From a virus (Duplodnaviria > Heunggongvirae > Uroviricota > Caudoviricetes), in IMG/VR virus record IMGVR_UViG_3300035670_000017, positions 64,850 through 128,849 of that record: DNA of 64,000 nt; one strand, given 5' to 3'. This document shows, piece after piece, positions 1-64,000 of this stretch; position 1 is the stretch's first letter; each line of letters starts with the position of its first letter. The notes below the pieces were generated by a model that did no database searches, was not told where the DNA came from, and saw nothing but the letters and a program-made list of their open reading frames with translations. The translations under genes were made by a program, and so were the position numbers.

Positions 1-444
1 GTTCCCAGATACTCCTTAAGAAAGACCATCCATATGCAACTCTTTGACGATTGGCAAACCGACGTAACCTATAGCTTTGACTCGACTGTCCCAGCTATCT
101 TACCTACCCGGTACACGCAAGTTAAACTGGAAGGCGTCACTACCTTTGAGATCGCTAAGATCATCGAAGGACCAAACGCTTACTCCATGTGGCGCCGCAT
201 CTATCCTTCGCTGACTGATGTCACTGACGATCCTGCAGCTGTCAAATGGCTGTTGTTCCGTGCAAGTAACGGAGAGCGTATCACTTTGGCAAATCCTTGG
301 ATCTTGTCGTCCAGTGTGACTCCAGTGAACTTCATCCAGCAGCGCATCATCTTGACCCAGACCAGCGATGCTCAGGTCGCCAAGGTGACTGCCTTCTTAG
401 ATGCTATTCAGGCTAAATACACATCTGAACGAATCGTGACATAA
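1..444 (+). CDS. hypothetical protein, probably 5'-truncated at the window edge (frame open from nt 1; first ATG at 34)
   Basis: Open frame from position 1 to TAA at 442-444; no stop upstream of the first ATG. Confidence 0.4.
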   Translation, partial: VPRYSLRKTIHMQLFDDWQTDVTYSFDSTVPAILPTRYTQVKLEGVTTFEIAKIIEGPNAYSMWRRIYPSLTDVTDDPAAVKWLLFRASNGERITLANPWILSSSVTPVNFIQQRIILTQTSDAQVAKVTAFLDAIQAKYTSERIVT

Positions 445-450
445 TACCAG

Positions 451-478
451 CACTACCTGAGCAAAAGCTCAGGTAGTG
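451..478 (+). other. perfect stem-loop (cactacctgagc/gctcaggtagtg) between genes, no T-run
   Basis: 12-bp inverted repeat with AAAA loop directly before the RBS of the next ORF. Could be an RNA processing or translational control hairpin. Confidence 0.3.
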
Positions 479-491
479 CGTGAGGACTAAT

Positions 492-998
492 ATGAAAAGA
501 GAATTATTGAAAGCTATGAGAAGATCCGGCATTAAGACCGATCAAATTCAGATCCATCCTCGCTTCTCTATTAAGAATGGGTATCATCCTAAGTACTTGG
601 ATAATCTCTTAAGTAATGAGGATTGCCTTAGTATCGGTTTGACCTGGGCCAGTGAAAAAGGGTATCAGTATGGTTTTGCTGTCATTGAAACCACTCAGTC
701 TAATGCATATCAAAACGACGTAAGCGTAGTTACCCTATGTTTCTATAAAAGAGAATATCTATTTTTCAATAATGGAGGTCCTCCTCTCGAAGTTGGAATC
801 AGGGGAGAGACACTATACTTCGACAGCGGAGGCTGGGGTATAGAAAGAGACTCTATGGGTAAAGAACCTATTCATGTTTATAGCGGAATCCCCAAAAGAG
901 TACCCAAAGAGTTATTTACAGAAACTACTGCAATTAGAACTGCATTAGGTAGAGTGCGTAAAACTAGAACATTCGTCCTAGATAGCTTATTGACATGA
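492..998 (+). CDS. hypothetical protein (168 aa from ATG 492; the track's GTG start at 480 is less likely)
   Basis: ORF with GAGGA-like RBS before ATG 492. Stop overlaps the next start (ATGA). Confidence 0.45.
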   Translation: MKRELLKAMRRSGIKTDQIQIHPRFSIKNGYHPKYLDNLLSNEDCLSIGLTWASEKGYQYGFAVIETTQSNAYQNDVSVVTLCFYKREYLFFNNGGPPLEVGIRGETLYFDSGGWGIERDSMGKEPIHVYSGIPKRVPKELFTETTAIRTALGRVRKTRTFVLDSLLT

Positions 999-1384
999 AT
1001 GACAAACTAATCAAACTCAACAAAAGAATCCTGATCACACAAGGACACCATAAGAACCCTATTGAGTTCTATCAGGAAAAGGACGCCGGACAAGACTTTG
1101 TCCATGTCCAGGCTGTCTTAGCTACAGATAGCGAGTATCCCGTCTTAGTGGATCTGACACAAGACCTGCATTACACCTACTGTGACCAAAAGCTCCATCT
1201 GTATATCGATGGGTTTGATTTGAAGAAGACGTTCAGTCTATCCTTGGATCACTACCGTGTTGGATATATCTCCAAGGAACTCAAAGAGAAAATTATCAAA
1301 GAGAAGTATGATGGTCTGGCGTATCGTCGGATAGAATACGCACCGACTGGGATATTCAAACAAAACAAAAAGGACGATGACTAA
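995..1384 (+). CDS. hypothetical protein (129 aa)
   Basis: ORF translationally coupled to both neighbours (ATGA / TAATG overlaps). Confidence 0.45.
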   Translation: MNDKLIKLNKRILITQGHHKNPIEFYQEKDAGQDFVHVQAVLATDSEYPVLVDLTQDLHYTYCDQKLHLYIDGFDLKKTFSLSLDHYRVGYISKELKEKIIKEKYDGLAYRRIEYAPTGIFKQNKKDDD

Positions 1385-1944
1385 TGGCTAGAAAAACATC
1401 ACTGTACTCTCTCCAAGACAGAGTGATCATGGTAACCAAGGGAGACATTCCTTGGTGGCAATTCGGAATGGATAAGATAAAAACTGATTGCCTTCCTAAT
1501 AAAAACCGCTATCTTGGGTTTTTTGAACCTAAACTAATTTGGTGGAATGACACAATGCCTAACTTATTGGCTAGGTTTTTGTCATGTTTACCACAGGCAG
1601 CGACTGTTCCTATGGATACTCAGCGGTACACAGCAGTGATCGAAACCGATCCATCGACTTTTCGTATCCAGAGGGTTACACTGAACGCTATTGAACCCGA
1701 GACCGTAGTGACTCTTGGAGGAGTCGAATTCCTTGAGTCTGTGGTATGTCGGGCTGATTTCAGAAAAATCCCTAAAGACACACATGAACAAGTCCTGACC
1801 TATCGCAGTAATTGCTGGACCACAGATGCCAGTATCAGAAGTGTGTCACTTCAAGGGCCTGGCGCACCTACGAATGTCCAGTACATTTTCGATATCACTA
1901 AAGAGTGTCTTGATGTGATTCGTAAATATAACCTAAGCTCTTGA
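1384..1944 (+). CDS. hypothetical protein (186 aa)
   Basis: ORF with start overlapping the upstream stop. Confidence 0.45.
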   Translation: MARKTSLYSLQDRVIMVTKGDIPWWQFGMDKIKTDCLPNKNRYLGFFEPKLIWWNDTMPNLLARFLSCLPQAATVPMDTQRYTAVIETDPSTFRIQRVTLNAIEPETVVTLGGVEFLESVVCRADFRKIPKDTHEQVLTYRSNCWTTDASIRSVSLQGPGAPTNVQYIFDITKECLDVIRKYNLSS

Positions 1945-1981
1945 GTGTAAACTCTTTGAGCTACAAACAAAAGGAAAACAA

Positions 1982-2440
1982 ATGGAACTCAAAGAGATTC
2001 TACAACTCAAGCCTGCTAAGTATGAAGTTAAAAATGGAGTACCCATGTTGGAGAAGAATCTTCATCTTGGCTCCACTTTACAGGACATGATGTCAATTGG
2101 TCTGGGCGTAGCTGAGTACCATAAATGCCCATTAAACATCATCACTGTTTCAAAAGTTCATGGGCGATCTATTTTCCTATCAGTGGAGATGTTCGCTAAT
2201 CAAATAAATCGAAGGCATGAGCGCTGCAAAGCTTTCATGTTTTCCATTGAGGCTACCAATGGCTTAGAAGATGTTTACCTAGAGCCATGGTTAGTCGGTG
2301 TGAGTGAGATTCCGGAATTCATACACAGCATCGAAAAACTAAACAATGAGATCGATGTCCACTTTGATGACGGATATACTGAGCTGTGTACCAGTAACGA
2401 TATTCAAGTAACCTATGTACTGAAGAAAGCATGCAGCTAA
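1982..2440 (+). CDS. hypothetical protein (152 aa), paralog of the next gene
   Basis: AAGGAAAACAA RBS. Shares PMLEKNLHLGSTLQDMMSIGLGVAEYH with PVMEKNLNLQSSLNDFLGTGLGIAKHF in 2431..2892. Confidence 0.5.
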   Translation: MELKEILQLKPAKYEVKNGVPMLEKNLHLGSTLQDMMSIGLGVAEYHKCPLNIITVSKVHGRSIFLSVEMFANQINRRHERCKAFMFSIEATNGLEDVYLEPWLVGVSEIPEFIHSIEKLNNEIDVHFDDGYTELCTSNDIQVTYVLKKACS

Positions 2441-2892
2441 AAGACATCTACAAAATACCTCCGTATCGATTTCATTTCGATAAGAATCGAAAACCTGTAA
2501 TGGAGAAGAACCTAAATCTTCAATCGTCGCTGAATGATTTTCTGGGCACTGGGTTAGGCATAGCGAAACATTTCTCTCATTTGACATCGATCATTGATTT
2601 GGTCTACATGCCTGGCGACTACCATAAACTGACTGTGTTATCTTACCGTCTTCTCAAAGGCTGTAACCATACAGGTTCTGGGCAAGAAAGTAGCTTGATA
2701 ATCGAAAAGACGCGCTACGGAGAAACACTTAAATGGATCAACTGTCGTTTCAGGTCGAGTTATATTCCATACCCAGAAGACTTTGTTGTTCCCCTTGAAC
2801 GAAGTGATGTTCCATTGACGAGGTATTCCGCAAAAAGTGCTCCGTCCACTAATGACCTAGCAATTTGCCTGACTATCAATGGTGAAATATAA
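2431..2892 (+). CDS. hypothetical protein (153 aa), tandem paralog of 1982..2440
   Basis: Sequence similarity to the upstream ORF over the first ~60 aa. Start overlaps the upstream stop. Confidence 0.5.
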   Translation: MQLKDIYKIPPYRFHFDKNRKPVMEKNLNLQSSLNDFLGTGLGIAKHFSHLTSIIDLVYMPGDYHKLTVLSYRLLKGCNHTGSGQESSLIIEKTRYGETLKWINCRFRSSYIPYPEDFVVPLERSDVPLTRYSAKSAPSTNDLAICLTINGEI

Positions 2893-3032
2893 TTTTCACA
2901 TATATAATGGAGAAACAATCGCATTTCGCAATTAGGAGGCTACAACGTCGTGGATCGCCTCATGATGAAATGGTTGTTTTCTGTGGTCTTAAGCCGGACT
3001 GCAGAGGGACTCTGAAGGTGAAGGGAAGGGAT

Positions 3033-3075
3033 ATACCCAGGAGCCTTCGGGCTCCTGGGTATATTTTGTTTGGCC
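3033..3075 (+). terminator. intrinsic terminator-like hairpin (tatacccaggagcc ttcg ggctcctgggtata) plus T-rich tail
   Basis: 14-bp perfect stem, 4-nt loop, followed by ttttgtttgg. Confidence 0.55.
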
Positions 3076-3099
3076 AATTTTTAAAACACAAGAAGAAGT

Positions 3100-3516
3100 A
3101 TGCAAGTAAGTTACACAACACAAGACCTGAAGCAGTTTCAAAATACGAAAAAGGACTACGATCTTATTGAGATCACCAGCGGCAATACCACTTCGTTTAG
3201 TGATGACACTGAATGGAAGTCCCATTTGTCTATCGGGATCGGTAACCGCAATCTCATCGAAGCACTGAAGACCATCAGTCGCTCGTTCAATACCAATAGC
3301 CATAAGCTGTCGAATGTTCTGGTCGCACAGAGTATCGGCCTTTCCGATTATGCAATCGGAGTGGCTCACGGTATCGCACAAGGTATGGAGCAGGATATCG
3401 TTTACAAGATGCAGGATGGAAAACAGCTACCCTCTTTGATTCCTGCGACTTCCATGGATATCATTCGAATCAAAAACATTATAGCTAACTCTATCCGGAG
3501 TTCAGCTATGTATTAA
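3100..3516 (+). CDS. hypothetical protein (138 aa)
   Basis: ORF downstream of the terminator hairpin. No recognisable motif. Confidence 0.4.
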   Translation: MQVSYTTQDLKQFQNTKKDYDLIEITSGNTTSFSDDTEWKSHLSIGIGNRNLIEALKTISRSFNTNSHKLSNVLVAQSIGLSDYAIGVAHGIAQGMEQDIVYKMQDGKQLPSLIPATSMDIIRIKNIIANSIRSSAMY

Positions 3517-3526
3517 AAGGAAGTAC

Positions 3527-3988
3527 ATGAATATAGAACAAGTGAAGAAATACCGACAAGGTATGTGGCTTGCAAATGACGCCGGACTGAAACGAGTACT
3601 AAGAGATTCTAAAGATAGAATTAGTGGTCTTTCATTTTTAGACTTCGAAAAGAACGTCAACTTTTATACTGAGTTTTCAGATATACTAAGCATACTCTAT
3701 TGTATGCATTTCCTTGTTTTCCGGGATCATTTCCATCCCAAAGCAGTATTGATGAAAGACCACAGGAATAAAATTTTTAAATACTCAATGTATCTTGGCG
3801 TCTCAACTAAAAGTGAACCTTATCCGGAGTATTTTCTCCTTAAATACAACTTGAATGAAAAATATCAGCTCCGAAAAGAAGAAGTGAGTGGAGTTATGAC
3901 ATTTAAACATGGCGATATGTATGATTATAATCACACTGAGGACATTGAGATACTGATCACTGACTTCACCGGAGGAATCCTTCAATGA
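3527..3988 (+). CDS. hypothetical protein (153 aa)
   Basis: AAGGAAGTACATG RBS-start. ORF in the + array. Confidence 0.5.
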   Translation: MNIEQVKKYRQGMWLANDAGLKRVLRDSKDRISGLSFLDFEKNVNFYTEFSDILSILYCMHFLVFRDHFHPKAVLMKDHRNKIFKYSMYLGVSTKSEPYPEYFLLKYNLNEKYQLRKEEVSGVMTFKHGDMYDYNHTEDIEILITDFTGGILQ

Positions 3989-4461
3989 ACTTTTCATCTG
4001 AAAAAGAACGTATCCGGGAAGTGTCTAGTGGATTGACTCTCGATAAAAACGTAATTATTCGCGACATTAAGCAAGAGGTAAGTTTTGGGTATAATAAGAA
4101 CATCTCCATTGATATGAATATCACGGATTTAGTTCGGTTTTTATACACTGTTCGCTGGAGATTAATCTCTCCGACCAATACAGCAAGCATCACTATCCAT
4201 CGAAATTACACACGAAATATTTTCTTCTATGCGCTCGATGTAAATCTCAGTCGCAAGAGACTCGATGTCACTAATAATCTACTGGTTGATTTTTCGCTAG
4301 TGAATAGTCAGCAAGATGCAGATGTGTTGCTAGTGATTCGACAGGATCATTCAGTTGGGCTTCAGATTTATGAAACACCGATGGCTATGGAAGAACTCAA
4401 AGACGGTGAACATACAGAAACCATAACCTTCCCATTGTTCAAAAACGGACATCCTATCTAG
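3985..4461 (+). CDS. hypothetical protein (158 aa)
   Basis: Start overlaps the upstream stop (ATGA). No motif recognised. Confidence 0.45.
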   Translation: MNFSSEKERIREVSSGLTLDKNVIIRDIKQEVSFGYNKNISIDMNITDLVRFLYTVRWRLISPTNTASITIHRNYTRNIFFYALDVNLSRKRLDVTNNLLVDFSLVNSQQDADVLLVIRQDHSVGLQIYETPMAMEELKDGEHTETITFPLFKNGHPI

Positions 4462-4515
4462 ATTTGTTGGTAGGTAACTCTACTCCCTTCTCTTCCCTTT
4501 CTTTAAAGAAACCCA

Positions 4516-6159
4516 ATGACCAAACCCGCTTTCCAAACATACATTGATTTTGTTAACTCCACTGATCTGGAGAACAACCCTCGTCGAGTTATCGTCTTCC
4601 ATCATGGTGACATGGATGGCTACATGGGTGCCGCAGCTGCTTTGCGCGGCTTCCATAGCTTTTGTATCGACGGCAACTATGCCGTATCCAAGGGTCACCA
4701 GAACCTGCTGCAAAACATCATCTTCAAGGAAGTCAATTACGGTCGCATTGATGACGAGGAAATCTTGAACATGATCCATCAGCCCGGTACTGATGTGTTC
4801 ATGGTTGATTTCTCCTTCCTGGAAGATCTGTGCGAGAAGATCTACGCTAAGGCGGACTTCTTCCTGATCCTGGATCATCACATTTCCAGTGAGCGTGTTC
4901 TCAAGGGTAAGCCCTATGCTTACTTTGACCCACAAGCATCTGGTGCCAAGATGGCGTTCGAATACTTCAGCCCCGGTGTGGAAGTTCCCTTGGCTGTTCA
5001 GCTGGTGGATAATCGCGACCTTTGGAAAAAGGACACTGGCTGGGAGGACGAATTCCACGAAGCTCTGTATGCACGATTTGTTCGCGCCAAGGAACAAGGC
5101 GAGAACTACAATCAGGCTTTTGTGTCGGAACTGTTCACTGACTATCTGCAGTATCCAGCTGACCCTCTGGGAATGGTGCACAAAATGATTCGCATAGGCA
5201 CGCCCATGGTTGAACGTCGTGATATCGGTATCCGTTCTATGTGCAGCGACAAGCGTTTGATCGAGACTATCATCGGTGGCCATCCCGCTATCGCAGTGAA
5301 CGCTCCTTTGGACCAATCGGATGCCGGTGAATACTTGTACAACCAAGACAAGTACAAGAACCACATCATCGCTTTGTTCAATGTCTTGAACGACAAGATG
5401 ACCTTCAGTCTGCGTCGTAACGAGAACTTGGATATTGATTTGTCAGCGCTTGCTCAAAAGCACTATGGTGGTGGCGGTCATTCTCCTGCGGCTGGTTTTG
5501 CAGTTCCATTGCAGCGTGGCCTGAATATCATCCAGAACAAGGAGAAGTGGGCGCTTTGCTGGCCAACAGCGGCTGTCAAGCAGGCCATGGGTGCAGCTGA
5601 TCTGGCGCAAGTGGCTCAGGATCTGAGCGTCATCACACCCGAGCTGCATTCGCGTGCTGTCTGTGAGACAAATCTGGACCTACTGCAGATCCTCCCTTAC
5701 ATCGTGATCAAGCACACTGACGGAACCTATTTCACATACAACCGTCCTTCCTCTGGCACTGAGTCTCGCTTGCATGGTAATGACTCGGTTGGCCTGGGTG
5801 GACATGTGGATACAGCTCCTGCTGCTGGTGTCTCGATTGGCCTGCATCTGGGATTGGAAGCTCAGCGTGAACTCATGGAAGAAGTTGGATTCAGTGATGA
5901 ATCTCTCCCCACTCAGATCGAACAAGCGTTCTACAACGGTCAATTTGCTTTGATCAATGTGAACACTCGTCCTGTGGATGCGGTTCATCTGGGAATCGTC
6001 TTCGTGATTGAAGTCACTGACAAAGCACATCTGACCAAGATCGAAGAGTCTGAAGTGATCAATCCTCGTTGGTCTACTTTGGAAGAGCTGCGCAATCTGC
6101 CAAATCCTGAAACATGGACGCGCATTTTCGCACATGAGCTGCTGCAAAATCCGATGTAA
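4516..6159 (+). CDS. DHH/DHHA1 phosphoesterase fused to a C-terminal Nudix hydrolase domain (547 aa)
   Basis: DHH motifs VFHHGDMDG and LILDHHISS. DHHA1 GGGH box HYGGGGHSPAAGFAV. C-terminal Nudix-box-like GLHLGLEAQRELMEEVGF (REuxEExGu). Confidence 0.7.
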   Translation: MTKPAFQTYIDFVNSTDLENNPRRVIVFHHGDMDGYMGAAAALRGFHSFCIDGNYAVSKGHQNLLQNIIFKEVNYGRIDDEEILNMIHQPGTDVFMVDFSFLEDLCEKIYAKADFFLILDHHISSERVLKGKPYAYFDPQASGAKMAFEYFSPGVEVPLAVQLVDNRDLWKKDTGWEDEFHEALYARFVRAKEQGENYNQAFVSELFTDYLQYPADPLGMVHKMIRIGTPMVERRDIGIRSMCSDKRLIETIIGGHPAIAVNAPLDQSDAGEYLYNQDKYKNHIIALFNVLNDKMTFSLRRNENLDIDLSALAQKHYGGGGHSPAAGFAVPLQRGLNIIQNKEKWALCWPTAAVKQAMGAADLAQVAQDLSVITPELHSRAVCETNLDLLQILPYIVIKHTDGTYFTYNRPSSGTESRLHGNDSVGLGGHVDTAPAAGVSIGLHLGLEAQRELMEEVGFSDESLPTQIEQAFYNGQFALINVNTRPVDAVHLGIVFVIEVTDKAHLTKIEESEVINPRWSTLEELRNLPNPETWTRIFAHELLQNPM

Positions 6160-6173
6160 GTAATCCTACTACT

Positions 6174-6218
6174 CACCTCCTGGCTCGATGCCAGGAGGTG
6201 TTGTAGGGTTATTTTTTC
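6174..6218 (+). terminator. intrinsic terminator (cacctcctgg ctcgatg ccaggaggtg + T-run)
   Basis: 10-bp GC-rich stem followed by ttgtagggttattttttcgtg. Confidence 0.7.
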
Positions 6219-6245
6219 GTGCTGTTTGTAAACGATTTCATTCAC

Positions 6246-6263
6246 ATATACTCTACTTGAGGA
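6246..6263 (+). promoter_or_regulatory. copy 1 of the conserved 18-bp motif ATATACTCTACTTGAGGA (putative phage promoter)
   Basis: Member of the 11-copy family yATATACTTyACTTGAGG. Lies 70 bp upstream of ATG 6334, just after a terminator. Confidence 0.55.
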
Positions 6264-6333
6264 TAGATAGCAGTATATCCTTACAAATCAAAATACTTGT
6301 TTAACCCCTGCTAAAATTTAAAAGGAAATTCTT

Positions 6334-6837
6334 ATGAAATTCAATTCCGCAGATCCATCTGTAACATTCAACGAGATGCTGGCAGCTATTCACGATCAGT
6401 TCATTCGTGACAAGTGGAACATCCGTAAGTTGGCTGAGCATACTGGCTACAGCTATGGCGCAGTACGCGCAGCTTTGTTCAATCGTATCGTGCGAAATAC
6501 CGGCGAGGCTTCTACCTCTCGCCGTATGTGCACACTGATTGACATCTGTCGTGCTCTGAAGCTGGCGATCATCGTCAAGAGCTATAAGGAAGAGTTCGAT
6601 ATCACCGACGCTGGTTACGATGAGCTTCCTGTCAAGGCTTACGAAGCCATCATCAAGAACAAGACCAGCTTGAAGAATCTGGAACTTTTGACTGGCTTGG
6701 CTGGTACATCCATCCGTGGTGCGATCAAGGAAAAGGGTGAGATTACCCCGAAGATCGGCATCGTTCAGTACATGCGCTTTTATGACGGTCTGGTCGCTCA
6801 ACTGTATGTTGAGATCCGTGACATCAGCGCTGAGTAA
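6334..6837 (+). CDS. hypothetical protein (167 aa)
   Basis: AAAGGAAATTCTTATG RBS-start. First gene after a promoter motif. Confidence 0.55.
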   Translation: MKFNSADPSVTFNEMLAAIHDQFIRDKWNIRKLAEHTGYSYGAVRAALFNRIVRNTGEASTSRRMCTLIDICRALKLAIIVKSYKEEFDITDAGYDELPVKAYEAIIKNKTSLKNLELLTGLAGTSIRGAIKEKGEITPKIGIVQYMRFYDGLVAQLYVEIRDISAE

Positions 6838-6901
6838 TTAAATAACACCCATACTTATCGAGTGATAGGTATGGGTTTCCAAATTCAATAGAAAGAAACA
6901 T

Positions 6902-7090
6902 ATGTTCATCATTCGCATCATCTGCATCGTGATTCTGGTTATCGGTGGCCTGTCCCTGATGTCCATGGCTAATCAACCCGGCATTGCTTGGGCTCTGCTG
7001 GCTGCCGCTGCTGTCTTGTACGGCTTCTTCCTGCGCTCGACTGAAATGTCGGACAAAGAAGCGCTGGACAAAGCCCTGACTCCCAAATAA
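6902..7090 (+). CDS. small membrane protein (62 aa, 2 predicted TM helices)
   Basis: Hydrophobic stretches IICIVILVIGGLSLMSM and AWALLAAAAVLYGFFL. Confidence 0.4.
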   Translation: MFIIRIICIVILVIGGLSLMSMANQPGIAWALLAAAAVLYGFFLRSTEMSDKEALDKALTPK

Positions 7091-7124
7091 GTTCAACCCT
7101 CTCAAATCAAAAGGAACCTGCATC

Positions 7125-7556
7125 ATGAAAAAGATTCACAAACAAATCATCGCCAAGCAAGCTCGTTGCATCGACAAGGCCCTCAAACGCCACAATTTCA
7201 AGGAACGTCGAAAAATCTACTTCGACCGTATGCAACGGGGTCGTGATCAGGAGTTCCGTGAAATCCTGGGTAATAATCACCTGGTATTCTCCCGAGCCTA
7301 TGATCAGATGCTGGGTAGCTCCGATGGCGACAAGGCAAAGGCACTGCGTTCATTGTTTCGAACAACCCACTTCAACCACTGGCGGAATAACGAGAACGCC
7401 ATGCGTAACAAAACAGGTCGGTCGTCGGCCCTTTGGCACTATGCAGGGGACTACTGTCTCAAATTCCATGTAGCGTCTCAAATGTTCCCGGTCCAGCGCA
7501 CTGAGTACGCCAGGACCAGCGACATCGTCAAGCTCATGGCGAAGAATTTCCGGTAA
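7125..7556 (+). CDS. hypothetical basic protein (143 aa)
   Basis: AAAGGAACCTGCATCATG RBS-start. Lys/Arg-rich. Confidence 0.5.
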   Translation: MKKIHKQIIAKQARCIDKALKRHNFKERRKIYFDRMQRGRDQEFREILGNNHLVFSRAYDQMLGSSDGDKAKALRSLFRTTHFNHWRNNENAMRNKTGRSSALWHYAGDYCLKFHVASQMFPVQRTEYARTSDIVKLMAKNFR

Positions 7557-7589
7557 TCCGTTTGCAGCTACAATAGAGAGAGTATAGAG

Positions 7590-8348
7590 ATGACACAACA
7601 AAAAGACGCCATTGATCTTTGCATTAAAGATCTGACACTGCCTCGAAACCTGGAGCATTTCGAAACCATCATGAAGGAGTTGGAGTTGTATGGCTTTTGG
7701 AAGGCCATCAACGCCGACGCCAAGTATGGAGTGTTACAAGACGTCGCAATGGACCGCGCCCTCAATTTCTACGAGGGTGCGACTATGGGAGGGTTGACCA
7801 TCCATCAAGTTCGCATCGGCTTGGTGACGGTGATCATGACCGCGGTATTGGAGCTGGGTAACGACATCTCCAATACTCCTTATTCTCGCGCTACCTACTC
7901 GATCTTCTGCCCAGTCGGAGGTTTCAAGTTGTTGGATCTTCCACTGGGTTGCTTGGCCATCACTCAGATCGAGATGGCTGAGAAGATGATTAAGATCCTG
8001 AGCCGTGGTGTCAACTCTCGTACCAAGGCCAATCTCAATCGTGTCATGGACCCTGTGGGTAATTACATCTTGGACGCTTTGAAGTTCTGGGTGTTTTCCA
8101 CCAACTCGAATCTGCTGGACATCCTGGCGTTTCGAGGTGATCGATTTGATTATCTGCCTAACCGGGCACGGGACTCATACAACCTGCAGATCCAGTTGGG
8201 TAAAGGTGACATCACCATGTATCCTTCTTTGAACGCAGACTACTGCTTGCAAAATACCCCATGGGGTCGCATGAAGTGGATCAAGTTCAATGGACCAGCT
8301 ACTATCAACCATTTGACAAAGAAAGGCACCAGGTCTTTGGTCTGGTAA
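7590..8348 (+). CDS. hypothetical protein (252 aa)
   Basis: AGAGAGAGTATAGAGATG RBS-start. Confidence 0.5.
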   Translation: MTQQKDAIDLCIKDLTLPRNLEHFETIMKELELYGFWKAINADAKYGVLQDVAMDRALNFYEGATMGGLTIHQVRIGLVTVIMTAVLELGNDISNTPYSRATYSIFCPVGGFKLLDLPLGCLAITQIEMAEKMIKILSRGVNSRTKANLNRVMDPVGNYILDALKFWVFSTNSNLLDILAFRGDRFDYLPNRARDSYNLQIQLGKGDITMYPSLNADYCLQNTPWGRMKWIKFNGPATINHLTKKGTRSLVW

Positions 8349-8352
8349 AAAT

Positions 8353-8643
8353 ATGGACGCCTCTGAAAAATTAGTGACTCAGAACTCCTACCTTACCGTT
8401 AAGGTAAGTGAGGCAGAGTTTCGCCAAGCAATGAATAAGGGTCCAGAGAGCTGTGTAAAGATCAGCGCCCAGGACTTCTATTACAAAGTAACTGATCTTC
8501 AGTACAACTTTGAAATAAAGTTATTGGTCGATGCAGTGTCTGAGAAAGAAGTGTTCATCACTACATTCGCTGACAAGAACATCTCTCCCCGCTTAATCCT
8601 GAATTTGATCGACGGATTGTTCGGTCTGGATAACGCTGTTTAA
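8353..8643 (+). CDS. hypothetical protein (96 aa)
   Basis: ORF closely following the upstream stop. Confidence 0.4.
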   Translation: MDASEKLVTQNSYLTVKVSEAEFRQAMNKGPESCVKISAQDFYYKVTDLQYNFEIKLLVDAVSEKEVFITTFADKNISPRLILNLIDGLFGLDNAV

Positions 8644-8675
8644 GGAAAGGACTGGATTGAATCCAGTAAAGCAAA

Positions 8676-9092
8676 ATGAAAGCTAAAGAATATACAGCTA
8701 AGTACTTCTCTGATGTGACCGCGAATACCACTGTTGGTGAGTTGTCCGCGAAGATCGCAGACTGTTACAACGAATTCTCCAAGGAAATCATTCCTTTGTT
8801 GAAAAGCGTCCAAGCTACTACCAGCCTGGCAGCCAAGCTGGATGAGGTCAATAAGAAATGGCAGGCCGTCTTCAAGCCGCTGCAAAACAGTCTGATGGAC
8901 CAAGTCTCAGAAACAGCTCCAATGACCCCGGAGGGTAAGTTGGATCCAGATGCAGTTATCTCCAAGATCATGCTTCAGGGTACCGGTTTGGTATTTGAGC
9001 GTAACTTGGAGGATAATCATCCTGAGTTATTCGCTCTATTGAAGACCCGGCGCGAGGTGCCACTCTGGCGCAACGCTGGCCAGTGCATGTAA
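8676..9092 (+). CDS. hypothetical protein (138 aa)
   Basis: ORF followed by a strong terminator. Confidence 0.45.
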   Translation: MKAKEYTAKYFSDVTANTTVGELSAKIADCYNEFSKEIIPLLKSVQATTSLAAKLDEVNKKWQAVFKPLQNSLMDQVSETAPMTPEGKLDPDAVISKIMLQGTGLVFERNLEDNHPELFALLKTRREVPLWRNAGQCM

Positions 9093-9102
9093 ACCAAAGT
9101 AA

Positions 9103-9150
9103 GCTAGCATCTCGGTCTCCCGAGATGCTAGCCCTTTGTATGTTTTTTAA
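9103..9150 (+). terminator. intrinsic terminator (gctagcatctcgg tctc ccgagatgctagc + T-run)
   Basis: 13-bp perfect stem followed by cctttgtatgttttttaatt. Confidence 0.75.
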
Positions 9151-9154
9151 TTAC

Positions 9155-9173
9155 TATATACTTCACTTGAGGA
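9155..9173 (+). promoter_or_regulatory. motif copy 2 TATATACTTCACTTGAGGA
   Basis: Conserved motif 31 bp upstream of ATG 9204. Confidence 0.55.
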
Positions 9174-9203
9174 ATAGTTCTCGAATCAACTTAAAGGAAA
9201 CAA

Positions 9204-9803
9204 ATGCTGTTTATCGAAGATGCATCCGTCACTGAATTCATGGCAAAACTGGAAGAGCGCACCAATTGCGCTCTTGATCCTGATCAGGTCGATGATCTGG
9301 TTCTGACGGTTTCTTGTATTCATCGGGATATTGAAGGCCATGCTCCGACTGTCCTGGAGTTCGTCTCTGTGGAAGAAGAAAACATCCGTCACGAAGCATC
9401 CATGACGTTTGATCAGATCACTGAGCTGATGGAGTACCTGGTTGTCAAAGCCAAGGAACACGGCATCATCATCAACCAGTATCCGATCTCGATCATCCAT
9501 CAGGCAATGCTCAATGCTTTCGAGCAAGAGCTGGATGTCCAGGAGATGCAAGAGCAGATGCTACAAAGCGTGTATGGTCGAACGATCATGCAAGGCATGG
9601 CGTCCCATCTGACGATCACCCTCAATCCGAAGGAGTTGAACATCGATTACAGCTTGATGGCTGAGATCTATGCGGATACTTCCTCCGAAGAGCGCGCGGT
9701 TGCTCAGGAATTGGGCATCACGCAATTCACTCCGTCTAACCCCAGCAAATTGGTCAAACTGATCAGTTTCTCTGCTGGATCTTTCCGCAACATCATGGAG
9801 TGA
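9204..9803 (+). CDS. hypothetical acidic protein (199 aa)
   Basis: AAAGGAAACAAATG RBS-start. GC-rich codon choice. Confidence 0.55.
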   Translation: MLFIEDASVTEFMAKLEERTNCALDPDQVDDLVLTVSCIHRDIEGHAPTVLEFVSVEEENIRHEASMTFDQITELMEYLVVKAKEHGIIINQYPISIIHQAMLNAFEQELDVQEMQEQMLQSVYGRTIMQGMASHLTITLNPKELNIDYSLMAEIYADTSSEERAVAQELGITQFTPSNPSKLVKLISFSAGSFRNIME

Positions 9804-9806
9804 GTT

Positions 9807-10091
9807 GTGTCTGTGATTGAAACACAATTGAATACAGGAGATATCTGTACTTGCAAACTCACTGCAAGTCGTGACAACACTAGAGATGTCTCCATCATCA
9901 TGACTCGCTCGAAAAGCGGGTCTCCCGATTCACCCGTGGTGTTTGGATGGGTGACACTAGCGCCAGGTGAGTCAGTCTTCATGGAAGTTGACCCTCATCA
10001 AGGTGACTTGATTCAAGCTCGCCTGCAAAGCGACGATATGGGAATAACTAAGTTCTCCCTTAGCGTCTTCTTCGGTAAAATGTACCAATAA
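9807..10091 (+). CDS. hypothetical protein (94 aa), paralog of 10109..10387
   Basis: Shares LAPGESVFMEVD with LNPGESVIFEID in the next ORF. Confidence 0.45.
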   Translation: MSVIETQLNTGDICTCKLTASRDNTRDVSIIMTRSKSGSPDSPVVFGWVTLAPGESVFMEVDPHQGDLIQARLQSDDMGITKFSLSVFFGKMYQ

Positions 10092-10108
10092 ACAAAAGGA
10101 AGTTATCA

Positions 10109-10387
10109 ATGCAGGAATATAAATTACCCGTACGGAGTGCAGTCTGGATGAAGATCACCGCGCTCGACGGACCGATTAATCAGACAGTTAACCTGGAGCT
10201 ATGGTTCGGGACAAAACCAGATACTCCTTCTGAGAAAATTAAATTTGCAGACCTCAGTCTCAATCCAGGAGAGAGTGTGATTTTTGAGATCGACACCTTT
10301 AGATACGGACCAAACATTTTCATCGACGAAGTCATCAGTGGAAATGGTTACCATATCAGCGACTCTATATTCAAAATGTCTAACTGA
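10109..10387 (+). CDS. hypothetical protein (92 aa), tandem paralog of 9807..10091
   Basis: AAAGGAAGTTATCAATG RBS-start. Paralogy noted above. Confidence 0.5.
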   Translation: MQEYKLPVRSAVWMKITALDGPINQTVNLELWFGTKPDTPSEKIKFADLSLNPGESVIFEIDTFRYGPNIFIDEVISGNGYHISDSIFKMSN

Positions 10388-10398
10388 AAGAAACTAAT

Positions 10399-11265
10399 AT
10401 GAAAAATCCTCAAATCGCAGCACTGCTCAAAACTATCGCCGACATCGAGGAACAAGGAGCGCGACCTTACATCGTGATTAAACTTGGTGAAGGTGTTCGT
10501 GCTTGGCCAGCAATTGACTTGCAGCAATTCCTCACCGGAGACGACCTCATTTTGAACGTCGGCTCTGAGGCAATTCAAAATGGCTTGATCACGGAACTGG
10601 AAGATGGATGGATCACATTTACATCTCGCTTCCGTGGCCTGCCGGTAGCTTTAACAATCCATATTTCAGCTATCAAGAGCGTTGGTAGTCCGGATCTTCC
10701 GGAGATCATTCAGCAATCGATGACGTCGATCCAGGACCAAGAGTTTCAGCGTCGTATGACCAATCATGAGTTGATCAAAGCGGCACTCAAACTCTACAAT
10801 GTCACCCCAACTTCGACAGTGGGTATTGAGGTGCAGACTGACATCGAAGATGATTTCATCGATTCTGAGATGTTCCTGTACTCTCATCCCGAAACAGGGG
10901 CTATCTGTTTTTGGGACGAAGAGAAGGGTGATCGAGAACTGACGTTTGATCAGGAGCGTCAGGTCTATATGCCTGGTGACTTCAATATTCTATCGGTGCT
11001 GATCCGTGACCATGAGACCAAGCATTTCTTGGCTATGTCTGATCCCCTTCAGTGCGTCGTCTTCGATCAGAAACTCATGGATGCTTTGAGTACACTCCAA
11101 GTGCCTGAGCAAAAAGCTCAACCGGAAGTCCCTAAGAATCCTGCTCAAGTTCTTCAGTTCCCAGGAAGAACAAAAGCTTCCGCGGATGAAACCGTTGCCA
11201 CTCCTTCCGCCGATACCGAACACACTAACAATGTGATCGATCTGGCTTCTCATCGCAAGAAATAA
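10399..11265 (+). CDS. hypothetical protein (288 aa)
   Basis: ORF followed by a terminator. Confidence 0.5.
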   Translation: MKNPQIAALLKTIADIEEQGARPYIVIKLGEGVRAWPAIDLQQFLTGDDLILNVGSEAIQNGLITELEDGWITFTSRFRGLPVALTIHISAIKSVGSPDLPEIIQQSMTSIQDQEFQRRMTNHELIKAALKLYNVTPTSTVGIEVQTDIEDDFIDSEMFLYSHPETGAICFWDEEKGDRELTFDQERQVYMPGDFNILSVLIRDHETKHFLAMSDPLQCVVFDQKLMDALSTLQVPEQKAQPEVPKNPAQVLQFPGRTKASADETVATPSADTEHTNNVIDLASHRKK

Positions 11266-11272
11266 CCATCTA

Positions 11273-11321
11273 CCATCTACGAGCCAAAAGCTCGTAGATG
11301 GCGGATAGTTTTATTTTTTCG
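11273..11321. terminator. terminator hairpin between convergent genes (ccatctacgagc caaaa gctcgtagatgg + T-run)
   Basis: 12-bp stem followed by ttttattttttcg on +. Sits between the + gene ending 11265 and the - gene ending 11322. Confidence 0.65.
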
Positions 11322-11984
11322 TCAAATTAGAACTCTTCGAATAGCTCTCACGTACCGCGTAGTTGTTTTACCGGTTCCGATTTGGTTACCTGAATTAAGA
11401 TTTTGAATCCATGTTTCACCAGCATCTTTCTGAGTCGACGTCCAGTAATAGTTTTGAATGAATGCTTGTGCACCACCAGTAACAAAGATAGTAGAAGACG
11501 TTATGGCTGGATTTGTGGTCGTATAAGCTGCACCGACTGGAATACTAGATGGATTAAAGCCATTGGCGCCGTTAGGATATCCCGCCGCACCTACAGTGTT
11601 GCTAGCTGTAGTGGGCTTAAGATTTCGATAGCAAATTTCTAGCTCATTGACGCTTGGTAAATACCAGTCGTTGTATCCGTCGATGATCAGAGATCGGCAA
11701 TATGCGGCGGCGCTATGGATATCGGCTCCTGCCTCAACCAGGGCCAATGTGTTACTCCAGCCATCATTTAAGCTTCCAGTATTAGGAGTATTTGTGTTAC
11801 TGGCCTTAAATCGAATAGTGCCTGCAGGCTCCCCTTGTGCTTTAGGAGATACAATCAATGCATAAGTCTTACCGTCGTACTGAATCTTTCCTGCGTAATA
11901 GCCGCCTTCAAAGGGAGTACCTGGTACCGAAGGCGTCACAGGAGTTCCTGGTGAACCTGAATTAATCATTAAATTTTCTAGCAT
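11322..11984 (-). CDS. tail-fibre-like protein with DUF1566/Lcl-type C-terminal domain (220 aa)
   Basis: GTPFEGGYYAGKIQYDGKTYALIVSPKAQGE, DWYLPSVNELEICYRNLKP and VRAIRRV are paralogous to the C-terminus of 48260..49833. Confidence 0.6.
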   Translation of the reverse strand: MLENLMINSGSPGTPVTPSVPGTPFEGGYYAGKIQYDGKTYALIVSPKAQGEPAGTIRFKASNTNTPNTGSLNDGWSNTLALVEAGADIHSAAAYCRSLIIDGYNDWYLPSVNELEICYRNLKPTTASNTVGAAGYPNGANGFNPSSIPVGAAYTTTNPAITSSTIFVTGGAQAFIQNYYWTSTQKDAGETWIQNLNSGNQIGTGKTTTRYVRAIRRVLI

Positions 11985-12108
11985 ATATTTTCCCCTATAA
12001 AAGTATTAACCATAGGATACTCTAGGCGTTTGTCCAATAATGACGATATCCCTATATCCCATAGTAGAGAACATGTCACTAGTATTAGAGGGATAGTTAT
12101 GTCTAATG

Positions 12109-14219
12109 ATTTCATTTGGCCAGAGGAAAAATACCAACAGCAGATCAATCCTGTCAAACAGTACATCGATCAAGCGAGTAAGTTTATCTCCGTTAACCGC
12201 GGGATAACTCTGGACAAAGCCAGAAACTTTATTGTTCAAAAGCTCAAGAACAAACAGACCAACTTCAAAGATCCTCAAATCACCTACTTCGAGCGAAACG
12301 ACAACTGGGTACGTGAACTCAAGCAAGGAACTTTGTCGGGATACTTGAAGTCGGCGATTGATAACAAGGAAGTTATCGTCCCTACGTTTACAACCTATGT
12401 CAGTCCGGATGTAGAGCAGTCCTTGATCTCGCTTTTCATGAAGCGAAACGCAGGTCGGCGTGGCGTTTTGAAGAAACAAGCGCAAGTTGAAGAGATGCGC
12501 GGCAATAAAGAGCTAGCTTACCAGCTCAATAACCAACAGGACAACGCCAAGCGCAATAATAACTCCATGTCTGGGGTGATGGCCGCTGCTGGTAGTATCT
12601 TCGAGAATCCTACAGGTCACAACACGTTGACCTCTATGACTCGTTCGATGTCTTCTATCAGTAACGCTCTCAATGAACGCATGATCGGTGGCAATCGCCA
12701 CTATCTGGACAGTGAAGCAGCCCTGAACAACATGACTGCTTTGATCAGCACTATGGATATCGAATTGGTTCATCAAGCTATGGTCAAGTACAACCTAGCT
12801 GAACCCACTCCCGATGACATCGTGCGTATTGTTTCTCGCAGTGCTGATAAATACTGGCGAGATCCTCGTCACGTCAAATACATCTGGGATTATGCATCCA
12901 AGATGACTGGTCTGGAACGTGCAGCTGTCGCTTATACCCAAGACTTGTACCATATTCGTGAACTCAATCCTCAGTTCATGCGTAACTTCATTGAAGACTT
13001 TGCGCTGTGGGATAGTTCCATTGAAATTGTAGACCCCATTGACTTCATCAATAAGATCGACCCACTGATTGCTAACTACGCGCACCAGGTTTTCATCACT
13101 GATCTGCGTGGGCAAGACAAAGACCGTCGCCGCTGGAAGCCTGAACTTCAGATGAAGGTAGCTCAAGCATGTGCAACTATCGAGCGAGCCATCAAGAAGT
13201 ACAAATGTCTTATTGATGCATTCCTGGTAGTCCGTACCCTACCTTGCACTACGGCCCACATCAACCACATGGCTCGTGAATCCGTGGTTCTCTCGGATAC
13301 AGACTCGACCATGTTCGCAGTAGATGACTGGGTGATCTGGTACTTCGGTGATCTACAGTTCTCTGACTTGGCTTTTGCCGTAGCAGGCTCGATCATGTTT
13401 GTGTCGACACAGTTGATTGCCCACGGCATGGCTTTGTTGTCAGCCAATATGAACGTAGCTCGTGATAAGCTATTCGTTCTGGCTATGAAGCCGGAGTTCG
13501 TGTTCCCTGTGTTCGCTCAGACCCCTGTGGCCAAGCACTACTTCTGTTCCGTGTCTGTGAAGGAAGGCGGCGTCTACAAGGAAAATGAATACGAAATCAA
13601 GGGCGTGCATTTGAAGAGTTCCGCGTCTCCTATCGAGATTGTGGGTGCTGCTCAAGATCGCATGCGATTCATCCTGGATGAGATTCAAGCAGGTCGCAAA
13701 CTTGACGGCTATGCTGAATACAAACGTGTTGCTGATCTGGAACGAAAGATTGAAGAATCTATTCGCAAGGGTGAATCTGTCTTCTTGAAGAAGATGTTCA
13801 TCAAGACAGCAGCAAGCTATGCCAAGGGACCTGAAGAATCTCCTTATCGCTACCATACTCTTTGGAACGAAGTCTTCGCTCCATCGTACAGCAGTTTGGA
13901 AGAGCCTCCGTACGTGGTGTTGAAGTTTCCTATGACCACGGAGTCTAAATCGAAGATGGCGGCATGGATTGCTTCCTTTGAAGACCGTGGACTGGCAGAC
14001 CGATACATTCGGTACCTGCAAAAAGTTCAAAAGACTGAAATCAAGACGATGTACATTGCTAAGGACTACGTGGAAGCTTATGGCATCCCTAAGGAAATCC
14101 TGCGAGCAGTGGACATCAAGCGCGTTATCTTGGACTTGACGGTGATCGACCGGATGGTTCTCGAAACAATCGGCCTCAAACCTAAACATGAAACTCTCGT
14201 TTCCGAGATGGGATATTGA
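12109..14219 (+). CDS. large conserved hypothetical protein (703 aa from ATG 12109; frame open from 12030)
   Basis: AGAGGGATAGTTATG RBS-start. Motifs KRNNNSMSG, VLSDTDST and AKHY are faintly polymerase-palm-like but no motif A was found. No Walker A. Confidence 0.55.
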
Positions 14220-14220
14220 T

Positions 14221-14652
14221 ATGGAAAACCAAACAACTGAAAAACAAGACCGAGTTGAGCTGGCTCGAAATTACATCATGTCCTCTATGGAGAAGATGTT
14301 CTTGGAAACAAAAACAACAGTGCTGGTGTATAACTCAATCGACGCACTACTTCGGTTGCGATTTCATGACCTGTATCGGAGCCAAGAAATTAATTGGCCT
14401 GAAAAATCTCGCGCAGAAGCACTTCAAACGACGCACGACGAATTTCGGGAAAAGGGCTTGGGTGTTTTATGGATCAGCGGTGAGATGACAATGACTACCA
14501 CTTATGATCTAGGTCTCATTGAATCCTCCGAAGGTATCTGTATGTTTCTATTAAAGACACCGAACACAACAGGTAGGAACGCGAGACTAGAAGACAAAGG
14601 CTCTGCTATTCATCAAGCCTGTATCGACATTGCTCCTGTGTTTACAGAATAA
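14221..14652 (+). CDS. hypothetical protein (143 aa from ATG 14221)
   Basis: ATG immediately after the upstream TGA. The track's 14188 start overlaps the previous gene. Confidence 0.45.
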   Translation: MENQTTEKQDRVELARNYIMSSMEKMFLETKTTVLVYNSIDALLRLRFHDLYRSQEINWPEKSRAEALQTTHDEFREKGLGVLWISGEMTMTTTYDLGLIESSEGICMFLLKTPNTTGRNARLEDKGSAIHQACIDIAPVFTE

Positions 14653-14658
14653 ACCACA

Positions 14659-14693
14659 TATACCCTATCCCGGATAAAACCGGGATAGGGTAT
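14659..14693. terminator. bidirectional terminator hairpin (ataccctatcccgg ataaaa ccgggatagggtat)
   Basis: 14-bp perfect stem between the convergent + gene (ends 14652) and - gene (ends 14699). Confidence 0.65.
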
Positions 14694-14698
14694 AGTGA

Positions 14699-15514
14699 TT
14701 ACAGTCCAATGGGAAGTTGAGCACGGATGAAACGGTTGTAGCGTTCGCTATCCATAAAGGCTGCTTTAGCCCATTTGGTTCGCAGGAATGTTCGATAGTT
14801 CTCTTCTGCGTCAGCGTATTCATCCACCGTGGATTTGAATGCACCAAGCTCACTACCTCCTTCGATGAAGGCTTTATCGATGCGTACTCGCAAAGTCCGA
14901 TAGATATAAGCTTTGACAGCAAAGGCACATAGAGTGGAGAAAGTCTCGAAGTACCGGGGGTTGATCTTACTCAGGTAGTTGTTGTCCGTCACGTAGCAGC
15001 TGATGCTGTATGACGTATTATAACGCTGAGCATCTTCAAGCAAAATAGTGTTCTCACCGATCAACTCCACACGAGCAGTAGCTACGTTTGGAATAGCTGA
15101 GGAAGCTTCAACCATTTGCTGAGCAGCAGTCATGGTGTCTTGTGTGAACATGGGACCCACACCACCGTAAGCGTAACCGAAAGAGCCTGCGCCGCCGGTG
15201 TAAGGCATGTACGAGACACTCAGTACAGACAAGATAGTCTTTCCTGGGATCTTCCATTCAGGAATCTCATAGATGCAGCGGTAGTCTTCGATGACCTTAG
15301 CTTGCACATCACCGAGCCAGATGCGCATATGCTCGCCTTTGGCGATGTTTGCGTCAGGAATGACACGAGGACGTATCACTTTAGTCAAGATGGCATCCTC
15401 CATGCTACCGGCACGGGAGGTGTAACTGTTGTGAGTGTTCATGAAAGTTTGTACGAGTACCTCATTGGGTATCTCATACAAGATGTCTTGTATAGCTTTG
15501 ACCAATACGTTCAT
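14699..15514 (-). CDS. hypothetical protein (271 aa), minus-strand island gene
   Basis: Long ORF with compositionally protein-like sequence. Flanked by bidirectional terminators. Confidence 0.5.
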   Translation of the reverse strand: MNVLVKAIQDILYEIPNEVLVQTFMNTHNSYTSRAGSMEDAILTKVIRPRVIPDANIAKGEHMRIWLGDVQAKVIEDYRCIYEIPEWKIPGKTILSVLSVSYMPYTGGAGSFGYAYGGVGPMFTQDTMTAAQQMVEASSAIPNVATARVELIGENTILLEDAQRYNTSYSISCYVTDNNYLSKINPRYFETFSTLCAFAVKAYIYRTLRVRIDKAFIEGGSELGAFKSTVDEYADAEENYRTFLRTKWAKAAFMDSERYNRFIRAQLPIGL

Positions 15515-15550
15515 AGATATGAATCCCTAATTGAAAGCGAGTTAAACAAT

Positions 15551-16090
15551 ATGACCAAGATGTTAAATACTGCAAATTACCCAGGGTGTTACGATCCAGT
15601 TAAGATCAAAGACTTCATGTGCAATATGTTCACGAGCCATTTGCCTCCACATGGACCGTATACTGAGACACTCCGAGATGTAGTCATAGGATCCATTCAG
15701 AATGATCTGGGGTACAACGACGAAAAGTCCGAAGCCGATAAGGAAATTGAAGAAAAAAGAAAGCGTCGTCGCAAGTTCTTTGATGAACTACCTGAAGCTT
15801 TTCGTAAAGTGTATCTAGACTACGATACCCTCGAATTGCAAGAAGATAAGAAGTTAGTGATTGCGATTTATTTCGAGATCCCTGATGAGAAGTCCAGTAA
15901 TATCAATGAAGCTGAAATGTTTTCAGTCATACAAGTACCGGACTGCTTGAATTTGGTACATGCCTTAGATAGGACTTATGCACTGAAGGTCGATGAGCTG
16001 CTGGAAAAAGATTTCACGATCAAGCAAACCGACTCTTTGGTCATGAACTGGGCTCCCTGGGTAGAAGTAGCTAAAGAAGTAGCGAATTAA
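15551..16090 (+). CDS. hypothetical protein (179 aa from ATG 15551)
   Basis: The upstream part of the track ORF 15116.. is the antisense of 14699..15514. The Lys/Glu-rich protein starts MTKMLNTANYPG. Confidence 0.45.
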   Translation: MTKMLNTANYPGCYDPVKIKDFMCNMFTSHLPPHGPYTETLRDVVIGSIQNDLGYNDEKSEADKEIEEKRKRRRKFFDELPEAFRKVYLDYDTLELQEDKKLVIAIYFEIPDEKSSNINEAEMFSVIQVPDCLNLVHALDRTYALKVDELLEKDFTIKQTDSLVMNWAPWVEVAKEVAN

Positions 16091-16093
16091 ACT

Positions 16094-16128
16094 CACACAC
16101 TCTAGCCCGTTTGGGCTAGAGTGTGTAG
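16094..16128. terminator. bidirectional terminator hairpin (ctcacacactctagccc gttt gggctagagtgtgtag)
   Basis: 16-bp stem between convergent genes. Confidence 0.65.
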
Positions 16129-16133
16129 TTCTA

Positions 16134-17198
16134 TTACAGCTTCAAATATTTAGACAAGGATATGTCGTAGAATGCAGCCATGTTGTCACTCATGTTTAGA
16201 TAAGGGACCTTAGCAGCTCTTACCTGACGAGCAAACACCTTGAGCTTCGTGATAAAGCCTTGATTAGCCCTACGCCCACCGGGACCACCGACATCCAACA
16301 AGAAGTTGATCACCTTCATCCGAGTAGCCAGCATTGCCCAATCTACTTGTGTAGTGGGGATGAAGTCCGGCAGCGTCAAAGCTTCCAAAGCACTAGAAGC
16401 GTAGACACAAGGAATGTTTTGCAGCATATCCTTATACTGCATCCGAGTATCAGAGATACGCTCTAGTACAAACCGAGCAATCTTTTCAAACTCAGCACTG
16501 TATGAAGGAAGGTAATAATTAGAGTTGACCCGAGACATGTATCGGTAGTCTCCATCATAGACAGCGATGAGTGCTGAGATCATCGTGATGTCCGCTTGAG
16601 ACTCTAATATAGAAGGAAGTACAAACGTAGCAACGAACTGATCTTCCCCCAGGACCATTGCTTTGAACTTAGGATCTTCTTTGAAGCCTTTATACATCAA
16701 AGCCATCAGAGGTATGTCCAGGTGTACAGCGGCTAGTCCGTCTTGGATTTGCAAGTTAGCATTCGGGACACTCATATCCAGATGGTCTTGATCCAACCAC
16801 ATGGCCTTGAGTGGCCTCAATGAACTCCAGTTACTAACAGCCTGATAAGGTCGAACATAATTGGTCGACGTATAAATCATGTTGTCAGTAAAAGAGTAGA
16901 CTTTGTGCTTCAAGAAGGAGCCAGGGTTAAACTCAGTAGTGAACTGAAAGTTCTTAGAGATATAAGGAGATCTAACTATGGCGTTGTTCTGAAGATCAAC
17001 GGCGTCATATGTATAGACCCCAGAGTGCTTGAGCGCTTGTACGAAAGGATGAGCCGAAGGAACACTACGGACATTACTGGCGTAGTACTCTTGCATCCGT
17101 GTGACGTTTTGTTTGATCTTGTTTCTGAAGTTATCTATGCCAGGAGCATTTGAGACAAGGGCTCTGGCTTGGTAAGTGTTGGTGAAAATGTCCAGCAT
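16134..17198 (-). CDS. hypothetical protein (354 aa), minus-strand island gene
   Basis: Long ORF divergent from the chimallin-like gene. No motif recognised. Confidence 0.55.
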   Translation of the reverse strand: MLDIFTNTYQARALVSNAPGIDNFRNKIKQNVTRMQEYYASNVRSVPSAHPFVQALKHSGVYTYDAVDLQNNAIVRSPYISKNFQFTTEFNPGSFLKHKVYSFTDNMIYTSTNYVRPYQAVSNWSSLRPLKAMWLDQDHLDMSVPNANLQIQDGLAAVHLDIPLMALMYKGFKEDPKFKAMVLGEDQFVATFVLPSILESQADITMISALIAVYDGDYRYMSRVNSNYYLPSYSAEFEKIARFVLERISDTRMQYKDMLQNIPCVYASSALEALTLPDFIPTTQVDWAMLATRMKVINFLLDVGGPGGRRANQGFITKLKVFARQVRAAKVPYLNMSDNMAAFYDISLSKYLKL

Positions 17199-17406
17199 AT
17201 CTTTGTACTAGTTATCGAAAGTGAAGGGAGTCTTATCAATGACCATACTATCGGTTTGAGTTGGTAGTAAATAAAAATAAGTTTTTGTATATACTGTGGA
17301 CAAAACCCTATGCAGCCTTCGGGCTGCGGGTGGGAGATGTTCGGGTATTTTACAAATAGGGAAATAAGGCGTAATAAAAAACCCCTTTCTAAAATATTTA
17401 GACCCT

Positions 17407-17424
17407 ATATACTCTACTTGAGGT
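17407..17424 (+). promoter_or_regulatory. motif copy 3 TATATACTCTACTTGAGG
   Basis: In the 330-bp divergent region, 108 bp upstream of ATG 17532. Confidence 0.55.
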
Positions 17425-17531
17425 AAAGCTGCTTCTTGTAGTAATCTCACAGACTCGTGCAATAAAATGCGGCGAGTAGATAACAACCCCCAACCCTTCA
17501 TCAACAAAGACTTTTTCGAAAAGGATACATC

Positions 17532-19460
17532 ATGGCTATCAATGTCGACCTGAACAACCTGGGCAACAACGGTGACGCACCCAAGCCCCAACCAAGCACT
17601 GACCGCAGCGAGGGTCAGCGTCCTTCCTCGGACAATTCTCGCACCTTCACTCAACAGACGAAAAACATGAGCAACATCTTCAATCCCTTCGACAACACCG
17701 GCGGTCAAGTTCTGGGCCGCATGATCCATCCTGAGTCCGGCTCCGAAGCGTTCAAGCGCGTGGTTGAGCTGCTGACCAAGACAGCTGCTGAAACCAACGG
17801 CGCTATCGAGATCTTCCCCTTCCCTCGCGAAATCCACACCGACCTGAGCCACTCGGTCATCGCTGTGGTCCGCAGCAACAAGGTCCCCGTGGGTCCCGGT
17901 CGCCCCAAGCACGATTTCGTGACTTGCCAGATCTGGATCATGGAAGCCACTGGCGAAGTGCCTCGTGCTCATGAAGTGGTCGAAGGTGGCAAGCGCTGGA
18001 TGGTGACACCCACCATCGAAGACAGCCATAACACCATCCTGGTCGAATACGTGTCTTCGACCCTGCGCAACCACTACGGCCAAGAAACCCTGGTCATGAC
18101 GATCGATCCCCTGATCATTCCTCGTGAACAAGATCTGACCAAGGACGAACGCCTGGTGGCTCAGCTGGACGTGTCGATCACCGCTGTGAACACCCGCACC
18201 TATGTGCGCATCGACGGCTTCCAGGACTACAACTACGTTGCCAACCACGGCGGCAAGGATGTTATCCTGGCTGTGTCGACCAGCATCCGTCCCGAGACCC
18301 GCACCGACCTGCAAAACCGTCCCTTCTACTCCGACGCCGAAGTGGTGGTCTCCGTGGAAAAGAACGGTCCTCGCACTCAAGGCGAAGTGTTCCACCAGCC
18401 TTCCACGACCAAGGATGTCTGCGCGACTTCCGTGATGGTGGACCTGGTGCCCGTGGACGCTGAGCTGCTGGAAGTCAACCGTTCGCACCGTGGTTCGGGT
18501 TTCCGTCCCAAGGCTGCATGGGCTCCTCGTCTGACTGCCGTCAACGTCGACCAGTTCTTCACCCGCACTCCTGCTGGTATCCTGTTTGCGCTGACCTCGA
18601 TGACACAGCTGGCTGCTGACCGCGCATACGCTGAGACTTTCCGTCCCAGCAAGCAACGCGACGCAGTGAACCTGCGTGACATCGGCTACCTGAACATCGA
18701 AGCCAACCTGGACGACGAAGAAGGCGAATACGGCAGCCGCGTGCCTGTGCAAGACGCCAGCGACAGCGAAATCGGCAAGTTCCTGGACCTGACCGTGACC
18801 CGCTTCCCTATCCTGGCCGTCGACTGCATGACCACTGGTCCTCAGGCGTACTACACCACCGGTCTGTACAACGTGGCTCGTGGCCGCAGCGACAGCGCTC
18901 GTCGCGCTCAAGCCGAACTGTATCACAGCCTGCGCTGCGCTACCAACGGCCTGATCGAGAACTTCGTCAGTCCTGACGAATCGTTCGTGGCTGACGAAGG
19001 TGAGCTGATCCATGTCGGTTACTGGATCGATGACAACGGCCGTCGCCGTGACCTGCGTGAGCTGGACAACTATCTGGCTGTGGCTGCTCTGTCCAAGAAC
19101 AACCCTCGCCTGATCGACGACTGGTGCGCTACCTACCACCGCATCGACATCGCTGAAGCTCGCCGCATGAGCGACCGCTGGAACATCCTGATGGCCATCT
19201 CGGCCAATGAGGCTGTCCAGACCGGCACCGCGCTGCGCGTGGGTATCAACGACAAGGTGGTGAGTGGTTTCGTGGACGCTCTGAGCGAAGCCAAGCTGCC
19301 TATGGTCAGCCGTGGCAGCGGCAATGGCGACGCGTTCGCAGTGCATCGTGCTGTCAGCCGTACCGCTGGCCGCTCCATGTACCGTGGTCAAGGCATGGCC
19401 CACAGCCAAGTCGCCGCCGGTGGCCGCGCTACCAGCCGTTGGGCTGCAGACCGCTTCTAA
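17532..19460 (+). CDS. highly expressed 642-aa protein; candidate phage-nucleus shell protein (chimallin-like); major capsid protein is the alternative
   Basis: GC3-rich codon usage unlike its neighbours. Disordered N-terminus (~60 aa) and C-terminus (~50 aa) flank a ~530-aa core. Followed by the RNAP beta-prime N gene, as in phiKZ gp54-gp55. Confidence 0.5.
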   Translation: MAINVDLNNLGNNGDAPKPQPSTDRSEGQRPSSDNSRTFTQQTKNMSNIFNPFDNTGGQVLGRMIHPESGSEAFKRVVELLTKTAAETNGAIEIFPFPREIHTDLSHSVIAVVRSNKVPVGPGRPKHDFVTCQIWIMEATGEVPRAHEVVEGGKRWMVTPTIEDSHNTILVEYVSSTLRNHYGQETLVMTIDPLIIPREQDLTKDERLVAQLDVSITAVNTRTYVRIDGFQDYNYVANHGGKDVILAVSTSIRPETRTDLQNRPFYSDAEVVVSVEKNGPRTQGEVFHQPSTTKDVCATSVMVDLVPVDAELLEVNRSHRGSGFRPKAAWAPRLTAVNVDQFFTRTPAGILFALTSMTQLAADRAYAETFRPSKQRDAVNLRDIGYLNIEANLDDEEGEYGSRVPVQDASDSEIGKFLDLTVTRFPILAVDCMTTGPQAYYTTGLYNVARGRSDSARRAQAELYHSLRCATNGLIENFVSPDESFVADEGELIHVGYWIDDNGRRRDLRELDNYLAVAALSKNNPRLIDDWCATYHRIDIAEARRMSDRWNILMAISANEAVQTGTALRVGINDKVVSGFVDALSEAKLPMVSRGSGNGDAFAVHRAVSRTAGRSMYRGQGMAHSQVAAGGRATSRWAADRF

Positions 19461-19506
19461 TAGAAGCACAGCCTCTAGCAATAGGGGCTTTTAACTGAAG
19501 CATACT

Positions 19507-19539
19507 CTACACTCTACCGCTTAATGCGGTAGAGTGTAG
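19507..19539 (+). terminator. terminator-like hairpin (ctacactctaccgc ttaat gcggtagagtgtag)
   Basis: 14-bp perfect stem 47 bp after the stop. Weak T-run. Confidence 0.5.
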
Positions 19540-19927
19540 GGATATGTATTTGACTACAAATTCTCTCCGTCAAGAAAATGGTATCCGCAACTGTTCGCAC
19601 AAATCTGGGTGTATTCATCGAAACCGATCGTAACATCGAGACGTCCGATTTCCTCAAAAAGTTGAAACAGAAATTCCAGCACCACCAAGATATCCGCATT
19701 CAGATCAACACCGTTGGAAACCATTTCCTGCTGGAGGGTCGCCTAAGTCAGTTTAGGCTTAAAGGGTCCTAGTAGTTCCATGTATAGCGTCTTCTCCTTC
19801 ATGGACAAGGCGACTATACATGGGGCTGCTGGGACTCTTCTTTTTTACCCTCTGTAAATATATAGACAGTAGTCTATTACTTTGAGAGCCATCTCATCCC
19901 TTCCCTTCTCAACCCTCAAGGATACTT

Positions 19928-20467
19928 ATGTCTGAAAAACAATTTTCCATGGACGATCTGAAAAAGCGCATCGAAGAGTCCGTCATCGTGAACATGGGTA
20001 TGATGATGCCTGAAGAGGCATTGAAAGAATTGGTGACCAAAGCCATCGATCGTTTCTTTTCAGCACAAGAGAAATTCGTCGTGACCCGCAATCATGATAA
20101 CGGATACAGTTCGTCGCGTGTACCGAATGTGTCATGTACCATGGAATGCTCTACGTTCGAGATGATGGTCTGGAATGCTATCTTCCCGATTGTCAAAGAG
20201 CACTTGAAGAAATTTGTGGAAGACACCAAGAGCGAACTCAATAAGGTCGTTGAGGAGACCACTAATAATCTCAACGAGAAGCTCAAGACACTGACCCTGC
20301 AAAACGCTGTCTCTGTGATCCCTGTTATACAGGAATATAAATTGCTTACTTCGGTGAACGACACCATGCGAAACATGTTGGCTAGTATCCATACTACTTT
20401 CTGTGTGAACCGATTGGAAACCGGTACACTCAAAGACCCTCTGACCGGTAACACTCCATTCTGTTGA
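19928..20467 (+). CDS. hypothetical protein (179 aa)
   Basis: CAAGGATACTTATG RBS-start. Confidence 0.5.
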   Translation: MSEKQFSMDDLKKRIEESVIVNMGMMMPEEALKELVTKAIDRFFSAQEKFVVTRNHDNGYSSSRVPNVSCTMECSTFEMMVWNAIFPIVKEHLKKFVEDTKSELNKVVEETTNNLNEKLKTLTLQNAVSVIPVIQEYKLLTSVNDTMRNMLASIHTTFCVNRLETGTLKDPLTGNTPFC

Positions 20468-20500
20468 TCAATGGATACCTCTTGTAAAAATAACAAATAA

Positions 20501-20518
20501 TATATACTTCACTTGAGG
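20501..20518 (+). promoter_or_regulatory. motif copy 4 TATATACTTCACTTGAGG
   Basis: 47 bp upstream of GTG 20565. Overlaps the left arm of hairpin 20518-20536. Confidence 0.5.
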
Positions 20519-20548
20519 ACCGATGACGTATCGGTCTTTTTGTTATTG
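20518..20548 (+). terminator. hairpin gaccgat gacgt atcggtc + TTTTTGTT (terminator/attenuator-like) between motif and RBS
   Basis: 7-bp stem plus T-run immediately downstream of the promoter-like motif. Confidence 0.45.
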
Positions 20549-20564
20549 AAAGGAAGGTATAAGA

Positions 20565-21734
20565 GTGCCTATTATTAATAGGTTTGTAAATCATGATGAG
20601 CTTTATGAAAAAGCGATCGCATCGGGAATCACCCCGATCATCATCAATGATCTACCGAATACTACAGAAGCCGACAAGCAGTACATCCGAGATCTGACAC
20701 TCACTCAACTTACCAGCGACACGATCAACACGATCCCCAGCTGTAAGTGTGGAGCTACCCGTGGCAAATATGCCATCGGCAAGGTCTGCCCGATTCCTAC
20801 ATGCGGAGACGTCGTCAAGACTAACATCGAAGACTCCTCTCGGTCTTTGCTCTGGGTGCGAGCACCTGAGGGTGTAGATGCATTGGTATCTCCGGTGGTT
20901 TGGAAGATGCTCTCCGCGTACTTCACCAAGAACAACCACAATGCGATTGCGTGGCTGACTGACTCTCACTATACAAGTGCTTCTCGAACTCCCGTGGAGA
21001 TTGATAAGCTGTATCGCAAGGGTCACGAGAGGGATCTGAATTATTTCATCAGGAATTTCGACACGATCTTGTTGGACCTGATGGAGATCTTCCCTGAAAA
21101 GCCAAATCGCAGGTATAACAAACTGCGGCATTTCATCGACGAACACCGAGACATCATCTTCAGTCGCTTTCAACCGATTGCTTCCCGGAACTTGTTCATC
21201 ACGGACAAGACCAATCTGGGTATCTACATGGAAGATGCGATCAAGGATGCCCTGGACACCATCTATCACTTTGTGTCGATCGACGCAGAGTTCTATGATC
21301 GGTCTCCTAAGGTGATCGCTAATCGAACAGCGCGCTTTCTTGCCAGACAAGCGGAGTTCTATCCCGACTACATCACTACGAACTTTCAGCCAAAGCCGGG
21401 TCACTACCGACGCTATATGCTGGGTGCTCGTAACATCTTCTCTGCTCGCGGTGTGATCACATCAGTCACAGGTGAGCATAAGTATGACGAAGTCGGTATA
21501 CCGTGGCGTATCGCAGTTCCGATGTATAGTCATGACCTCATGGGTAAACTCATGCGGTACGGCTATAACTTCAATGAAGCTCTTGGCTATGTGATGCGAA
21601 AGGTTGTCGTATATGACAAACTGATCCATCGCTTCTTGGATGAGATCTTCAGTGAGTCTCCTGGTGGACGTGGACCTTCGATGATCTTACATCGGAACCC
21701 AACGCTTATACATTCAATATATTCATACATATAG
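20565..21734 (+). CDS. multisubunit RNA polymerase beta-prime, N-terminal fragment, exon 1 (reading frame runs into intron 1)
   Basis: GTG start with AGGAAGG RBS. Zn ribbon CKCG-x11-CPIPTCG. RRYMLGARNIFSARGVITSV matches GKRVDFSGRSVI. ILHRNPTLIHS matches NRAPTLH. Confidence 0.8.
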   Translation: MPIINRFVNHDELYEKAIASGITPIIINDLPNTTEADKQYIRDLTLTQLTSDTINTIPSCKCGATRGKYAIGKVCPIPTCGDVVKTNIEDSSRSLLWVRAPEGVDALVSPVVWKMLSAYFTKNNHNAIAWLTDSHYTSASRTPVEIDKLYRKGHERDLNYFIRNFDTILLDLMEIFPEKPNRRYNKLRHFIDEHRDIIFSRFQPIASRNLFITDKTNLGIYMEDAIKDALDTIYHFVSIDAEFYDRSPKVIANRTARFLARQAEFYPDYITTNFQPKPGHYRRYMLGARNIFSARGVITSVTGEHKYDEVGIPWRIAVPMYSHDLMGKLMRYGYNFNEALGYVMRKVVVYDKLIHRFLDEIFSESPGGRGPSMILHRNPTLIHSIYSYI

Positions 21735-23150
21735 TATGAGAGTATTGAAGCGTCGATATCTCTCTTATTTAAGCTAGGGAAATACCGATGTCTAATGAAA
21801 CTGTAATTAACTTTGACGGAGAAGACTGGAAAGCTGTTCCAGGGTTTTCAGATGTTTACGTGACTAAAACCGGACGAGTTGCCGGTAGACGTCGGGGAAT
21901 AATGATCGAGAGAATATACCAGAAAAGCAATCGCTTATACGGTATCGATGAAAATGGAAACGAATCCAGATACATCCTCGTGACTCTTCCCGGTAAAAAA
22001 GGAGGTAGATCCCGGACAAGCACAGGCGTTCATCGTCTTGTTTGTTTGACTTGGAACGGACCGCCACCATCTGACGATAAGAAATATGAAGTTAACCACA
22101 TAGACGGAAACAAGGCTAATAATAACGCCAAGAATCTGGAATGGGTTACCGGATCTAAGAATGTTCAACATTGTTACAACATCGGAAAGCACTCTGTTGC
22201 TCGACGAATAGTTGCCACCAATGTTGATACTGGTTTGGTTAAATACTATCGCTCGGGAAAACAATTAGCCGACGAATACGGATTTAATCATTTCCACGTC
22301 TCATCTTTCCTCAATAAACATGAAACCGACCCCTTGGATGGGTGGGTTTTTGAATACGAGGCGACGGATGAATCTACTTCTTATCGACATCACTCTTCGC
22401 GTCAAATAGCTTATAAAGACTATCTAACTAATGTAATACATCTCTTGCCGTCTTGCAGAGCAGCTTCTAGCCTATCTAAAGTCAAATGCGGAACTATTGT
22501 TTCCGCTGTACGATATAATAGACTCAATGGGCCGCGCTTAACAGGACAATTCGTTTTTCAGGATCTAACCGCGAATATGGTCTGGCCTGAATATACGAAG
22601 GAGGAGATTGAGACAAGTATAGAAAGTATGCGTAAGCGTTCGTTACTTACAGCGAAACGACATCGTTTCTAAAGTTTAAATAAGGGAGATATTGGCGAGT
22701 AGGCCGATTATCTAGAAATAGGTAATTGAAATCTACCTTTTTGCGGGGAACTCTCGTTAGGCTCTATCTACCAAGTACAATGAGTAATTGTTGTATGGCT
22801 TGTCTAGTCAGCAAGGTACGGTAACAAGGATAGAGATAGAGACAATCGCGCAGCGAAGCTCCCACTGGGAGTAGCGTTCAACGACTAGAGCTGAAATGCT
22901 CGTAGGGCCCAAGCGGGCGTGCAACTTGCACCGTAAGCCGAAATGGTAGACACCTGACCAGGTAATGCTGAAGGTGAAGATATAGTCTGTTCCATCTCTG
23001 AACTGACAGAGAGTAATGAGCGAAAGCTCTGGCGGGTGTCCTAGCGCACCGGCTTAATTCAAAGATCGACGTGAGTCGTGGCGGTTTTAAGCGGACATTA
23101 AGGCAACAAGGTTCCATGCAGCGCTTCTTTGGTAAGCTGAAGACTGATCC
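21735..23150 (+). mobile_element. group I intron 1 (about 1.4 kb, boundaries approximate) carrying an HNH homing-endonuclease ORF
   Basis: Core elements downstream of the HEG: P 22741 TTGCGGGGAA, Q 22844 AATCGCGCAGC, R 22876 GTTCAACGACTAGA, S 22977 AAGATATAGTC. No protein-coding signal 22673-23150 apart from the micro-exon. Confidence 0.6.
21788..22672 (+). CDS. HNH homing endonuclease (294 aa), intron-encoded
   Basis: HNH motif VHRLVCLTWNG...YEVNHIDGNKANNNAKNLEWVT. N-terminal NUMOD-like WKAVPGFSDVYVTKTGRV. Own RBS GGGAAATACCGATG. Confidence 0.8.
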   Translation: MSNETVINFDGEDWKAVPGFSDVYVTKTGRVAGRRRGIMIERIYQKSNRLYGIDENGNESRYILVTLPGKKGGRSRTSTGVHRLVCLTWNGPPPSDDKKYEVNHIDGNKANNNAKNLEWVTGSKNVQHCYNIGKHSVARRIVATNVDTGLVKYYRSGKQLADEYGFNHFHVSSFLNKHETDPLDGWVFEYEATDESTSYRHHSSRQIAYKDYLTNVIHLLPSCRAASSLSKVKCGTIVSAVRYNRLNGPRLTGQFVFQDLTANMVWPEYTKEEIETSIESMRKRSLLTAKRHRF

Positions 23151-23214
23151 AACCGATCCAAGTATCGGGATGAGCATTCTGACAGTCGTACCGCCTAACG
23201 CTGACTTCGACGGT
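23150..23214 (+). CDS. beta-prime micro-exon 2 encoding ...SIGMSILTVVPPNADFDG (5' boundary approximate)
   Basis: Aligns to beta-prime IQLHPLVCAAYNADFDG. The 3' end is fixed by P1 pairing of exon GACGGT with intron GCCGTC (23224-23229), with U.G at the splice site. Confidence 0.5.
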
Positions 23215-23512
23215 AAACATATTGCCGTCTCTAAACTCTTTTAATTGCTGGGAACTCCTTAGAGCCTAATAGACCACTGCGAGTCGAAAGACAAAGCCAA
23301 GGTTTGACAACTATCAGGATTGGATAATCAGCAGCTAAGCCCCTTGAGTGCTAATTGACATAGGGGAAAGTTCACAGATCATCGAAAGGGTAGGCTAAAA
23401 GCCGAGTAACCGAGTAGAGTAGAATCCACTAGCGGTAAGGTGGAAAGAAATGGAGAGCACTCTGTAAAGAGTGAAGATATGATCGGTCCGCTTCGAAAGA
23501 ACGCGGGATGTG
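23215..23512 (+). other. group I intron 2 (about 298 nt, ORF-less)
   Basis: IGS GCCGTC 23224-23229. P 23242 AATTGCTGGGAA, Q 23326 AATCAGCAGC, R 23370 GTTCACAGATCAT, S 23474 AAGATATGATCGG. The 3' exon start AAAATG can pair with CATATT (P10). Confidence 0.55.
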
Positions 23513-23757
23513 GATAAAATGACCTACCACATGACTCAGGGTACGCTCCTGAGGAAAGCTCTGACGAGTTAATGGTCCACGGATGCACTCAACCTCATGA
23601 GAGCTGTTGATAAGAAGATGGCTGATTTCTGGGAAGTATTCGCTACCCATTACAACATCTTCTTGCTGGATAACCCGATGGAAGCATCTGGTAATCTGGC
23701 CCTTACTAAGCCTATCGTGATGAGCGGTGGTGCTTGGCTGGAAGACGAAGACGACTA
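23513..23757 (+). CDS. beta-prime exon 3: DKMTYH... completes NADFDG|DKMTYH; stops at TAA 23570 overlapping ATG 23572; a second frame continues to 23757 (frameshift or extra split unresolved)
   Basis: NADFDGDKMTYH compares with the universal NADFDGDQMAVH. The downstream frame ...NIFLLDNPMEASGNLALTKPIVMSGG resembles beta-prime [20 protein letters not shown]. Confidence 0.45.
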
Positions 23758-23767
23758 ACAACAATCT

Positions 23768-23812
23768 ATCTCTAGATACCCCAAAAGGGTATCTAGAGAT
23801 ATTTCTTTTTTA
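23768..23812 (+). terminator. intrinsic terminator (tctctagataccc caaaa gggtatctagaga + T-run)
   Basis: 13-bp stem followed by tatttcttttttagg. Confidence 0.75.
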
Positions 23813-23824
23813 GGAGAACTAAAA

Positions 23825-24187
23825 ATGACGAGTGTAGAAATTCTTCCCTCCGATATATGCCAGGAATATGAGCACGAAGCACAAAAAGTCGATAAGGATT
23901 ATGTTTTCGAAGAAGGGGAATTATTTATCCCGATAGCTGGGTGTTATGAGGATAGGACGGTTTACCCTCCATATCGAGTCTTTAAGCGATTTTCGATTCA
24001 GCGGGTCATTGATAAATTCAAAGATAATTTATCATTGGGCTCATGCTTAATAGAAGAGCAAGTCAATGTTCTCCTAGAATTGATGACGAAAGAAGGATAT
24101 ATCGTCAAACAACCGAGCGTCAAATCCTATTCTTTCGGAGATTATTATTTCCTCAATAATCATGCTCTTAATAAATCTCAGAATTAA
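23825..24187 (+). CDS. hypothetical protein (120 aa)
   Basis: TAGGAGAACTAAAAATG RBS-start. Confidence 0.5.
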   Translation: MTSVEILPSDICQEYEHEAQKVDKDYVFEEGELFIPIAGCYEDRTVYPPYRVFKRFSIQRVIDKFKDNLSLGSCLIEEQVNVLLELMTKEGYIVKQPSVKSYSFGDYYFLNNHALNKSQN

Positions 24188-24207
24188 TTAAGCAAGGAAT
24201 AACTGAC

Positions 24208-24486
24208 ATGTTATCTCTCATAGTCGAGACTAATCAGAAGAACCAGCTGGCTTGTCATTGGGTTTTGGAAACCCATACTCTTGAGGAAGCCGAAAAGCGT
24301 ATCTCGGAGACTCCTTTGATGCGGGGAAATAAACGCACAGTCTACACCAACATCAACCCATTAACTGTGGGTGATGTCGAGGGTGCTCCTAGTACTGTCT
24401 TTGTTGATCTTGGAAATGTCCAGGATAACAGCGTTCTTCACATCTGCCAGGACATCCACCGACTGGTTCTCAAAATGCAAAACTGA
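24208..24486 (+). CDS. hypothetical protein (92 aa)
   Basis: AAGGAATAACTGACATG RBS-start. Confidence 0.5.
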   Translation: MLSLIVETNQKNQLACHWVLETHTLEEAEKRISETPLMRGNKRTVYTNINPLTVGDVEGAPSTVFVDLGNVQDNSVLHICQDIHRLVLKMQN

Positions 24487-24491
24487 TAAAT

Positions 24492-24818
24492 ATGGAAAAA
24501 CTAAAATTGACCATTCAGCGACCTATTGATGACGAAAATATCGTCATTGATTTGTCCAGTATTCCAAACGCAGCTCACTATTTGTTCTGCTACCGGGAAC
24601 CTAAGGGTTTTAAATCTATACCTAGAAAATATCTCAGTGGGTATGATTTTGAAAACGCCGCATATGAGATCCAAGTATCGGATATCCTTGATGCCGATTA
24701 CAGTGTCCGACTAGATACAGGAATGACTGCTCTTGAACACTTAGGAAAAGAGTGGGAAAAGGTCCTGGAAAAATTACAGTCGTACAGAGGAGAAAAAATT
24801 GTCGCATCGAACATATAA
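24492..24818 (+). CDS. hypothetical protein (108 aa)
   Basis: ORF in a tightly packed + array. Confidence 0.45.
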   Translation: MEKLKLTIQRPIDDENIVIDLSSIPNAAHYLFCYREPKGFKSIPRKYLSGYDFENAAYEIQVSDILDADYSVRLDTGMTALEHLGKEWEKVLEKLQSYRGEKIVASNI

Positions 24819-25233
24819 AATTAAACAATTCCAGGATTTCTTTCCTGAAATATTCAAGGGCATCTCAGTGGTGAAGGATTTACCTATTGAAGATGGAGTC
24901 CAATCTTTTCCATTAGAGAATATTAGCACTGTTTCTCCAACTAGTAGTGACGAAGAGAAGGCGCTTGCTGTTCAGTCAGCTAAATGGGCATCGATGCTTC
25001 GGGTATCCAAATTGATTATCGATGTATTTTTGAGTCGAGGTAAAGTGACGGATGGTAACTTCAAGTTCATTTTGACAGATCCAGTTACAGCGGCGAGGCT
25101 GTCAAATTCCAATGAGAATCGAAAAGATTTCATTTCTGTTTCTCTTGACTGCCGACTACACGACATCTCGTTTCATTATAATCAAATCACGCTCAGTTTT
25201 GTCAAGGATAAGATCCTGATCAAAATAGACTAA
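24799..25233 (+). CDS. hypothetical protein (144 aa)
   Basis: ORF overlapping the upstream gene's 3' end by 20 nt. Confidence 0.4.
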   Translation: MSHRTYKIKQFQDFFPEIFKGISVVKDLPIEDGVQSFPLENISTVSPTSSDEEKALAVQSAKWASMLRVSKLIIDVFLSRGKVTDGNFKFILTDPVTAARLSNSNENRKDFISVSLDCRLHDISFHYNQITLSFVKDKILIKID

Positions 25234-25243
25234 AGGAATAGAA

Positions 25244-25483
25244 ATGGAAACAAAATTCTGGGATATTTGGGTTGAGGGATGGGCTGCTACAGGCGGAGGT
25301 TCAAAAGCGAGCCTGGTGGTTTCCAAGGTAGAGGCTCCTACATTTACAGAAGCTATTGAAAAGTATGCTTCGGGTGATCCTGAGTTCAAAAAATACCTCG
25401 CTAAACAACGGGACGGAACATATACACACTGGGGTTGTCGTTTGTTCGACAATGAAAAAGACGCCAGAAAGTTTCTGGGTTAA
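25244..25483 (+). CDS. hypothetical protein (79 aa)
   Basis: AAAGGAATAGAAATG RBS-start. Confidence 0.5.
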   Translation: METKFWDIWVEGWAATGGGSKASLVVSKVEAPTFTEAIEKYASGDPEFKKYLAKQRDGTYTHWGCRLFDNEKDARKFLG

Positions 25484-25513
25484 TTACAGGAAACACCTAA
25501 CCTTTAAAATAAA

Positions 25514-26455
25514 ATGTCCATTTATTCACTTCCTCAAACACCTCCTTACGACTACGTCCGTTTCAAACAGATCTGTCACGGCTATGAAATTGTGTCCTCG
25601 GCTTCTCTTTTTCAAGAGAGAGTGGAATTCAGTCATATTCGCGATATGAAGACTGGTGAGACAGTCTATTATCGCTTCTTCGAGAATACACCGAAGGCGT
25701 TCTATAAAACAGTAATCGATGACGTTCAACGCGATGCCCAAAAATGGTCTAAACTTTCCAAAGAAGAAATTGAAAAGGTAATTGAAGAATACTCCAAGAA
25801 ACCAAACAAATTCCGCAATGCAAGTTTATCCGGTCGTCAGGAACCTCTTGGTGGCTTCATGTCAATTGAGTTCGAGCCTTTCGATAATTGGCTCGAAGTT
25901 TTCCTTGGACAAGAGCCTCCTATCCGTAGACACTTCTGTATTCTTCGAGATGATTGCGGAGAACAACTGTTCAAACTTTTAGACCATACATTCCAAGGAG
26001 ATGGCTTTAAGATCAATGCAGAAGTTTCACTCGAAGACGACGATTTGATTGATATCACCTACGCTGGCAGTCGACTGACTGATGATATCTTGAACTCAAT
26101 TCGTGATCTAGGTGTGACGACTAGATTTCTCAGACACTTGATCGCCTGTCCGAATAACGAGCATGCTAAACAAATGTTTGAGAAAGAGCGTATTCGGGTA
26201 GTGCGCAACCAACTCGATCTTGACCTACTGGTGAAATATGTGTTGGAACCAGAGGCTGAGTACGAAGAAGATCGCGAAGCTCTTGAACTGATGGAAAATA
26301 TCAAGAACGCAGGAGAAATTGAATTCCCATTCATTATTGGAGAGGAAAAAGTCGAGACCTACGGGTTCCCAGCTCTGGCCTGGAAATCTATCAATACTCG
26401 AATCAAAGAACTGGAAGCACAAATTCTTGATCTCCGAATTCTAAAGCAACATTAA
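25514..26455 (+). CDS. hypothetical protein (313 aa)
   Basis: Long ORF. Acidic C-terminal region. Confidence 0.5.
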   Translation: MSIYSLPQTPPYDYVRFKQICHGYEIVSSASLFQERVEFSHIRDMKTGETVYYRFFENTPKAFYKTVIDDVQRDAQKWSKLSKEEIEKVIEEYSKKPNKFRNASLSGRQEPLGGFMSIEFEPFDNWLEVFLGQEPPIRRHFCILRDDCGEQLFKLLDHTFQGDGFKINAEVSLEDDDLIDITYAGSRLTDDILNSIRDLGVTTRFLRHLIACPNNEHAKQMFEKERIRVVRNQLDLDLLVKYVLEPEAEYEEDREALELMENIKNAGEIEFPFIIGEEKVETYGFPALAWKSINTRIKELEAQILDLRILKQH

Positions 26456-26459
26456 ACAT

Positions 26460-26753
26460 ATGACAAAATTCATCGTTGTAACCGTGATGGACACGCAGTC
26501 TTTGACTGATGAGCAAAAAACTGAACTCAGAGTAGCTATTGCTACCGCTGGGTTTAAGACGCAGCATGCTTATAGTCAGACCTGTTTCTTTGATTTCCCT
26601 CCTGGGACATACGAGTATATTTCTGACACTAAGGCCAGTCATGACGTGGTTGGTATATTCACCAGCTTGGCTGCGCCTTATTTCAAACAACCACCAAAGG
26701 TGATGTGTGTCTCTTTTGGTCAGTTTTCCAGCAACCATCTCATCCGAAAGTAA
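26460..26753 (+). CDS. hypothetical protein (97 aa)
   Basis: ORF 4 nt after the upstream stop. Confidence 0.45.
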   Translation: MTKFIVVTVMDTQSLTDEQKTELRVAIATAGFKTQHAYSQTCFFDFPPGTYEYISDTKASHDVVGIFTSLAAPYFKQPPKVMCVSFGQFSSNHLIRK

Positions 26754-26765
26754 AAGGAAATCTTC

Positions 26766-27284
26766 ATGAACACGGAACGTATTCATCAAGTCACCATCCC
26801 GCTCATCAAAGAGTACCTCGAAAAAGAAATTCGAAACCGCTTCATGAGTCTGGTGTTTGACAAGGCCAAATATTCCGCTTTGGTATCAATTGCTGCTGAC
26901 CTGGCAGCTATGTGTACTAAAGAGTTCAATATCACACCTTTGGTAACTAACGACCACAAAGCTATCTTAGATCTTTCTATTACTCAAACAGAAAAGCCGA
27001 AGATAATCGTAGCGTATCCAGCTCCTCTGGATGTTGAAGACGCAGATGTTGGGTCAAACACTCGACACATGCGGCGTGGTCTTAATAACATGCGTTTAAT
27101 GAAAGCGTTGGCAGAGCTTCCTACTCCGATTTTAGTCATATTGATTAACGGCTGCCAGTACGACGAATTGAAGCAACCTCATTTCCGTCGTTTAGATTTT
27201 GGTGAACAGAGTTTCTATCTGTCATCGTCAGTTAAACTATTCACTGAGGATGAAGTCCTAACACTACGCGACAATAAATTCTGA
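26766..27284 (+). CDS. hypothetical protein (172 aa)
   Basis: AAAAGGAAATCTTCATG RBS-start. Confidence 0.5.
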   Translation: MNTERIHQVTIPLIKEYLEKEIRNRFMSLVFDKAKYSALVSIAADLAAMCTKEFNITPLVTNDHKAILDLSITQTEKPKIIVAYPAPLDVEDADVGSNTRHMRRGLNNMRLMKALAELPTPILVILINGCQYDELKQPHFRRLDFGEQSFYLSSSVKLFTEDEVLTLRDNKF

Positions 27285-27295
27285 AAGGAATCAAC

Positions 27296-27928
27296 ATGTG
27301 CAAAATTCTCTCTACTATCGTCATTGATCACGCTCAGACACCTTCCCAGGTTCCAGGTTACGCTCAGATCGTCAAGAACTTTAAGTTCATCTCTGATGAA
27401 AGTCAAATCACGGATGATGTACCTATGGCTGTCGTAGTCTGGGATAACTATGACTTCGGTCGAAAAATGGCTCTTCTGAAGAAAGCGATGAAAAAGGGTA
27501 CCTGGGTAACTATGGTTACTTTCGGCACAGGGTTTAATCCCAGTCGCTGGACATGGTGGGATAAGAACGCCTCATTAGTTGTCTCTCTCAGTGCCGATGG
27601 TAGTATCGATTTTGATGCAGAGGGAGAGCGTTACGCTCTGTCACCTGACGAAATCAATAAACAACTCACGCGTGGCTTCGAATCAGGTAATTACCACTAT
27701 ACGGTAGTCCAGCTCAGTGACCTACAATCAGAGATGGACATGATCTGGCTTAAACCTGGTGCGTCTCTCTATGACGTATGTGCTCTGGCGACTGCGTTGA
27801 ATGCAGGTATCATCTCTCCGAGCATCGGAGCTACAGATTCATTCAATGAAGCAGCTGCTTTCGGATTATCGATGGAATCCATGAAGCACGACCAGACACT
27901 CGCTATTCGACGGGCACCTAAAAGCTAA
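27296..27928 (+). CDS. hypothetical protein (210 aa)
   Basis: AAAGGAATCAACATG RBS-start. Confidence 0.5.
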   Translation: MCKILSTIVIDHAQTPSQVPGYAQIVKNFKFISDESQITDDVPMAVVVWDNYDFGRKMALLKKAMKKGTWVTMVTFGTGFNPSRWTWWDKNASLVVSLSADGSIDFDAEGERYALSPDEINKQLTRGFESGNYHYTVVQLSDLQSEMDMIWLKPGASLYDVCALATALNAGIISPSIGATDSFNEAAAFGLSMESMKHDQTLAIRRAPKS

Positions 27929-27932
27929 CCAC

Positions 27933-28145
27933 ATGAAGATACTCCATACGGCGTTTGGAGAAACTCGGGAGGTCTCTGTCGACATCTATCAAAATGGAAC
28001 TAAGATAGAGGCCACTGAGTATGATCAGGTTCTCTGGGTGGAGCGGGAAGAAGATTGGTATGCTCTGATTAGCCCAAAGTTACGTAAACAAAAAGTCGCA
28101 GTCGTCATTGCGCAGAAATGGAGAGACAGTGAAAATAATCTCTGA
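27933..28145 (+). CDS. hypothetical protein (70 aa)
   Basis: Short ORF directly after the upstream stop. Confidence 0.35.
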   Translation: MKILHTAFGETREVSVDIYQNGTKIEATEYDQVLWVEREEDWYALISPKLRKQKVAVVIAQKWRDSENNL

Positions 28146-28305
28146 TAACTGGTCGAAGAAAAAGATCAGTTTTGAAAAGCTTTCTTTTGTTCATTTTCCT
28201 TCTGCTTTCACTGAGTAATAGGGAGAAATGGGGTAAGTACACGGAGTTGAAGATTAAAAGAAGAGCCTATAAATTCATAGGCAACCAAGCAATCAAAAAC
28301 TAAGG

Positions 28306-28809
28306 ATGTCTCAAATGAGAATCACTGATCCAACACTCGTCAAAGATTATCTGATCTTTGCGTATCATGATTGTATCCATAAAAATACAGTCAAGAACAA
28401 GCATGAATACCTTATGCGGGTTTTCATGCCTAAACTGCCTGTTCTACAGGACATTGGTCAGTTGACCAGGTTCACGGATGGGTACATCAATGTACTGGAG
28501 CAAGTCGTTGCTAGATCTTTGACGTCTTTCGATGTCGATTATCTCCCGACCATGATGCTTGCCTCGTCCATTGAAATCATCCAGGAGCTAAAGGAATCCG
28601 TCTTGAGCAATCACGACTACACCCTTTATCTGAGCTGGGATGACTATGATCGAGCGATGCTCTTGCATCCGGAAGAATACATCAGCCATGAGAGTACGCG
28701 AAATGAAAGCCTGCGTACACTTTTCTCTAAGGAAGCTTATTTCACACTGAACCAAGCAACCTCAAAGCAATTCCTTCAGGCCATCATAGACTTTTACAAA
28801 GAAGTGTAG
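28306..28809 (+). CDS. hypothetical protein (167 aa)
   Basis: CTAAGGATGTCTCAAATG RBS-start. Preceded by a 160-bp non-coding spacer. Confidence 0.5.
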   Translation: MSQMRITDPTLVKDYLIFAYHDCIHKNTVKNKHEYLMRVFMPKLPVLQDIGQLTRFTDGYINVLEQVVARSLTSFDVDYLPTMMLASSIEIIQELKESVLSNHDYTLYLSWDDYDRAMLLHPEEYISHESTRNESLRTLFSKEAYFTLNQATSKQFLQAIIDFYKEV

Positions 28810-28837
28810 AAGTCTTTTACACTTTTAGAGACTAGTC

Positions 28838-29224
28838 ATGATCACCTTCATCTTAATTGTCGCGCAAGACAAGATCAGTCACCGGACAGCCCAAAGAGCT
28901 TTGCCTTTGTGGCTTCCGTCATTCGGCCCGCTTGTGTCTCGGTCTGAGATTCCTTTGGATAAGGATAGCCTAGTCTTGGGTCATCCTTATTTGAAAACCA
29001 CTGAGCAACCCGAAGGTAACTTTGTATCAGTGGCTCTTGTCACTGAACCGGAAACACAAGGTAAACGATTAGTCACCTGTGATCTTCGCTTCGAGTACAA
29101 GGACCGAGTCATGACCCCAGTCGGAATCACTGCGGCATTGGGCTTGAAGCCGATCAACGACTTTTCCCAAGTTCACCGTTTGGTGAAATTCATCAAGGAA
29201 AATAAAGACAATTCAACTAAATGA
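28838..29224 (+). CDS. hypothetical protein (128 aa)
   Basis: ORF in the + array. Confidence 0.4.
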   Translation: MITFILIVAQDKISHRTAQRALPLWLPSFGPLVSRSEIPLDKDSLVLGHPYLKTTEQPEGNFVSVALVTEPETQGKRLVTCDLRFEYKDRVMTPVGITAALGLKPINDFSQVHRLVKFIKENKDNSTK

Positions 29225-29272
29225 GTTGGCGTTACCTACCCTTCGTCAACTTTTCTCATGAGAGATTATAAA

Positions 29273-30037
29273 ATGCAAAAGAAAATCATCGCAGTAGCAG
29301 TGGCGTCTGCTATTACCCTCACAGCTTGCGGTCCTGATACTCCTACAGAAGAACAGTTTCGAAACTCTGTAGTCAGTCAGGCTGCTATGGATTCCAGCAA
29401 CCGTGACAAGATCATGGCTGAAAAGATCCAAGCTCAGATGAAGCTCCTGGATCCTTCTATCGTCGGAGTAGATCCAGCGTTCGCTGACAATCTACCCACT
29501 GTCTCCATTCATCGTCAGACAGCTGATGGTGCATATGAGAGTTGGACTATGCCACCCAAGGACTATGAGCGATTGATCGCAGAGATCTCACCGCAGTTAC
29601 GGGAAAACAAAAGCGATGACGACTACGGCATCGGCTCAGTCGTAGCTGCCGGCGCAGCCGGTATGTTGGCAGGTGCTCTGATCAGCAACATGGCGAACGC
29701 CACCAACCGCACGCGCATCCCTGATCAGACTTCCTTGGCTAACTATCGTAACGGGACTCGTTCAGTCTATAATCGACTGACTGTGGCGCGCCAAGGACGT
29801 AAGTTCGACAATGAGCGTGAGAAGGAACGCCGTGGTGGGGGCGGGTATGTATCCCCTTACATCAACCAAAACAACGCCAATACCACGCACACAAACTCCG
29901 CCGGGTATTCTGGAAAGAGCTTCCGACCAAACTCTACATCCTCCTCCAGTAGCTACTCTGCACCATCTTCTCCATCACGCTCTAGTTCGTCGGGCCGTGC
30001 ATTCTCTTCCGGTGCTCGGGGCTCGGTCAGTGGTTAA
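29273..30037 (+). CDS. lipoprotein with glycine-zipper segment and Ser-rich C-terminal tail (254 aa from ATG 29273)
   Basis: Signal peptide plus lipobox AITLTAC. Gly-zipper GIGSVVAAGAAGMLAGALISNMANA (SlyB/Pcp-like). C-terminal SSSSYSAPSSPSRSSSSG low complexity. Confidence 0.55.
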   Translation: MQKKIIAVAVASAITLTACGPDTPTEEQFRNSVVSQAAMDSSNRDKIMAEKIQAQMKLLDPSIVGVDPAFADNLPTVSIHRQTADGAYESWTMPPKDYERLIAEISPQLRENKSDDDYGIGSVVAAGAAGMLAGALISNMANATNRTRIPDQTSLANYRNGTRSVYNRLTVARQGRKFDNEREKERRGGGGYVSPYINQNNANTTHTNSAGYSGKSFRPNSTSSSSSYSAPSSPSRSSSSGRAFSSGARGSVSG

Positions 30038-30054
30038 ACAATCTGAAAGACAAT

Positions 30055-31350
30055 ATGACATTTCCCTTCATCGCAAAGAAAAAACTGACTCAACCTTTCT
30101 TGACAGTACAGGAAATTGCTGATCGCGAGACAGTCTTTTTGCAAGCTATGCTGCAAGATCCCCTGTTCAAGCGGAACTTCCTGGAGTGGTTTGAGTACTA
30201 CGATAAAAATCGTGAGAACATGCACATCTACTCCGTCAAGCGCAAGTGGGCTGAAGACATCGGTCAGCTTCTGACTGGTCTGACGACTGAATTGCATCGT
30301 TTCGTCAAAGAAGTTCTGCAACGCCACTCTCCCGAAGAACTGTTCCAGCTCTACCCGATGCCAGGTGTGAGTCAAGAGCGCTTCATCGAGTTCGCTAAAT
30401 ATGCGAAGTGGACAGCAGAGCAAAACCATCGCAACATTGGCTCTCGTTACGACTTTGCGATCAATCCATCCGGCAATATCTTCATCTATGAAATCAATGC
30501 CGACACTCCGTCGATGCTGTTTGAATCGATGAACTTGCAGAACTTGATGTCTGAGCATCTGGGTAACACTGAAGCTCAGTTCAATGAGATCTGGGAGATG
30601 TCTAAGGATAATCCTTTTGTCGGGCCTGATGAAACCGTCGCAATCGTGACGCATGACAAGTCGGGTGAAGACTTTGGTTCGGTGGAATCGATTGCTCAGT
30701 TGGCTGAGAATGGTGGCGGTACTGTTTTGTTCAGCACTTTGGATGACTTGATGTTCGACCCTGAAGAAGAGCATCGTAGTCCATTCTTCCTAAAGTCGAT
30801 CCCTGAAACAGAACTGGATAGCCTCTACGTCATGCTTCCTTGGGAAGAGATGCTTGAGTCGGAAATGAAGATCATTGAGAACTGGGAGAAGTGGTGTGAA
30901 TACGTCAACTTCTTCGAACCAGCTTGGGCTTGGTTCCTTTCCCATAAGTTCTTGCTGGCTGATTTCTGTGCTGAATACGGACGCAGTTTCTCGATCGACG
31001 GTATCACGCCGATTATCCATTTGGATTCTTCTCGAACACCAGTCGCAATTGGTGAATATGTGAGCAAGCCGGTGGTTGGACGCAAGTCTTCCGACGTAGC
31101 GATTCATTGTGCTATGTCTATCGGCCCACAAGGTCAGATATACCTGCATAAATCCAAGAACGAAACCTATTCACATGTTCCTATGGTCTATCAGCCTCTT
31201 CGTGAGACGATCAAGATCGACGGAGCAAGTGCTATGGGATGCATGTGGACTTACGGCCCATCAGCGGCTTGTCTGAGCTTCCGTGAATTCGATGGCCCTA
31301 TCCTGGAAGTTGATAACGAACGTGTCATCATGCACGAACTCGTTGATTAA
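30055..31350 (+). CDS. GSP_synth-family ATP-grasp enzyme (glutathionylspermidine synthetase-like, 431 aa)
   Basis: Motif NIFIYEINADTPSMLFES recalls the EFNADTP signature of glutathionylspermidine synthetase / YgiC-YjfC ATP-grasp proteins. Confidence 0.45.
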   Translation: MTFPFIAKKKLTQPFLTVQEIADRETVFLQAMLQDPLFKRNFLEWFEYYDKNRENMHIYSVKRKWAEDIGQLLTGLTTELHRFVKEVLQRHSPEELFQLYPMPGVSQERFIEFAKYAKWTAEQNHRNIGSRYDFAINPSGNIFIYEINADTPSMLFESMNLQNLMSEHLGNTEAQFNEIWEMSKDNPFVGPDETVAIVTHDKSGEDFGSVESIAQLAENGGGTVLFSTLDDLMFDPEEEHRSPFFLKSIPETELDSLYVMLPWEEMLESEMKIIENWEKWCEYVNFFEPAWAWFLSHKFLLADFCAEYGRSFSIDGITPIIHLDSSRTPVAIGEYVSKPVVGRKSSDVAIHCAMSIGPQGQIYLHKSKNETYSHVPMVYQPLRETIKIDGASAMGCMWTYGPSAACLSFREFDGPILEVDNERVIMHELVD

Positions 31351-31351
31351 A

Positions 31352-31474
31352 ATGACAGAAGAGCAAAAACAAAAGCGTTTCAGCGAACTCATGTCCCTTG
31401 ATGCTTGGTGGTTTCGCTTCCAGCTTCAGGGGAGATGGGATAAGCTATGTAAGCAGTTCCTGAGGAAGATGTAA
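31352..31474 (+). CDS. possible small protein (40 aa)
   Basis: ATG overlaps the upstream stop (TAAAATG). Low confidence. Confidence 0.25.
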   Translation: MTEEQKQKRFSELMSLDAWWFRFQLQGRWDKLCKQFLRKM

Positions 31475-31564
31475 CAATCTAACTAGGTTGCTGGATATTT
31501 TGAGAGAGCGGGCATACCCTTATAAGGATGGGGTTTATCATCCTTGTTTTAAAATGGAAAACAA

Positions 31565-32452
31565 ATGAAGTTTGGAAAAACAATCTGGCGTGCTCTGGCA
31601 GCCGTAGCCCTGGTTGCAGGTTTGACAGCATGCGGTGAAAAGGTGGAAGTACCTCCTGCTCACGTTGGCAAAATCATGACTAAGGATGGTTATCAGGACA
31701 ACCTGATCCCTACATCGAAGTTCCGTCTGGAGAAGTGCTGGGCGTACTGCGATCGCTTGGTTCTGCTGGATGTGTCCGACAAGGCTTATCAGGAATCGAT
31801 GTCGATCTTCATTCCTGAAGACAAGCTGAATCTGGAAGTGACGATTCGTGCTACTCTGAGTATCAACCCAAACAAGACGACCGAGCTGTTCACAGCTATT
31901 TCTCCCAAGGAAGAATCGGACCAAGTCTCGACGATCGCTAATGAGACAGTGTATCGCACCTACGCAAGTCAGATCATTCAGACTGAAGTACGCGAATATC
32001 TGAGCAAGTATTCGATCGCAGAAATCGCTTCCAGTAATGAGAAGATGAATGCAGATCTGCGCACTCAGCTGAGCAAGATCATCGAAGCCCGCACACCTTT
32101 CTCGGTGCGTTATGTCGGCATCACGAATCTGAAGTATCCAAAGATCATCACGGATGCACAAGAGTCTGCCGCTGAACGTCGTGAGGCTATTCAGAAAGAA
32201 GAAGCACAACTGGCCATCTCCAAGGCTCAGCTGGAGCGTCAACTGCAAGAAGCTAAACTGCAACGCGCTATTGACAAGGAAAAGGCTGAAACCGAAGCTC
32301 TGTCTCAGACGGTCTTGGCTCAATCCGTTGACGCGCGTGTGCTACAGTTGCGCAAGCTGGAAAACGAACGCGCCTGGATCGAGAAGTGGAATGGTCAACT
32401 GCCTACGACCGCTTTGGGTGACGCTGTTCCCATGGTGAATCTGAGCAAATGA
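31565..32452 (+). CDS. SPFH/band-7 family lipoprotein (295 aa)
   Basis: Signal peptide plus lipobox GLTAC. SPFH-like core (VGKIMTKDG ... VRYVGITNLKYPKIITDAQESAAERREAIQKEEA). Coiled-coil tail. C-terminal KWNGQLPTT. Confidence 0.55.
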   Translation: MKFGKTIWRALAAVALVAGLTACGEKVEVPPAHVGKIMTKDGYQDNLIPTSKFRLEKCWAYCDRLVLLDVSDKAYQESMSIFIPEDKLNLEVTIRATLSINPNKTTELFTAISPKEESDQVSTIANETVYRTYASQIIQTEVREYLSKYSIAEIASSNEKMNADLRTQLSKIIEARTPFSVRYVGITNLKYPKIITDAQESAAERREAIQKEEAQLAISKAQLERQLQEAKLQRAIDKEKAETEALSQTVLAQSVDARVLQLRKLENERAWIEKWNGQLPTTALGDAVPMVNLSK

Positions 32453-32745
32453 CACTTCTCTATAACCTCATGCTGCCACTCATCCTTTTGAGTGGGTTGT
32501 TCCTGACCTGGAAGTTCAAGAAGATCTGGATCTTGGCGATCACGCTATTGGTCTTGTTCATCTACTTCAAGGCTCAGCCATCTTACCTTCCCAAAGGTCA
32601 GATCAATCGCACCGCGCTACCTGCCTTTGAGGCAAAGCCTGATCTGGAGATCGAAGATCGCTTGAGTAAGCCCAAGGATCCCGATCAACGTCAGGCTGAA
32701 CAGGACGAAAGATACCGCAATGGTCTAGAGTTCATCCAAAAGTAA
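32449..32745 (+). CDS. small membrane protein (98 aa, 2 TM), translationally coupled to the SPFH gene
   Basis: ATGA overlap. TM helices LMLPLILLSGLFLTW and IWILAITLLVLFIYF. Confidence 0.5.
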   Translation: MTLLYNLMLPLILLSGLFLTWKFKKIWILAITLLVLFIYFKAQPSYLPKGQINRTALPAFEAKPDLEIEDRLSKPKDPDQRQAEQDERYRNGLEFIQK

Positions 32746-32752
32746 CCCCAGT

Positions 32753-32794
32753 ACACCAGGAGCGATGCTCCTGGTGTGCGTTACCTTTTTATTC
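32753..32794 (+). terminator. intrinsic terminator (acaccagg agcgatgct cctggtgt + T-run)
   Basis: 8-bp stem followed by gcgttacctttttattc. Confidence 0.6.
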
Positions 32795-32796
32795 AT

Positions 32797-33099
32797 ATGT
32801 CAGTCAAATACAAATACCAGGTTAAAAAGTGGTCTGAAGTCGAAGACGATGCCGAGATTTACTATCCCCTCGGAATTAATTCTGCGACACGCTCAACACT
32901 GAATGATCTGTTAGCTCTAGCATGTGCCTGGACACTGGGAGTCTACCATGTCACGGCCAGTTACGAATTTCTTCCTAAGCTTAGGTGGTTGAGTATCTTC
33001 AATGATTACCATGCTAGTTACGGGCAATCGGACCGGGTCTTCAACGCTTATGAATACGTGATTGTTCGAACAAAAAACGAACTATTTGCCTTGGACTAA
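32797..33099 (+). CDS. hypothetical protein (about 100 aa; start uncertain)
   Basis: ORF between two terminators. No clear RBS. Confidence 0.3.
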   Translation: MSVKYKYQVKKWSEVEDDAEIYYPLGINSATRSTLNDLLALACAWTLGVYHVTASYEFLPKLRWLSIFNDYHASYGQSDRVFNAYEYVIVRTKNELFALD

Positions 33100-33108
33100 T
33101 TAATCATC

Positions 33109-33161
33109 CATCTGAGTCTTAAAGACTCAGATGCAGTACCCTTTGTATTATTTTTTGTTTG
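33109..33161 (+). terminator. intrinsic terminator (catctgagtctt aa agactcagatg + long T-run)
   Basis: 11-bp stem followed by ctttgtattattttttgtttg. Confidence 0.7.
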
Positions 33162-33179
33162 TATATACTTTACTTGAAC
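33162..33179 (+). promoter_or_regulatory. motif copy 5 TATATACTTTACTTGAAC
   Basis: 31 bp upstream of ATG 33210. Confidence 0.5.
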
Positions 33180-33209
33180 TGACTTTGGTTTAAACAAAAG
33201 GAAACTCTC

Positions 33210-33431
33210 ATGACAAACACGCCGATTATTCGCATTTCTGTGAGTATCTATTTGCTGAATGAAGCAGTGGAGTATCACAAGAATAACCCTCATCTCCGTT
33301 TGGGTCAAGCCATCTATGACCATCTCGGTCTAGAGAAGATGAATCAGCACCGAGACCAACTGAATACTCTGTATCAAAAGGATGGGGAAGAAGCAATGGC
33401 TCTTTTCCATAAATTGTTCGAACTCTCTTGA
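33210..33431 (+). CDS. hypothetical protein (73 aa)
   Basis: AAAGGAAACTCTCATG RBS-start. Confidence 0.5.
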   Translation: MTNTPIIRISVSIYLLNEAVEYHKNNPHLRLGQAIYDHLGLEKMNQHRDQLNTLYQKDGEEAMALFHKLFELS

Positions 33432-33719
33432 GTGAAGCACATGGCTAATAAGAAAAAGCAATTCCTAAATAAAAGACAAAGTCAATTGACTTCCAAGATT
33501 CGCAAGACCTTGGTTAAATGGAATCAAGAAAACAAAAGCAACTTCAAGCTTCACATGTATGTCCGGGATGACCGGATTCATTACACTGATCTGGCTAAGG
33601 CTAGTTCTCGTGAAACTATGCTTGAGTTGAAACAAGCGATCGGTATCAATAACAAGCGACTCAATCAAACTGATAAGTGGCTGCGCAAAGCTGTCGCGAC
33701 TTATGACATCTTTCTCTGA
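33432..33719 (+). CDS. hypothetical basic protein (95 aa)
   Basis: Starts at the upstream stop. Lys-rich. Confidence 0.45.
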   Translation: MKHMANKKKQFLNKRQSQLTSKIRKTLVKWNQENKSNFKLHMYVRDDRIHYTDLAKASSRETMLELKQAIGINNKRLNQTDKWLRKAVATYDIFL

Positions 33720-33750
33720 TATCAGAGAAATCCAACCTAAGGAAACCAAT

Positions 33751-34038
33751 ATGCTTTCAGTGGAAGATCTCCAAGATCCTATTTTCAAGACCGACTTTCA
33801 ACCTGAGCCGGGTAAATACCATGTAGCTTTTACCAAAGAGGTACTGACCCAGGTGAACGATGGTCGTAACTTTACGCTGATAAAGACTTTCGACGACGAT
33901 ACTCCAGTAGAAGAATGGCAAGCTTGCGTCTCAAAGCTGTTTAAATCTTTCGACATCTTTGGCGTGCTTTTGATCACTCCCGAAGGAGAGAATCATCTTT
34001 ATTGTCCCAAGCCTCCCAAGAACACCAATCTCAATTGA
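33751..34038 (+). CDS. hypothetical protein (95 aa from ATG 33751)
   Basis: AAGGAAACCAATATG RBS-start. The track's earlier start overlaps the upstream gene. Confidence 0.45.
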   Translation: MLSVEDLQDPIFKTDFQPEPGKYHVAFTKEVLTQVNDGRNFTLIKTFDDDTPVEEWQACVSKLFKSFDIFGVLLITPEGENHLYCPKPPKNTNLN

Positions 34039-34052
34039 CAAAGGAATTCATC

Positions 34053-34436
34053 ATGGGCTACGATATCCGTATTGGTGAAAAGATGCGAGGAGTCCTTGAC
34101 CCCGAAATAGGTGAGCAAACCTATGTGGAAGCGATCTTCATACCTGGCTCTCCTAGTGTAGTTAATACTACACTCCATACGGCGTCCAGTAACGTCGTAT
34201 TCACATCCTATTCCGGGCCGCAGTACGTTATTGAAAATACCGAGATTGAAAAATACGTACGCTTTGCTCATATTGAGCAACCAGTCACGGAAGAAATGGA
34301 GCGAGGACTAGCTGCTTGTATCGCTGCTTATCAAGGCGATCGCCAAGGATACAGTTTTTCCTTGTTGCAATGGATGCACTGGTGGGTAACCTACAGTTTG
34401 GATAATTGCTCCAATCCTGTAATTGTCATGAATTAA
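34053..34436 (+). CDS. hypothetical protein (127 aa from ATG 34053)
   Basis: AAAGGAATTCATCATG RBS-start. Confidence 0.45.
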   Translation: MGYDIRIGEKMRGVLDPEIGEQTYVEAIFIPGSPSVVNTTLHTASSNVVFTSYSGPQYVIENTEIEKYVRFAHIEQPVTEEMERGLAACIAAYQGDRQGYSFSLLQWMHWWVTYSLDNCSNPVIVMN

Positions 34437-34446
34437 TGGATAAATC

Positions 34447-34941
34447 ATGCTCGACTTAATCAACCTTTTTCGTCACGCAGTAATTAGTGTCGGTAAAGAA
34501 CCAAAGATCATCTTTGAACGTCTGATAGCTGCGACTCAGATAACAGAAGCACCTGCTGTAACATTATTAACAGGTCACATAGATTACCATGGTAGCTGCA
34601 GTGCAGACGCAGCCCAAAAGCTCAATAATGAGCTGGTTAAGAAGTTTGGAATTCATTCCTGGGTACACAATGGTTCGTCCAGTGTGGGTGTGGAGGAAAA
34701 TGATGATGCGTATTCGATTATATTCATCGATATCCGATTAGAGCGACTCGTCGAACATGTTTACATCAATAGTGACTACGGTATGAGAACTGATTTCTTA
34801 GGAAATCGTATCCATATCTCGATAACAACTGCGACATCAAAGACCCCCTGGAAATACGCTCTAGAAACAATGCTTACGAGCGTTCTGGACTCTAAGCAGT
34901 TGGAAAATCTGACTTTTAAAGTAGACAAGAAGTCTACTTAA
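34447..34941 (+). CDS. hypothetical protein (164 aa)
   Basis: ORF in the + array. Confidence 0.45.
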   Translation: MLDLINLFRHAVISVGKEPKIIFERLIAATQITEAPAVTLLTGHIDYHGSCSADAAQKLNNELVKKFGIHSWVHNGSSSVGVEENDDAYSIIFIDIRLERLVEHVYINSDYGMRTDFLGNRIHISITTATSKTPWKYALETMLTSVLDSKQLENLTFKVDKKST

Positions 34942-35038
34942 TAAAGATGTTTAGAAAAACATTAGTGGCAAGATTGGTCAGTTGTTACATCCATAACCTG
35001 ATTGATCATCCCAGAAATCCCACATACGTACCGGATAT

Positions 35039-35365
35039 ATGAAAATAGAAATATTTAGCTCGGGTTCGCTCCAACGAGGTAATTTTCAGATTCCGAAAAG
35101 TATCACTGTTATTGTAGCGAGGAATCCTCTTGAAGCCTTAAAGCAATTTGCCAAGATAAATAAGATTGAGGGACAAGAAAATGAAATAGAAATTTACAGT
35201 GACAAATGCATGAAACTCAATGGGTTTCTGTATTACACTGATAAAGAAATAGCTGATAGTAATTTTGCTGATTCTATTCGAACTGCTCTGGGATCAAAGA
35301 TTTTGTCGATTAAAGAGGGTGATGATCGGAGGACATCATTCATATTGGAATACAACGATGAATAA
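35039..35365 (+). CDS. hypothetical protein (108 aa)
   Basis: ORF preceded by about 95 bp of spacer. Confidence 0.4.
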   Translation: MKIEIFSSGSLQRGNFQIPKSITVIVARNPLEALKQFAKINKIEGQENEIEIYSDKCMKLNGFLYYTDKEIADSNFADSIRTALGSKILSIKEGDDRRTSFILEYNDE

Positions 35366-35445
35366 TTGCAACGGGGGTATGGTATTAACCACACCCCCCT
35401 GACTGTTAATTTCATTGTTAGGTGTTTAAATAAAAGGAAATACGA

Positions 35446-36105
35446 ATGTTCAGTAACTTCATTAAAAACAAAGAAACCATTCAATTCCCATTGATGATCG
35501 CCGGTGGAGGTAATACTTATAAATCCACGATCGCTATCATCGTCGCACTGCAAAAGGCATATGAACAAGGCGGAAATTGCTCGGTTCAATTCGTTGCAAA
35601 TTGGAGTCATTTTTGCTTCGAGCAATTGATCCTCGCTGTCTCTCGTGCCACAGGAATTGATTCGCAACTGATTGAGGGGTGGTTAATTAGTAATAAGATA
35701 AACCTAAACGTCTCTTGCGAGATAGATACAAGTTCCGCAGATACCCGGTATATCATCATTGATGAAGTAGTTGAGTATCTTTGGTCGAAAGAATATCCCC
35801 CTGAGGATAGTTCGTATATTAAATATCCGACAACTATTAAGAACAATGCACTGAAGCTCCTGGAACTAACAAAGGACTATGAACTATTGTTGGTATGTCC
35901 GCTTCGAACAAACTTAGTCTTATTCACTGGCCCAGGAAGCCCTGGCCAGAGTCTTCCTCAGAAAAGACTAGACGAAGTAGTTAAAACGACGCTGGTCCCT
36001 GTTTGCAAGTCGTTTATCAATACTTCTCCATTGAAGACCAACTCATCTTTTTCTAACCCCAAGAAAATTAAAACCAGCAACGAATTTATTAAAGTCCTAG
36101 GGTGA
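35446..36105 (+). CDS. putative P-loop NTPase (219 aa, deviant Walker A)
   Basis: AAAAGGAAATACGAATG RBS-start. Walker-A-like MIAGGGNTYKST and Walker-B-like RYIIIDEVVEY. Confidence 0.4.
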   Translation: MFSNFIKNKETIQFPLMIAGGGNTYKSTIAIIVALQKAYEQGGNCSVQFVANWSHFCFEQLILAVSRATGIDSQLIEGWLISNKINLNVSCEIDTSSADTRYIIIDEVVEYLWSKEYPPEDSSYIKYPTTIKNNALKLLELTKDYELLLVCPLRTNLVLFTGPGSPGQSLPQKRLDEVVKTTLVPVCKSFINTSPLKTNSSFSNPKKIKTSNEFIKVLG

Positions 36106-36395
36106 ACATAATGCTATTCCCACATCAAAAACAGTTTATGGATGTCATAGAACAACTGACAACAACTCAAATACCTGAGCGTCCGAAATTCAATATCAAT
36201 CGTGTTTACGGAAGCATGAATTTCGACAAGACCTATGGTTCAGGCTACGATGATACGGAAGTAAGTAAATTGCTAGCGGAGCGTAAAGAAGCTAAGCGCC
36301 AGTATTTCATCAGTCGCAATCGGGTCGCAGTATCGATGAAGATCGCATCCAGTAGCACCTATATCAAAGCGCGCAATCGCAGAAAGAAACTATGA
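36102..36395 (+). CDS. hypothetical protein (97 aa)
   Basis: ATGA overlap with the upstream gene. Confidence 0.4.
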   Translation: MNIMLFPHQKQFMDVIEQLTTTQIPERPKFNINRVYGSMNFDKTYGSGYDDTEVSKLLAERKEAKRQYFISRNRVAVSMKIASSSTYIKARNRRKKL

Positions 36396-36458
36396 AACTG
36401 ATATTCTATCCTTCCCATTATAAGCACAGTGATTCAGGTAACTACCAGGAGAATCACT

Positions 36459-36710
36459 ATGTCCCGAACATTCCGCCACTCTCGCACTCACACCAGCTTC
36501 TTCGCTATGACTGCGGCTGGTCGCCTATTGGCTAAACAGACCAACTTCCATAAGCTCTTGACCGACAACCTTCGCCCTTTCTATAAGAACGAGCTGTTCG
36601 GCTATGAGCGCAAGGAGATATCACGCTTTATGCGCCGCAAGGACAATCAGTCCTTGAAGAAGGATATGGAATCCTTCATCCCTGTGAACAAAAACCAACG
36701 CAAATACTAA
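36459..36710 (+). CDS. small basic protein (83 aa from ATG 36459)
   Basis: AGGAGAATCACTATG RBS-start. Arg/Lys-rich. Confidence 0.45.
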   Translation: MSRTFRHSRTHTSFFAMTAAGRLLAKQTNFHKLLTDNLRPFYKNELFGYERKEISRFMRRKDNQSLKKDMESFIPVNKNQRKY

Positions 36711-36719
36711 TATGACATA

Positions 36720-36764
36720 CTACCTAGACCCTATGCGGTCTAGGTAGTAGTTATCTTTATTTTG
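36720..36764 (+). terminator. intrinsic terminator (ctacctagacc ctatgcg gtctaggtag + T-run)
   Basis: 11-bp stem followed by tagttatctttattttg. Confidence 0.7.
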
Positions 36765-36777
36765 AAAGGATCCATAT

Positions 36778-37455
36778 ATGTACCGAAGTGTTATGACTTC
36801 CAATAACACCCAAGTGTTCTTTCCTGAATTCAAGGCAGAACGTATTCATATGCAAAAGTTCCATAAGGAAGAAGGTCTGCCTGAATATCTCCGCCGATGG
36901 CAGGACACAGTTGACGCAATGTTGGTTGACGTTGATACGGATAATCCCATTTTCATAATGATCGATCAAGGTATTGTGAAAGCCGGGCAGCCTCATCGTC
37001 GTCCAGGTCACCATATCGATGGTTACTGGATAGAGGGCATAAGTGCACATCGCAGTGATCGAGGAGGTAGCCATCAAACAAGAGCACCTAATCATCACAC
37101 ACATCGTCAAACGCACACTTTCCGCGAACCTTCACCCGGTGGCCACGAAAATAGGCCGCGCCATGCTATCGGATCCGGTGATTCGGAATTGTTCTTGAAT
37201 CACCCTGAAGCCATCATCTTGGCTTCGGATGTATCTGGATGCATCGGATACACCGGTTCTTGGACGGGTGAGATTGGTGACGGCGGCGACTTGGAGCATC
37301 TCGATCTCAGCCACATGGAAAAGCATGTATTGCAACCCAATCACTCGTACATCGGTAACGTAGGATTCATTCATGAATCGGTTCCGATTGATTTCGACTG
37401 TCAACGAACCTTAGTTCGACTCAATGTCAAGAACTGGGAACCTAAGTTTCAGTGA
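36778..37455 (+). CDS. hypothetical protein with His/Arg/Gly-rich low-complexity centre (225 aa)
   Basis: AAAGGATCCATATATG RBS-start. Central HRRPGHHIDG...HQTRAPNHHTHRQTHTFREPSPGGHENRPRH. Confidence 0.45.
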   Translation: MYRSVMTSNNTQVFFPEFKAERIHMQKFHKEEGLPEYLRRWQDTVDAMLVDVDTDNPIFIMIDQGIVKAGQPHRRPGHHIDGYWIEGISAHRSDRGGSHQTRAPNHHTHRQTHTFREPSPGGHENRPRHAIGSGDSELFLNHPEAIILASDVSGCIGYTGSWTGEIGDGGDLEHLDLSHMEKHVLQPNHSYIGNVGFIHESVPIDFDCQRTLVRLNVKNWEPKFQ

Positions 37456-37477
37456 ACATTTCAAGAAAGGAAAACAA

Positions 37478-37762
37478 ATGACTGACGCTATTCAACCAGA
37501 TAACCCAAAGCATCCATCGCAGAAAGTTCGAGACCTGCTCGAAACAGTAACTATGACGGAAGATGTCATCCGTCATTATAAGAGCGATCAAGATTGCCCA
37601 GCTTCCGTTCGAACATTAGCTCTTCTGGCACTGAAACCAGCGATCAGTGCGTGTGGTTATATCCGACGTTCTGATCTTGATTGCGATGAAACCACCGCTA
37701 TCAAGATCATTATCATTGACTTGATCGGCATCTATGGAAAAAACGGGCATTACTACGATTAA
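37478..37762 (+). CDS. hypothetical protein (94 aa from ATG 37478)
   Basis: AAAGGAAAACAAATG RBS-start. Confidence 0.45.
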   Translation: MTDAIQPDNPKHPSQKVRDLLETVTMTEDVIRHYKSDQDCPASVRTLALLALKPAISACGYIRRSDLDCDETTAIKIIIIDLIGIYGKNGHYYD

Positions 37763-37773
37763 TCGAAAGGATC

Positions 37774-38343
37774 ATGAACATGAATATCAAACGAACCGCT
37801 GTTTATGCAACTGGATATAGTCCAGCGATCGCGCTAGACTCTCTAGTCAACGGCACTTCATCGGAATATGAAGAAACCATCGTAGTTCCCTATGGTGAAA
37901 AGAAAGATGGTGCTTGGACTACTCCTATCACATTGACTGTTAAGAAAGACAGTGAAAACACTACGCTGACTTATGAGGGTCCCGATTTCACAGAAGAGAT
38001 CATTCATCTTCTCTTGGCGCGAGGACTCAAAGATAGTCACTTTTTCTTGCTACTGACTATTCCTTTGCCGGACGACTTTTCACGAGGCGATCCTCGTTTG
38101 GCTGTTGTTGTCCGAAGTGAGAAGGACTTCCGTCTCCTTAACGAATTCACTACGTTCACTGAACGTCTTCCAGATAAAGACAACTGCTTTCCTTATATCT
38201 TCGGGGTTGAGCAAGAGGAACTCTATGGACGTCACTTCATAGGCGATATGACTGTGCAAGAAGCACTGGAATATTTCTCAGCTCTGACTAATTTCCTAAA
38301 GGAAACAAAAGAACAAATCGAGAATGAAAAAACTGATCATTGA
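37774..38343 (+). CDS. hypothetical protein (189 aa)
   Basis: CGAAAGGATCATG RBS-start. Confidence 0.5.
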   Translation: MNMNIKRTAVYATGYSPAIALDSLVNGTSSEYEETIVVPYGEKKDGAWTTPITLTVKKDSENTTLTYEGPDFTEEIIHLLLARGLKDSHFFLLLTIPLPDDFSRGDPRLAVVVRSEKDFRLLNEFTTFTERLPDKDNCFPYIFGVEQEELYGRHFIGDMTVQEALEYFSALTNFLKETKEQIENEKTDH

Positions 38344-38662
38344 ACGACCGGCGACAGTTGTCATTTTCCTGCTCATATTGTTGCTCACGATATCCTGGCA
38401 GGCGAGTCTAGTAGACAGAAAAGCGATCGAGAACTGTACGACGCCTCAGTTGGTGAAGAGCGTAGATAACTGTCATCGGACAGGTAAGAAATATGTCTGC
38501 AGCATCGAAACTGAAGTCGGTGTATGGAAAACAGCCTTGAAGAATTTCCCTGGAGGAATTGTTCAATCCGGCGATCGGGTCTATACGTGTGACATGAAAC
38601 TGTACGGGCGGTATTATGACAGGGAATACCGTTTAGTCTGTAAGAACTCCCGCTGTCTTTGA
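38324..38662 (+). CDS. membrane-anchored Cys-rich protein (112 aa)
   Basis: N-terminal TM helix VVIFLLILLLTISW, then six Cys. Confidence 0.4.
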   Translation: MKKLIIERPATVVIFLLILLLTISWQASLVDRKAIENCTTPQLVKSVDNCHRTGKKYVCSIETEVGVWKTALKNFPGGIVQSGDRVYTCDMKLYGRYYDREYRLVCKNSRCL

Positions 38663-38671
38663 AAGGAAGTT

Positions 38672-39424
38672 ATGTCAGAGGTAACGAAAGAAAATCAAGC
38701 TGTGCCTTTGGTCTTGTTCTCCGGTGGTTTGGACTCCACTGCTGTACTGGAATGGGCTCTGAAAGAATACCGCAGAGTCGATGTCCTTAGCTTTGAGATG
38801 AGTGGACAGCCTGAGAAATCTCAAAAGGAGGAGAAAGCTCGAAGGGCTATCTTTCTGGAATTATCGAGGCTTCATGCTGAAGATCCTAAGACCTACGGTG
38901 AAATTGGGATGCATTTTGTAGAACGCATTCCCGGCCTTAAGCGTTTTCACTGTTCGTCTCGAATGCCTCAGATGGCAGGTTGGTTAGGTGCTACTCCTAA
39001 TTACGTATCCATGCAGACCAATGCAGTGTATGTCGGCACCGTTTTAGGGGATACGCAAGGCACTCGTTTCACTGACGCACAATGGGCGTGGTCTTATCTC
39101 TGTTCCACTACTGAGACAACTGGTTTCGAAGGCCAAGCTCCTCAGCTAGAAGCCCCTTATCGATATAAGACCAAGAACGAGTTATTGGAGCTGGTGTCTC
39201 CTTCCTTGTTGCAACATGTCCAGTGGTGTGAAGGTAAGGACGAAGGAGATTGCGGTAAGTGTGATTCCTGTCTACGGATGCTGCAAGTCGCAGCCATTTC
39301 TTCGACCCTTCATCCGGAGATTTATGACGCATCTCTGTTAAAGGATCGTCTTCACCAACTGCTGGTGTGTCATCGAAAAACATCATTGTACTCGGAAGAT
39401 GTATCCGTACCGAATACTCAATAA
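38672..39424 (+). CDS. QueC-like PP-loop ATP pyrophosphatase (250 aa)
   Basis: PP-loop LFSGGLDSTAVLEWAL. C-terminal Cys cluster WCEGKDEGDCGKCDSCLRM like the QueC zinc site CxxxxxxxGCGxCxxC. Confidence 0.55.
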   Translation: MSEVTKENQAVPLVLFSGGLDSTAVLEWALKEYRRVDVLSFEMSGQPEKSQKEEKARRAIFLELSRLHAEDPKTYGEIGMHFVERIPGLKRFHCSSRMPQMAGWLGATPNYVSMQTNAVYVGTVLGDTQGTRFTDAQWAWSYLCSTTETTGFEGQAPQLEAPYRYKTKNELLELVSPSLLQHVQWCEGKDEGDCGKCDSCLRMLQVAAISSTLHPEIYDASLLKDRLHQLLVCHRKTSLYSEDVSVPNTQ

Positions 39425-39451
39425 ACCATTTCAAATGAACGGAAAATAAAC

Positions 39452-39904
39452 ATGCATGAACTCCATCAACTCTTAGCTATTGAAGGCTTCACTGGTGCTG
39501 GCTCCATCTTACAAGCTGCTAAGTCTCAGGACAATACACAGTTTGTTCGACCTGAAGAAAACCGTGTCTTCTCCAACGGGATGCGCCCTATCCATCCCGG
39601 TGAGATCATCGGTGAATATCTTCAAGATGGTCAAACCGCGTATGACTTTGCACGTATGCTGAACCAACCCGTCAAGCTAGTAAAGAACATTTTGGCCTGT
39701 AAGGTTCTTCCTCCAGCCACGTTCTATCTGGCCATCGCTCAGTACTTTGACAGTACACTGAACTTCTGGCTCAGTCTTCATAATGAATTCATCGAGAAGA
39801 AGATCAAGCAAGGAAGCACCTGGTACAACCAGACCCACTATCTCTATTTGGATGTGGTCCTCTGGGAAAACCTAAAACCAGTCGGTATGGAAAACATCGA
39901 CTGA
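39452..39904 (+). CDS. HigA/VapI-family HTH (XRE-type) antitoxin-like protein (150 aa)
   Basis: RPIHPGEIIGEYLQD ... LVKNILACKVLPPATFYLAIAQYFDSTLNFWLSLHNEF matches the HigA-family signature. No adjacent HigB-like ORF. Confidence 0.6.
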   Translation: MHELHQLLAIEGFTGAGSILQAAKSQDNTQFVRPEENRVFSNGMRPIHPGEIIGEYLQDGQTAYDFARMLNQPVKLVKNILACKVLPPATFYLAIAQYFDSTLNFWLSLHNEFIEKKIKQGSTWYNQTHYLYLDVVLWENLKPVGMENID

Positions 39905-39914
39905 TCGTTAACTG

Positions 39915-39968
39915 ATATCACACACCCGGGATTTCCCAGGTGTGTGATATAGCTTTTTATTTTTTAGA
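39915..39968 (+). terminator. intrinsic terminator (atatcacacacc ... ggtgtgtgatat + T-run)
   Basis: 12-bp outer stem followed by agctttttattttttag. Confidence 0.7.
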
Positions 39969-39981
39969 ACAAACAAGAACA

Positions 39982-40015
39982 CTCATCACTTCCTGGGAAA
40001 CCAGGAAGTGATGAG
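39982..40015 (+). other. second long hairpin (ctcatcacttcctgg gaaa ccaggaagtgatgag) between terminator and motif copy 6
   Basis: 15-bp perfect stem with GAAA loop. Confidence 0.5.
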
Positions 40016-40036
40016 GTCTTATAAAAGTTTTCATTC

Positions 40037-40055
40037 ACATATACTTAACTTGAGA
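40037..40055 (+). promoter_or_regulatory. motif copy 6 CATATACTTAACTTGAGAG
   Basis: 70 bp upstream of ATG 40125. Confidence 0.5.
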
Positions 40056-40124
40056 GAATAGCCGTTCTCTTAAGTCAATCAGAGCGACTTGCTCTAATCA
40101 TCAATTTTTCGAAGGAGATAGTAT

Positions 40125-40439
40125 ATGTTGAAAACTGAAGCTTACTACGGAGCCAATATCATTAAACAAATAATGACCAATAACGACTTCTCTGATGCCA
40201 CCAACTGGCAACTCTTCGAGCCAGATCTCGATTTACCAAGACCATATGTCCTTCGGGGTGTTCTCATTGATCCAGCTAAAGACTGGAACCAGGATGAAGT
40301 TAGCAGCTACTTCCAGAAAAAGAAACAACGCCTATTAGACAGATACGAAGAAAAGAAAAGGTTAAACGCCATCACTAGACCCCAGGCCAGGGTCATCAAT
40401 AACATTAGCAGGAGCAGTCTTCCACTATATATGCGTTAA
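40125..40439 (+). CDS. hypothetical protein (104 aa)
   Basis: AAGGAGATAGTATATG RBS-start. Confidence 0.55.
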   Translation: MLKTEAYYGANIIKQIMTNNDFSDATNWQLFEPDLDLPRPYVLRGVLIDPAKDWNQDEVSSYFQKKKQRLLDRYEEKKRLNAITRPQARVINNISRSSLPLYMR

Positions 40440-40530
40440 CTCTTTCTTTTAACAAGTCTGCTTTAGGGATATTAAAAAACGACATAAAAGCTTCATACAG
40501 TGACACCAACTCACTGTTTAAGGAGCCGTT

Positions 40531-40890
40531 ATGTTGCCTCTCATCCCTGGTTTGCCTGCTCTCTTGGGAGCTGCGGTAGCCTTTATCGGTAAATCTGTAA
40601 TTCAACAATCTTGCATGCCGTCTCTTCCTGCAAAAGGCCGCTTGCCTTTCCTAGCACACGCTGGAGGTCAATACGACGAACGATTTGTCACATTGGACTC
40701 CACCCTAAGAGACGCTCAAGAACGCGTTAATAACGGCGGCACTAATGACGAAGCTTTTCAACTCATGGCAATAGAGCAGCAAATACAGATCATGAAAGAC
40801 TGTGGTTGTGCTGAATGGGAATTTGAAGGGATCATGGGTGATCTGCGAGAACTCGCTAAAGATAGTCCACTGGACATCGACACATTTTAA
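40531..40890 (+). CDS. hypothetical protein (119 aa)
   Basis: AAGGAGCCGTTATG RBS-start. Confidence 0.55.
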   Translation: MLPLIPGLPALLGAAVAFIGKSVIQQSCMPSLPAKGRLPFLAHAGGQYDERFVTLDSTLRDAQERVNNGGTNDEAFQLMAIEQQIQIMKDCGCAEWEFEGIMGDLRELAKDSPLDIDTF

Positions 40891-40891
40891 A

Positions 40892-40946
40892 GTACACAGT
40901 TACCCTTGTTGGGTAACTGTGTACCTGTTTCTATATTTTTTTGTTT
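40892..40946 (+). terminator. intrinsic terminator (gtacacagttaccc ttgtt gggtaactgtgtac + T-run)
   Basis: 14-bp stem followed by ctgtttctatatttttttgtttatat. Confidence 0.75.
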
Positions 40947-40965
40947 ATATATACCCTACTTGAGT
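40947..40965 (+). promoter_or_regulatory. motif copy 7 TATATACCCTACTTGAGTC
   Basis: 69 bp upstream of ATG 41034. Confidence 0.5.
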
Positions 40966-41033
40966 CATGATGAATAATTGACTTGCGCTCTCTATTAACT
41001 GAGGGGATTTTCTCTCAAACCCAAGGAAACAAA

Positions 41034-42641
41034 ATGTCCGAACAAAATCTGGTTACTTCTATTTCTGAAACCAATCAAAATACTCTGCTCAACGCAGACC
41101 AGGCCAATGCGCGCACACAAGTTCTGCGCGCAGCTATTCGTACACGCATCCAAGATCTGATTACAGAAGGTGCGGCTTTCATTCGCACTGAACGAAAAGT
41201 CAACAAGGCCAACTCCTGGTTGCGTGAACAAATGCAACCCGAAGCGCGTGGCGTCTACAAGTGCCGCTGCTGTAGCGAGTTCTTCGAAGACTTCTCTCGC
41301 GTGGGTTACGTGAACTTCCAGGGCTCTGCGCAAAATATCCTGGCCGAAGTACTGAATGCAACCTTGGGCACGAACTTCCCGACTCGTGCAGAGATCATTG
41401 AATCCATGCGCCTGACTACTGCGATGACTAACGCGGAAAAGGGAGGCTGGGAACATTACTTCGCCTTCACTCCAGAAGAGATCGAACAACTCAACGAAGA
41501 CTATGTCTTCGACCCGATGTTGTCCGCAGTCATTGCACGGAACTACTTCAACAAGCGTTTGCCTGCCAAAGACATCGCTCAATTCATCGCTGACGTAGAA
41601 GAGAAAATCTACAACAAGGCAGCTTTTGGTCCCGTGAAGCAATTCTTGGAGTTCATGAAGACTGCCCCGTTGATGAATGTGTCTGCTGCGCAAGCTGCTG
41701 CTTTGGTCAATGTCAAGGAATACCGCTTCCTGCGGCACCTGAACGGCACGGCTGCTCATACGTACTTTATCAGCCCTCTGCAGTCGGCAGGCGCTTACAA
41801 AGCTGATCCACTTTGGGAAACCAACATCGATGACTTCAACCGCGTGACAGATCCTGATGTCTACAAGAAGAAGGTCGCAGAAGCCAATACTCAAAACTTG
41901 CTCCAGATGCAAAAGCTTTTGGAAGAAAAGGGTTGCGAGAACATCTTCGAGCGCCGCTTGGCTAGCATCGGTGACGTGAAACTCACATGGATGCCTGCCG
42001 AAGATGACAAGCCCGAGCCTGAGGTTAAAGGTACGTCGCTGATGCACAAGCTGGTCAGCAAAGCGGTCAATGAACGTGAAGAGTCGAAGGGAAATGACTA
42101 CTCCTTCAATGGTAATGCGACGAAAGTTTCTCTTGCTACTTTCAGCAAACTCTACCCACAGGCAACAGCCATCAAGATCTTGGGCGGTACCTTCTATGTC
42201 GCCTTCACATCTATCGCTACCAAACCTGGTAACTTCGATGAGATCATGAATTGCGGTGAGAATGCGTCTACAACATTGATGTTCACAAATCCTGTCCAGT
42301 TGGGCGGCACTGTGCACGATGCGATTGCTGCGTTCGAGGCCCCTCCTTATTCTCAGCAAGAAGGACAGGATGTGATTCACTTTGTTATCCAACCAGCGAT
42401 CAAGCATGTCCAAAGCGTCGGCCTGGATAAGCTCAGCGGCGGCATCATCGGTACCTGCATCAAGAGCAAGTACAACGGCATCTCCCGTCCTCTGACGGAG
42501 CTGGCCACCCAGGTGACTCTGGAAGAACCACTGGACAAGGAACCATGGGCTTGCTCGGTACCCGTGTCCATGAAGCGCACAGTAGCTTTGATGGATCCTG
42601 ATGGCATCTGGAAGACCTACCAAATCACTTCTAAGGAATAA
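41034..42641 (+). CDS. hypothetical protein (535 aa from ATG 41034), GC3-rich codon usage (probably highly expressed)
   Basis: CAAGGAAACAAAATG RBS-start. Codon usage resembles 17532..19460. The long antisense ORF 40995..42623 is read as a shadow. Confidence 0.6.
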   Translation: MSEQNLVTSISETNQNTLLNADQANARTQVLRAAIRTRIQDLITEGAAFIRTERKVNKANSWLREQMQPEARGVYKCRCCSEFFEDFSRVGYVNFQGSAQNILAEVLNATLGTNFPTRAEIIESMRLTTAMTNAEKGGWEHYFAFTPEEIEQLNEDYVFDPMLSAVIARNYFNKRLPAKDIAQFIADVEEKIYNKAAFGPVKQFLEFMKTAPLMNVSAAQAAALVNVKEYRFLRHLNGTAAHTYFISPLQSAGAYKADPLWETNIDDFNRVTDPDVYKKKVAEANTQNLLQMQKLLEEKGCENIFERRLASIGDVKLTWMPAEDDKPEPEVKGTSLMHKLVSKAVNEREESKGNDYSFNGNATKVSLATFSKLYPQATAIKILGGTFYVAFTSIATKPGNFDEIMNCGENASTTLMFTNPVQLGGTVHDAIAAFEAPPYSQQEGQDVIHFVIQPAIKHVQSVGLDKLSGGIIGTCIKSKYNGISRPLTELATQVTLEEPLDKEPWACSVPVSMKRTVALMDPDGIWKTYQITSKE

Positions 42642-42652
42642 GTTCCTCCACT

Positions 42653-42695
42653 GATACTACTAGAGGCAGTGCCTCTAGTAGTATCATTTTTAAGG
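42653..42695 (+). terminator. intrinsic terminator (gatactactagaggc agt gcctctagtagtatc + T-run)
   Basis: 15-bp perfect stem followed by atttttaagg. Confidence 0.7.
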
Positions 42696-42700
42696 TTTAC

Positions 42701-43091
42701 TATGACTTTCATGAAATCGAAAATTAGGGAGCTGGCTTCTAGCCTGCTGTTTTGGGACTTGACTACAGACGACGTCGATAAGAAACTTGAACGTAAAGAG
42801 CGTCTGGAGTATTTTACTCTGATTGGTTTGAACGTCAAGGATAATCGTCGAACTCTGGAGATGTTCCGTTCAGCAGCCAACGCTACTCGAATAGAATACC
42901 AGAAACATCGAGCACTGAATGGCGCCGTAGGTGACGATGAGGTGATCAAGAAGCTTCGTAAGATCGAGGATATTGATATTCGCTTACCCGCTTCTGATGT
43001 GATTATCTACATTCAGCCCGCTCATATCTACTTCACAAAGGAAACAATGAAATGCCAACCATCGCTGAGCACATCAAAGCCAAACGTCTGA
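42701..43091 (+). CDS. hypothetical protein (130 aa from ATG 42701)
   Basis: The track's ATG 42669 lies inside the terminator hairpin, so the later ATG is preferred. Confidence 0.4.
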
Positions 43092-43744
43092 TCGAAGTCA
43101 AGTCGGCGGATTCTGTCAGTAAGCTACGGGTAGTGGAGTTCATCTTTGTGAACGATACTCGGCGTGTCGTGTCTGTCGGTAATTCCCGGTGCCCGTTCAC
43201 ATACATGGAGAATTTCTATTCTCGCTGCCGCGGTCGGAAGATAGATAACACAAGTTACATGTCTTTCACTCGGTTGACTGAAAGCACCACAAAGCACGAA
43301 TGGCGAATCTACGCCAGTACGAACAATAAGTTCGGTGCGGATGGAATCATCAGTGATGTGGTCCGTGAAACGGGTTACATGTTTTTAGGTCGTCTGCCTA
43401 AGTACAAAAACAATGAACTGAAGAAAACCAATTTCTCCATGTTCAAGGTAACTGCCAATAAGAGTACATTGGTGCGGTATATTCACACCCGCACTACAAC
43501 TCCTGAGACAGTCATTATTGGACGCGTACTAGGCAACCTCCGATCTGGTATGTCCAGTAGTCAGGGTAATCGGGTCAAACTAGGTATGAACCCAAAGTGG
43601 CCAGAGATCCGAGAAGCATTTATGACTTCCACTGAGTTCAAGGTGACTCGGATGGAGGATCACGAATACAATCTGGACAAGCTCAAGAGCGCTACGACAG
43701 TAAGTCGAGACCTCAATAACCAAGCTATTCGAGAAGCAAAATAA
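43052..43744 (+). CDS. hypothetical protein (230 aa)
   Basis: AAAGGAAACAATGAAATG RBS-start. Confidence 0.5.
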   Translation: MPTIAEHIKAKRLIEVKSADSVSKLRVVEFIFVNDTRRVVSVGNSRCPFTYMENFYSRCRGRKIDNTSYMSFTRLTESTTKHEWRIYASTNNKFGADGIISDVVRETGYMFLGRLPKYKNNELKKTNFSMFKVTANKSTLVRYIHTRTTTPETVIIGRVLGNLRSGMSSSQGNRVKLGMNPKWPEIREAFMTSTEFKVTRMEDHEYNLDKLKSATTVSRDLNNQAIREAK

Positions 43745-44176
43745 ATGAAAGACAACTTCGTAACCATTCACCAGGATATTCTGCATGCCTTGATTCGGCG
43801 TATCGAGAGGTCTGACCATCCGAACCCTTCTTTGACAAACATGGCTCGGCGTCATACTCGTAAATACAATCCGAAATACAAGCAGCTATATCTTCAGCAA
43901 CTGACTGCTAAAAAGCAGGCTGTGTCGGAGAGGGTTACGCAGGCCAAAGCTTTCTTGCGTGCTCATCGAGACAAAGTACTGCGATACCCAGGGTACAACT
44001 ATTGCATGACCAAAGGCATCCCTGAGGCTGAGCATTTAGCCTTATGTGACAAGCTACGGATGCTTTATGTATATAAGGCGTCTGGAGAAATCGTCTGTTC
44101 TGTGGACGATGGGAATTTCAAAACTGAACTTAGGGTTAGTCTTTCCATGATCATGGATCTCAACCCCGAAATTTAA
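43745..44176 (+). CDS. hypothetical protein (143 aa)
   Basis: TAAATG stop-start junction. Confidence 0.45.
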   Translation: MKDNFVTIHQDILHALIRRIERSDHPNPSLTNMARRHTRKYNPKYKQLYLQQLTAKKQAVSERVTQAKAFLRAHRDKVLRYPGYNYCMTKGIPEAEHLALCDKLRMLYVYKASGEIVCSVDDGNFKTELRVSLSMIMDLNPEI

Positions 44177-44190
44177 AAGGACACACAATC

Positions 44191-44844
44191 ATGAAATTCG
44201 GACCACTGGAACTCACTCCTGAAGAGATCGAACAGCTCCCTGTTACTGAAAACTCTCCACTCTCTCCAGAGAGACTGTCCGTGGGTTGGGCGATGACCTG
44301 GAAGATGGGCATTCAGCGTTTTACCCGGGAGGCACTAGAGAGCCTGCTGGAGAAGAAAATGCTCGTTCGTCGAGATGATAATGTATACCTTCGGTCTACC
44401 TTCTATCCGGGCCTAATGTATGAACCTGTTAGCTATGATGAAGGGGTTGTTTACGTCATGTTCCCTGTAGCTTTTGAAGGCGTTTGTGATCTATCCCACG
44501 CTGCCACTAGCTTAGCTCTCCAACACATAGAAATGGCTCTAATCCCTGATTCAAAGCGCGATGCAAGTCCGCTGGAGCAGTATTTCAATCTACACGGGAG
44601 TCAGTATCTGACTGTCGGCAGGGACCGTCCGATCGATTTGGTTGAAAAATGGCTATGGTTGAATAAAATCCCTAAGGTTGTTTGTGCACCGAGTGCCTAT
44701 AAGTGTGACTACCTGCGTTTTAACGTCAAAGAGGAGGGGCCTGGTGATAAGGTCGCATATGTAACTGGATACACGAAAGAAGAGTTGCGACCGATGATCG
44801 GCTCCGAGGTCACCTACTGGACTAACATACTAGTTAACATATAA
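44191..44844 (+). CDS. hypothetical protein (217 aa)
   Basis: AAAAGGACACACAATCATG RBS-start. Confidence 0.5.
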   Translation: MKFGPLELTPEEIEQLPVTENSPLSPERLSVGWAMTWKMGIQRFTREALESLLEKKMLVRRDDNVYLRSTFYPGLMYEPVSYDEGVVYVMFPVAFEGVCDLSHAATSLALQHIEMALIPDSKRDASPLEQYFNLHGSQYLTVGRDRPIDLVEKWLWLNKIPKVVCAPSAYKCDYLRFNVKEEGPGDKVAYVTGYTKEELRPMIGSEVTYWTNILVNI

Positions 44845-44855
44845 GGAGAATCGCT

Positions 44856-45182
44856 ATGAGTTCGCTTCCAGGATTTACACTGGAAGCTTTCCTGAAATGG
44901 TATCTTCACACTGATACCGTTGAAACGGAATTGCTTCTTATTTTTGAGAAGTATCGGGAGCCAGTCGAGGATATGCTCCTGGACTTCGATGAAGAAAAAC
45001 AATCATGGCGTGGGTTTTCCCAACACGTCGAAGAGCGTATTCCTATTGAGGTCTGGACTCAGGCTAATAACTGGATGGGTAAACAACTACAAGTCCTGCG
45101 GGATAAACAAAGACCGCTGGAGCCAGGACTTCAAACACTCTTGTTTGACAACCTAGATAATCTACGTCCAGACGAGGATTAA
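44856..45182 (+). CDS. hypothetical protein (108 aa)
   Basis: AAGGAGAATCGCTATG RBS-start. Confidence 0.5.
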   Translation: MSSLPGFTLEAFLKWYLHTDTVETELLLIFEKYREPVEDMLLDFDEEKQSWRGFSQHVEERIPIEVWTQANNWMGKQLQVLRDKQRPLEPGLQTLLFDNLDNLRPDED

Positions 45183-45187
45183 TAATT

Positions 45188-45631
45188 ATGAGTACTTGGG
45201 CTACAGGGATCGATGTCTATGACGAAAACCAGAAACATGTTTTGGAAATTGACATCGATGATGATGATCAATACTCTTTCATGTATCTCTATTATGCGAT
45301 ATACGGGAGAAAAGGATCTAGGATGCGCGTGCCTGGGATATCCACTCAGGCGAGATCCATGGAAATACCTCAGTGGTTACGTAAAGAGATTTTCCATGCA
45401 AAGGATACTGGGCGTTATTCGGATGATTGTGTAGTCATCGATAAGTCCTTCTTCGATAGCTTCGATGTTAACACTATCCTTCAGTGGCAGTCTTTGAATT
45501 ATCAAACCGAGCAGTTTGAGACCAAGGAAGAGTCCTATTCTGAATTCTGGAGCTGTCAAGAAATCGATGATGCTATCGAAAAGATCAAGCAGTCTCCAGG
45601 TAAATATGTTGTCTTCTGGTTCAACCCTTAA
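45188..45631 (+). CDS. hypothetical acidic protein (147 aa)
   Basis: ORF 5 nt after the upstream stop. Confidence 0.45.
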   Translation: MSTWATGIDVYDENQKHVLEIDIDDDDQYSFMYLYYAIYGRKGSRMRVPGISTQARSMEIPQWLRKEIFHAKDTGRYSDDCVVIDKSFFDSFDVNTILQWQSLNYQTEQFETKEESYSEFWSCQEIDDAIEKIKQSPGKYVVFWFNP

Positions 45632-45636
45632 TTCAA

Positions 45637-45855
45637 ATGGAACACTTCATTATCTCCGGAGGTTTCCATAACCTCCTGGCTTTCTTGGCTGCCGGAATAA
45701 TCGGTGCAATGTTTGGTACTCGTTTGCCTAAAGAAATAGCCAACATGAGTACCCTGTCTTTTTTGATAGGGTTAGTACAAGTGCTGGTTGTAGCCGCAGC
45801 AATCGTTGGTATTATTTACCAGACCGAAATCATGGCTTTTAAATCGAAAGGGTGA
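45637..45855 (+). CDS. small membrane protein (72 aa, 2 TM)
   Basis: TM helices LLAFLAAGIIGAMFG and FLIGLVQVLVVAAAIVGIIY. Confidence 0.45.
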   Translation: MEHFIISGGFHNLLAFLAAGIIGAMFGTRLPKEIANMSTLSFLIGLVQVLVVAAAIVGIIYQTEIMAFKSKG

Positions 45856-46397
45856 ACATGTTAGAAATCATTAAGCGTTGGTTTAAGTATCAGAAAGATC
45901 CAGTAGCTCAAACTCAATCGGGAACTCTTACCAAGAATCCTGTCGGTGAAAAGATTAAGTTCTCTGAAATACAGGAGCTTCAAAAATCAATTCAGGAAAA
46001 GCAAGAGCAGAAGAACCTAGTTGAAATTGAGAGATGGACCACGGATGTTTCTGTCAGACTCGCTAATATCTTTTTAGATAAACTCAGGAGCGGAGAGAAA
46101 ACCGAGCAAACCATGATCATGCCGAGTAACTGGCAGAGTGTGCCTGGTGTGCTGGTCTCTTTTATGCGGAAGACAAAAGACGCGATTCTTGAGTCCTTTG
46201 ACGAAGTTGACCGACCAAAAATCACATTTACTCTCATTCGAAATTATCCAACTGTCGGGGATATTGAGATCAAAGCACGCTTCGATAAATCATCGGACGA
46301 AGATCGACATCCAGTTTTTGTCATGAATTCGGATAAAGAGTTTTCGCCAGTTTTCTCTCTGACTGTCTCTCAAGTTCGTCAAGGAGCCAAATGGTGA
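45852..46397 (+). CDS. hypothetical protein (181 aa)
   Basis: Start overlaps the upstream stop (GTGAACATG). Confidence 0.45.
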   Translation: MNMLEIIKRWFKYQKDPVAQTQSGTLTKNPVGEKIKFSEIQELQKSIQEKQEQKNLVEIERWTTDVSVRLANIFLDKLRSGEKTEQTMIMPSNWQSVPGVLVSFMRKTKDAILESFDEVDRPKITFTLIRNYPTVGDIEIKARFDKSSDEDRHPVFVMNSDKEFSPVFSLTVSQVRQGAKW

Positions 46398-46606
46398 GTT
46401 TGGAAACCATCACTTTTCTTTCGATCTTTGTCTTTTGTAATCTCTGCTATATTGGTTTCATCATCGAACAGGTGAAGGATCCAAGTGTCAAGGTTATGGA
46501 AAACTTGGGTATCTATATCGTTCTCTGGATGTTTGTTCCAGTGATGACTTTTGCCTTTGGCATCCTCCTAATGTCTAATCCTCGTTACCTGGAGTGGTTT
46601 GGATGA
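46391..46606 (+). CDS. small membrane protein (71 aa, 2 TM)
   Basis: TM helices ITFLSIFVFCNLCYIGFII and IYIVLWMFVPVMTFAFGILLM. Confidence 0.45.
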   Translation: MVSLETITFLSIFVFCNLCYIGFIIEQVKDPSVKVMENLGIYIVLWMFVPVMTFAFGILLMSNPRYLEWFG

Positions 46607-47106
46607 AATATCACATCAAATTCGCGGTCATCAGTAGTGACCCAACTTCTACTGTCGCTGAACTCAGTGCTCGGCTTCCAGATTACATCGTAGTCAAGGA
46701 CGGAAGCCAACTGCACAGCCTGACAGGCTACCTCTTGGTGAATGGTCCGTTTCCTTCTTATCTCTTCGGGGATACAGTGGATCGAGATAGCATCACTGTC
46801 GTTGTCATGACTCCAGAGCAATTCAACGAAGCTCTGAAGTCTATGGAAAAACTCAATCCCTGCAATACATTCTACGGGAGGAGCTTGCAGCGACAGTTCA
46901 ATACTGTCTACACCCATGAGGGCGATAGCTTCAATTTCTACGGCGGCAGTTCCATCAATAGCTCCAGAAACAGCATCGAGGACGCACCTAAGGTGATTGC
47001 AAAGCATTGGGAAGCTTACTCTTCACACCACACCATGCTGTACTATCCCATCTACCTAGCCAAACCGAAAGGACACAAGGCACATGAACGACCGGACACC
47101 ATCTGA
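46594..47106 (+). CDS. hypothetical protein (170 aa)
   Basis: Start overlaps the upstream gene's end. Confidence 0.45.
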   Translation: MVWMKYHIKFAVISSDPTSTVAELSARLPDYIVVKDGSQLHSLTGYLLVNGPFPSYLFGDTVDRDSITVVVMTPEQFNEALKSMEKLNPCNTFYGRSLQRQFNTVYTHEGDSFNFYGGSSINSSRNSIEDAPKVIAKHWEAYSSHHTMLYYPIYLAKPKGHKAHERPDTI

Positions 47107-47632
47107 CAAACCCGAGAAAGTTTCATTTCAGCAACCTACCAAGACCACTGTTCTCTGGCGGGAGAATGAAGAAATGAGAAGTGGTGTATGCGTCGCCGAT
47201 GATACCGTTGATTCACGTATTGTCCAGCGAAGTAATCCGCGAGATGTCTACCGAATCAGAAATACTGAACTGATTAACGCCACCAAGGCAGCAGCGGAGA
47301 TGTTACTTAAAATATTCGATGAGCATAATATTCAATCCATTGTGGATGCCGATGAGATGTCACCGGGATTTGCGAAGCGAATGATGGAGACGATTATTCG
47401 TAGTCGGACAATGCCTTTGGATGAAATGAATAGGTGGATTGGTTTCGCTCAATGCATCACTGTCAAAGAGAAGATGGCGACTATGAATGAATTACGTAAC
47501 GCAACGCGTAGTCTATTCTCGCCATTGTACGATGAATGGTTAAAAGATTCTCTGGATATCAGCGATACCTCAGGAAGAGACTTCGTGAATATCTGGACAG
47601 TCAATGTCAATGGTCCCAAAAACACTCCATAA
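47084..47632 (+). CDS. hypothetical protein (182 aa)
   Basis: Start overlaps the upstream gene's end. Confidence 0.45.
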   Translation: MNDRTPSDKPEKVSFQQPTKTTVLWRENEEMRSGVCVADDTVDSRIVQRSNPRDVYRIRNTELINATKAAAEMLLKIFDEHNIQSIVDADEMSPGFAKRMMETIIRSRTMPLDEMNRWIGFAQCITVKEKMATMNELRNATRSLFSPLYDEWLKDSLDISDTSGRDFVNIWTVNVNGPKNTP

Positions 47633-47640
47633 GGAAAAAC

Positions 47641-48135
47641 ATGCCTTTATATCGTTGTCATACATGCGGCTGTGTGGAAAACACAGCACTGGGATGGTTT
47701 CATTGCCGGAACATGAGCGCGTATAAAGACGATCCCGTCTATAAGAACCCGATGTGTTCTGAGTGTACCCCCAATAGGTTCACTGACGGAAGCGAAGCTG
47801 GACGTTACGGTAAATGGCATGGTTCTTTCAATAAGACCTCAGCCGCTGGTTGGTATGTAGATACCACTGGGTACATCTGGGAAACTCCAGCTGGTTCACA
47901 CTGCTTTGGTCCTATCATCGGTAAATACGCCGAAGACGGCACCATTATCCCTCTTACCGAAGAGGAAAAGAAAATCAACGAAGAGGCGCATAAACCTAAA
48001 CCTATTGTTCAAGATAAGTTTCCACCTCCGCACGTCCAATGGGGATATGACGGAAAACCTTTATCTGGACTGGCCGTTGGTCGCAAATGGGTCTCTTTGA
48101 GTAACAAGAAATCCAAACAAAAGAAAAAGAAGTGA
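47641..48135 (+). CDS. Cys-rich putative zinc-binding protein (164 aa from ATG 47641)
   Basis: AAGGAAAAACATG RBS-start. CHTCGC...HCRN...CSECTP cysteine pairs. Lys-rich tail. Confidence 0.5.
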   Translation: MPLYRCHTCGCVENTALGWFHCRNMSAYKDDPVYKNPMCSECTPNRFTDGSEAGRYGKWHGSFNKTSAAGWYVDTTGYIWETPAGSHCFGPIIGKYAEDGTIIPLTEEEKKINEEAHKPKPIVQDKFPPPHVQWGYDGKPLSGLAVGRKWVSLSNKKSKQKKKK

Positions 48136-48139
48136 TGTT

Positions 48140-48190
48140 CTCCTAGTACCCGAAAGGGTACTAGGAGGATATCCTTTATTTTTTATTAAG
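48140..48190 (+). terminator. intrinsic terminator (ctcctagtaccc gaaa gggtactaggag + T-run)
   Basis: 12-bp stem with GAAA loop followed by gatatcctttattttttattaag. Confidence 0.8.
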
Positions 48191-48259
48191 ATTCATCAGT
48201 TGAGAAGAGTCTTAAATGGACGCTTTTGTCATTCAACAACTTTGACAAGGAAATACAAA

Positions 48260-49833
48260 TGGCGACTATTCGTCTTTCAGATATACGAGGTGGAGTATTC
48301 CGTCCCGGCGGAGTCAAACTCGACGGTCCCACTAATATCACCAAAGGTACAACGACTACCTACCGAATCAGTAACTATGATGCTTTTAGTCAATACACAG
48401 CGAGCATTGATCTAGGCACTGTTTCAGTGACAGCTGACAGCGTGAACATCGTTATGCCGGGGGCAACTGTAGGAACGCAGGCTAATTTGACCGTTGGGCA
48501 AAATGGACTGGTGCGAACCGTAGCCATTCCTTTGGAAGATCAGCGTGTAGTACTTATTCCGCGCATTACATCTCCTGCCAATAATTCGACAGGTCTTGGA
48601 ACATCTATTACGTTCCAGGGATCTGCGTTCACGAGTAGTCCTGCTGGGACACTGACACATACATCGACAGATTGGCAAATTAGTCGCAATAGCGCTTTTA
48701 CTCAGTTGATTGTTACTCAAACAGTCTCCAGTGGGGACTTGACGAAGTTTACCGCTACTGTCCCTCTCGGAGAGACGCTATATGCTCGTTTGCGTTATAC
48801 CTCCAATTCAACAGTAAGTGGATGGTCTTCGGCTATCACGCTAAGTACATTGCCTGAAATCACTGCGCCGACAGTGACTGGCCCGGCTACAGAAGCGACA
48901 GCGACTCCTACATTTACATCCAGTGCCTTCACAGTCAAACCAGTTGGCGGCGATACACATGCATCCACATCCTGGATAGTCAAAGACACAGGCGCCAATA
49001 CAACCATTTACAGTCTGCTAAATAGCGCCACGGCTAAGACTGAGATGACTATTCCTGATGGTTTGTTGCGTCCGGCTAGTAACTATTCTGTTACGGCACA
49101 ATATAACGGAGCATTGACCACCAGCGCCATATCGTCGCCGTTTGTCTTTGTGACCAAGAATGACTTCTTCCCGACTACTCCCGGAACACCTTATGAAGGC
49201 GGGTATTATGCTGGACGAATCAAAATCGGCACACAGGTTTATGCATTGATTGTTTCGCCTAGAGCAGAAGGCACCTTCAATGATCGACCTGGCATCGGGA
49301 TAAACAGACCCAACTTCGTACTTACTATGAACGATGGATGGACTAACACTGTCAGACTCTATGAAGTAACCGGTGCCTCATATACCTGTATTTATCGTAC
49401 AGCTAGACTTTTGAGGATTGGCGGGTATTCCGATTGGTATATTCCGTCAATCGCAGAGTTGGATGTTTGTTATCGTAATCTGAAGCCTACAGCAAATAGT
49501 AACGCAGTCTCTTCGACCAGTGGTTTCACAGGCGGGGCATTGGGTTATAATCCATATGCCGTTCCAGAAGGGGCTGCGTACACCAGCTCGAATCCACGTA
49601 TGACAACTAATCCATTGTTTGCCGAGGGAGGATCCGAAGCTTTCTTGATCGGCACTGGGTTGTTTGAGAACATGCACTATACGTCTTCTCAGAATACCAC
49701 AGTCGACGCAGAAGGTGTTAAGACTGTTGAACCATACACTAAACGAATGGACACCGGGGCTGAAGGACGACGACCAATTGACGATTCTCGCCCATACGCT
49801 CGGGCAATTCGCCGAGTGCCAGTACCTGGCTAA
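48260..49833 (+). CDS. tail-fibre protein with repeated Ig/FN3-like segments and DUF1566/Lcl-type C-terminal domain (524 aa from ATG 48260)
   Basis: AAGGAAATACAAATG RBS-start. Repeats around STDWQISRNSAFTQL / STSWIVKDTGANTTIYSL. C-terminus GTPYEGGYYAGRIKIGTQVYALIVSPRAEG ... DWYIPSIAELDVCYRNLKP ... ARAIRRVPV. Confidence 0.65.
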
Positions 49834-49843
49834 ATGACTCACT

Positions 49844-49909
49844 CTATCCATCACCAGGGTAAACCTGGTGATGGATAGATGTGTAGCCCTTTGTACATTT
49901 TTTAATTAG
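49844..49909 (+). terminator. intrinsic terminator (ctatccatcaccagg gtaaa cctggtgatggatag + T-run)
   Basis: 15-bp stem followed by a T-rich stretch cctttgtacattttttaatt. Confidence 0.75.
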
Positions 49910-49928
49910 TATATACTTCACTTGAGGA
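49910..49928 (+). promoter_or_regulatory. motif copy 8 TATATACTTCACTTGAGGA
   Basis: 25 bp upstream of ATG 49953. Confidence 0.55.
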
Positions 49929-49952
49929 CAATCCCAAATTTGAAAGGTTTTT

Positions 49953-50345
49953 ATGGCGATCAAAATTGTTTCTTTGACTCTGACTAAGGACGGAGACGTT
50001 GATCTGGTTTTTAATCGAGGTCCCGCTACGTATCATGTTCTCAATTACTTCACTACCACCAGAGAACTACGGCATGATCTGCGAATGAGTCGTATAGAGT
50101 TGATTTCATTGGGACAAACTTGCCTGGTGCAACAAGCGAGAGATAACTCTAAGCTATTGGAAGAAAAGCTATCGGCTATTCTCATCGATCATCAACATAA
50201 ATTGGCCCAGCGGAAAGACCCATTGTCAGATATCACTGATGAAGAAAAGCTGAATTTTGCTATCGTGTATGAAAGAATGATGGAGCAAACTTCCGTCAAT
50301 CACCGAATCCTCGTACTCGAAGCAGCTTATCAAACGAAAGACTAA
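49953..50345 (+). CDS. hypothetical protein (130 aa)
   Basis: First ORF after the terminator-motif cassette. Confidence 0.5.
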   Translation: MAIKIVSLTLTKDGDVDLVFNRGPATYHVLNYFTTTRELRHDLRMSRIELISLGQTCLVQQARDNSKLLEEKLSAILIDHQHKLAQRKDPLSDITDEEKLNFAIVYERMMEQTSVNHRILVLEAAYQTKD

Positions 50346-50346
50346 T

Positions 50347-50805
50347 ATGAAAATTGCATACTCCTCTAAAAAAGCATTCCAAAAACTGACACCTGATTCG
50401 GATACTCTCGTATTGAGTCTGTTAGGTGAAGGTTCCGAAATGGTGGAAACACCGAACACTGGCTGGAAGAATCATCTGTCGATGAAGTTCTCTGTGTTGC
50501 GTCCTTCGGGACCAGAAGGATCATTCTCGCCGATTGATGATCAAGCTAAGTCTCTAGCTAAGCAACTCAAGCCTCATCTAGCGGGTGTAGAAAAGATCAT
50601 CATTCACTGTGAAGCTGGAGAGATTCGCTCGGCGGCTGTGGCTGCCGGTATCTATGTCTGGGCTCAATTGGAACTCGATACAACTGGACTATACGAGATT
50701 CATTCAAATGGATCCTGGGTGGAAACTGACTTCCCTCATACCGATACGTTTGGCGGGCGCACATGTTCCTGGATAATTCGTATCCTGACTGGAAAGGACG
50801 ACTAA
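50347..50805 (+). CDS. Cys-based phosphatase (PTP/dual-specificity fold, CX5R active site; 152 aa)
   Basis: Active-site motif IIHCEAGEIRSAAVAAG (HCxxGxxRS). Size fits a minimal DSP fold. Confidence 0.55.
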   Translation: MKIAYSSKKAFQKLTPDSDTLVLSLLGEGSEMVETPNTGWKNHLSMKFSVLRPSGPEGSFSPIDDQAKSLAKQLKPHLAGVEKIIIHCEAGEIRSAAVAAGIYVWAQLELDTTGLYEIHSNGSWVETDFPHTDTFGGRTCSWIIRILTGKDD

Positions 50806-51579
50806 ATGAAAAGACTGAGCACAATGATCCTCAAGGCCAGGGAGCTGCATAAGGATCAAATTCGCCGATACACTGGTGAGAAGTATGAGATCCATCTGGC
50901 TGAAGTAGCTGCTTTGGCGATGATGTATTATCACTACGTCCAAGATGACGTGCCTTTGCATGTTTACCTAGCAGTGGCTTGGTGGCACGATGCTGCTGAA
51001 GATCAAGGTCAGACTTTCGAACAGCTGCGTGATTTCGCTCTTGTCACCGGGTTCGAAGAACACGAAGCACTGCAGTTTGCTCTCGGGGTAATGACTCTGT
51101 CGGATATCGAGGGAGATAATCGCGAAGACCGTAATGCTAAGTCTCGATTCAGATTGACCAATGCTGAACTTTGGTTGCAGTTGATCAAGTGCGGTGATTT
51201 GGAAAGCAACACCAAAAGCATCTTCTTGAAGGATCCTGATTTCTTCAAGATCTACTGCGGAGAGAAGAAGAAAATTCTTTCAGTATTGACTAAGGTCGAT
51301 CCTGAAGTCATCAAACGCTTGGACGTCAGCCTGGATGAAATGATGGAATCTATCCTCGACCGCCCATGGTGTTCCACCGCGACCTGCGGCGGTATTCTTA
51401 CGGAAGATACAAGACCCGTATTGTATCGGACCGTCCATGGAAGCTATAAGACCCAGAAGGACGTGAGAGGTCTGTTTTGCACACACTGCAACCATATCCA
51501 GCTATTGGAAAGCCGCGGCTCAACTGAATTGAAGAACCGCCATTCGAAAGGACGTGCATTTTTCGGAATTGAATTATAA
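50806..51579 (+). CDS. HD-domain hydrolase of the SpoT/Mesh1 (small alarmone hydrolase) type with C-terminal Cys4 zinc ribbon (257 aa)
   Basis: ARELHKDQIRRYTGEKYEIHLAEVA and WWHDAAEDQGQTFEQL align with RelA/SpoT HD motifs AHxGQxRxSGEPYxxHPLxVA and LHDVxEDTxxTxEE. C-terminal CSTATCGG...CTHCNH. Confidence 0.6.
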   Translation: MKRLSTMILKARELHKDQIRRYTGEKYEIHLAEVAALAMMYYHYVQDDVPLHVYLAVAWWHDAAEDQGQTFEQLRDFALVTGFEEHEALQFALGVMTLSDIEGDNREDRNAKSRFRLTNAELWLQLIKCGDLESNTKSIFLKDPDFFKIYCGEKKKILSVLTKVDPEVIKRLDVSLDEMMESILDRPWCSTATCGGILTEDTRPVLYRTVHGSYKTQKDVRGLFCTHCNHIQLLESRGSTELKNRHSKGRAFFGIEL

Positions 51580-51586
51580 GGAACAT

Positions 51587-52138
51587 ATGTCAAGTAAAAG
51601 GAGTATCGATAAAATCAGTCGGTTTCTGTCTTATATTCTGAGACATGAACCGGATGACATTGGTCTTGAATTGGATGAGCACGGCTGGGCTGATGTTGAA
51701 GAACTGATCACTAGAACAAACTCTAGTGAGAAGTTTCCAAGCATGAAGCTGACTATGGAGCTACTGAAAGAAACAGTGGCTACAGATGCTAAGCAGCGAT
51801 TTAGTTTCGATGAAGCGGGTACTAAGATTCGCGCTAATCAAGGTCATTCAGTGAAAGTGGATCTAGGTCTTGAAAATCAAGTGCCTCCGGATATCCTCTA
51901 TCACGGAACCATCCAGGCTAACTTGGAATCCATCTTTCGAGATGGTCTCCATGCTGGTGAACGCCACGCGGTGCATCTGTCGAAAGACACTGCCAGAGTG
52001 GTCGGATCTCGAAGAGGTGTTCCTGTGGTCTTGACTATTGACGCTAAGGCTATGCATGAAGCTGGTCTGACGTTTCAATGCTCGGACAACGGGGTCTGGT
52101 TAACAGAGTCTGTGCCCGCTATGCACATAATCCAATAA
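51587..52138 (+). CDS. kptA: RNA 2'-phosphotransferase Tpt1/KptA (183 aa from ATG 51587)
   Basis: N-terminal ISRFLSYILRHEPDDIGLELDEHGWADVEEL. Catalytic LYHGTIQANLESIFRDGL and GERHAVHLS. AAGGAACATATG RBS-start. Confidence 0.8.
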   Translation: MSSKRSIDKISRFLSYILRHEPDDIGLELDEHGWADVEELITRTNSSEKFPSMKLTMELLKETVATDAKQRFSFDEAGTKIRANQGHSVKVDLGLENQVPPDILYHGTIQANLESIFRDGLHAGERHAVHLSKDTARVVGSRRGVPVVLTIDAKAMHEAGLTFQCSDNGVWLTESVPAMHIIQ

Positions 52139-52150
52139 GTGAAAAGTATA

Positions 52151-52401
52151 TGAACTCCCGCAAGCAACAATCTTTCAATAGCTACATTCTTAGTGAAGCG
52201 AATCGAATTCGTCGAGACGCTCAGAATTTCATCACCGACAAAAGCACTGCAGAAGGACTTCGTCAGACTGGTAAATCTCTGACTGCTTATGCTCAGATCC
52301 TGTATCGTCAACAACTCCTGATTAATCCTCTGGCCTTTGTACAACTTCCCAACAAGAAAGTGAAAAATGCTCGTACCTCTGTACATTCTCAGCCCCGCTA
52401 G
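52151..52401 (+). CDS. hypothetical protein (83 aa)
   Basis: ORF 13 nt after the kptA stop. Confidence 0.4.
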
Positions 52402-52648
52402 CCGAAGCGGTCAAAACAACGGCCTCTTCATTTATGACGAAGCAGGCTTCTTCATGGATACCGAAGGTAATTTCATGAAACAAGAAGGAGATGGTATCGG
52501 TATTGCCACCGGGTCTCTGAATGAAGGCCACGGTATCGCTATCAATAACCATGACGTTTGCATGTCTGACCTTAATGGGCGATTGTGCCCATTAATACAA
52601 GGAGTAGACTATGCAAGCATCCCAATCGACTCACAAAACCCTGGCTGA
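52367..52648 (+). CDS. possible hypothetical protein (93 aa; start uncertain)
   Basis: Overlaps both neighbours. No RBS identified. Confidence 0.25.
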   Translation: MLVPLYILSPASRSGQNNGLFIYDEAGFFMDTEGNFMKQEGDGIGIATGSLNEGHGIAINNHDVCMSDLNGRLCPLIQGVDYASIPIDSQNPG

Positions 52649-52922
52649 GAACAAGAACTTCGACGCCAAAATCAATAGCCTCGTGAAATTCCTCAACGAG
52701 GACTACCACGAAGCACCCCGAGTCAAACCCAACAGCAAATCACAGCAATCCTTCCAAAACGGTGGATACCGTATCCCGATCGAGAAAGCCTTCCGTAAGA
52801 ACGCCGAGCACCGATACCGTCAGTTCGCTAAGCGTAAAACGCAACTCTGGGCTCAAACCCTGGATGAAGACTCCATCGTTCCGAATATCGCGTACTGCCA
52901 ACCTTGGGATTGGCGCTGGTAA
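52611..52922 (+). CDS. hypothetical protein (103 aa)
   Basis: CAAGGAGTAGACTATG RBS-start. Confidence 0.5.
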   Translation: MQASQSTHKTLAENKNFDAKINSLVKFLNEDYHEAPRVKPNSKSQQSFQNGGYRIPIEKAFRKNAEHRYRQFAKRKTQLWAQTLDEDSIVPNIAYCQPWDWRW

Positions 52923-52936
52923 TCTGTAACTAACCG

Positions 52937-52972
52937 CTACTCCTGGGCTAACGCTCAGGAGTAGTTTTTATT
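52937..52972 (+). terminator. terminator hairpin (ctactcctgggc taac gctcaggagtag + T-run)
   Basis: 12-bp stem with one mismatch, followed by tttttatttatg. Confidence 0.6.
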
Positions 52973-52973
52973 T

Positions 52974-53291
52974 ATGCCAAAAGAACAACTTTCATCAGAG
53001 ATCATTAAATTTAAGAACGAAGTAGCAGACGCGCTAATCGATAAAATCCAAAAGACTCAAGCAAAAGGAGTAACTCAAGTCGAGATAGCTGAGTTCCTGG
53101 GTATCACACAGCCTCGCCTGTCTAACGTCATCAACTACTACAATTCGAACAATCGAGACAAACTCTCAACAGAATGGATGTTGAGTATCTTGATGAAGCT
53201 ATCTCCTAGATGTTTCAAATATTCCTTTGCTCCCAGGTTCACTATCGCACCTGAGATTAAAAAGCAATTTCGAAAAAAGAAAGTTAAGTAA
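52974..53291 (+). CDS. HTH (XRE-like) DNA-binding protein (105 aa), paralog A
   Basis: HTH TQVEIAEFLGITQPRLSNVINY. Paralogous to 53294..53587. Confidence 0.55.
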   Translation: MPKEQLSSEIIKFKNEVADALIDKIQKTQAKGVTQVEIAEFLGITQPRLSNVINYYNSNNRDKLSTEWMLSILMKLSPRCFKYSFAPRFTIAPEIKKQFRKKKVK

Positions 53292-53293
53292 CC

Positions 53294-53587
53294 ATGGAAA
53301 CTAATCTTCGAGATGCGTTGCATGAAATTCTAGCAGAAAAGATTCGTTACTGTAAGAGTAACGGTCTTAATCAAACTCAAATAGCAGCATTTATAGGGAT
53401 CACTCAGCAACAGGTGTCTTTGTTGATGAATTATAAAAAATATCGGCGTAACTTGTCATATAGCATAGAGCGATTATTCGGTTACATCAACAAGCTATCG
53501 CATGAGCCTGTCGAAATAAAGATAATTTCATCTCTTGCACCATCTGAAGAATTAACAAATTACATCAAATTAATGAAAGTCAAATAG
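53294..53587 (+). CDS. HTH (XRE-like) DNA-binding protein (97 aa), paralog B
   Basis: HTH NQTQIAAFIGITQQQVSLLMNY. Tandem with 52974..53291. Confidence 0.55.
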   Translation: METNLRDALHEILAEKIRYCKSNGLNQTQIAAFIGITQQQVSLLMNYKKYRRNLSYSIERLFGYINKLSHEPVEIKIISSLAPSEELTNYIKLMKVK

Positions 53588-53589
53588 TC

Positions 53590-54378
53590 ATGAAACCAGA
53601 AGCATTGCCTTATATTGTTCTGACGCTCTCTATTGTGTGTTTCTCTTTGTTCTGCTATTGCATCGGTTTGCGATCTCAATTAATCCGATATCAGGAGGAC
53701 GCCGAGCACATCAATAACTTTCCCAGCAAACAAGAATCGCTCGATGAAATCAACGATTACTTAGAGGAGGTTCTCTCTGCTGGTAAAGGTCACATCTTCT
53801 CATTCTTCACCTATTACCTGGACCCTAAGAGTTTCGAGACTATTGAGCCTCTTGTCTATAGCTCCGCGATGATCGCTCATCCGAAATCCTATCAGATTGA
53901 TCTCGATGACAACTGCTTGACTTTGAACATCACCTGGGAAAATGGTCAGTACATAAAGCACTGCATCTATGGTTCTCCTGGTGAAGAATACACTTTGGTC
54001 ACTGGAGACAAACGTAGCTTGGTTATCGGGTTCAACGACACAGGTACGTACATCGTCAGTCGAAACATTCTCTTTACCCCGAATGCCCGTCTGTCATGTA
54101 TCAATCTCGCTACTCTGGAGACCACGATTCGACACTACAAGTCTTGTGTGTCAGTGGAGCTTGCTGATAACAAGGGGACTCTTTTGCTAAAGTCCGATGA
54201 ATTCCGAGTGCGCAAGGATGCTCTGGGTAAAGAGTATGAATTCATCTTGGGACCAGAGTGGATGGACAAGCGTGAGAAAACTTACCACTTGAAGGACATC
54301 GAGAGTATGACCATTCATTACAACATGATGAAGGTTGTCCCATCGTCCGATGGGTATAGTCTGTTCTCCGTCAGTTAG
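53590..54378 (+). CDS. membrane-anchored hypothetical protein (262 aa, N-terminal TM)
   Basis: TM helix LPYIVLTLSIVCFSLFCYCIGL. Confidence 0.5.
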   Translation: MKPEALPYIVLTLSIVCFSLFCYCIGLRSQLIRYQEDAEHINNFPSKQESLDEINDYLEEVLSAGKGHIFSFFTYYLDPKSFETIEPLVYSSAMIAHPKSYQIDLDDNCLTLNITWENGQYIKHCIYGSPGEEYTLVTGDKRSLVIGFNDTGTYIVSRNILFTPNARLSCINLATLETTIRHYKSCVSVELADNKGTLLLKSDEFRVRKDALGKEYEFILGPEWMDKREKTYHLKDIESMTIHYNMMKVVPSSDGYSLFSVS

Positions 54379-54407
54379 ACCTACTGTTAAAAGGGTTATA
54401 CATAAAC

Positions 54408-54460
54408 CACACACCACCTACATCAACTGTAGGTGGTGTGTGTATATTTTTATTTGTCGT
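54408..54460 (+). terminator. intrinsic terminator (cacacaccacctaca tcaa ctgtaggtggtgtgtg + T-run)
   Basis: 15-bp stem followed by tatatttttatttgtcg. Confidence 0.75.
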
Positions 54461-54488
54461 TAAAACCCTTTTCTAACATAAATCGTTC

Positions 54489-54508
54489 ACATATATTCTA
54501 CATGAGGA
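54489..54508 (+). promoter_or_regulatory. motif copy 9 CATATATTCTACATGAGGA
   Basis: 42 bp upstream of ATG 54550. Confidence 0.5.
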
Positions 54509-54549
54509 CAATTCCAATAGTCCATTTTAACCTGAAAGGAAATTAACAA

Positions 54550-55263
54550 ATGCAAAGCAATATTGAAACCGGTCCATCTTTTCGCGATCAACTAAATGCC
54601 CCCATGCATCAACTGCTCACTGAGTGGAAAAACAAGAGCAATCTCAATTGTGAGCAGATTGCAAAGAAACTAGGGATTCGCGCTCAACAAGTGAGCAAAG
54701 TGTTCAAATTTGAAAATCATCGGGCAGTCAAACCTGAAACATATCTGGGTTACATCATGGCTTTCGGGGGTAGTTTCGAAATCCATATGACATCCAAACA
54801 TGATCTGAAAATCAAGCCTTATCACATCTACAAAGATGCGAACGAAGCCCATGCTTGGTTCAAGGCCATGATCAAAGAAATCATGACACTAGGCCGTGTT
54901 AATTTCAAGGGGATCGCTAATGATCTTGATGATCGAGGCATCTCCGGCTTGAACATGCGTAACATCTACTGCTATGACTCATTGCCTTTGACGATGATGC
55001 GTCAAGCTAGTTTACTCGGTTGTAAGTTCCATCTGGTATTCAAGATGCCGGGGACTAAAACCTATAAAGTAGATTACACTGAGGTGACAAATGCTCCTGT
55101 ATTCATCGAGTATGTCACTCAACCGGTTAAGCGCGTCTACCGCCGCATGGGTGATCCTTATCAGGACATCAATGTCGATCCAGTCGAATTGACTTTGATC
55201 TCCAGGATGCAACGCGGGGTCGCTCAGACATCTCTGGGTGAAACGGTTCGAGCCTTCCTGTAA
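54550..55263 (+). CDS. hypothetical protein with HTH-like segment (237 aa)
   Basis: AAAGGAAATTAACAAATG RBS-start. HTH-like NCEQIAKKLGIRAQQVSKVF. Confidence 0.5.
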   Translation: MQSNIETGPSFRDQLNAPMHQLLTEWKNKSNLNCEQIAKKLGIRAQQVSKVFKFENHRAVKPETYLGYIMAFGGSFEIHMTSKHDLKIKPYHIYKDANEAHAWFKAMIKEIMTLGRVNFKGIANDLDDRGISGLNMRNIYCYDSLPLTMMRQASLLGCKFHLVFKMPGTKTYKVDYTEVTNAPVFIEYVTQPVKRVYRRMGDPYQDINVDPVELTLISRMQRGVAQTSLGETVRAFL

Positions 55264-55268
55264 GGATA

Positions 55269-55325
55269 TATCCCACTGGTGCTTTTGGTACCAGTGGGAT
55301 AGCCTTTCCTATGTTTTTTAGTTTG
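55269..55325 (+). terminator. intrinsic terminator (tatcccactggt ... accagtgggata + T-run)
   Basis: 12-bp stem followed by gcctttcctatgttttttagtttg. Confidence 0.7.
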
Positions 55326-55344
55326 TATATACTTTACTTGATAC
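55326..55344 (+). promoter_or_regulatory. motif copy 10 TATATACTTTACTTGATAC
   Basis: 23 bp upstream of ATG 55367. Confidence 0.5.
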
Positions 55345-55366
55345 GAAACCAAATCTGAAAGTTTTT

Positions 55367-55594
55367 ATGCAACAATGGTCTAAGGATTTCATAGAGAGGA
55401 CCATCTCTTTTCCTAATTCAACTCTCTCGGTACTCCGCTATGCTCAGCAGTCCTTCAATCTATTCGCCACCGGCCACTACTTCATGCATCCATTAGCCTT
55501 TGAGCTATGTAGGCAAAAGATTCTTAGCCAAGGGTCTACTCCAGAAAGCGGCCCCATCACAATCCAAGATGTCATGACTAACGATCATAGCTGA
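55367..55594 (+). CDS. hypothetical protein (75 aa), MQQWSK family
   Basis: Begins MQQWSKDF. Paralogous to 55705..56052. Confidence 0.45.
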   Translation: MQQWSKDFIERTISFPNSTLSVLRYAQQSFNLFATGHYFMHPLAFELCRQKILSQGSTPESGPITIQDVMTNDHS

Positions 55595-55704
55595 GTGAAG
55601 AGAATACCGAACGGCGGCGGCTGGCACATATTTTCAGGCACAGTTAAAATGCTCAATCGAGCTTCTTTAGAAGATAGGTTGTTTCGAATGTACGGAGGTT
55701 ATTA

Positions 55705-56052
55705 ATGCAACAATGGTCCAAAGAGTATGTCGAAGAAATTGACTATATCGATTTCGGGATTGGAAATATTGAGCGTTGGTTCCTAGATTTATACCAAAAC
55801 GCCTCTTATGCACGACATGTCTATAAACATGACATACTGCATCCCGTCGGATACGAAATATGCAGAAGTCGCCTTATGCAATCGAAAATGTCTAGTGACG
55901 TAGTGACGACCACTGACATCATTCGCGATGACGGTATATGGTGTAAATCTGCCAGCTATCCCGAATGGTTTAAAGGTCATCATCTCTTTGTCGGATTAAT
56001 GGTGAAAGCTTCTAGAGACAATGAGCTATTCTCTCAGTTCTGGGGTTATTGA
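55705..56052 (+). CDS. hypothetical protein (115 aa), MQQWSK family
   Basis: Begins MQQWSKEY. GGAGGTTATTAATG RBS-start. Confidence 0.5.
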   Translation: MQQWSKEYVEEIDYIDFGIGNIERWFLDLYQNASYARHVYKHDILHPVGYEICRSRLMQSKMSSDVVTTTDIIRDDGIWCKSASYPEWFKGHHLFVGLMVKASRDNELFSQFWGY

Positions 56053-56375
56053 TGCAGCAATACACACACGGATACATCACCAGACTGCACCCATTGAACA
56101 TGGTGTCTTTGTATTTGACTGCCTGTTATTTAAAGGAATACTACGGATATCAAGTGCTTACTGGTGCGTGCTTTTCTCTCTTGACCGCTCGGTTATCGGA
56201 GAACTTTGATTTCATTCAAGAGCATCCTCATGCTTTCTTGATCACACAGGAAAACCTGAAGTCCAATGACACCAGCTTCATCATGGAAAGTAAAGTGCCT
56301 GTCAGAATAGGTTTCGCCGCCAAACAACTTTTAGAAACATCCAGACAAGGAAAGTTATATGAAAGATCAGCTTGA
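56049..56375 (+). CDS. hypothetical protein (108 aa), possible third MQQ-family member
   Basis: Begins MMQQYTHGY. ATGA overlap upstream and overlaps the ligA start. Confidence 0.4.
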   Translation: MMQQYTHGYITRLHPLNMVSLYLTACYLKEYYGYQVLTGACFSLLTARLSENFDFIQEHPHAFLITQENLKSNDTSFIMESKVPVRIGFAAKQLLETSRQGKLYERSA

Positions 56376-58461
56376 GTTAATTCAAGAAATCGATGAACTT
56401 AATTCCGAGATCAAAAAGCATGATCTGGCTTATTATAAGACACTCAAGCCAACTATCCCGGACAGTGAATACGATGCTAAGATCGTGAAGCTTCGTGAAC
56501 TGGTCGATCAGCTAGATGATTCTAGCGTCGTTCGAACTGTGTTGGATGAGCCAGCCTCTGATATACAGGATGTGGTTTGGTCGATGGATCACGAGCGCCC
56601 TATGCTTAGTATTCGCACAGAAGTGGATACTTCGGAAGCTCCTATCGAGAAATTCCATGAGCGGGTGTGTCGTTTGCTTAAGACTACGGATGTGGAATAC
56701 ATCGCGGAACCTAAGTATGACGGTCTCGCTGTCTCTTTGAGATACTCACTCAAACACGGTGTGCCTACTTTGGCATTCTGTTTGACTCGCGGAGACGGGA
56801 CAGCTGGCGAGGACATCTCCGGTAATGTGATCCATGTATCAAATGTACCTCTGCGTCTGCAAGGCGGATTACAGCTGGATAAGATCACTGAGATTCGCGG
56901 GGAGTTGCTACTTCCTAAAAATTGCTTAAAGGAGATCAACGAATATCGCGTGAGGATTGGTAAGCCGGAGTTCGTCAATTGTCGAAATGCCATCGCTGGT
57001 ATCATCAGGCAAAAAGAACCTGACTTGGAGTTACTGAAACGAGCAGTCTTTATGCCGTATGCGGTATTCCAGTCGGAACCTACGATTGGCTTCCAGTCAG
57101 TGGCTTTGGCAGTCCTGGCTCAAGTATGTCCCAATCCGTTCAAGATCAATCCCGTTCGCTACATCGGGGACTACAAAGGACTGTTTGCTGCTTATCAAGA
57201 ACTTGAGCTTCAAAGAGATTCCCTTGATTTTGAAATCGATGGCATTGTCTACAAGGTCAATGACATCAAGCTGCAAGGAAAGCTCGGTGTATCTGGTCGT
57301 GAACCGAAATGGGCGATCGCTCATAAGTTCCGTCCTCAAGAAGCCAAGACCACTTTGCAGAGCATCGACATCCAAGTCGGTCCTTCTGGTCGCATCACAC
57401 CGGTAGCTAGACTGGAGCCTGTATTCGTAGGCGGGACAACTGTTACGAATGTGACGTTATCCAACTTCGATCAGATCCAGCAAAAGGATATCGCTCCCGG
57501 TGACGTCGTCTATGTTCGCCGTGCTGGTGACGTGATTCCTGAGATCATGGGTCGAGCCAGTGAGAGGGTTGGTCCAGTCCCAGAAATCGTAGCTCCGGAT
57601 CATTGTCCGTCTTGTGGTACTCCGGTGACTCGACGAGAAGGAGAGGTCAATTATTACTGCCCAAACACCTATGGCTGTGGTGCTCAAATAGCCGGTGGTA
57701 TCGAACGTATTTGTTCACGCAAGTACTTGGATATACAGGGCATCGGGGAAGTAGTAGCCAAGATGATTCAAGAGTCAGGGAAAGTGAAGAACCCTCTGGA
57801 TCTGTTTACTCTTGGCTTGGATGACTTCAAAGACTTAGGTCTAGGGGATCTGACTGCTTCCAAGATCATGGTTAATCTGTACACTATCCTGAGTACGCCA
57901 TTGCCTTTCAATAAGTTCCTGGAAATTCTAGGAATCTTCGGTATTGGTGAGCGAGCGTCCCTTAAGATCGCGGAACAAGTAGGTAGTCTCGACGGACTGA
58001 TAGCTGCCTTAGGTTCATTGGAGGACCTGAAAGGGATAACTGTCGCTCATGTCCGGGATATCCGTGAGTTCTTTGCCCGCACACAAGTTCCAACGGTGCT
58101 CAGTAATCGTCCTATGACGATGATTGATTTCCTGCGTGAACTGATACAGCGTTTTAAGATCGTGAACTATGAGCCTAATGTCGATGCGATCCTTGGTAAC
58201 AAGACAATCGTTCTGACAGGAAGCACTTCTGGTATCGATCGAAACGACTTCAAGAAGAAATGTCAGCAACTCGGAGCTGTCATCGGAAGCTCTGTCTCTA
58301 AGAACACATCTGTTGTTGTTTACGGAGATGGCGCAGGTGATAAATACGACAAGGCTGTCAAACTGAAAATCCCAACCCTGACTTATGAGGAATTCATTGC
58401 GCAATTTCCTGAGTCCAATCCAAACAAAGAGGAACTATGCTTAACATTGAAGCAAATTTGA
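56359..58461 (+). CDS. ligA: NAD+-dependent DNA ligase (700 aa)
   Basis: N-terminal Ia region (DLAYYKTLKPTIPDSEYD). Adenylation KxDG motif EPKYDGLAVSL. Zn finger CPSCGTPVTRREGEVNYYCPNTYGC. C-terminal BRCT (KTIVLTGSTSGIDRNDFKKKCQQLGAVIGSSVSKNTSVVVYG). Confidence 0.9.
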   Translation: MKDQLELIQEIDELNSEIKKHDLAYYKTLKPTIPDSEYDAKIVKLRELVDQLDDSSVVRTVLDEPASDIQDVVWSMDHERPMLSIRTEVDTSEAPIEKFHERVCRLLKTTDVEYIAEPKYDGLAVSLRYSLKHGVPTLAFCLTRGDGTAGEDISGNVIHVSNVPLRLQGGLQLDKITEIRGELLLPKNCLKEINEYRVRIGKPEFVNCRNAIAGIIRQKEPDLELLKRAVFMPYAVFQSEPTIGFQSVALAVLAQVCPNPFKINPVRYIGDYKGLFAAYQELELQRDSLDFEIDGIVYKVNDIKLQGKLGVSGREPKWAIAHKFRPQEAKTTLQSIDIQVGPSGRITPVARLEPVFVGGTTVTNVTLSNFDQIQQKDIAPGDVVYVRRAGDVIPEIMGRASERVGPVPEIVAPDHCPSCGTPVTRREGEVNYYCPNTYGCGAQIAGGIERICSRKYLDIQGIGEVVAKMIQESGKVKNPLDLFTLGLDDFKDLGLGDLTASKIMVNLYTILSTPLPFNKFLEILGIFGIGERASLKIAEQVGSLDGLIAALGSLEDLKGITVAHVRDIREFFARTQVPTVLSNRPMTMIDFLRELIQRFKIVNYEPNVDAILGNKTIVLTGSTSGIDRNDFKKKCQQLGAVIGSSVSKNTSVVVYGDGAGDKYDKAVKLKIPTLTYEEFIAQFPESNPNKEELCLTLKQI

Positions 58462-58886
58462 CCGGTCTCACTAATATCTCTCTGGCTACTGCATTGGCGA
58501 TGGATTACAAGGGCGCAGCTGTAATCAGAGTCGAAAAGCGTCTGACCTTGACTGATCCAGTCAATATCCATATTCGACGCTCCGAGATTCACGAGGGGAT
58601 GCCCAAGCTTGCCGGAAGTGTTTTTATCAAACACGGAGAGTACACTGATGCTGAAAGTTTCTACATCTCCTACGGAGGCGAAAGCCCTCGGAATAAGTTC
58701 CACCCCATCGTTTACATTGTCACAATCATCGGTGATCCTGCTGATTACGGCACCTCCTTTCGGAAAGACGAAACTAAGTTTGTCTTTCAAATCCTCGGTA
58801 TGCAGGGCGACGAAGATGAGATCAACGGGTATCTGGATAAGGCGGAAGAGTATCTCAAGACTCTGTTCAGGACCGAAATCAATTAA
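58437..58886 (+). CDS. hypothetical protein (149 aa)
   Basis: Overlaps the ligA 3' end by 25 nt. Confidence 0.4.
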   Translation: MLNIEANLTGLTNISLATALAMDYKGAAVIRVEKRLTLTDPVNIHIRRSEIHEGMPKLAGSVFIKHGEYTDAESFYISYGGESPRNKFHPIVYIVTIIGDPADYGTSFRKDETKFVFQILGMQGDEDEINGYLDKAEEYLKTLFRTEIN

Positions 58887-58906
58887 CCTTATAGGAAATT
58901 AAAATC

Positions 58907-59128
58907 ATGGAATTCCTTCCGCATGAACAGCGCGTCATTGATGAAGCGGCACAAAACAAAGACCGTCTGGATAAATTGAAGGCTTTCTTGGATAAGCCGT
59001 TTGTCCAAACACTCAATCCTTACGAGATCGCTGATCTTCAAAGTCAAGCTGAAGTCATGGAGAAACTTCAGGAGATTTTGGATCGTCGTATTTGGCGTTT
59101 CACAAAAGCCAAAACAGATAACTCGTAA
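58907..59128 (+). CDS. hypothetical protein (73 aa)
   Basis: ATAGGAAATTAAAATCATG RBS-start. Confidence 0.45.
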   Translation: MEFLPHEQRVIDEAAQNKDRLDKLKAFLDKPFVQTLNPYEIADLQSQAEVMEKLQEILDRRIWRFTKAKTDNS

Positions 59129-59138
59129 TTAAATATAG

Positions 59139-59194
59139 CTACACACTTACTGGACTATCCAGTAAGTGTGTAGCGGTATTCTTTTATTTTTTAG
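59139..59194 (+). terminator. intrinsic terminator (ctacacacttact ggactatcc agtaagtgtgtag + T-run)
   Basis: 13-bp stem followed by cggtattcttttattttttag. Confidence 0.75.
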
Positions 59195-59200
59195 ATAATC

Positions 59201-59671
59201 ATGCAAATACTTACATCTACAGATCCAGATCTTTCTCATCTTCGACCAAGCATCCATGCTTTGTTAGAGTTGCATACTCGCCAAATGTCCTATATCACGG
59301 GTGACAACCGTGATGAGATGATCACTGATTGGTTCAATGAGTATCGTCTTCCTAATTACTTCATGGTGGAAAATGATGCAGTAATTGGTTTATGTATCAC
59401 GGATACATATATGAACACAGGGCGAGAGATATCTCTGCTATTAACTCATCCTAGTTACTACCGACAAAGTGTAGCAACTTCTCTTTTAGATCACTGCATT
59501 CGTAGATCTGAGTTTTGTGGTTTCACTTCTTTGCATCTACAAGTAGCGAGGGATAACGAAAACGCTATCCGTCTTTACTACAAACATGGCTTTATCTTAG
59601 TCGATAAAACGGGGCACATGTACAAGATGTCTCGAAGTCTATCATCCAATGACTGCTGTTCAAATTTCTAA
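59201..59671 (+). CDS. GNAT-family N-acetyltransferase (156 aa)
   Basis: GNAT motif LHLQVARDNENAIRLYYKHGF. Confidence 0.65.
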   Translation: MQILTSTDPDLSHLRPSIHALLELHTRQMSYITGDNRDEMITDWFNEYRLPNYFMVENDAVIGLCITDTYMNTGREISLLLTHPSYYRQSVATSLLDHCIRRSEFCGFTSLHLQVARDNENAIRLYYKHGFILVDKTGHMYKMSRSLSSNDCCSNF

Positions 59672-59682
59672 GGAGTTACTCT

Positions 59683-60363
59683 ATGACCCCTATTGTGAAT
59701 ATCGACACTGCTCGATTCATCAATATCGCCACCTTTGAGTGGCCTGTATCCTTTCTCGCCATTCAGCGAGCAAATCCGAGTGTGTTCTGGGGCGCTAATG
59801 TCACAACCGAAGACATTCTAGCTTTGGGCTATGCTGAGATCAAGCCGCGTGATCACGAAGCCGGTGACGTGGTTCGTGAGATCGATCCTGAGTTCATCAA
59901 CGGTGAGTTCTTTCAGCGCTGGGAAGTGCGTGGCTTCAATCCTGAAGAACTGGAAGCCAATTTTCAAGCTGCGAAGAGAACTCTTCGCACCCAAGTCATC
60001 GGTTTGAAAAACGACACCTTGGCCAAGGGTTATCCCTATCAGTTTGATTCGGGCATCTACCACGTTCAGATGCGTGATACCGACCGGACCAATATCTTGG
60101 GGATGACTGAAATAGCTCAGCGTGATCCACAAGGCACTCAGGTGTTCCGAGTCTATGAGAATCAAAACATTCCCTTGACTGCTGAAAAACTTAGCTCCAT
60201 GACCGATGCTATCGGTGTCGCTTACTCGCAGCTGATGGCTAAGGTTTGGGAGTTCAAGGACCAAATCGAGGCCGCTACGACTAAGGAACAACTCCCGGTG
60301 ATTCCTTCTACACTCGCAGAATTTTACGCAGACCATCTGCTGTGGCCTGCGCCTGCATCTTAA
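59683..60363 (+). CDS. hypothetical protein (226 aa)
   Basis: AAGGAGTTACTCTATG RBS-start. Confidence 0.5.
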   Translation: MTPIVNIDTARFINIATFEWPVSFLAIQRANPSVFWGANVTTEDILALGYAEIKPRDHEAGDVVREIDPEFINGEFFQRWEVRGFNPEELEANFQAAKRTLRTQVIGLKNDTLAKGYPYQFDSGIYHVQMRDTDRTNILGMTEIAQRDPQGTQVFRVYENQNIPLTAEKLSSMTDAIGVAYSQLMAKVWEFKDQIEAATTKEQLPVIPSTLAEFYADHLLWPAPAS

Positions 60364-60377
60364 GAAAGGACTAGATC

Positions 60378-60830
60378 ATGGGACTGAAAGTTTTCAAAGT
60401 CAACGCTTTACCGGAAACATTGGTCGCTAATGCGATGTACATGATCCCTAACGGCGCAACTGACGTCAAATTGTACCTGACTAACAACACTGGTACGGTG
60501 GCTAGGGTGCTGACTGCTTTGGCTGATTTCACCAGTTATTCTTTGCCAATTGGCACAGGAACCGGCGCGATTGACCTCAGCGTTAATCAAATCTACAAAG
60601 TAAGTCTGACCGCGGCTGGGCAAAAGACTATCTCTTTCACTAATGCCCCTACGGAAGCTATGACGATTGTCATCGAAGCTGTGGGTAATGTGGGCACGAT
60701 TGTCTTCCCTGCGGGTGTTGTCAATGTTACCGGAGTGACTAACACACTGGGTTCTGTCAAGACCTTGTTTGTGTTGTTCTGGGATACTGAAAAGTATTAC
60801 ATTATCAACGTCGCTAAGATCGACGCATAA
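60378..60830 (+). CDS. hypothetical protein (150 aa), Thr/Val/Gly-rich
   Basis: AAAGGACTAGATCATG RBS-start. Confidence 0.5.
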   Translation: MGLKVFKVNALPETLVANAMYMIPNGATDVKLYLTNNTGTVARVLTALADFTSYSLPIGTGTGAIDLSVNQIYKVSLTAAGQKTISFTNAPTEAMTIVIEAVGNVGTIVFPAGVVNVTGVTNTLGSVKTLFVLFWDTEKYYIINVAKIDA

Positions 60831-60836
60831 AGCATG

Positions 60837-60892
60837 CATACACCAGTACCTGCGGATGCAGGTACTGGTGTATGATCTGTTTGTAAAATATG
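60837..60892 (+). terminator. intrinsic terminator (catacaccagtacctgc ggat gcaggtactggtgtatg)
   Basis: 17-bp perfect stem with a weak T tract. Confidence 0.7.
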
Positions 60893-60899
60893 TCATTCT

Positions 60900-60918
60900 C
60901 ATATACTTTATATGATAC
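60900..60918 (+). promoter_or_regulatory. motif copy 11 CATATACTTTATATGATAC
   Basis: 16 bp upstream of ATG 60934. Confidence 0.45.
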
Positions 60919-60933
60919 TTAGTGCAGAAATAA

Positions 60934-61332
60934 ATGAAAGAAAATATGAAAGAGAAAATATATCATCACTATATTCCTAAGAAAGAAGCACGGACATTCA
61001 CTCTAAAAGAGTTTGATTCTTTCTCAACCATCACTCAATATCAGTTAAAAGCCATCCAGGCTTATTTATTGATAACAAACGGAACTCTGATTATGGATGA
61101 GCTGATCTTCCAGCAATCTATCGAGTTAGAATTAGGTGATACGAAGGGCCTTACCTTCCCGAATCGTTTCAAGAAACCATTGAGTGAGATCAAGAATTTA
61201 CCAATGACCATAGATGACTATGTAGGTTATTGGCGCTGGTGGTGTAATACACATAAGGATAGTTGGATGATGAAGTTTGGTAGAGAACTCTATGAACGAG
61301 GGATCCTCTTAGAAATCAATGACTCAAGGTAA
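60934..61332 (+). CDS. paralog-array member 1 (132 aa)
   Basis: Shares the ...YLLITNGTLIMDE... core with the next four ORFs. Confidence 0.5.
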   Translation: MKENMKEKIYHHYIPKKEARTFTLKEFDSFSTITQYQLKAIQAYLLITNGTLIMDELIFQQSIELELGDTKGLTFPNRFKKPLSEIKNLPMTIDDYVGYWRWWCNTHKDSWMMKFGRELYERGILLEINDSR

Positions 61333-61335
61333 AAT

Positions 61336-61725
61336 ATGGTAAAAGATAAAGTAGAGATTCTTCGACTCTATGAGAACCCAAGAACTATTGGCTGTGGGGA
61401 ATATCAAGAACTTCACAGAAGAGTCCAACAAGAATTAATAGATACTCAATTCTATTTACTGGTCACCAAGAATCAATGGTTCCTTGATTCAGTTATTATG
61501 GAGCTAGACCGAATGCATTGGAGATCAATATTTAAATCGTATTCCAGTCTTGACAGTCTCTATGGTTCCCAATTACCCGATATCAAAGTTGAAAGGTCTA
61601 TTGATTTAGCGACCGCTATTCAATCTATGCAAAGAGCTAAATTTTCTGATACTTTCATCAGACATAATGAATATACGATACGAAGAGGTATACTTTTATA
61701 TAAAGAAGAGGATCGTAAACTTTGA
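61336..61725 (+). CDS. paralog-array member 2 (129 aa)
   Basis: RTIGCGEYQELH...FYLLVTKNQWFLDS. Confidence 0.5.
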   Translation: MVKDKVEILRLYENPRTIGCGEYQELHRRVQQELIDTQFYLLVTKNQWFLDSVIMELDRMHWRSIFKSYSSLDSLYGSQLPDIKVERSIDLATAIQSMQRAKFSDTFIRHNEYTIRRGILLYKEEDRKL

Positions 61726-62123
61726 ACAAGCCGACTCGTTTAATTTTAAGCAAGGAATTCCGAACCATTGGTTTCAAGGAGTTCGAGGAGTTTCACCCGG
61801 TCACGCAGACCATTCTGATGAATCTTGATGTTTATCTTTTAGCCACTAGAGGTTATGGGTTTTTGGATTCTTATATCCATGAGCACCGGGATATTCATTC
61901 ATCGAGCCCCGCCTCCATTAATCGCTGGATGGCTCTGTTCACAAATCGACAAAAGGATACCGACCGAACCGTCGATGATCTGAGAATGCATGATGATGAT
62001 TACTGGTTTGAATTTCATGAAAATGAATTCAAAGACGGAGTTGATTTACAATACCGTAAGAATCGTCCTAGGACGCCAAGAACGAATCCCAATCGAGGGA
62101 TCACCAAAAGGAGATTTAAATGA
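61722..62123 (+). CDS. paralog-array member 3 (133 aa)
   Basis: RTIGFKEFEEFH...VYLLATRGYGFLDS. ATGA coupling. Confidence 0.5.
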   Translation: MNKPTRLILSKEFRTIGFKEFEEFHPVTQTILMNLDVYLLATRGYGFLDSYIHEHRDIHSSSPASINRWMALFTNRQKDTDRTVDDLRMHDDDYWFEFHENEFKDGVDLQYRKNRPRTPRTNPNRGITKRRFK

Positions 62124-62470
62124 GTCGCAGGATTCAGTTATTCGCTGAGATCTTTCCGAAAAGATATGAAAGGACATTGACCCGTCAGGAAGTGGATAGT
62201 GTACTGTTCTGGGTCGATGAAATGTTTTTAGCTCAGATTTATCTAATCGCTACTGAAAACTATTACTTCATGGACAGAGAATCACTGGAATCTCTGAGTC
62301 GACGAAAAGGTTTGTTCTTTACGTTCTGGTGGTTTCCGTCTTTCCTCACATACAGGAGTAGTGTCGATGACTTTATCGATGCATATATCCAGTTGCTGAA
62401 ACTACCTGAATATCGTAGTCATGCATCTGAGATAGAAGCAAACATAAATAATGGGATCCAAATCAGATAA
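62120..62470 (+). CDS. paralog-array member 4 (116 aa)
   Basis: RTLTRQEVDS...IYLIATENYYFMDR. ATGA coupling. Confidence 0.5.
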   Translation: MSRRIQLFAEIFPKRYERTLTRQEVDSVLFWVDEMFLAQIYLIATENYYFMDRESLESLSRRKGLFFTFWWFPSFLTYRSSVDDFIDAYIQLLKLPEYRSHASEIEANINNGIQIR

Positions 62471-62828
62471 AATGAATAACTTTCGAATGATAAGTAGCAG
62501 TAGTCTTAGACGTGGATTCTGGGATAGTCCAGAATCAGAATACGTCATACCAGACGAATGTTCTAAGTCATTGACTTATACTGACTCTGGTAGAGTTATT
62601 GGTCGAGTACCGTTCTCGATTCTCGTGGACATCCAGACTTTTATTCTATTGACTAAAGGTCACTATTTCTTGGATGATCATTTCTTTCAGCGGCTGTTAA
62701 CAATTAAATATAAAAGGTTTATCAGCATGACAGAGTCTATCGCTCAAATGCAAATGGAACTATTTCAGATCCCGGGACGGGGTGCTCTTCTGACATCACT
62801 GAGTAAAGAGAAAATCTATCTGAGGTAA
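62451..62828 (+). CDS. paralog-array member 5 (125 aa)
   Basis: RVIGRVPFSIL...FILLTKGHYFLDD. Confidence 0.45.
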   Translation: MGSKSDKMNNFRMISSSSLRRGFWDSPESEYVIPDECSKSLTYTDSGRVIGRVPFSILVDIQTFILLTKGHYFLDDHFFQRLLTIKYKRFISMTESIAQMQMELFQIPGRGALLTSLSKEKIYLR

Positions 62829-62866
62829 GATACATCCAATGAACATCAACATTCAAAGGAGTATCC

Positions 62867-63070
62867 ATGCCTTCCAAATCAGAAGCTCAGAAAAGGTTCT
62901 TCGCCGCAGCGGCCCATAACCCTGAATTCGCTAAGAAAGCCGGAGTCAGTGAAAAAGCTGCAAAAGAGTGGCATGAGGCTGATAAGAAAAAGCCAAATGC
63001 TAAGTTACCTGAAAAGGTAAAATCCACTAACGAGGCCATCTATCACAAGTGGTCTCAAAAATCAACCTAA
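62867..63070 (+). CDS. small Lys/Ala-rich protein (67 aa)
   Basis: AAGGAGTATCCATG RBS-start. SEAQKRFFAAAAHNPEFAKKAG. Confidence 0.5.
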   Translation: MPSKSEAQKRFFAAAAHNPEFAKKAGVSEKAAKEWHEADKKKPNAKLPEKVKSTNEAIYHKWSQKST

Positions 63071-63077
63071 GGATAGA

Positions 63078-63112
63078 CCATACTCCACAGGCCCTTAGCC
63101 TGTGGAGTATGG
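63078..63112 (+). other. stem-loop (ccatactccacagg ... cctgtggagtatgg) immediately before the next start codon
   Basis: 14-bp stem with no T-run. Could be a terminator for 62867..63070 or occlude the next start. Confidence 0.45.
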
Positions 63113-63116
63113 TCAG

Positions 63117-63704
63117 ATGAATATGAAAGTTAAACAATACGTTATCCGTGAAAAGTCTGAAATGCTCGCGTTCGCTGGACAAGGTCTGAAAGAGTTCTAT
63201 GAAGAACAAAAAGAACTCGGAAAACTCACATCAATCGCAGCGGCGTGTCGTTTCCTAGATGTCCCTCGGGATATCCTGGCTGCAGCTATTAAAGGTGATT
63301 TCTTTGACGGCCGGTGCCGTTATGTTGCCAACCTTCAAAGATTGTACCAGATTCACTTTGACAAACAAGATCACTTGCCAGAGATGGTCATCTATGTCGA
63401 ACACAACTGCGGTCTGTCAATCAAATTCAGCTCCAAGCAAGACGATCTTGCGGCGGTCCATGTGGGCCTGAAGGATCTATGTAAGAAACTAGCAAAAGCT
63501 CAATCACCTTATTCAAAAGGTTACAGAGAAGGCTTAGCATATAGGAGCGGTATCGATATTGACACCATCGGCAATCTCCTGTCTCCTTGTTTCAAGGGAT
63601 TTCGACTCACCACGTACCTAGACGTTCTTCGGGGACAAGGTTGCATGGTGGAATTCAAGCTATTTGAAAAGATGAAGGATCCAAATGTTTGTGAGCTTAT
63701 TTGA
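63117..63704 (+). CDS. hypothetical protein (195 aa from ATG 63117)
   Basis: ORF after the hairpin. Confidence 0.45.
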   Translation: MNMKVKQYVIREKSEMLAFAGQGLKEFYEEQKELGKLTSIAAACRFLDVPRDILAAAIKGDFFDGRCRYVANLQRLYQIHFDKQDHLPEMVIYVEHNCGLSIKFSSKQDDLAAVHVGLKDLCKKLAKAQSPYSKGYREGLAYRSGIDIDTIGNLLSPCFKGFRLTTYLDVLRGQGCMVEFKLFEKMKDPNVCELI

Positions 63705-64000
63705 AGACCACAAGGTCTCTGTGCGGAGTGAAACGGTTGAAGCCGACGCAGCGCGCATCCTAGTCCAATATCATCGCTTTCCAGGCACTAATTCGACAGT
63801 GGCGCATGCCAGCATCGATGGCTTTGAACTAGCGGTGGAGACTTCTCCCTGTGTGGATCCTCGTAACTTCCGAGAAGACCTCGGGATTAAATACTCCACT
63901 GAGCGTGTCATGGAGAAGGCAAAGAGTAAGCTATGGGAGATCCATGGCGCAGGTCTGCTGACACTGATGAAGCATTATCAGCAGAAAAGCACGGTCGAGC
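63692..64000 (+). CDS. hypothetical protein, 3'-truncated by the window edge
   Basis: ORF overlaps the upstream stop and stays open to the end of the window. Confidence 0.4.

Follow-up and report, generated by a model that had tools for sequence, protein, structure and literature searches.

Two predicted group I introns, possibly of subgroup IA, in the nvRNAP beta-prime gene of a chimallivirus

Locus and host gene

The window, by which the whole stretch of 64,000 nucleotides analysed is meant, carries a chimallin gene directly upstream of a gene for the N-terminal part of an RNA polymerase beta-prime subunit, and the coding sequence of the latter is interrupted twice. The features that define the gene and its surroundings were assigned as follows (junctions within motifs are marked by a slash throughout).

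17532–19460, plus strand: gene for chimallin, the phage nuclear shell protein; 59 bits to Pfam PF25677 Chimallin_Phikzvirus (cut-off 27).
20565–21706, plus strand: exon 1 of the nvRNAP beta'-N gene, 380 codons and CT of Leu381, ending ...LHRNPT(L); tblastn and phmmer to 7ogp_A and relatives.
21707–23102, plus strand: intron 1, predicted group I, 1396 nt; HNH ORF in the P1 loop, U21706 at position −1, G23102 as omega-G.
21788–22672, plus strand: predicted intron-encoded HNH homing endonuclease ORF, 294 aa, I-HmuI-like; 43.4 bits to Pfam HNH_3 (cut-off 24.8).
23103–23214, plus strand: micro-exon, 112 nt (37 codons plus one base); gap-free against phiKZ gp55 and the intron-less P0007 and P0009.
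23215–23581, plus strand: intron 2, predicted group I without an ORF, 367 nt; U23214 at position −1, G23581 as omega-G, P1 formed by 23209–23214 with 23224–23229.
23582–23758, plus strand: exon 3, DALNLMRAVDKK...AWLEDEDD and TAA; length and register as in phiKZ PHIKZ056.1 and in intron-less alleles.
23767–23811, plus strand: intrinsic-terminator-like hairpin and T-run, a 15-bp stem followed by TTTCTTTTTT; consensus scan only.

The same order of chimallin and polymerase genes is found in phiKZ (gp54-gp55) and is shared by 10 related loci, which places the gene in the context of a nucleus-forming phage, and the phage of the window is a chimallivirus (phiKZ-like, nucleus-forming jumbo phage). The terminator-like hairpin at 23767–23811, which has an upstream counterpart at 20515–20539 in the same consensus scan, is predicted to close the transcription unit, and the primary transcript would run from approximately 20.55 kb to this terminator at 23.8 kb.

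Exon 1 encodes a phiKZ-type beta-prime N-terminal fragment (best match PDB 7ogp_A, E 3.5e-77), in agreement with the split, phiKZ-like beta-prime proposed in the initial annotation. For the predicted spliced product of 476 aa, residues 5–470 were covered by 7ogp_A at the same E value, with further matches to the AR9 chains 7s00/7s01 (E ~2e-24) and to residues 332–466 of E. coli beta' (E 3.6e-5). Homology to gp55, which is deposited as a PHIKZ055+PHIKZ056.1 fusion in PDB 7ogp, extends over the full length, including the NADFDGD loop, and the subunit is split after the DPBB domain. By homology, the host gene is assigned as that of the phiKZ gp55 homologue, the N-terminal beta-prime subunit of the non-virion RNA polymerase (nvRNAP).

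Exon map and reading frame

The splice map was derived by DNA comparison only, with intron-less homologues and with homologous introns. Removal of both introns restores a reading frame colinear with the intron-less alleles: exons of 1142, 112 and 174 coding nt give 476 aa that run continuously through ...HRNPTLQQGSMQR...NADFDGDALNLM... in the catalytic centre, as do the intron-less homologues P0007 and P0009. Continuity was also seen in the tblastn exon map and in translations of the spliced exons, and alignment of the product with phiKZ gp55, P0007 and P0009 left no gaps at either junction, giving the uninterrupted beta-prime alignment that the initial annotation had anticipated.

The end of exon 1 was fixed at 21706 in three ways, by the intron-less P0007 and P0009, by the relatives L003 and L014, which lack and carry intron 1, respectively, and by the position of the omega-G in the introns of L014 and L015. 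Exon 1 had been taken to extend to approximately 21730; it ends with ...HRNPT and CT of the Leu codon, and the last nine codons of the exon-1 ORF (IHSIYSYI and stop) are intron sequence. The micro-exon provides the G of Leu381 plus QQGSMQRFFGKLKTDPTDPSIGMSILTVVPPNADFDG, including the first two catalytic Asp residues. A short exon with the NADFDG loop between the introns had been recognized at the outset, but its size of ~65 nt was an underestimate, as a start at 23103 is needed to supply QQGSMQRFFGKLKTDPTDP and the exon measures 112 nt. Exon 3 opens with GAT GCA CTC AAC (DALN) at 23582, its first codon being that of the third catalytic Asp, and ends with the stop codon at 23756–23758. The two introns do not bracket the catalytic triad, as had been claimed; instead, intron 2 is inserted within the triad, after the second Asp and before the third (NADFDG/DALNLM, i.e. 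DFDG/D). Two of the four junctions given in the initial annotation, the 3' splice sites of introns 1 and 2, were misplaced.

Ribozyme cores, intron ends and the endonuclease ORF

Structural elements of the introns were located as follows.

21704–21709, plus strand: P1 5' strand of intron 1, GCU/UAU; pairs with 22699–22704 (RNAalifold, ORF-deleted introns of the window, L014 and L015).
22686–23009, plus strand: catalytic core of intron 1 (P2–P9); Rfam RF00028, 57.0 bits, E 8.1e-12, full model 1–253.
22699–22704, plus strand: internal guide sequence (P1 3' strand) of intron 1, GUAGGC; G22702 pairs with U21706, 3 nt upstream of P2, consensus fold.
22708–22725, plus strand: P2 hairpin of intron 1, UUAUCUA-GAAA-UAGGUAA; covariation in L014 and L015.
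23508–23553, plus strand: pair of P9.1/P9.2-like peripheral hairpins, 3' extension of intron 2; MFE fold.

The covariance search proposed with the initial annotation returned two matches to RF00028 (Intron_gpI) above the gathering threshold of 50 bits, the core of intron 1 and that of intron 2 (23205–23505, 61.1 bits, E 4.9e-13), and within the 64-kb window there was no other Rfam match, even at E ≤ 0.01. The strings quoted earlier as P, Q, R and S elements correspond to the P4, P4', P7 and P7' strands in the Rfam alignments. In both introns an insert of 54–67 nt (~54 nt and P7.1/P7.2-like in intron 1) lies between P7 and P3' of the Rfam alignment and forms two hairpins in the consensus fold. 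Extra helices P7.1/P7.2 at this position are a hallmark of subgroup IA, for which both introns are candidates.

Compensatory substitutions support the conserved core helices (P3–P8) of both introns. Homologous introns at the site of intron 1 are carried by L014 and L015 (91% identical outside the ORF), and 24 of 140 consensus pairs are compensated among the three sequences. In P2 the changes are U.G to A-U, C-G to U.G and U-A to C-G. In P1, where RNAalifold paired columns 10–15 with 65–70, the splice-site U.G is present in all three sequences, with one compensatory G-C to U-A and one U.G to U-A change, a helix supported by three closely related sequences (~91% identical) and comprising three exon base pairs only. 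The omega-G is also conserved in all three. From the window sequence alone an alternative P1 of 4 bp is possible, CGCU with GGCG at 22694–97. If the splice sites were placed one nucleotide to the right, after T21707 and after G23103, the same protein would result with CTT-Leu instead of CTG-Leu, and within the window alone the U(−1)/G(omega) rule and the Leu codon are satisfied by both registers. In the introns of L014 and L015, however, T precedes CAACAAGG and only the left-hand register ends in G, while the conserved P1 puts the U.G wobble on U21706, and the shifted register is considered unlikely.

Five homologous introns at the NADFDG/D site share P1–P9 with 30 of 77 consensus pairs compensated, and all end in G, followed by the exon codons GAY, GCN or CAA, YTN and AAY. 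P1 of intron 2 (GACGGU with GCCGUC and a junction U.G) is as originally described; the U.G is present in 5/5 introns, and a compensatory C-G to U-A change connects exon codon and guide sequence. The MFE of the whole intron was no better than that of shuffled sequences (z −0.71), as is usual for group I introns, and so lends the assignment no weight. The homologous introns retain the first peripheral hairpin, although its sequence differs (consensus columns 387–407).

The 3' end of intron 2 differs most from the initial annotation, in which the intron measured ~300 nt, ended at G23512 and followed a ~65-nt micro-exon, the gene resuming at 23513 with GAT AAA ATG ACC TAC CAC (DKMTYH). In favour of this placement are the likeness of DKMTYH to the universal DQMAVH, an in-frame G23512/GAU that obeys the omega-G rule and the Rfam match stopping at 23505. 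However, the frame so opened meets TAA at 23570–72 after 19 codons, with loss of 58 conserved C-terminal residues, and DKMTYH is absent from all homologues. Moreover, the stretch coincides with the hairpin 23508–23532, which is formed by unrelated sequence in four homologous introns, and DGD-[AQ]-L-N-L with identical spacing to SGNL, found in phiKZ gp55 and every relative, is reproduced only by the junction at 23582. The likeness of DKMTYH, whose codons sit inside an intron hairpin, to DQMAVH is a coincidence, and an end at G23512 is scarcely credible; intron 2 is assigned 367 nt with its end at G23581. The corrected junction reads GGT/GATGCACTC (23214/23582), compared with GGT/GATAAAATG before. 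The G/GAU at 23512/23513 constitutes a cryptic, conceivable alternative 3' splice site of intron 2.

The HNH ORF in intron 1, correctly identified from the start, begins at a start codon of its own and occupies the loop that separates the two strands of P1. Its sole PDB relative was I-HmuI (1u3e_M, E 1.1e-6, over the HNH domain and the following helical region). The protein is 81–84% identical to the ORFs of the same intron in L014 and L015, and 29–37% identical to phiKZ gp56 (29%) and the HNH proteins of introns at neighbouring sites.

Separate ORFs are annotated here by gene callers, as would be expected if the introns had decayed and no longer spliced, leaving a pseudogene or separate polypeptides (the 389-aa exon-1 ORF and small ORFs). 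Such decay is highly improbable: both ribozyme cores score above the gathering threshold and show compensatory changes among relatives, the rule is obeyed by each of the four junction nucleotides, the exons are still in register and under protein constraint, and no start codon within the micro-exon could yield the catalytic loop. The nvRNAP is also essential in the phiKZ-like phage family, and the purified phiKZ polymerase in the PDB contains the orthologue as a spliced fusion. Very probably the locus holds one chimallivirus nvRNAP beta'-N gene (gp55 homologue) with two group I introns, possibly of subgroup IA. Each intron would be self-excised by two-step guanosine-initiated transesterification, intron 1 (21707–23102) with P1 formed by GCU/UAU and GUAGGC, the wobble U21706.G22702 and omega-G23102, and intron 2 (23215–23581) with P1 formed by GACGGU and GCCGUC, the wobble U23214.G23224 and omega-G23581; ligation of the three exons would yield the 476-aa beta-prime subunit.

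Mobility, intron density and known systems

L003 and L014 are 99.3–100% identical apart from intron 1, and six of their 12 exon differences fall in the interval from 3 nt upstream to 12 nt downstream of where the intron is inserted. They are read as a natural intron-minus/intron-plus pair with a co-conversion signature. Together with the HNH domain, these alleles and the flank co-conversion identify 21788–22672 as the probable I-HmuI-like homing endonuclease of a mobile intron. By analogy with I-HmuI and PhiPA3 gp210, the enzyme would nick intron-less alleles of co-infecting relatives, leading to homing and co-conversion of flanking exon sequence. The ORF-less intron 2 may persist by vertical descent or recombination, possibly hitch-hiking on breaks 112 bp away.

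The twin-intron arrangement was assembled independently from five samples. Among the gp55 homologues retrieved, the 43 codons from HRNPTL to NADFDGD contain about 11 distinct insertion sites and up to four introns per gene, with 35 of 49 informative 90%-identity clusters interrupted in this stretch and inferred exons down to 9 nt (TTYGACGGT) and 3 nt (GAT). The number of introns in close relatives varies from one to four, and their sites shift. To our knowledge neither such an intron density nor such small exons have been reported for a protein-coding gene of a virus; the closest counterpart is found in mitochondrial cox1 genes. Whether the 43-codon stretch of the gp55-type nvRNAP gene is an exceptionally dense group I intron hot-spot, in which tiny exons would force the order of splicing and which may reflect an endonuclease arms race in co-infecting nucleus-forming phages, is in our judgement evenly balanced.

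A regulatory role of the twin introns, in which nvRNAP production is tuned by leaving out the 112-nt exon or by splicing it in a set order, has a precedent in the exon skipping by tandem group I introns of Twort orf142, a gene with three such introns (Landthaler & Shub 1999, as cited in PMC11878797 and PMC11620839). Skipping in this gene would join CT to GAT... and lead to termination after six codons. Nothing in the sequence requires such a role, and one to four introns at shifting sites in close relatives look more like selfish-element turnover than like a conserved regulatory design; regulation by the introns is regarded as very unlikely.

Unless the map is corrected, annotation breaks up this essential polymerase subunit into a truncated ORF of 389 aa and orphan fragments, and its Asp triad is seemingly missing. 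The gene provides a second, independent case of apparently mobile introns that occupy the catalytic centre of RNA polymerases in jumbo phages, with two new sites in nvRNAP beta-prime. The L014/L003 pair and the mosaic of one to four introns offer a ready-made system for homing, target immunity and intron competition, and for group I ribozymes coping with exons of 3–9 nt. They also bear on an older proposal that the split RNAP genes of jumbo phages arose in part through intron mobility (as cited in PMC7598289).

Among the closest known systems is phiKZ gene 55/gp56, where the gene is orthologous (E 3.5e-77), chimallin lies next to it as in the window, and a group I intron with an HNH ORF upstream of the ribozyme core, as in intron 1, is likewise inserted within the codons of the NADFDGD loop. 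phiKZ has this single intron at PN/ADFDGD, whereas the window has two, at HRNPT(L) and NADFDG/D. Over ~100 nt the core of intron 2 shares ~81% identity with the phiKZ intron, and the site of intron 2 lies 15 nt downstream of that in phiKZ; unlike in phiKZ, however, the intron nearest this site is ORF-less, and the HNH ORF resides in the upstream intron. Given this known intron and the one to four introns of relatives, the description of the arrangement as striking was overstated.

PhiPA3 encodes a nicking HNH endonuclease, gp210, within a group I intron that interrupts its virion RNAP beta gene directly behind the codons of two conserved Asp residues, and the enzyme was shown to act as a weapon between co-infecting phages (Birkholz et al. 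2024, PMC11620839). Both systems have an HNH group I intron in a multisubunit RNAP gene of a chimallivirus near catalytically important Asp codons; PhiPA3 differs in the polymerase (virion), the subunit (beta) and the single intron. gp210 is a likely mechanistic model for the window, with nicking of intron-less alleles and interference during co-infection. The closest DNA match of intron 2 was an intron in an RNAP gene of Pseudomonas phage HPP-Temi at ...TTNDD/ (84–86% over ~110 nt), a site that resembles the gp210 site in that both follow two Asp residues (gp210 site according to PMC11620839).

Bastillevirinae DNA polymerase and terminase genes contain two to three introns (PMC11878797) and, like Twort orf142, share with the window several group I introns in one essential gene, HNH ORFs in some of them and short exons between. 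In the window, by contrast, the gene for a subunit of a multisubunit RNAP is interrupted, and 37 codons around the active-site loop accommodate both introns. I-HmuI, the HNH nicking endonuclease of the SPO1 DNA-polymerase intron (PDB 1u3e), is likewise intron-encoded in a phage polymerase gene, although identity is low and the window protein has an extra C-terminal region of ~100 aa. As the HNH intron of phiKZ gp55 and multi-intron phage genes were already known, the gene in the window is a further case of a known phenomenon.

Host gene and splice map

The ORF starting at 20565 encodes a beta-prime N-terminal fragment. Group I introns were sought with an Rfam covariance-model scan over the entire 64-kb window, with the curated RF00028 threshold of 50 bits. 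Exactly two RF00028 matches were obtained, both on the + strand and both above threshold, as the initial annotation had anticipated, and a more permissive scan of the window gave no further Rfam matches. The strings which that annotation had read as P, Q, R and S are the P4, P4', P7 and P7' strands of the Rfam alignments. The features were as follows.

17532-19460, chimallin ORF upstream of the polymerase gene (59 bits)
20515-39 and 23767-811, terminator-like hairpins around the gene (consensus scan only)
20565-21706, + strand, exon 1 (1142 nt)
21707-23102, + strand, intron 1 (1396 nt)
21788-22672, HNH ORF (HNH_3, 43.4 bits versus a cut-off of 24.8)
22686-23009, + strand, intron 1 core (RF00028, 57.0 bits, E 8e-12)
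23103-23214, + strand, micro-exon (112 nt)
23205-23505, + strand, intron 2 core (RF00028, 61.1 bits, E 5e-13)
23215-23581, + strand, intron 2 (367 nt)
23508-23532, hairpin in intron 2, AUGUGG...CCACAU, formed from the 'DKMTYH' bases
23536-23553, second hairpin of intron 2, directly after the first
23582-23758, + strand, exon 3 (177 nt including TAA)

Spliced exons 1-3 were translated to an uninterrupted 476-aa protein, and tblastn placed the spliced model on the window in three blocks (20565-21707, 23104-23214 and 23582-23755). The intron 2 junction is unambiguous, GGT/AAACAT ... CCACG/GATGCA (slashes mark junctions). For intron 1 the window sequence alone permits two registers; the homologous introns of two related loci, L014 and L015, read ...AAG/TCAACAAGG and end in G in the left-hand register only. 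The junction shifted by one nucleotide (21707/23103) was rejected because T precedes the exon in the aligned L014 and L015. The predicted spliced junctions are thus ACGCT/GCAACAAGG and GACGGT/GATGCACTC, with PTLQQGSMQR and NADFDGDALNLMR as predicted junction-spanning peptides. Inteins and translational bypass, considered for the in-frame stop, were dropped since the homologs place this stop inside an intron.

The start of exon 3 had initially been placed at DKMTYH (GAT AAA ATG ACC TAC CAC, 23513), giving the spliced junction GGT/GATAAAATG, which is not that of the final map. Joining NADFDG at 23513 yields ...DKMTYHMTQGTLLRKALTS followed by TAA at 23570-72, with loss of 58 conserved C-terminal residues, whereas DGD-[A/Q]-L-N-L is common to phiKZ and all relatives, and the 23582 junction leaves 38 residues to the conserved SGNL motif, the same as in phiKZ. 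The NADFDG/D site holds four more introns (loci L005, L007, L008 and L009); all five, the window's included, terminate G/GAY GCN/CAA YTN AAY (the second slash separating alternative codons), and the window's 'DKMTYH' bases are aligned with unrelated sequence in the other four. These bases are located in the hairpin at 23508-23532, the structure of which is kept in homologous introns; both it and its neighbour are peripheral P9.x-type extensions past the end of the Rfam model. With the junction at 23582, exon 3 opens with the codon for the third catalytic Asp, so that intron 2 cuts the Asp triad (DFDG/D) and the introns do not bracket it, as had been proposed. For the most part the initial annotation otherwise holds; it misplaced two of four junctions, and its micro-exon of ~65 nt measures 112 nt.

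Over residues 5-470 of 476 the spliced product was aligned with PDB 7ogp chain A (E 3.5e-77), named by its depositors 'PHIKZ055 ... PHIKZ056.1', i.e. spliced phiKZ gp55; 7ogp is the phiKZ non-virion RNA polymerase. Weaker matches were to AR9 beta-prime (E ~2e-24; 7s00/7s01 are the AR9 non-virion polymerase) and, in the region of the NADFDGD loop, to bacterial beta-prime (E 3.6e-5 with E. coli residues 332-466). As the protein is merely ~35% identical to those of the nearest cultured phages (PhiPA3), the window was assigned to an uncultured chimallivirus lineage. A protein search gave a clade of gp55-type relatives of 57-91% identity, in which protein clusters P0007 and P0009 are uninterrupted and read ...HRNPTLQQGSMQRVFGYLKTD...APNADFDGDALNLMLAPDAKMA...; searching the viral contigs of IMG/VR with the protein of exon 1 returned no relatives. 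ENA assembly ERZ4201046 has the window's sequence without differences in contig NODE_9_length_184740, and the window's gene layout was also assembled from four more samples. phiKZ likewise has chimallin as the neighbour (gp54-gp55). G+C in the chimallin region (17500-19500) is 56-61% versus 40-48% in flanking genes, and this island accounts for a spurious 757-aa antisense ORF (17208-19481).

Ribozyme folds, the endonuclease and a natural intron-minus allele

P1 of intron 2 was found as initially proposed, GACGGU (23209-14) pairing with GCCGUC (23224-29). U.G stands at the splice site in 5/5 homologs, synonymous GAC/GAT in the exon is mirrored by G/A in the guide sequence, and compensatory changes occur in 30 of 77 consensus pairs of the family. 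The intron 1 sequences of the window, L014 and L015 were folded jointly after deletion of the ORF. In the consensus fold of these three sequences, GCU/UAU (21704-09) pairs with GUAGGC (22699-22704), with U21706.G22702 in 3/3, one G-C to U-A compensation, and a covarying P2 (22708-25) directly 3' of the guide strand; the HNH ORF is therefore lodged in the P1 loop. This P1, drawn from three closely related sequences and three exon base pairs, is the best model and is not proven. Three other partners were rejected: AAGCGU (21759-64) gives U-A instead of U.G, has its partner in a conserved hairpin loop and is broken in L014 and L015; GGCGTT (22025, inside the HNH ORF) fits the window and L015, is uncompensated in L014 and owes its match to conserved TGVHR codons; and GGCG (22694-97) is possible in the window alone, being missing from relatives. 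In both introns P7 and P3' are separated by an insert of 54-67 nt, located where subgroup IA has P7.1/P7.2.

Among solved structures the HNH protein has I-HmuI, a nicking enzyme from the DNA-polymerase intron of SPO1, as sole relative (1u3e, E 1.1e-6), and the HNH proteins of the homologous introns are 84% (L014) and 81% (L015) identical to the window's. The 5' splice site is separated from the HNH start codon by a leader of 81 nt (21707-21787) that is ~90% conserved in these loci. Small hairpins occur in this leader, compensatory changes being present in one of them, as does a sigma-70-like match, TATACA-17-TATAGT; signals for expression of the endonuclease could reside here.

L003 and L014 come from two samples of a sister phage, with a protein ~90% identical to the window's. 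Their exons 1 are 99.3% identical, and exon 3 and the second (NAD/F) intron are 100% identical; intron 1 is present in L014 and absent from L003, the intron-less site of which reads CCAACGTTACAACAGGGTTCC. Six of 12 exon differences fall in a short interval around the insertion site, from 3 nt upstream to 12 nt downstream (L003 ACG TTA CAA CAG GGT TCC versus L014 ACT CT/T CAA CAA GGC TCG). L003:7131-7160 and L014:3910-3921 + 5319-5335 constitute a natural intron-minus/intron-plus pair, with synonymous clustered differences. Such clustering is expected if homing was accompanied by co-conversion of the exon bases on either flank; the identical pattern would arise from target-site divergence giving immunity to the endonuclease.

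Introns in related polymerase genes

Exon maps were derived for eight related loci and phiKZ, and all translate to continuous proteins.

Introns and short internal exons (predicted) of gp55-type genes
phiKZ, L003, L008: one intron each; no short internal exons
Window, L005, L014: two introns each; L005 exon of 9 nt (TTTGACGGT)
L007, L015: three introns each; L015 exons of 91 + 21 nt, L007 exons of 108 + 12 nt
L009: four introns; exons of 111, 3 (GAT) and 9 nt (TTCGACGGT)

In L009 (7117-8911; Logan SRR23684494 contig 33565) the cores scored 63, 72, 37 and 69 bits with Rfam, U(-1)/G(omega) is obeyed at 8/8 junction bases and the spliced translation is uninterrupted; the 3-nt exon is a prediction from sequence. 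Micro-exons also lie between two group I introns at L005:8690-8698 (9 nt, FDG; GCA_003575205.1, QXGG01042329.1) and L015:5782-5802 (21 nt, PNADFDG), and L010 has at least two introns and a ~20-nt exon up to the contig end. L007 (JGI 3300024308 Ga0247725_1000016) needs two irregular junctions (7125/7126 and 8951/8952) for frame, exon 1 ending in C (AAC/) and not U, and the NA/D intron ending in C (CCCGTC/GAT) and not G; these could stem from an error in sequencing, from a defect of the gene or from splice sites of a non-canonical type.

Insertion sites were HR/N, HRN/P, PT(L), QGS/M, VVA/P, within or after the N codon of PNA, PN/A (phiKZ), NA/D, NAD/F, DFDG/D and DFDGD/. Among 49 informative gp55-homolog clusters (P0001-P0050), 35 end at insertion points and 14 are full length, truncation being confirmed as a group I intron in fetched loci only. 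Truncated clusters break off at about nine positions in the stretch from HR to NADFDGD (query residues 377-419), or about 11 insertion sites in 43 codons with those from the fetched loci added. Contigs of P0004, P0005 and P0025 (L006, L011-L013) stop within a few bases of the exon 1 end and yielded no intron sequence, which suggests that short-read assemblies are interrupted at the polymerase locus by repeated intron sequences.

Between chimallin and the polymerase gene of L015 (661-834 and 923-2026), a HEARO RNA match (41 bits, gathering 83) stands beside an RRXRR-domain ORF, a pair that may be an IscB-like element; the window has no such pair.

Proposed mode of action and known systems

The gene, lying between both terminator-like hairpins, is probably read as a single transcript, from which both introns would have to be removed to give the catalytic subunit; skipping of the micro-exon would shift the frame, with a stop six codons later. 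In nucleus-forming phages transcription is kept apart from translation (PMC12908238), and the ribozymes may thereby gain time to fold ahead of ribosomes. The gp210 endonuclease of PhiPA3 acts on a co-infecting phage by nicking its intron-less allele (PMC11620839); by analogy with gp210 and with I-HmuI, the HNH protein would nick intron-less gp55 alleles, driving homing or interference. Intron 2, which lacks an ORF, occurs alone in L008 and with other partners elsewhere, so introns 1 and 2 assort independently.

Searches of 50,697 phage records by megablast and blastn found neither intron in any cultured phage, matches being limited to ~40-125-nt core segments (phiKZ-like, HPP-Temi, PAP02-like, ICP1 and others). 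At the DNA level, intron 2 (window 23233-23343) matches best an intron of Pseudomonas phage HPP-Temi (L002:3921-4255, PP968062.1; 84-86% over ~110 nt), located inside another RNAP gene at ...TTNDD/; related ribozyme cores therefore reside in different RNAP subunit genes. The HPP-Temi site resembles that described for the PhiPA3 gp210 intron, inserted directly after two conserved Asp residues (PMC11620839). Introns in phiKZ RNAP genes, gp55/gp56 included, have been known since the genome paper, as cited in PMC11512511, and the spliced gp55 protein is already in the PDB. Functional work exists on HNH introns of chimallivirus RNAP genes (PMC11620839), two or three group I introns in a single phage gene are on record (Twort orf142; Bastillevirinae, PMC11878797), and tiny exons between organellar introns are known (e.g. 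PMC5436844). Given these precedents, the window adds to a known host gene two new insertion sites and no new mechanism, and the intron hot-spot in relatives is the part most deserving of further attention.

Follow-up and report, generated by a model that had tools for sequence, protein, structure and literature searches.

Why should a phage carry, side by side, two putative lipoproteins, an ATP-grasp enzyme and a small membrane protein, and do these genes form one functional unit? The question is raised by positions 29273-32745 of a 64,000-nucleotide stretch of DNA (the window; IMG/VR record IMGVR_UViG_3300035670_000017, positions 64,850 to 128,849), in which an earlier note had recognized a phage-encoded, envelope-associated module of four ORFs. 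All four are present on the + strand. The phage origin is borne out by other genes of the window, those of chimallin, a DNA polymerase and the beta subunit of a non-virion RNA polymerase, and the source is a very divergent nucleus-forming jumbo phage. The observation made in that note was confirmed and its interpretation was partly supported. On comparative sequence grounds the locus is composed of two separable two-gene envelope cassettes that lie adjacent to each other, and a single obligate module is rejected. One cassette pairs LP1 (29273-30037) with an ATP-grasp ligase (30055-31350), the other an SPFH lipoprotein (31565-32452) with TM2, a 2-TM protein (32449-32745).

Results

LP1 (254 aa; alternative ATG at 29258) starts with MQKKIIAVAVASAITLTAC and presents a signal peptide with the lipobox L-T-A-C, in which Cys19 is the predicted lipid-site residue. 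This is followed by an acidic alpha+beta domain predicted to be periplasmic (approximately residues 26-111), a Gly-rich, zipper-like hydrophobic segment (119-137/142; Kyte-Doolittle 19-residue mean of 1.84 over 119-137), a basic helix (152-187) and a disordered Ser/Gly/Arg-rich C-terminal tail ending in ...AFSSGARGSVSG. The AlphaFold2 model displayed pLDDT values of 85-91 at residues 30-100 and of 80-93 at 150-180. Searches against Pfam, SlyB-type Gly-zipper models included, yielded no matches at E<=1, and the whole LP1 family (147 representatives) is without any Pfam model. The lipobox is kept in 131 of 143 family representatives, and in 19 of the 21 homologues of the SPFH protein, a conservation that by far exceeds chance in both families; the two lipoprotein calls, already made in the earlier note, are based on this pattern and its conservation. 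Charge asymmetry is also a family trait, the putative periplasmic part being net negative in 143/143 representatives (mean -9) and the tail net positive in 142/143 (mean +11), and the Gly zipper has KD>=1.2 in 101/143, its hydrophobicity being only moderate in some members. At the C-terminus, where the motif ...S-A-R-x-G-G-Y-S-x-G-G recurs, 88 of 143 representatives carry GG and 21 GS. LP1 itself ends in -SG and certain close relatives in -SS or -AS, so that Gly is not a strict requirement at the last position.

From these features LP1 reads as a lipid-anchored protein that passes the membrane once, by its Gly-zipper helix, with an acidic domain on the periplasmic side and a basic tail on the cytoplasmic side. 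The glycine zipper had been called SlyB-like; the Gly-rich segment stood but the likeness to SlyB did not, and the zipper is more readily explained as one transmembrane helix, by which the basic tail would come to lie in the cytoplasm. Against this topology, E. coli YgiB is described as a predicted outer-membrane lipoprotein (PMC11762307); were the tail periplasmic, it would be out of reach for a cytoplasmic ligase.

The second gene encodes a putative YgiC/YjfC-like ATP-grasp acid-amine ligase of the GSP_synth family (431 aa). The family assignment and the INADTP motif reported previously are sustained by matches to Pfam GSP_synth PF03738 (1.2e-35; 123.8 bits, cut-off 29.3) and phrog_6215 (3e-59), by sequence matches in the PDB to YgiC (7uk8, 3e-6) and YjfC (7uk6, 1e-5), and by the sequence E-I-N-A-D-T-P at residues 146-152. 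The objection that this ORF might lack an ATP-grasp fold fails because its AlphaFold2 model (pLDDT 86.9, pTM 0.89) matched YjfC (7uk6; E 9e-23, TMq 0.70), GspS (2io8; 1e-20, TMq 0.71) and also YgiC in Foldseek. Residues R131/D133/E146/N148/D150/K298/K338/R343/R410 align with R316/D318/E330/N332/D334/K498/K533/R538/R598 of GspS, an alignment according to which the ATP/Mg catalytic residues are retained, and the acidic pair E205/D206 aligns with E391/E392.

LP1 lies directly 5' of the ligase gene in all eight metagenomic relatives (L030-L037), over a ligase identity that falls from 91% to 39%. A like pair, with an LP1-like architecture 5' of the ligase, is also found in PhiW-14 (gp89), phiPMW (gp104), Lu11 (gp278), VPMCC14 (094), SYP (SYP_176) and HRDY3. 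The partner is a DUF1190 protein in Aeromonas phage 44RR2.8t (Pfam, 1.9e-21) and, judged by sequence features, in LAh_9 and Motura; in the phage records inspected, the upstream lipoprotein partner is labelled just hypothetical or generic membrane protein. Bacteria carry comparable pairs, E. coli ygiB-ygiC and yjfM-yjfC being annotated as DUF1190 plus peptide--spermidine ligase, and by analogy the first cassette appears to mirror them as their phage counterpart. The YgiB orthologues end in RS(M/L)GG in 115/120 cases. When LP1 was compared with DUF1190 by hhalign, the signal peptide alone aligned, and the LP1 profile matched one DUF1190 protein over its 32-aa Gly-zipper segment alone, so that membership of LP1 in DUF1190 is not demonstrable by sequence.

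The SPFH/band-7 lipoprotein of the second cassette (295 aa, + strand) combines a lipobox LTAC (Cys23) and an SPFH domain (29-221) with a charged helical, coiled-coil-like region (approximately 200-270) and a hydrophobic C-terminal end. The SPFH core proposed before was recovered in matches to Band_7 (3.8e-10; 40.5 bits, cut-off 23.6), phrog_200 "lipoprotein" (9e-50) and the PH stomatin 3bk6 (2e-4). The protein is 55-69% identical to proteins of Aeromonas, Pseudomonas, Variovorax and Xanthomonas phages and 75-88% identical to Comamonas/Acidovorax chromosomal proteins. Its stop codon overlaps the start of TM2 in ATGA, an arrangement by which TM2 is predicted, as previously suggested, to be translationally coupled to it. 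TM2 (98 aa) has two TM helices by hydropathy (1-19 and 26-44), joined by a K/R loop, and, in its charged tail, the motif QPSY(L/M)PKG, conserved in the alignment; it gave no match in Pfam, NfeD included. A TM2 homologue stands directly 3' of the SPFH gene in eight phage loci (L001-L006, L008 and L025), and the same adjacency occurs in 11 Comamonadaceae loci (Comamonas, L040-L050).

The 214-bp "gap" between the ligase and the SPFH gene contains a + strand ORF of 40 aa (31352..31474; basic, Trp-rich; MTEEQKQKRFSELMSLDAWWFRFQLQGRWDKLCKQFLRKM) that starts 2 nt past the ligase stop and that the earlier note had overlooked. Its amino-acid sequence is kept at 95% identity in L030/31 and at 74% in L032, the codons showing numerous synonymous differences, and the ORF is missing from L033-L037, where a strong terminator is found directly 3' of the ligase. 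Just 5' of the SPFH start there is a hairpin (AAGGATG-8 nt-CATCCTT then GTTTT; 31524..31550, + strand) that is identical across L030-L032 and fell short of the cut-off in the terminator scan; it is possibly a weak terminator or attenuator separating the two cassettes. The gene string is closed 3' of TM2 by an intrinsic-terminator-like hairpin detected in that scan (32751..32779, + strand; 13-bp stem with 8 G-C pairs). PADLOC yielded no matches, and the superinfection exclusion or protection against membrane-acting defences suggested in the earlier note are speculative.

Discussion

The closest known systems are the E. coli YgiB-YgiC and YjfM-YjfC pairs (structures 7uk6-7uka), in which a lipobox protein is likewise encoded directly 5' of an ATP-grasp enzyme (about 390-430 aa) from the GSP_synth family. 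The ligases share the fold, the catalytic residues and the substitutions at the GspS glutathione site, and YgiB/YjfM resemble LP1 in the lipobox, in a hydrophobic segment rich in Gly and in a GG-terminated tail that abounds in Ser, Gly and Arg. However, YgiC/YjfC are only about 20% identical to the phage ligase, DUF1190 proteins have a four-Cys periplasmic domain that LP1 lacks, the TM-like segment of YgiB is less clearly hydrophobic than that of LP1, and the phage pair is without tolC or yjfIJKL neighbours. The envelope theme is also reasonable in view of bacterial polyamine operons in which a DUF1190 lipoprotein and a ligase of the GSP-like ATP-grasp kind are combined with a membrane-dynamics protein, PspA or, in one variant, a band-7 domain with two TM segments (Ravi et al. 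2024, PMC11237479). As in some phage versions (LAh_9, VPMCC14 and Motura), those operons are accompanied by K+ channels and DUF350 proteins. In the phage locus, in contrast, the band-7 and 2-TM parts are separate proteins, the former a predicted secreted lipoprotein, and no genes for PspA, CesT/Tir, DUF350, DUF2491, AdoMetDC or polyamine oxidase were detected nearby. The SPFH-TM2 pair resembles HflK/HflC and SPFH-NfeD operons in that its membrane-anchored SPFH domain precedes a helical region, with a predicted periplasmic orientation like that of HflK/C and a coupled small membrane protein like that of SPFH-NfeD operons, but its anchor would be the lipobox lipid instead of a TM helix and its partner has no NfeD domain. 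Both the ligase and the SPFH protein are direct members of phage families (phrog_6215 and phrog_200) already annotated in PhiW-14, phiPMW, Lu11, T4-like Aeromonas phages and others, although the literature found views each as an isolated gene with unclear function.

We believe, with a probability of roughly 0.55, that LP1 and the ligase form a polyamine cassette of the YgiC/YjfC type that, together with a periplasm-facing SPFH-TM2 assembly, conditions the host envelope. LP1 would be exported and would receive its lipid at Cys19, the acidic domain lying in the periplasm, its Gly-zipper segment spanning the inner membrane and its strongly basic tail reaching the cytoplasm. There, an active acid-amine ligase would work at the membrane alongside LP1, using ATP to convert a carboxylate into an acyl-phosphate that is then joined to a polyamine. 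YgiC has peptide-spermidine ligase activity and its physiological substrate is not known (PMC11762307); the likeliest carboxylate here may be that at the end of the LP1 tail itself, where small residues, usually Gly-Gly, are conserved. A polyamine as the amine would agree with phage Motura, whose gss homologue lies in a cluster with homospermidine synthase (PMC9992855); against it, no polyamine-biosynthesis genes were found among the neighbours scanned here. The SPFH lipoprotein would build an HflK/C-like cage on the membrane around or with TM2, and both cassettes may stabilise the envelope during a long jumbo-phage infection. A link between the cassettes is supported by the bacterial operons above and by 44RR2.8t, where an SPFH protein is encoded five genes away from the ligase and a DUF1190 gene lies in between.

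The ligase could instead make a soluble small-molecule or short-peptide conjugate that buffers or sequesters host polyamines, LP1 being an anchor, regulator or periplasmic sensor and not the substrate. We consider this possible though rather unlikely: YgiC/YjfC use peptides plus spermidine in vitro (PMC11762307), the GspS substrate is a tripeptide, the gss homologue of phage Motura clusters with homospermidine synthase (PMC9992855), the periplasmic domain of LP1, confidently folded in the model and conserved, could sense something, and the last residue of the family is not always Gly. Nevertheless, this would by itself leave unexplained the conserved ...GG end of a disordered tail, which recurs in the sequence-unrelated LP1-type and DUF1190 proteins, and the retention of the partner gene in every lineage examined.

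The earlier note had proposed a genuine glutathionylspermidine synthetase remodelling thiol/polyamine metabolism within one obligate envelope module, in keeping with the Pfam family name, the PHROG annotation ("glutathionylspermidine synthase") and four contiguous, co-oriented genes with one strong terminator at the end. This is improbable on both counts. At the GspS glutathione site (S335/A336/C338/D610) the ligase has T/P/M/R, and T151-P152, M154, E411, R423 and H427 are in the YgiC/YjfC state, unlike GspS; because of these residues it is probably not a glutathionylspermidine synthetase. YgiC/YjfC lack that activity (PMC11762307) and therefore a role in glutathione/thiol metabolism is unlikely. 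GspS and trypanothione synthetase do share with the ligase the ATP-grasp fold, the R-x-D ... E-x-N-A-D motif, the Lys/Arg ATP-phosphate residues and the acidic amine-binding pair, but the ligase has no N-terminal CHAP amidase domain and its glutathione-contacting positions are replaced. As to the module, SPFH+TM2 follows LP1+ligase only in the three closest of the eight relatives, is not beside it in L033-L037, PhiW-14, phiPMW, Lu11, HRDY3 or VPMCC14, and occurs without it in many phages and Comamonas chromosomes. Any joint function is therefore facultative.

It is very unlikely that LP1 acts in lysis, as a unimolecular spanin, or as a superinfection-exclusion lipoprotein, and is only incidentally a neighbour of the ligase. 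Unimolecular spanins do combine a lipobox with one TM helix further on (PMC7760394), Gly at position +2 would permit the lipid anchor to be sorted to the outer membrane, and in Lu11 a Cor-like exclusion gene is found two genes 3' of the ligase. Yet the adjacency is strict over about eight phage lineages and extends to bacteria for the analogous DUF1190, the tail (110 residues, predicted cytoplasmic) is conserved, and neither endolysin nor holin was found among the neighbours. That the ligase serves DNA hypermodification with a polyamine, as in the putrescinyl-thymine of PhiW-14, whose gp91 is its best cultured-phage match (32% identity), is scarcely credible: ATP-grasp ligases form amide bonds from carboxylates while the putrescinyl-thymine linkage is an amine-methylene bond with no amide, the like gene pair occurs in E. 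coli and in numerous phages for which no such DNA is known, and the constant partner of the ligase is a membrane protein.

If LP1 and the ligase do form a YgiC/YjfC-type cassette, the conserved tail of LP1 would be a testable candidate for the natural substrate of this type of ligase, and a giant nucleus-forming phage would itself encode a version of a bacterial envelope system that is still poorly understood.

Results

The ORF listing bore out the earlier note in that four co-oriented genes lie on the + strand, namely those of LP1 (29273-30037), a predicted lipoprotein of 254 aa, of an ATP-grasp ligase of 431 aa (30055-31350), of an SPFH lipoprotein (31565-32452) and of TM2 (32449-32745), a 98-aa protein with two transmembrane (TM) helices. 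We refer to the first two as cassette 1 and to the last two as cassette 2. A small ORF of 40 aa (31352-31474), basic and Trp-rich (MTEEQKQKRFSELMSLDAWWFRFQLQGRWDKLCKQFLRKM), begins 2 nt past the ligase stop; it is kept with synonymous substitutions in the three closest (L030-L032) of eight metagenomic relatives of the ligase locus and is therefore probably translated. Deeper relatives lack this ORF and have a terminator directly 3' of the ligase. Just 5' of the SPFH gene, a weak hairpin (AAGGATG, 8 nt, CATCCTT, then GTTTT; 31524-31550) that is identical across L030-L032 may act as a weak terminator or attenuator dividing cassette 1 from cassette 2, and a terminator-like hairpin with a 13-bp stem (32751-32779) follows TM2. 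The long minus-strand ORFs at 30034-30774 and 31538-32323 overlap the + genes, have no support and were discarded as shadows. A sigma-70 promoter scan, with a model ill-suited to chimallivirus promoters, performed no better than shuffles, and no tRNA genes were found in the 64-kb window.

The window is part of the genome of a nucleus-forming jumbo phage, marked by the gene for chimallin, the nuclear shell protein (17532-19460; phrog_4795, 6e-43), and it also encodes a non-virion RNA polymerase beta subunit, a DNA polymerase and an NAD ligase. We regard this phage as very divergent because megablast of 28800-33200 gave no match among the INPHARED phages and because its chimallin is at most about 22-24% identical, over most of its length, to those of cultured phages. 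The G+C content is 0.56 in the chimallin stretch (18001-20000) and about 0.45 elsewhere. Around the locus, Pfam searches of the ten flanking ORFs (25514-37455) detected no family and hence no context of lysis or polyamine biosynthesis, PADLOC found no defence-system match for any of the five locus proteins, and a back-translated pattern search for the ligase in IMG/VR yielded no confirmed locus.

The assignment of the ligase to the GSP_synth family held, with matches to Pfam PF03738 over residues 68-418 (123.8 bits, cut-off 29.3, E 1.2e-35) and to phrog_6215 (3e-59), and its best PDB sequence matches were E. coli YgiC (7uk8) and YjfC (7uk6), with trypanothione synthetase ranking after them. 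An AlphaFold2 model made from 19 homologues (pLDDT 86.9, pTM 0.89) displayed the ATP-grasp fold on which the earlier note had made its reading of 30055-31350 depend. With this model, Foldseek placed YjfC (7uk6) at the top (9e-23), together with the glutathionylspermidine synthetase GspS (1e-20) and YgiC (E between 1e-20 and 1e-23, TMq about 0.70-0.73), and also matched trypanothione synthetase (2e-16). When the ligase was aligned with GspS, YgiC, YjfC and phage homologues, R131, D133, E146, N148, D150, K298, K338, R343 and R410 were invariant. These correspond to GspS R316, D318, E330, N332, D334, K498, K533, R538 and R598, respectively, the first four and the last four of which we take to be Mg/ATP and acyl-phosphate residues. 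At other positions, GspS S335/A336, C338, G599, D610 and L614 give way to T151/P152, M154, E411, R423 and H427. The T-P after N-A-D, E411, R423 and H427 are common to YgiC/YjfC but not to GspS, and the glutathione-site residues S335, C338 and D610 of GspS are replaced by T151, M154 and R423. Moreover, no profile for the N-terminal CHAP amidase domain matched the 431-aa protein, which reached 24 bits on the NCBIfam model of bifunctional Gss, whose cut-off is 882. The replaced glutathione-site residues and the missing amidase domain set the enzyme apart from GspS/Gss proper, and the glutathione chemistry once proposed has to be abandoned, YgiC/YjfC-type residues standing at the GspS glutathione positions. 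RefSeq names both E. coli YgiC and YjfC peptide-spermidine ligases and, in a passage of a 2025 review (PMC11762307), YgiC is described as devoid of glutathionylspermidine synthetase activity, as a peptide-spermidine ligase and as an enzyme whose physiological substrate is unknown; the work on YgiC/YjfC activity is that of Pederick et al. (2023), whose result is quoted here second-hand. Because of its residues, its fold, the lack of an amidase domain and the reported activity of YgiC, the phage protein reads as an active YgiC/YjfC-like acid-amine ligase and not as a Gsp synthetase.

LP1 and the ligase are the real unit of the locus. In the eight metagenomic loci, with ligases from 91% down to 39% identical to that of the window, an LP1 homologue always lies immediately 5' of the ligase, and SPFH plus TM2 follow the ligase only in the three closest. 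The remaining five (L033-L037) all carry a strong G+C-rich hairpin and a T-run directly after the ligase stop; the stem sequences of these hairpins vary and their position is kept. Partner/ligase pairs, the partner lying 5' of the ligase, were also found in the cultured phages PhiW-14 (gp89/gp91), VPMCC14 (094/095), phiPMW (gp104/gp102), Lu11 (gp278/gp277), SYP (176/177) and HRDY3, and the partners in these six share a lipobox, a Gly-zipper segment, a Ser/Arg/Gly tail ending in SSGG and the periplasmic motif DP(S/T)(I/V)KD...DENG...VVRE. A true Pfam DUF1190 protein (1.9e-21), a member of the YgiB/YjfM family, fills the partner position in the T4-like Aeromonas phage 44RR2.8t, and the partners in LAh_9 and Motura are Cys-rich and DUF1190-like by sequence features. 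This pairing of lipoprotein and ligase reproduces E. coli ygiB-ygiC and yjfM-yjfC. Very small proteins of 46-84 aa with one or two TM helices are encoded between or right after the two genes in phiPMW (2107-2247 of locus L082), PhiW-14 (L026, 5801-5995), Lu11 (L083, 3775-3987) and HRDY3 (L084, 3757-4011), and may represent a third component of the cassette.

Lipoproteins were recognized by a positive n-region, a hydrophobic h-region and a lipobox of the form [LVI][ASTVI][GAS]C. By these features LP1 and the SPFH protein are both predicted SPase II lipoproteins, as the earlier note had it: LP1 begins MQKK-IIAVAVASAIT-LTAC (signal MQKKIIAVAVASAIT, then LTAC) and the SPFH protein MKFGK-TIWRALAAVALVAG-LTAC (signal MKFGKTIWRALAAVALVAG, then LTAC). 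The lipobox is present in 131 of 143 representatives of the LP1 family and in 19 of 21 SPFH homologues, where a conserved G(E/Q)(R/K)VEVPP follows it without a gap. Throughout the LP1 family the segment from the lipobox to the Gly-zipper is net negative (143/143, mean -9) and, in 142 of the 143, that beyond the zipper is net positive (mean +11). Given this charge asymmetry and the positive-inside rule, LP1 is consistent with a periplasmic N-domain held by a lipid anchor, a single TM helix and a tail in the cytoplasm. This tail (example peptide, AFSSGARGSVSG) is disordered in the model, apart from a basic helix at 152-187 that is modelled with confidence. Its extreme end is conserved all the same, the family termini being GG in 88 and GS in 21 of the 143, with S-A-R-x-G-G-Y-S-x-G-G as a recurrent form; LP1 of the window ends in -SG and some relatives in -SS or -AS. 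YgiB orthologues end in RS(M/L)GG in 115 of 120 cases, these being close relatives and not independent. LP1 has the lipobox-plus-TM layout of unimolecular spanins, along with a 110-aa tail beyond the helix and no lysis gene among the neighbours scanned; a spanin reading of LP1 was weighed and judged improbable, and one of DNA hypermodification was rejected.

We then compared LP1 with the partners of the E. coli ligases. No match to Pfam, DUF1190 (PF06693) included, was obtained at E<=1, hhalign of LP1-type against DUF1190 profiles aligned the signal peptide alone, and none of ten weak matches to the C-terminal half of the LP1 profile carried DUF1190 in a Pfam scan. With an HMM of mature LP1-type proteins, YgiB and YjfM scored no better than segment-wise shuffles; the only match was the Gly-zipper segment of 44RR2.8t ORF096c (15.9 bits vs -3.2 +/- 3.1 for segment shuffles). 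The lipobox Cys is the sole Cys of mature LP1, so that the four-Cys periplasmic region of DUF1190 is missing. Membership of DUF1190 was thus not demonstrable, by the missing Pfam match, the hhalign result and the lack of that region. LP1 does share the DUF1190 architecture (lipobox, Gly-rich hydrophobic segment and S/G/R tail ending in small residues) and its place directly 5' of a YgiC-type ligase, and we file it as a putative DUF1190 analogue, alike in architecture and genomic role and different in ectodomain. The SlyB-like glycine zipper suggested earlier was not recovered, as the SlyB/PCP Gly-zipper models (PF13488, PF13441 and PF05433) did not match LP1 at E<=1 and, among 12 related or analogous proteins, matched only two, and weakly. 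An exhaustive HMMER search disclosed at least 147 cluster representatives of LP1 type (88 at E<=1e-10), a family with no Pfam model. In ten representatives sampled, the cluster members were named 'hypothetical protein' or had no product name and lay for the most part on metagenomic contigs of phage size, a few being in Pseudomonas genomes; in the phage records checked, LP1-type proteins were labelled hypothetical or generic membrane protein.

In cassette 2, the SPFH core was confirmed by Band_7 (PF01145; 40.5 bits, cut-off 23.6, 3.8e-10), phrog_200 (9e-50) and PH stomatin 3bk6 (2e-4), and the proposed translational coupling to TM2 by the overlap of stop and start in ATGA. The two genes overlap or nearly abut in recurring loci. 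They occur without the ligase in phage contigs of about 100 kb (L001-L006 and L008) and in Aeromonas phage 4L372XY, and also in 11 chromosomal loci of Comamonas/Acidovorax (L040-L050) with identities of 75-88% in amino acids and 71-78% in nucleotides. In several of the latter the G+C of the gene is below that of its flanks, the cassette there having a G+C of about 0.50. These features suggest exchange between phage and bacterium, and hints at a Comamonadaceae host for the window phage. TM2 matched nothing in Pfam except DUF2645 (E 0.92), and the lack of an NfeD domain in that search led us to reject TM2 as the NfeD partner of an SPFH-NfeD operon. Two TM helices, a basic loop and QPSY(L/M)PKG recur in its homologues, and we place it in a conserved family of its own marked by that motif. 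A loop on the inside would put the charged tail in the periplasm, together with the SPFH domain. In the literature found, phage SPFH proteins are described as poorly understood. In 44RR2.8t, ORF098c (3516-4439 of locus L028) is an SPFH protein annotated as 'lipoprotein' that has an N-terminal TM anchor and no lipobox Cys, and the adjacent ORF097c carries a pilin-type N-methylation motif.

The link between the two cassettes is facultative, a loose association of separable parts. They adjoin only in the clade of the window; SYP carries both about 47 kb apart, and in 44RR2.8t the DUF1190 gene stands between the ligase and an SPFH gene five genes away, whose product is of another kind, anchored by a TM segment. 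There is bacterial precedent in the operons described by Ravi et al. (PMC11237479), which hold a GSP-like ATP-grasp ligase, a DUF1190 lipoprotein, DUF350, DUF2491 and a K+ channel and combine these with either a PspA dyad or a band-7 plus 2TM protein. The K+ channel of these operons is matched by K+-channel-like proteins that adjoin the lipoprotein and ligase pair in LAh_9 (gp031, filter TIGYGD; 1743-2117 of locus L087) and VPMCC14 (VP14_096, filter TVGFGD; L029, 6092-6748). In Motura (L086, 2072-5665), a homospermidine synthase gene is followed by those of a 127-aa Cys-rich lipobox protein (DUF1190-like, ending in AGG) and of a gss homologue, then by a small ORF and a 4-TM protein, possibly DUF350-like, a string that resembles a compact phage copy of a yjfKLMC-type operon. 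The neighbourhood of the SYP ligase includes a 13-TM transporter. Of the envelope module proposed in the earlier note, the envelope theme stands, with this precedent; its unity does not, the cassettes being separable (SPFH+TM2 in three of the eight loci).

Discussion

This locus bears on the physiological substrate and role of the YgiC/YjfC ligases, which are widespread, and of their DUF1190 partners. By sequence comparison, the periplasmic domains of LP1-type and DUF1190 proteins are unrelated, and yet the Gly-zipper, the basic tail and the C-terminal Gly-Gly are the same. Since these tail features are replicated in unrelated partners, they point to the tail as functional partner or substrate. 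GspS, the paradigm enzyme of the GSP_synth family, turns the carboxylate of the C-terminal glycine of glutathione into an amide, and for this reason we infer that the Gly-Gly terminus of the LP1-type partner is a candidate substrate. We therefore put forward, tentatively and with a probability of roughly one in four, that YgiC/YjfC-type ligases, that of the phage included, join a polyamine to their own membrane partner, be it LP1-type or DUF1190, at the C-terminal carboxylate of its cytoplasmic tail, an undescribed modification for which we propose the term 'C-terminal polyamination'.

If this were true, the membrane-anchored tail would become a polycationic arm, a name would be given to the long-sought natural substrate of YgiC and YjfC in E. 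coli, and phages would have captured the modification as a means of manipulating the host membrane on its inner face. Phages of many lineages retain the ligase with a lipoprotein partner, and the LP1-type proteins are a family to be named. The most useful outcome is a testable hypothesis on the YgiC/YjfC substrate, to which an independent family of partners, borne by phages, lends support. To the envelope-directed accessory functions of jumbo phages, the locus would add a membrane system linked to polyamines and an SPFH+2TM cassette that is mobile.
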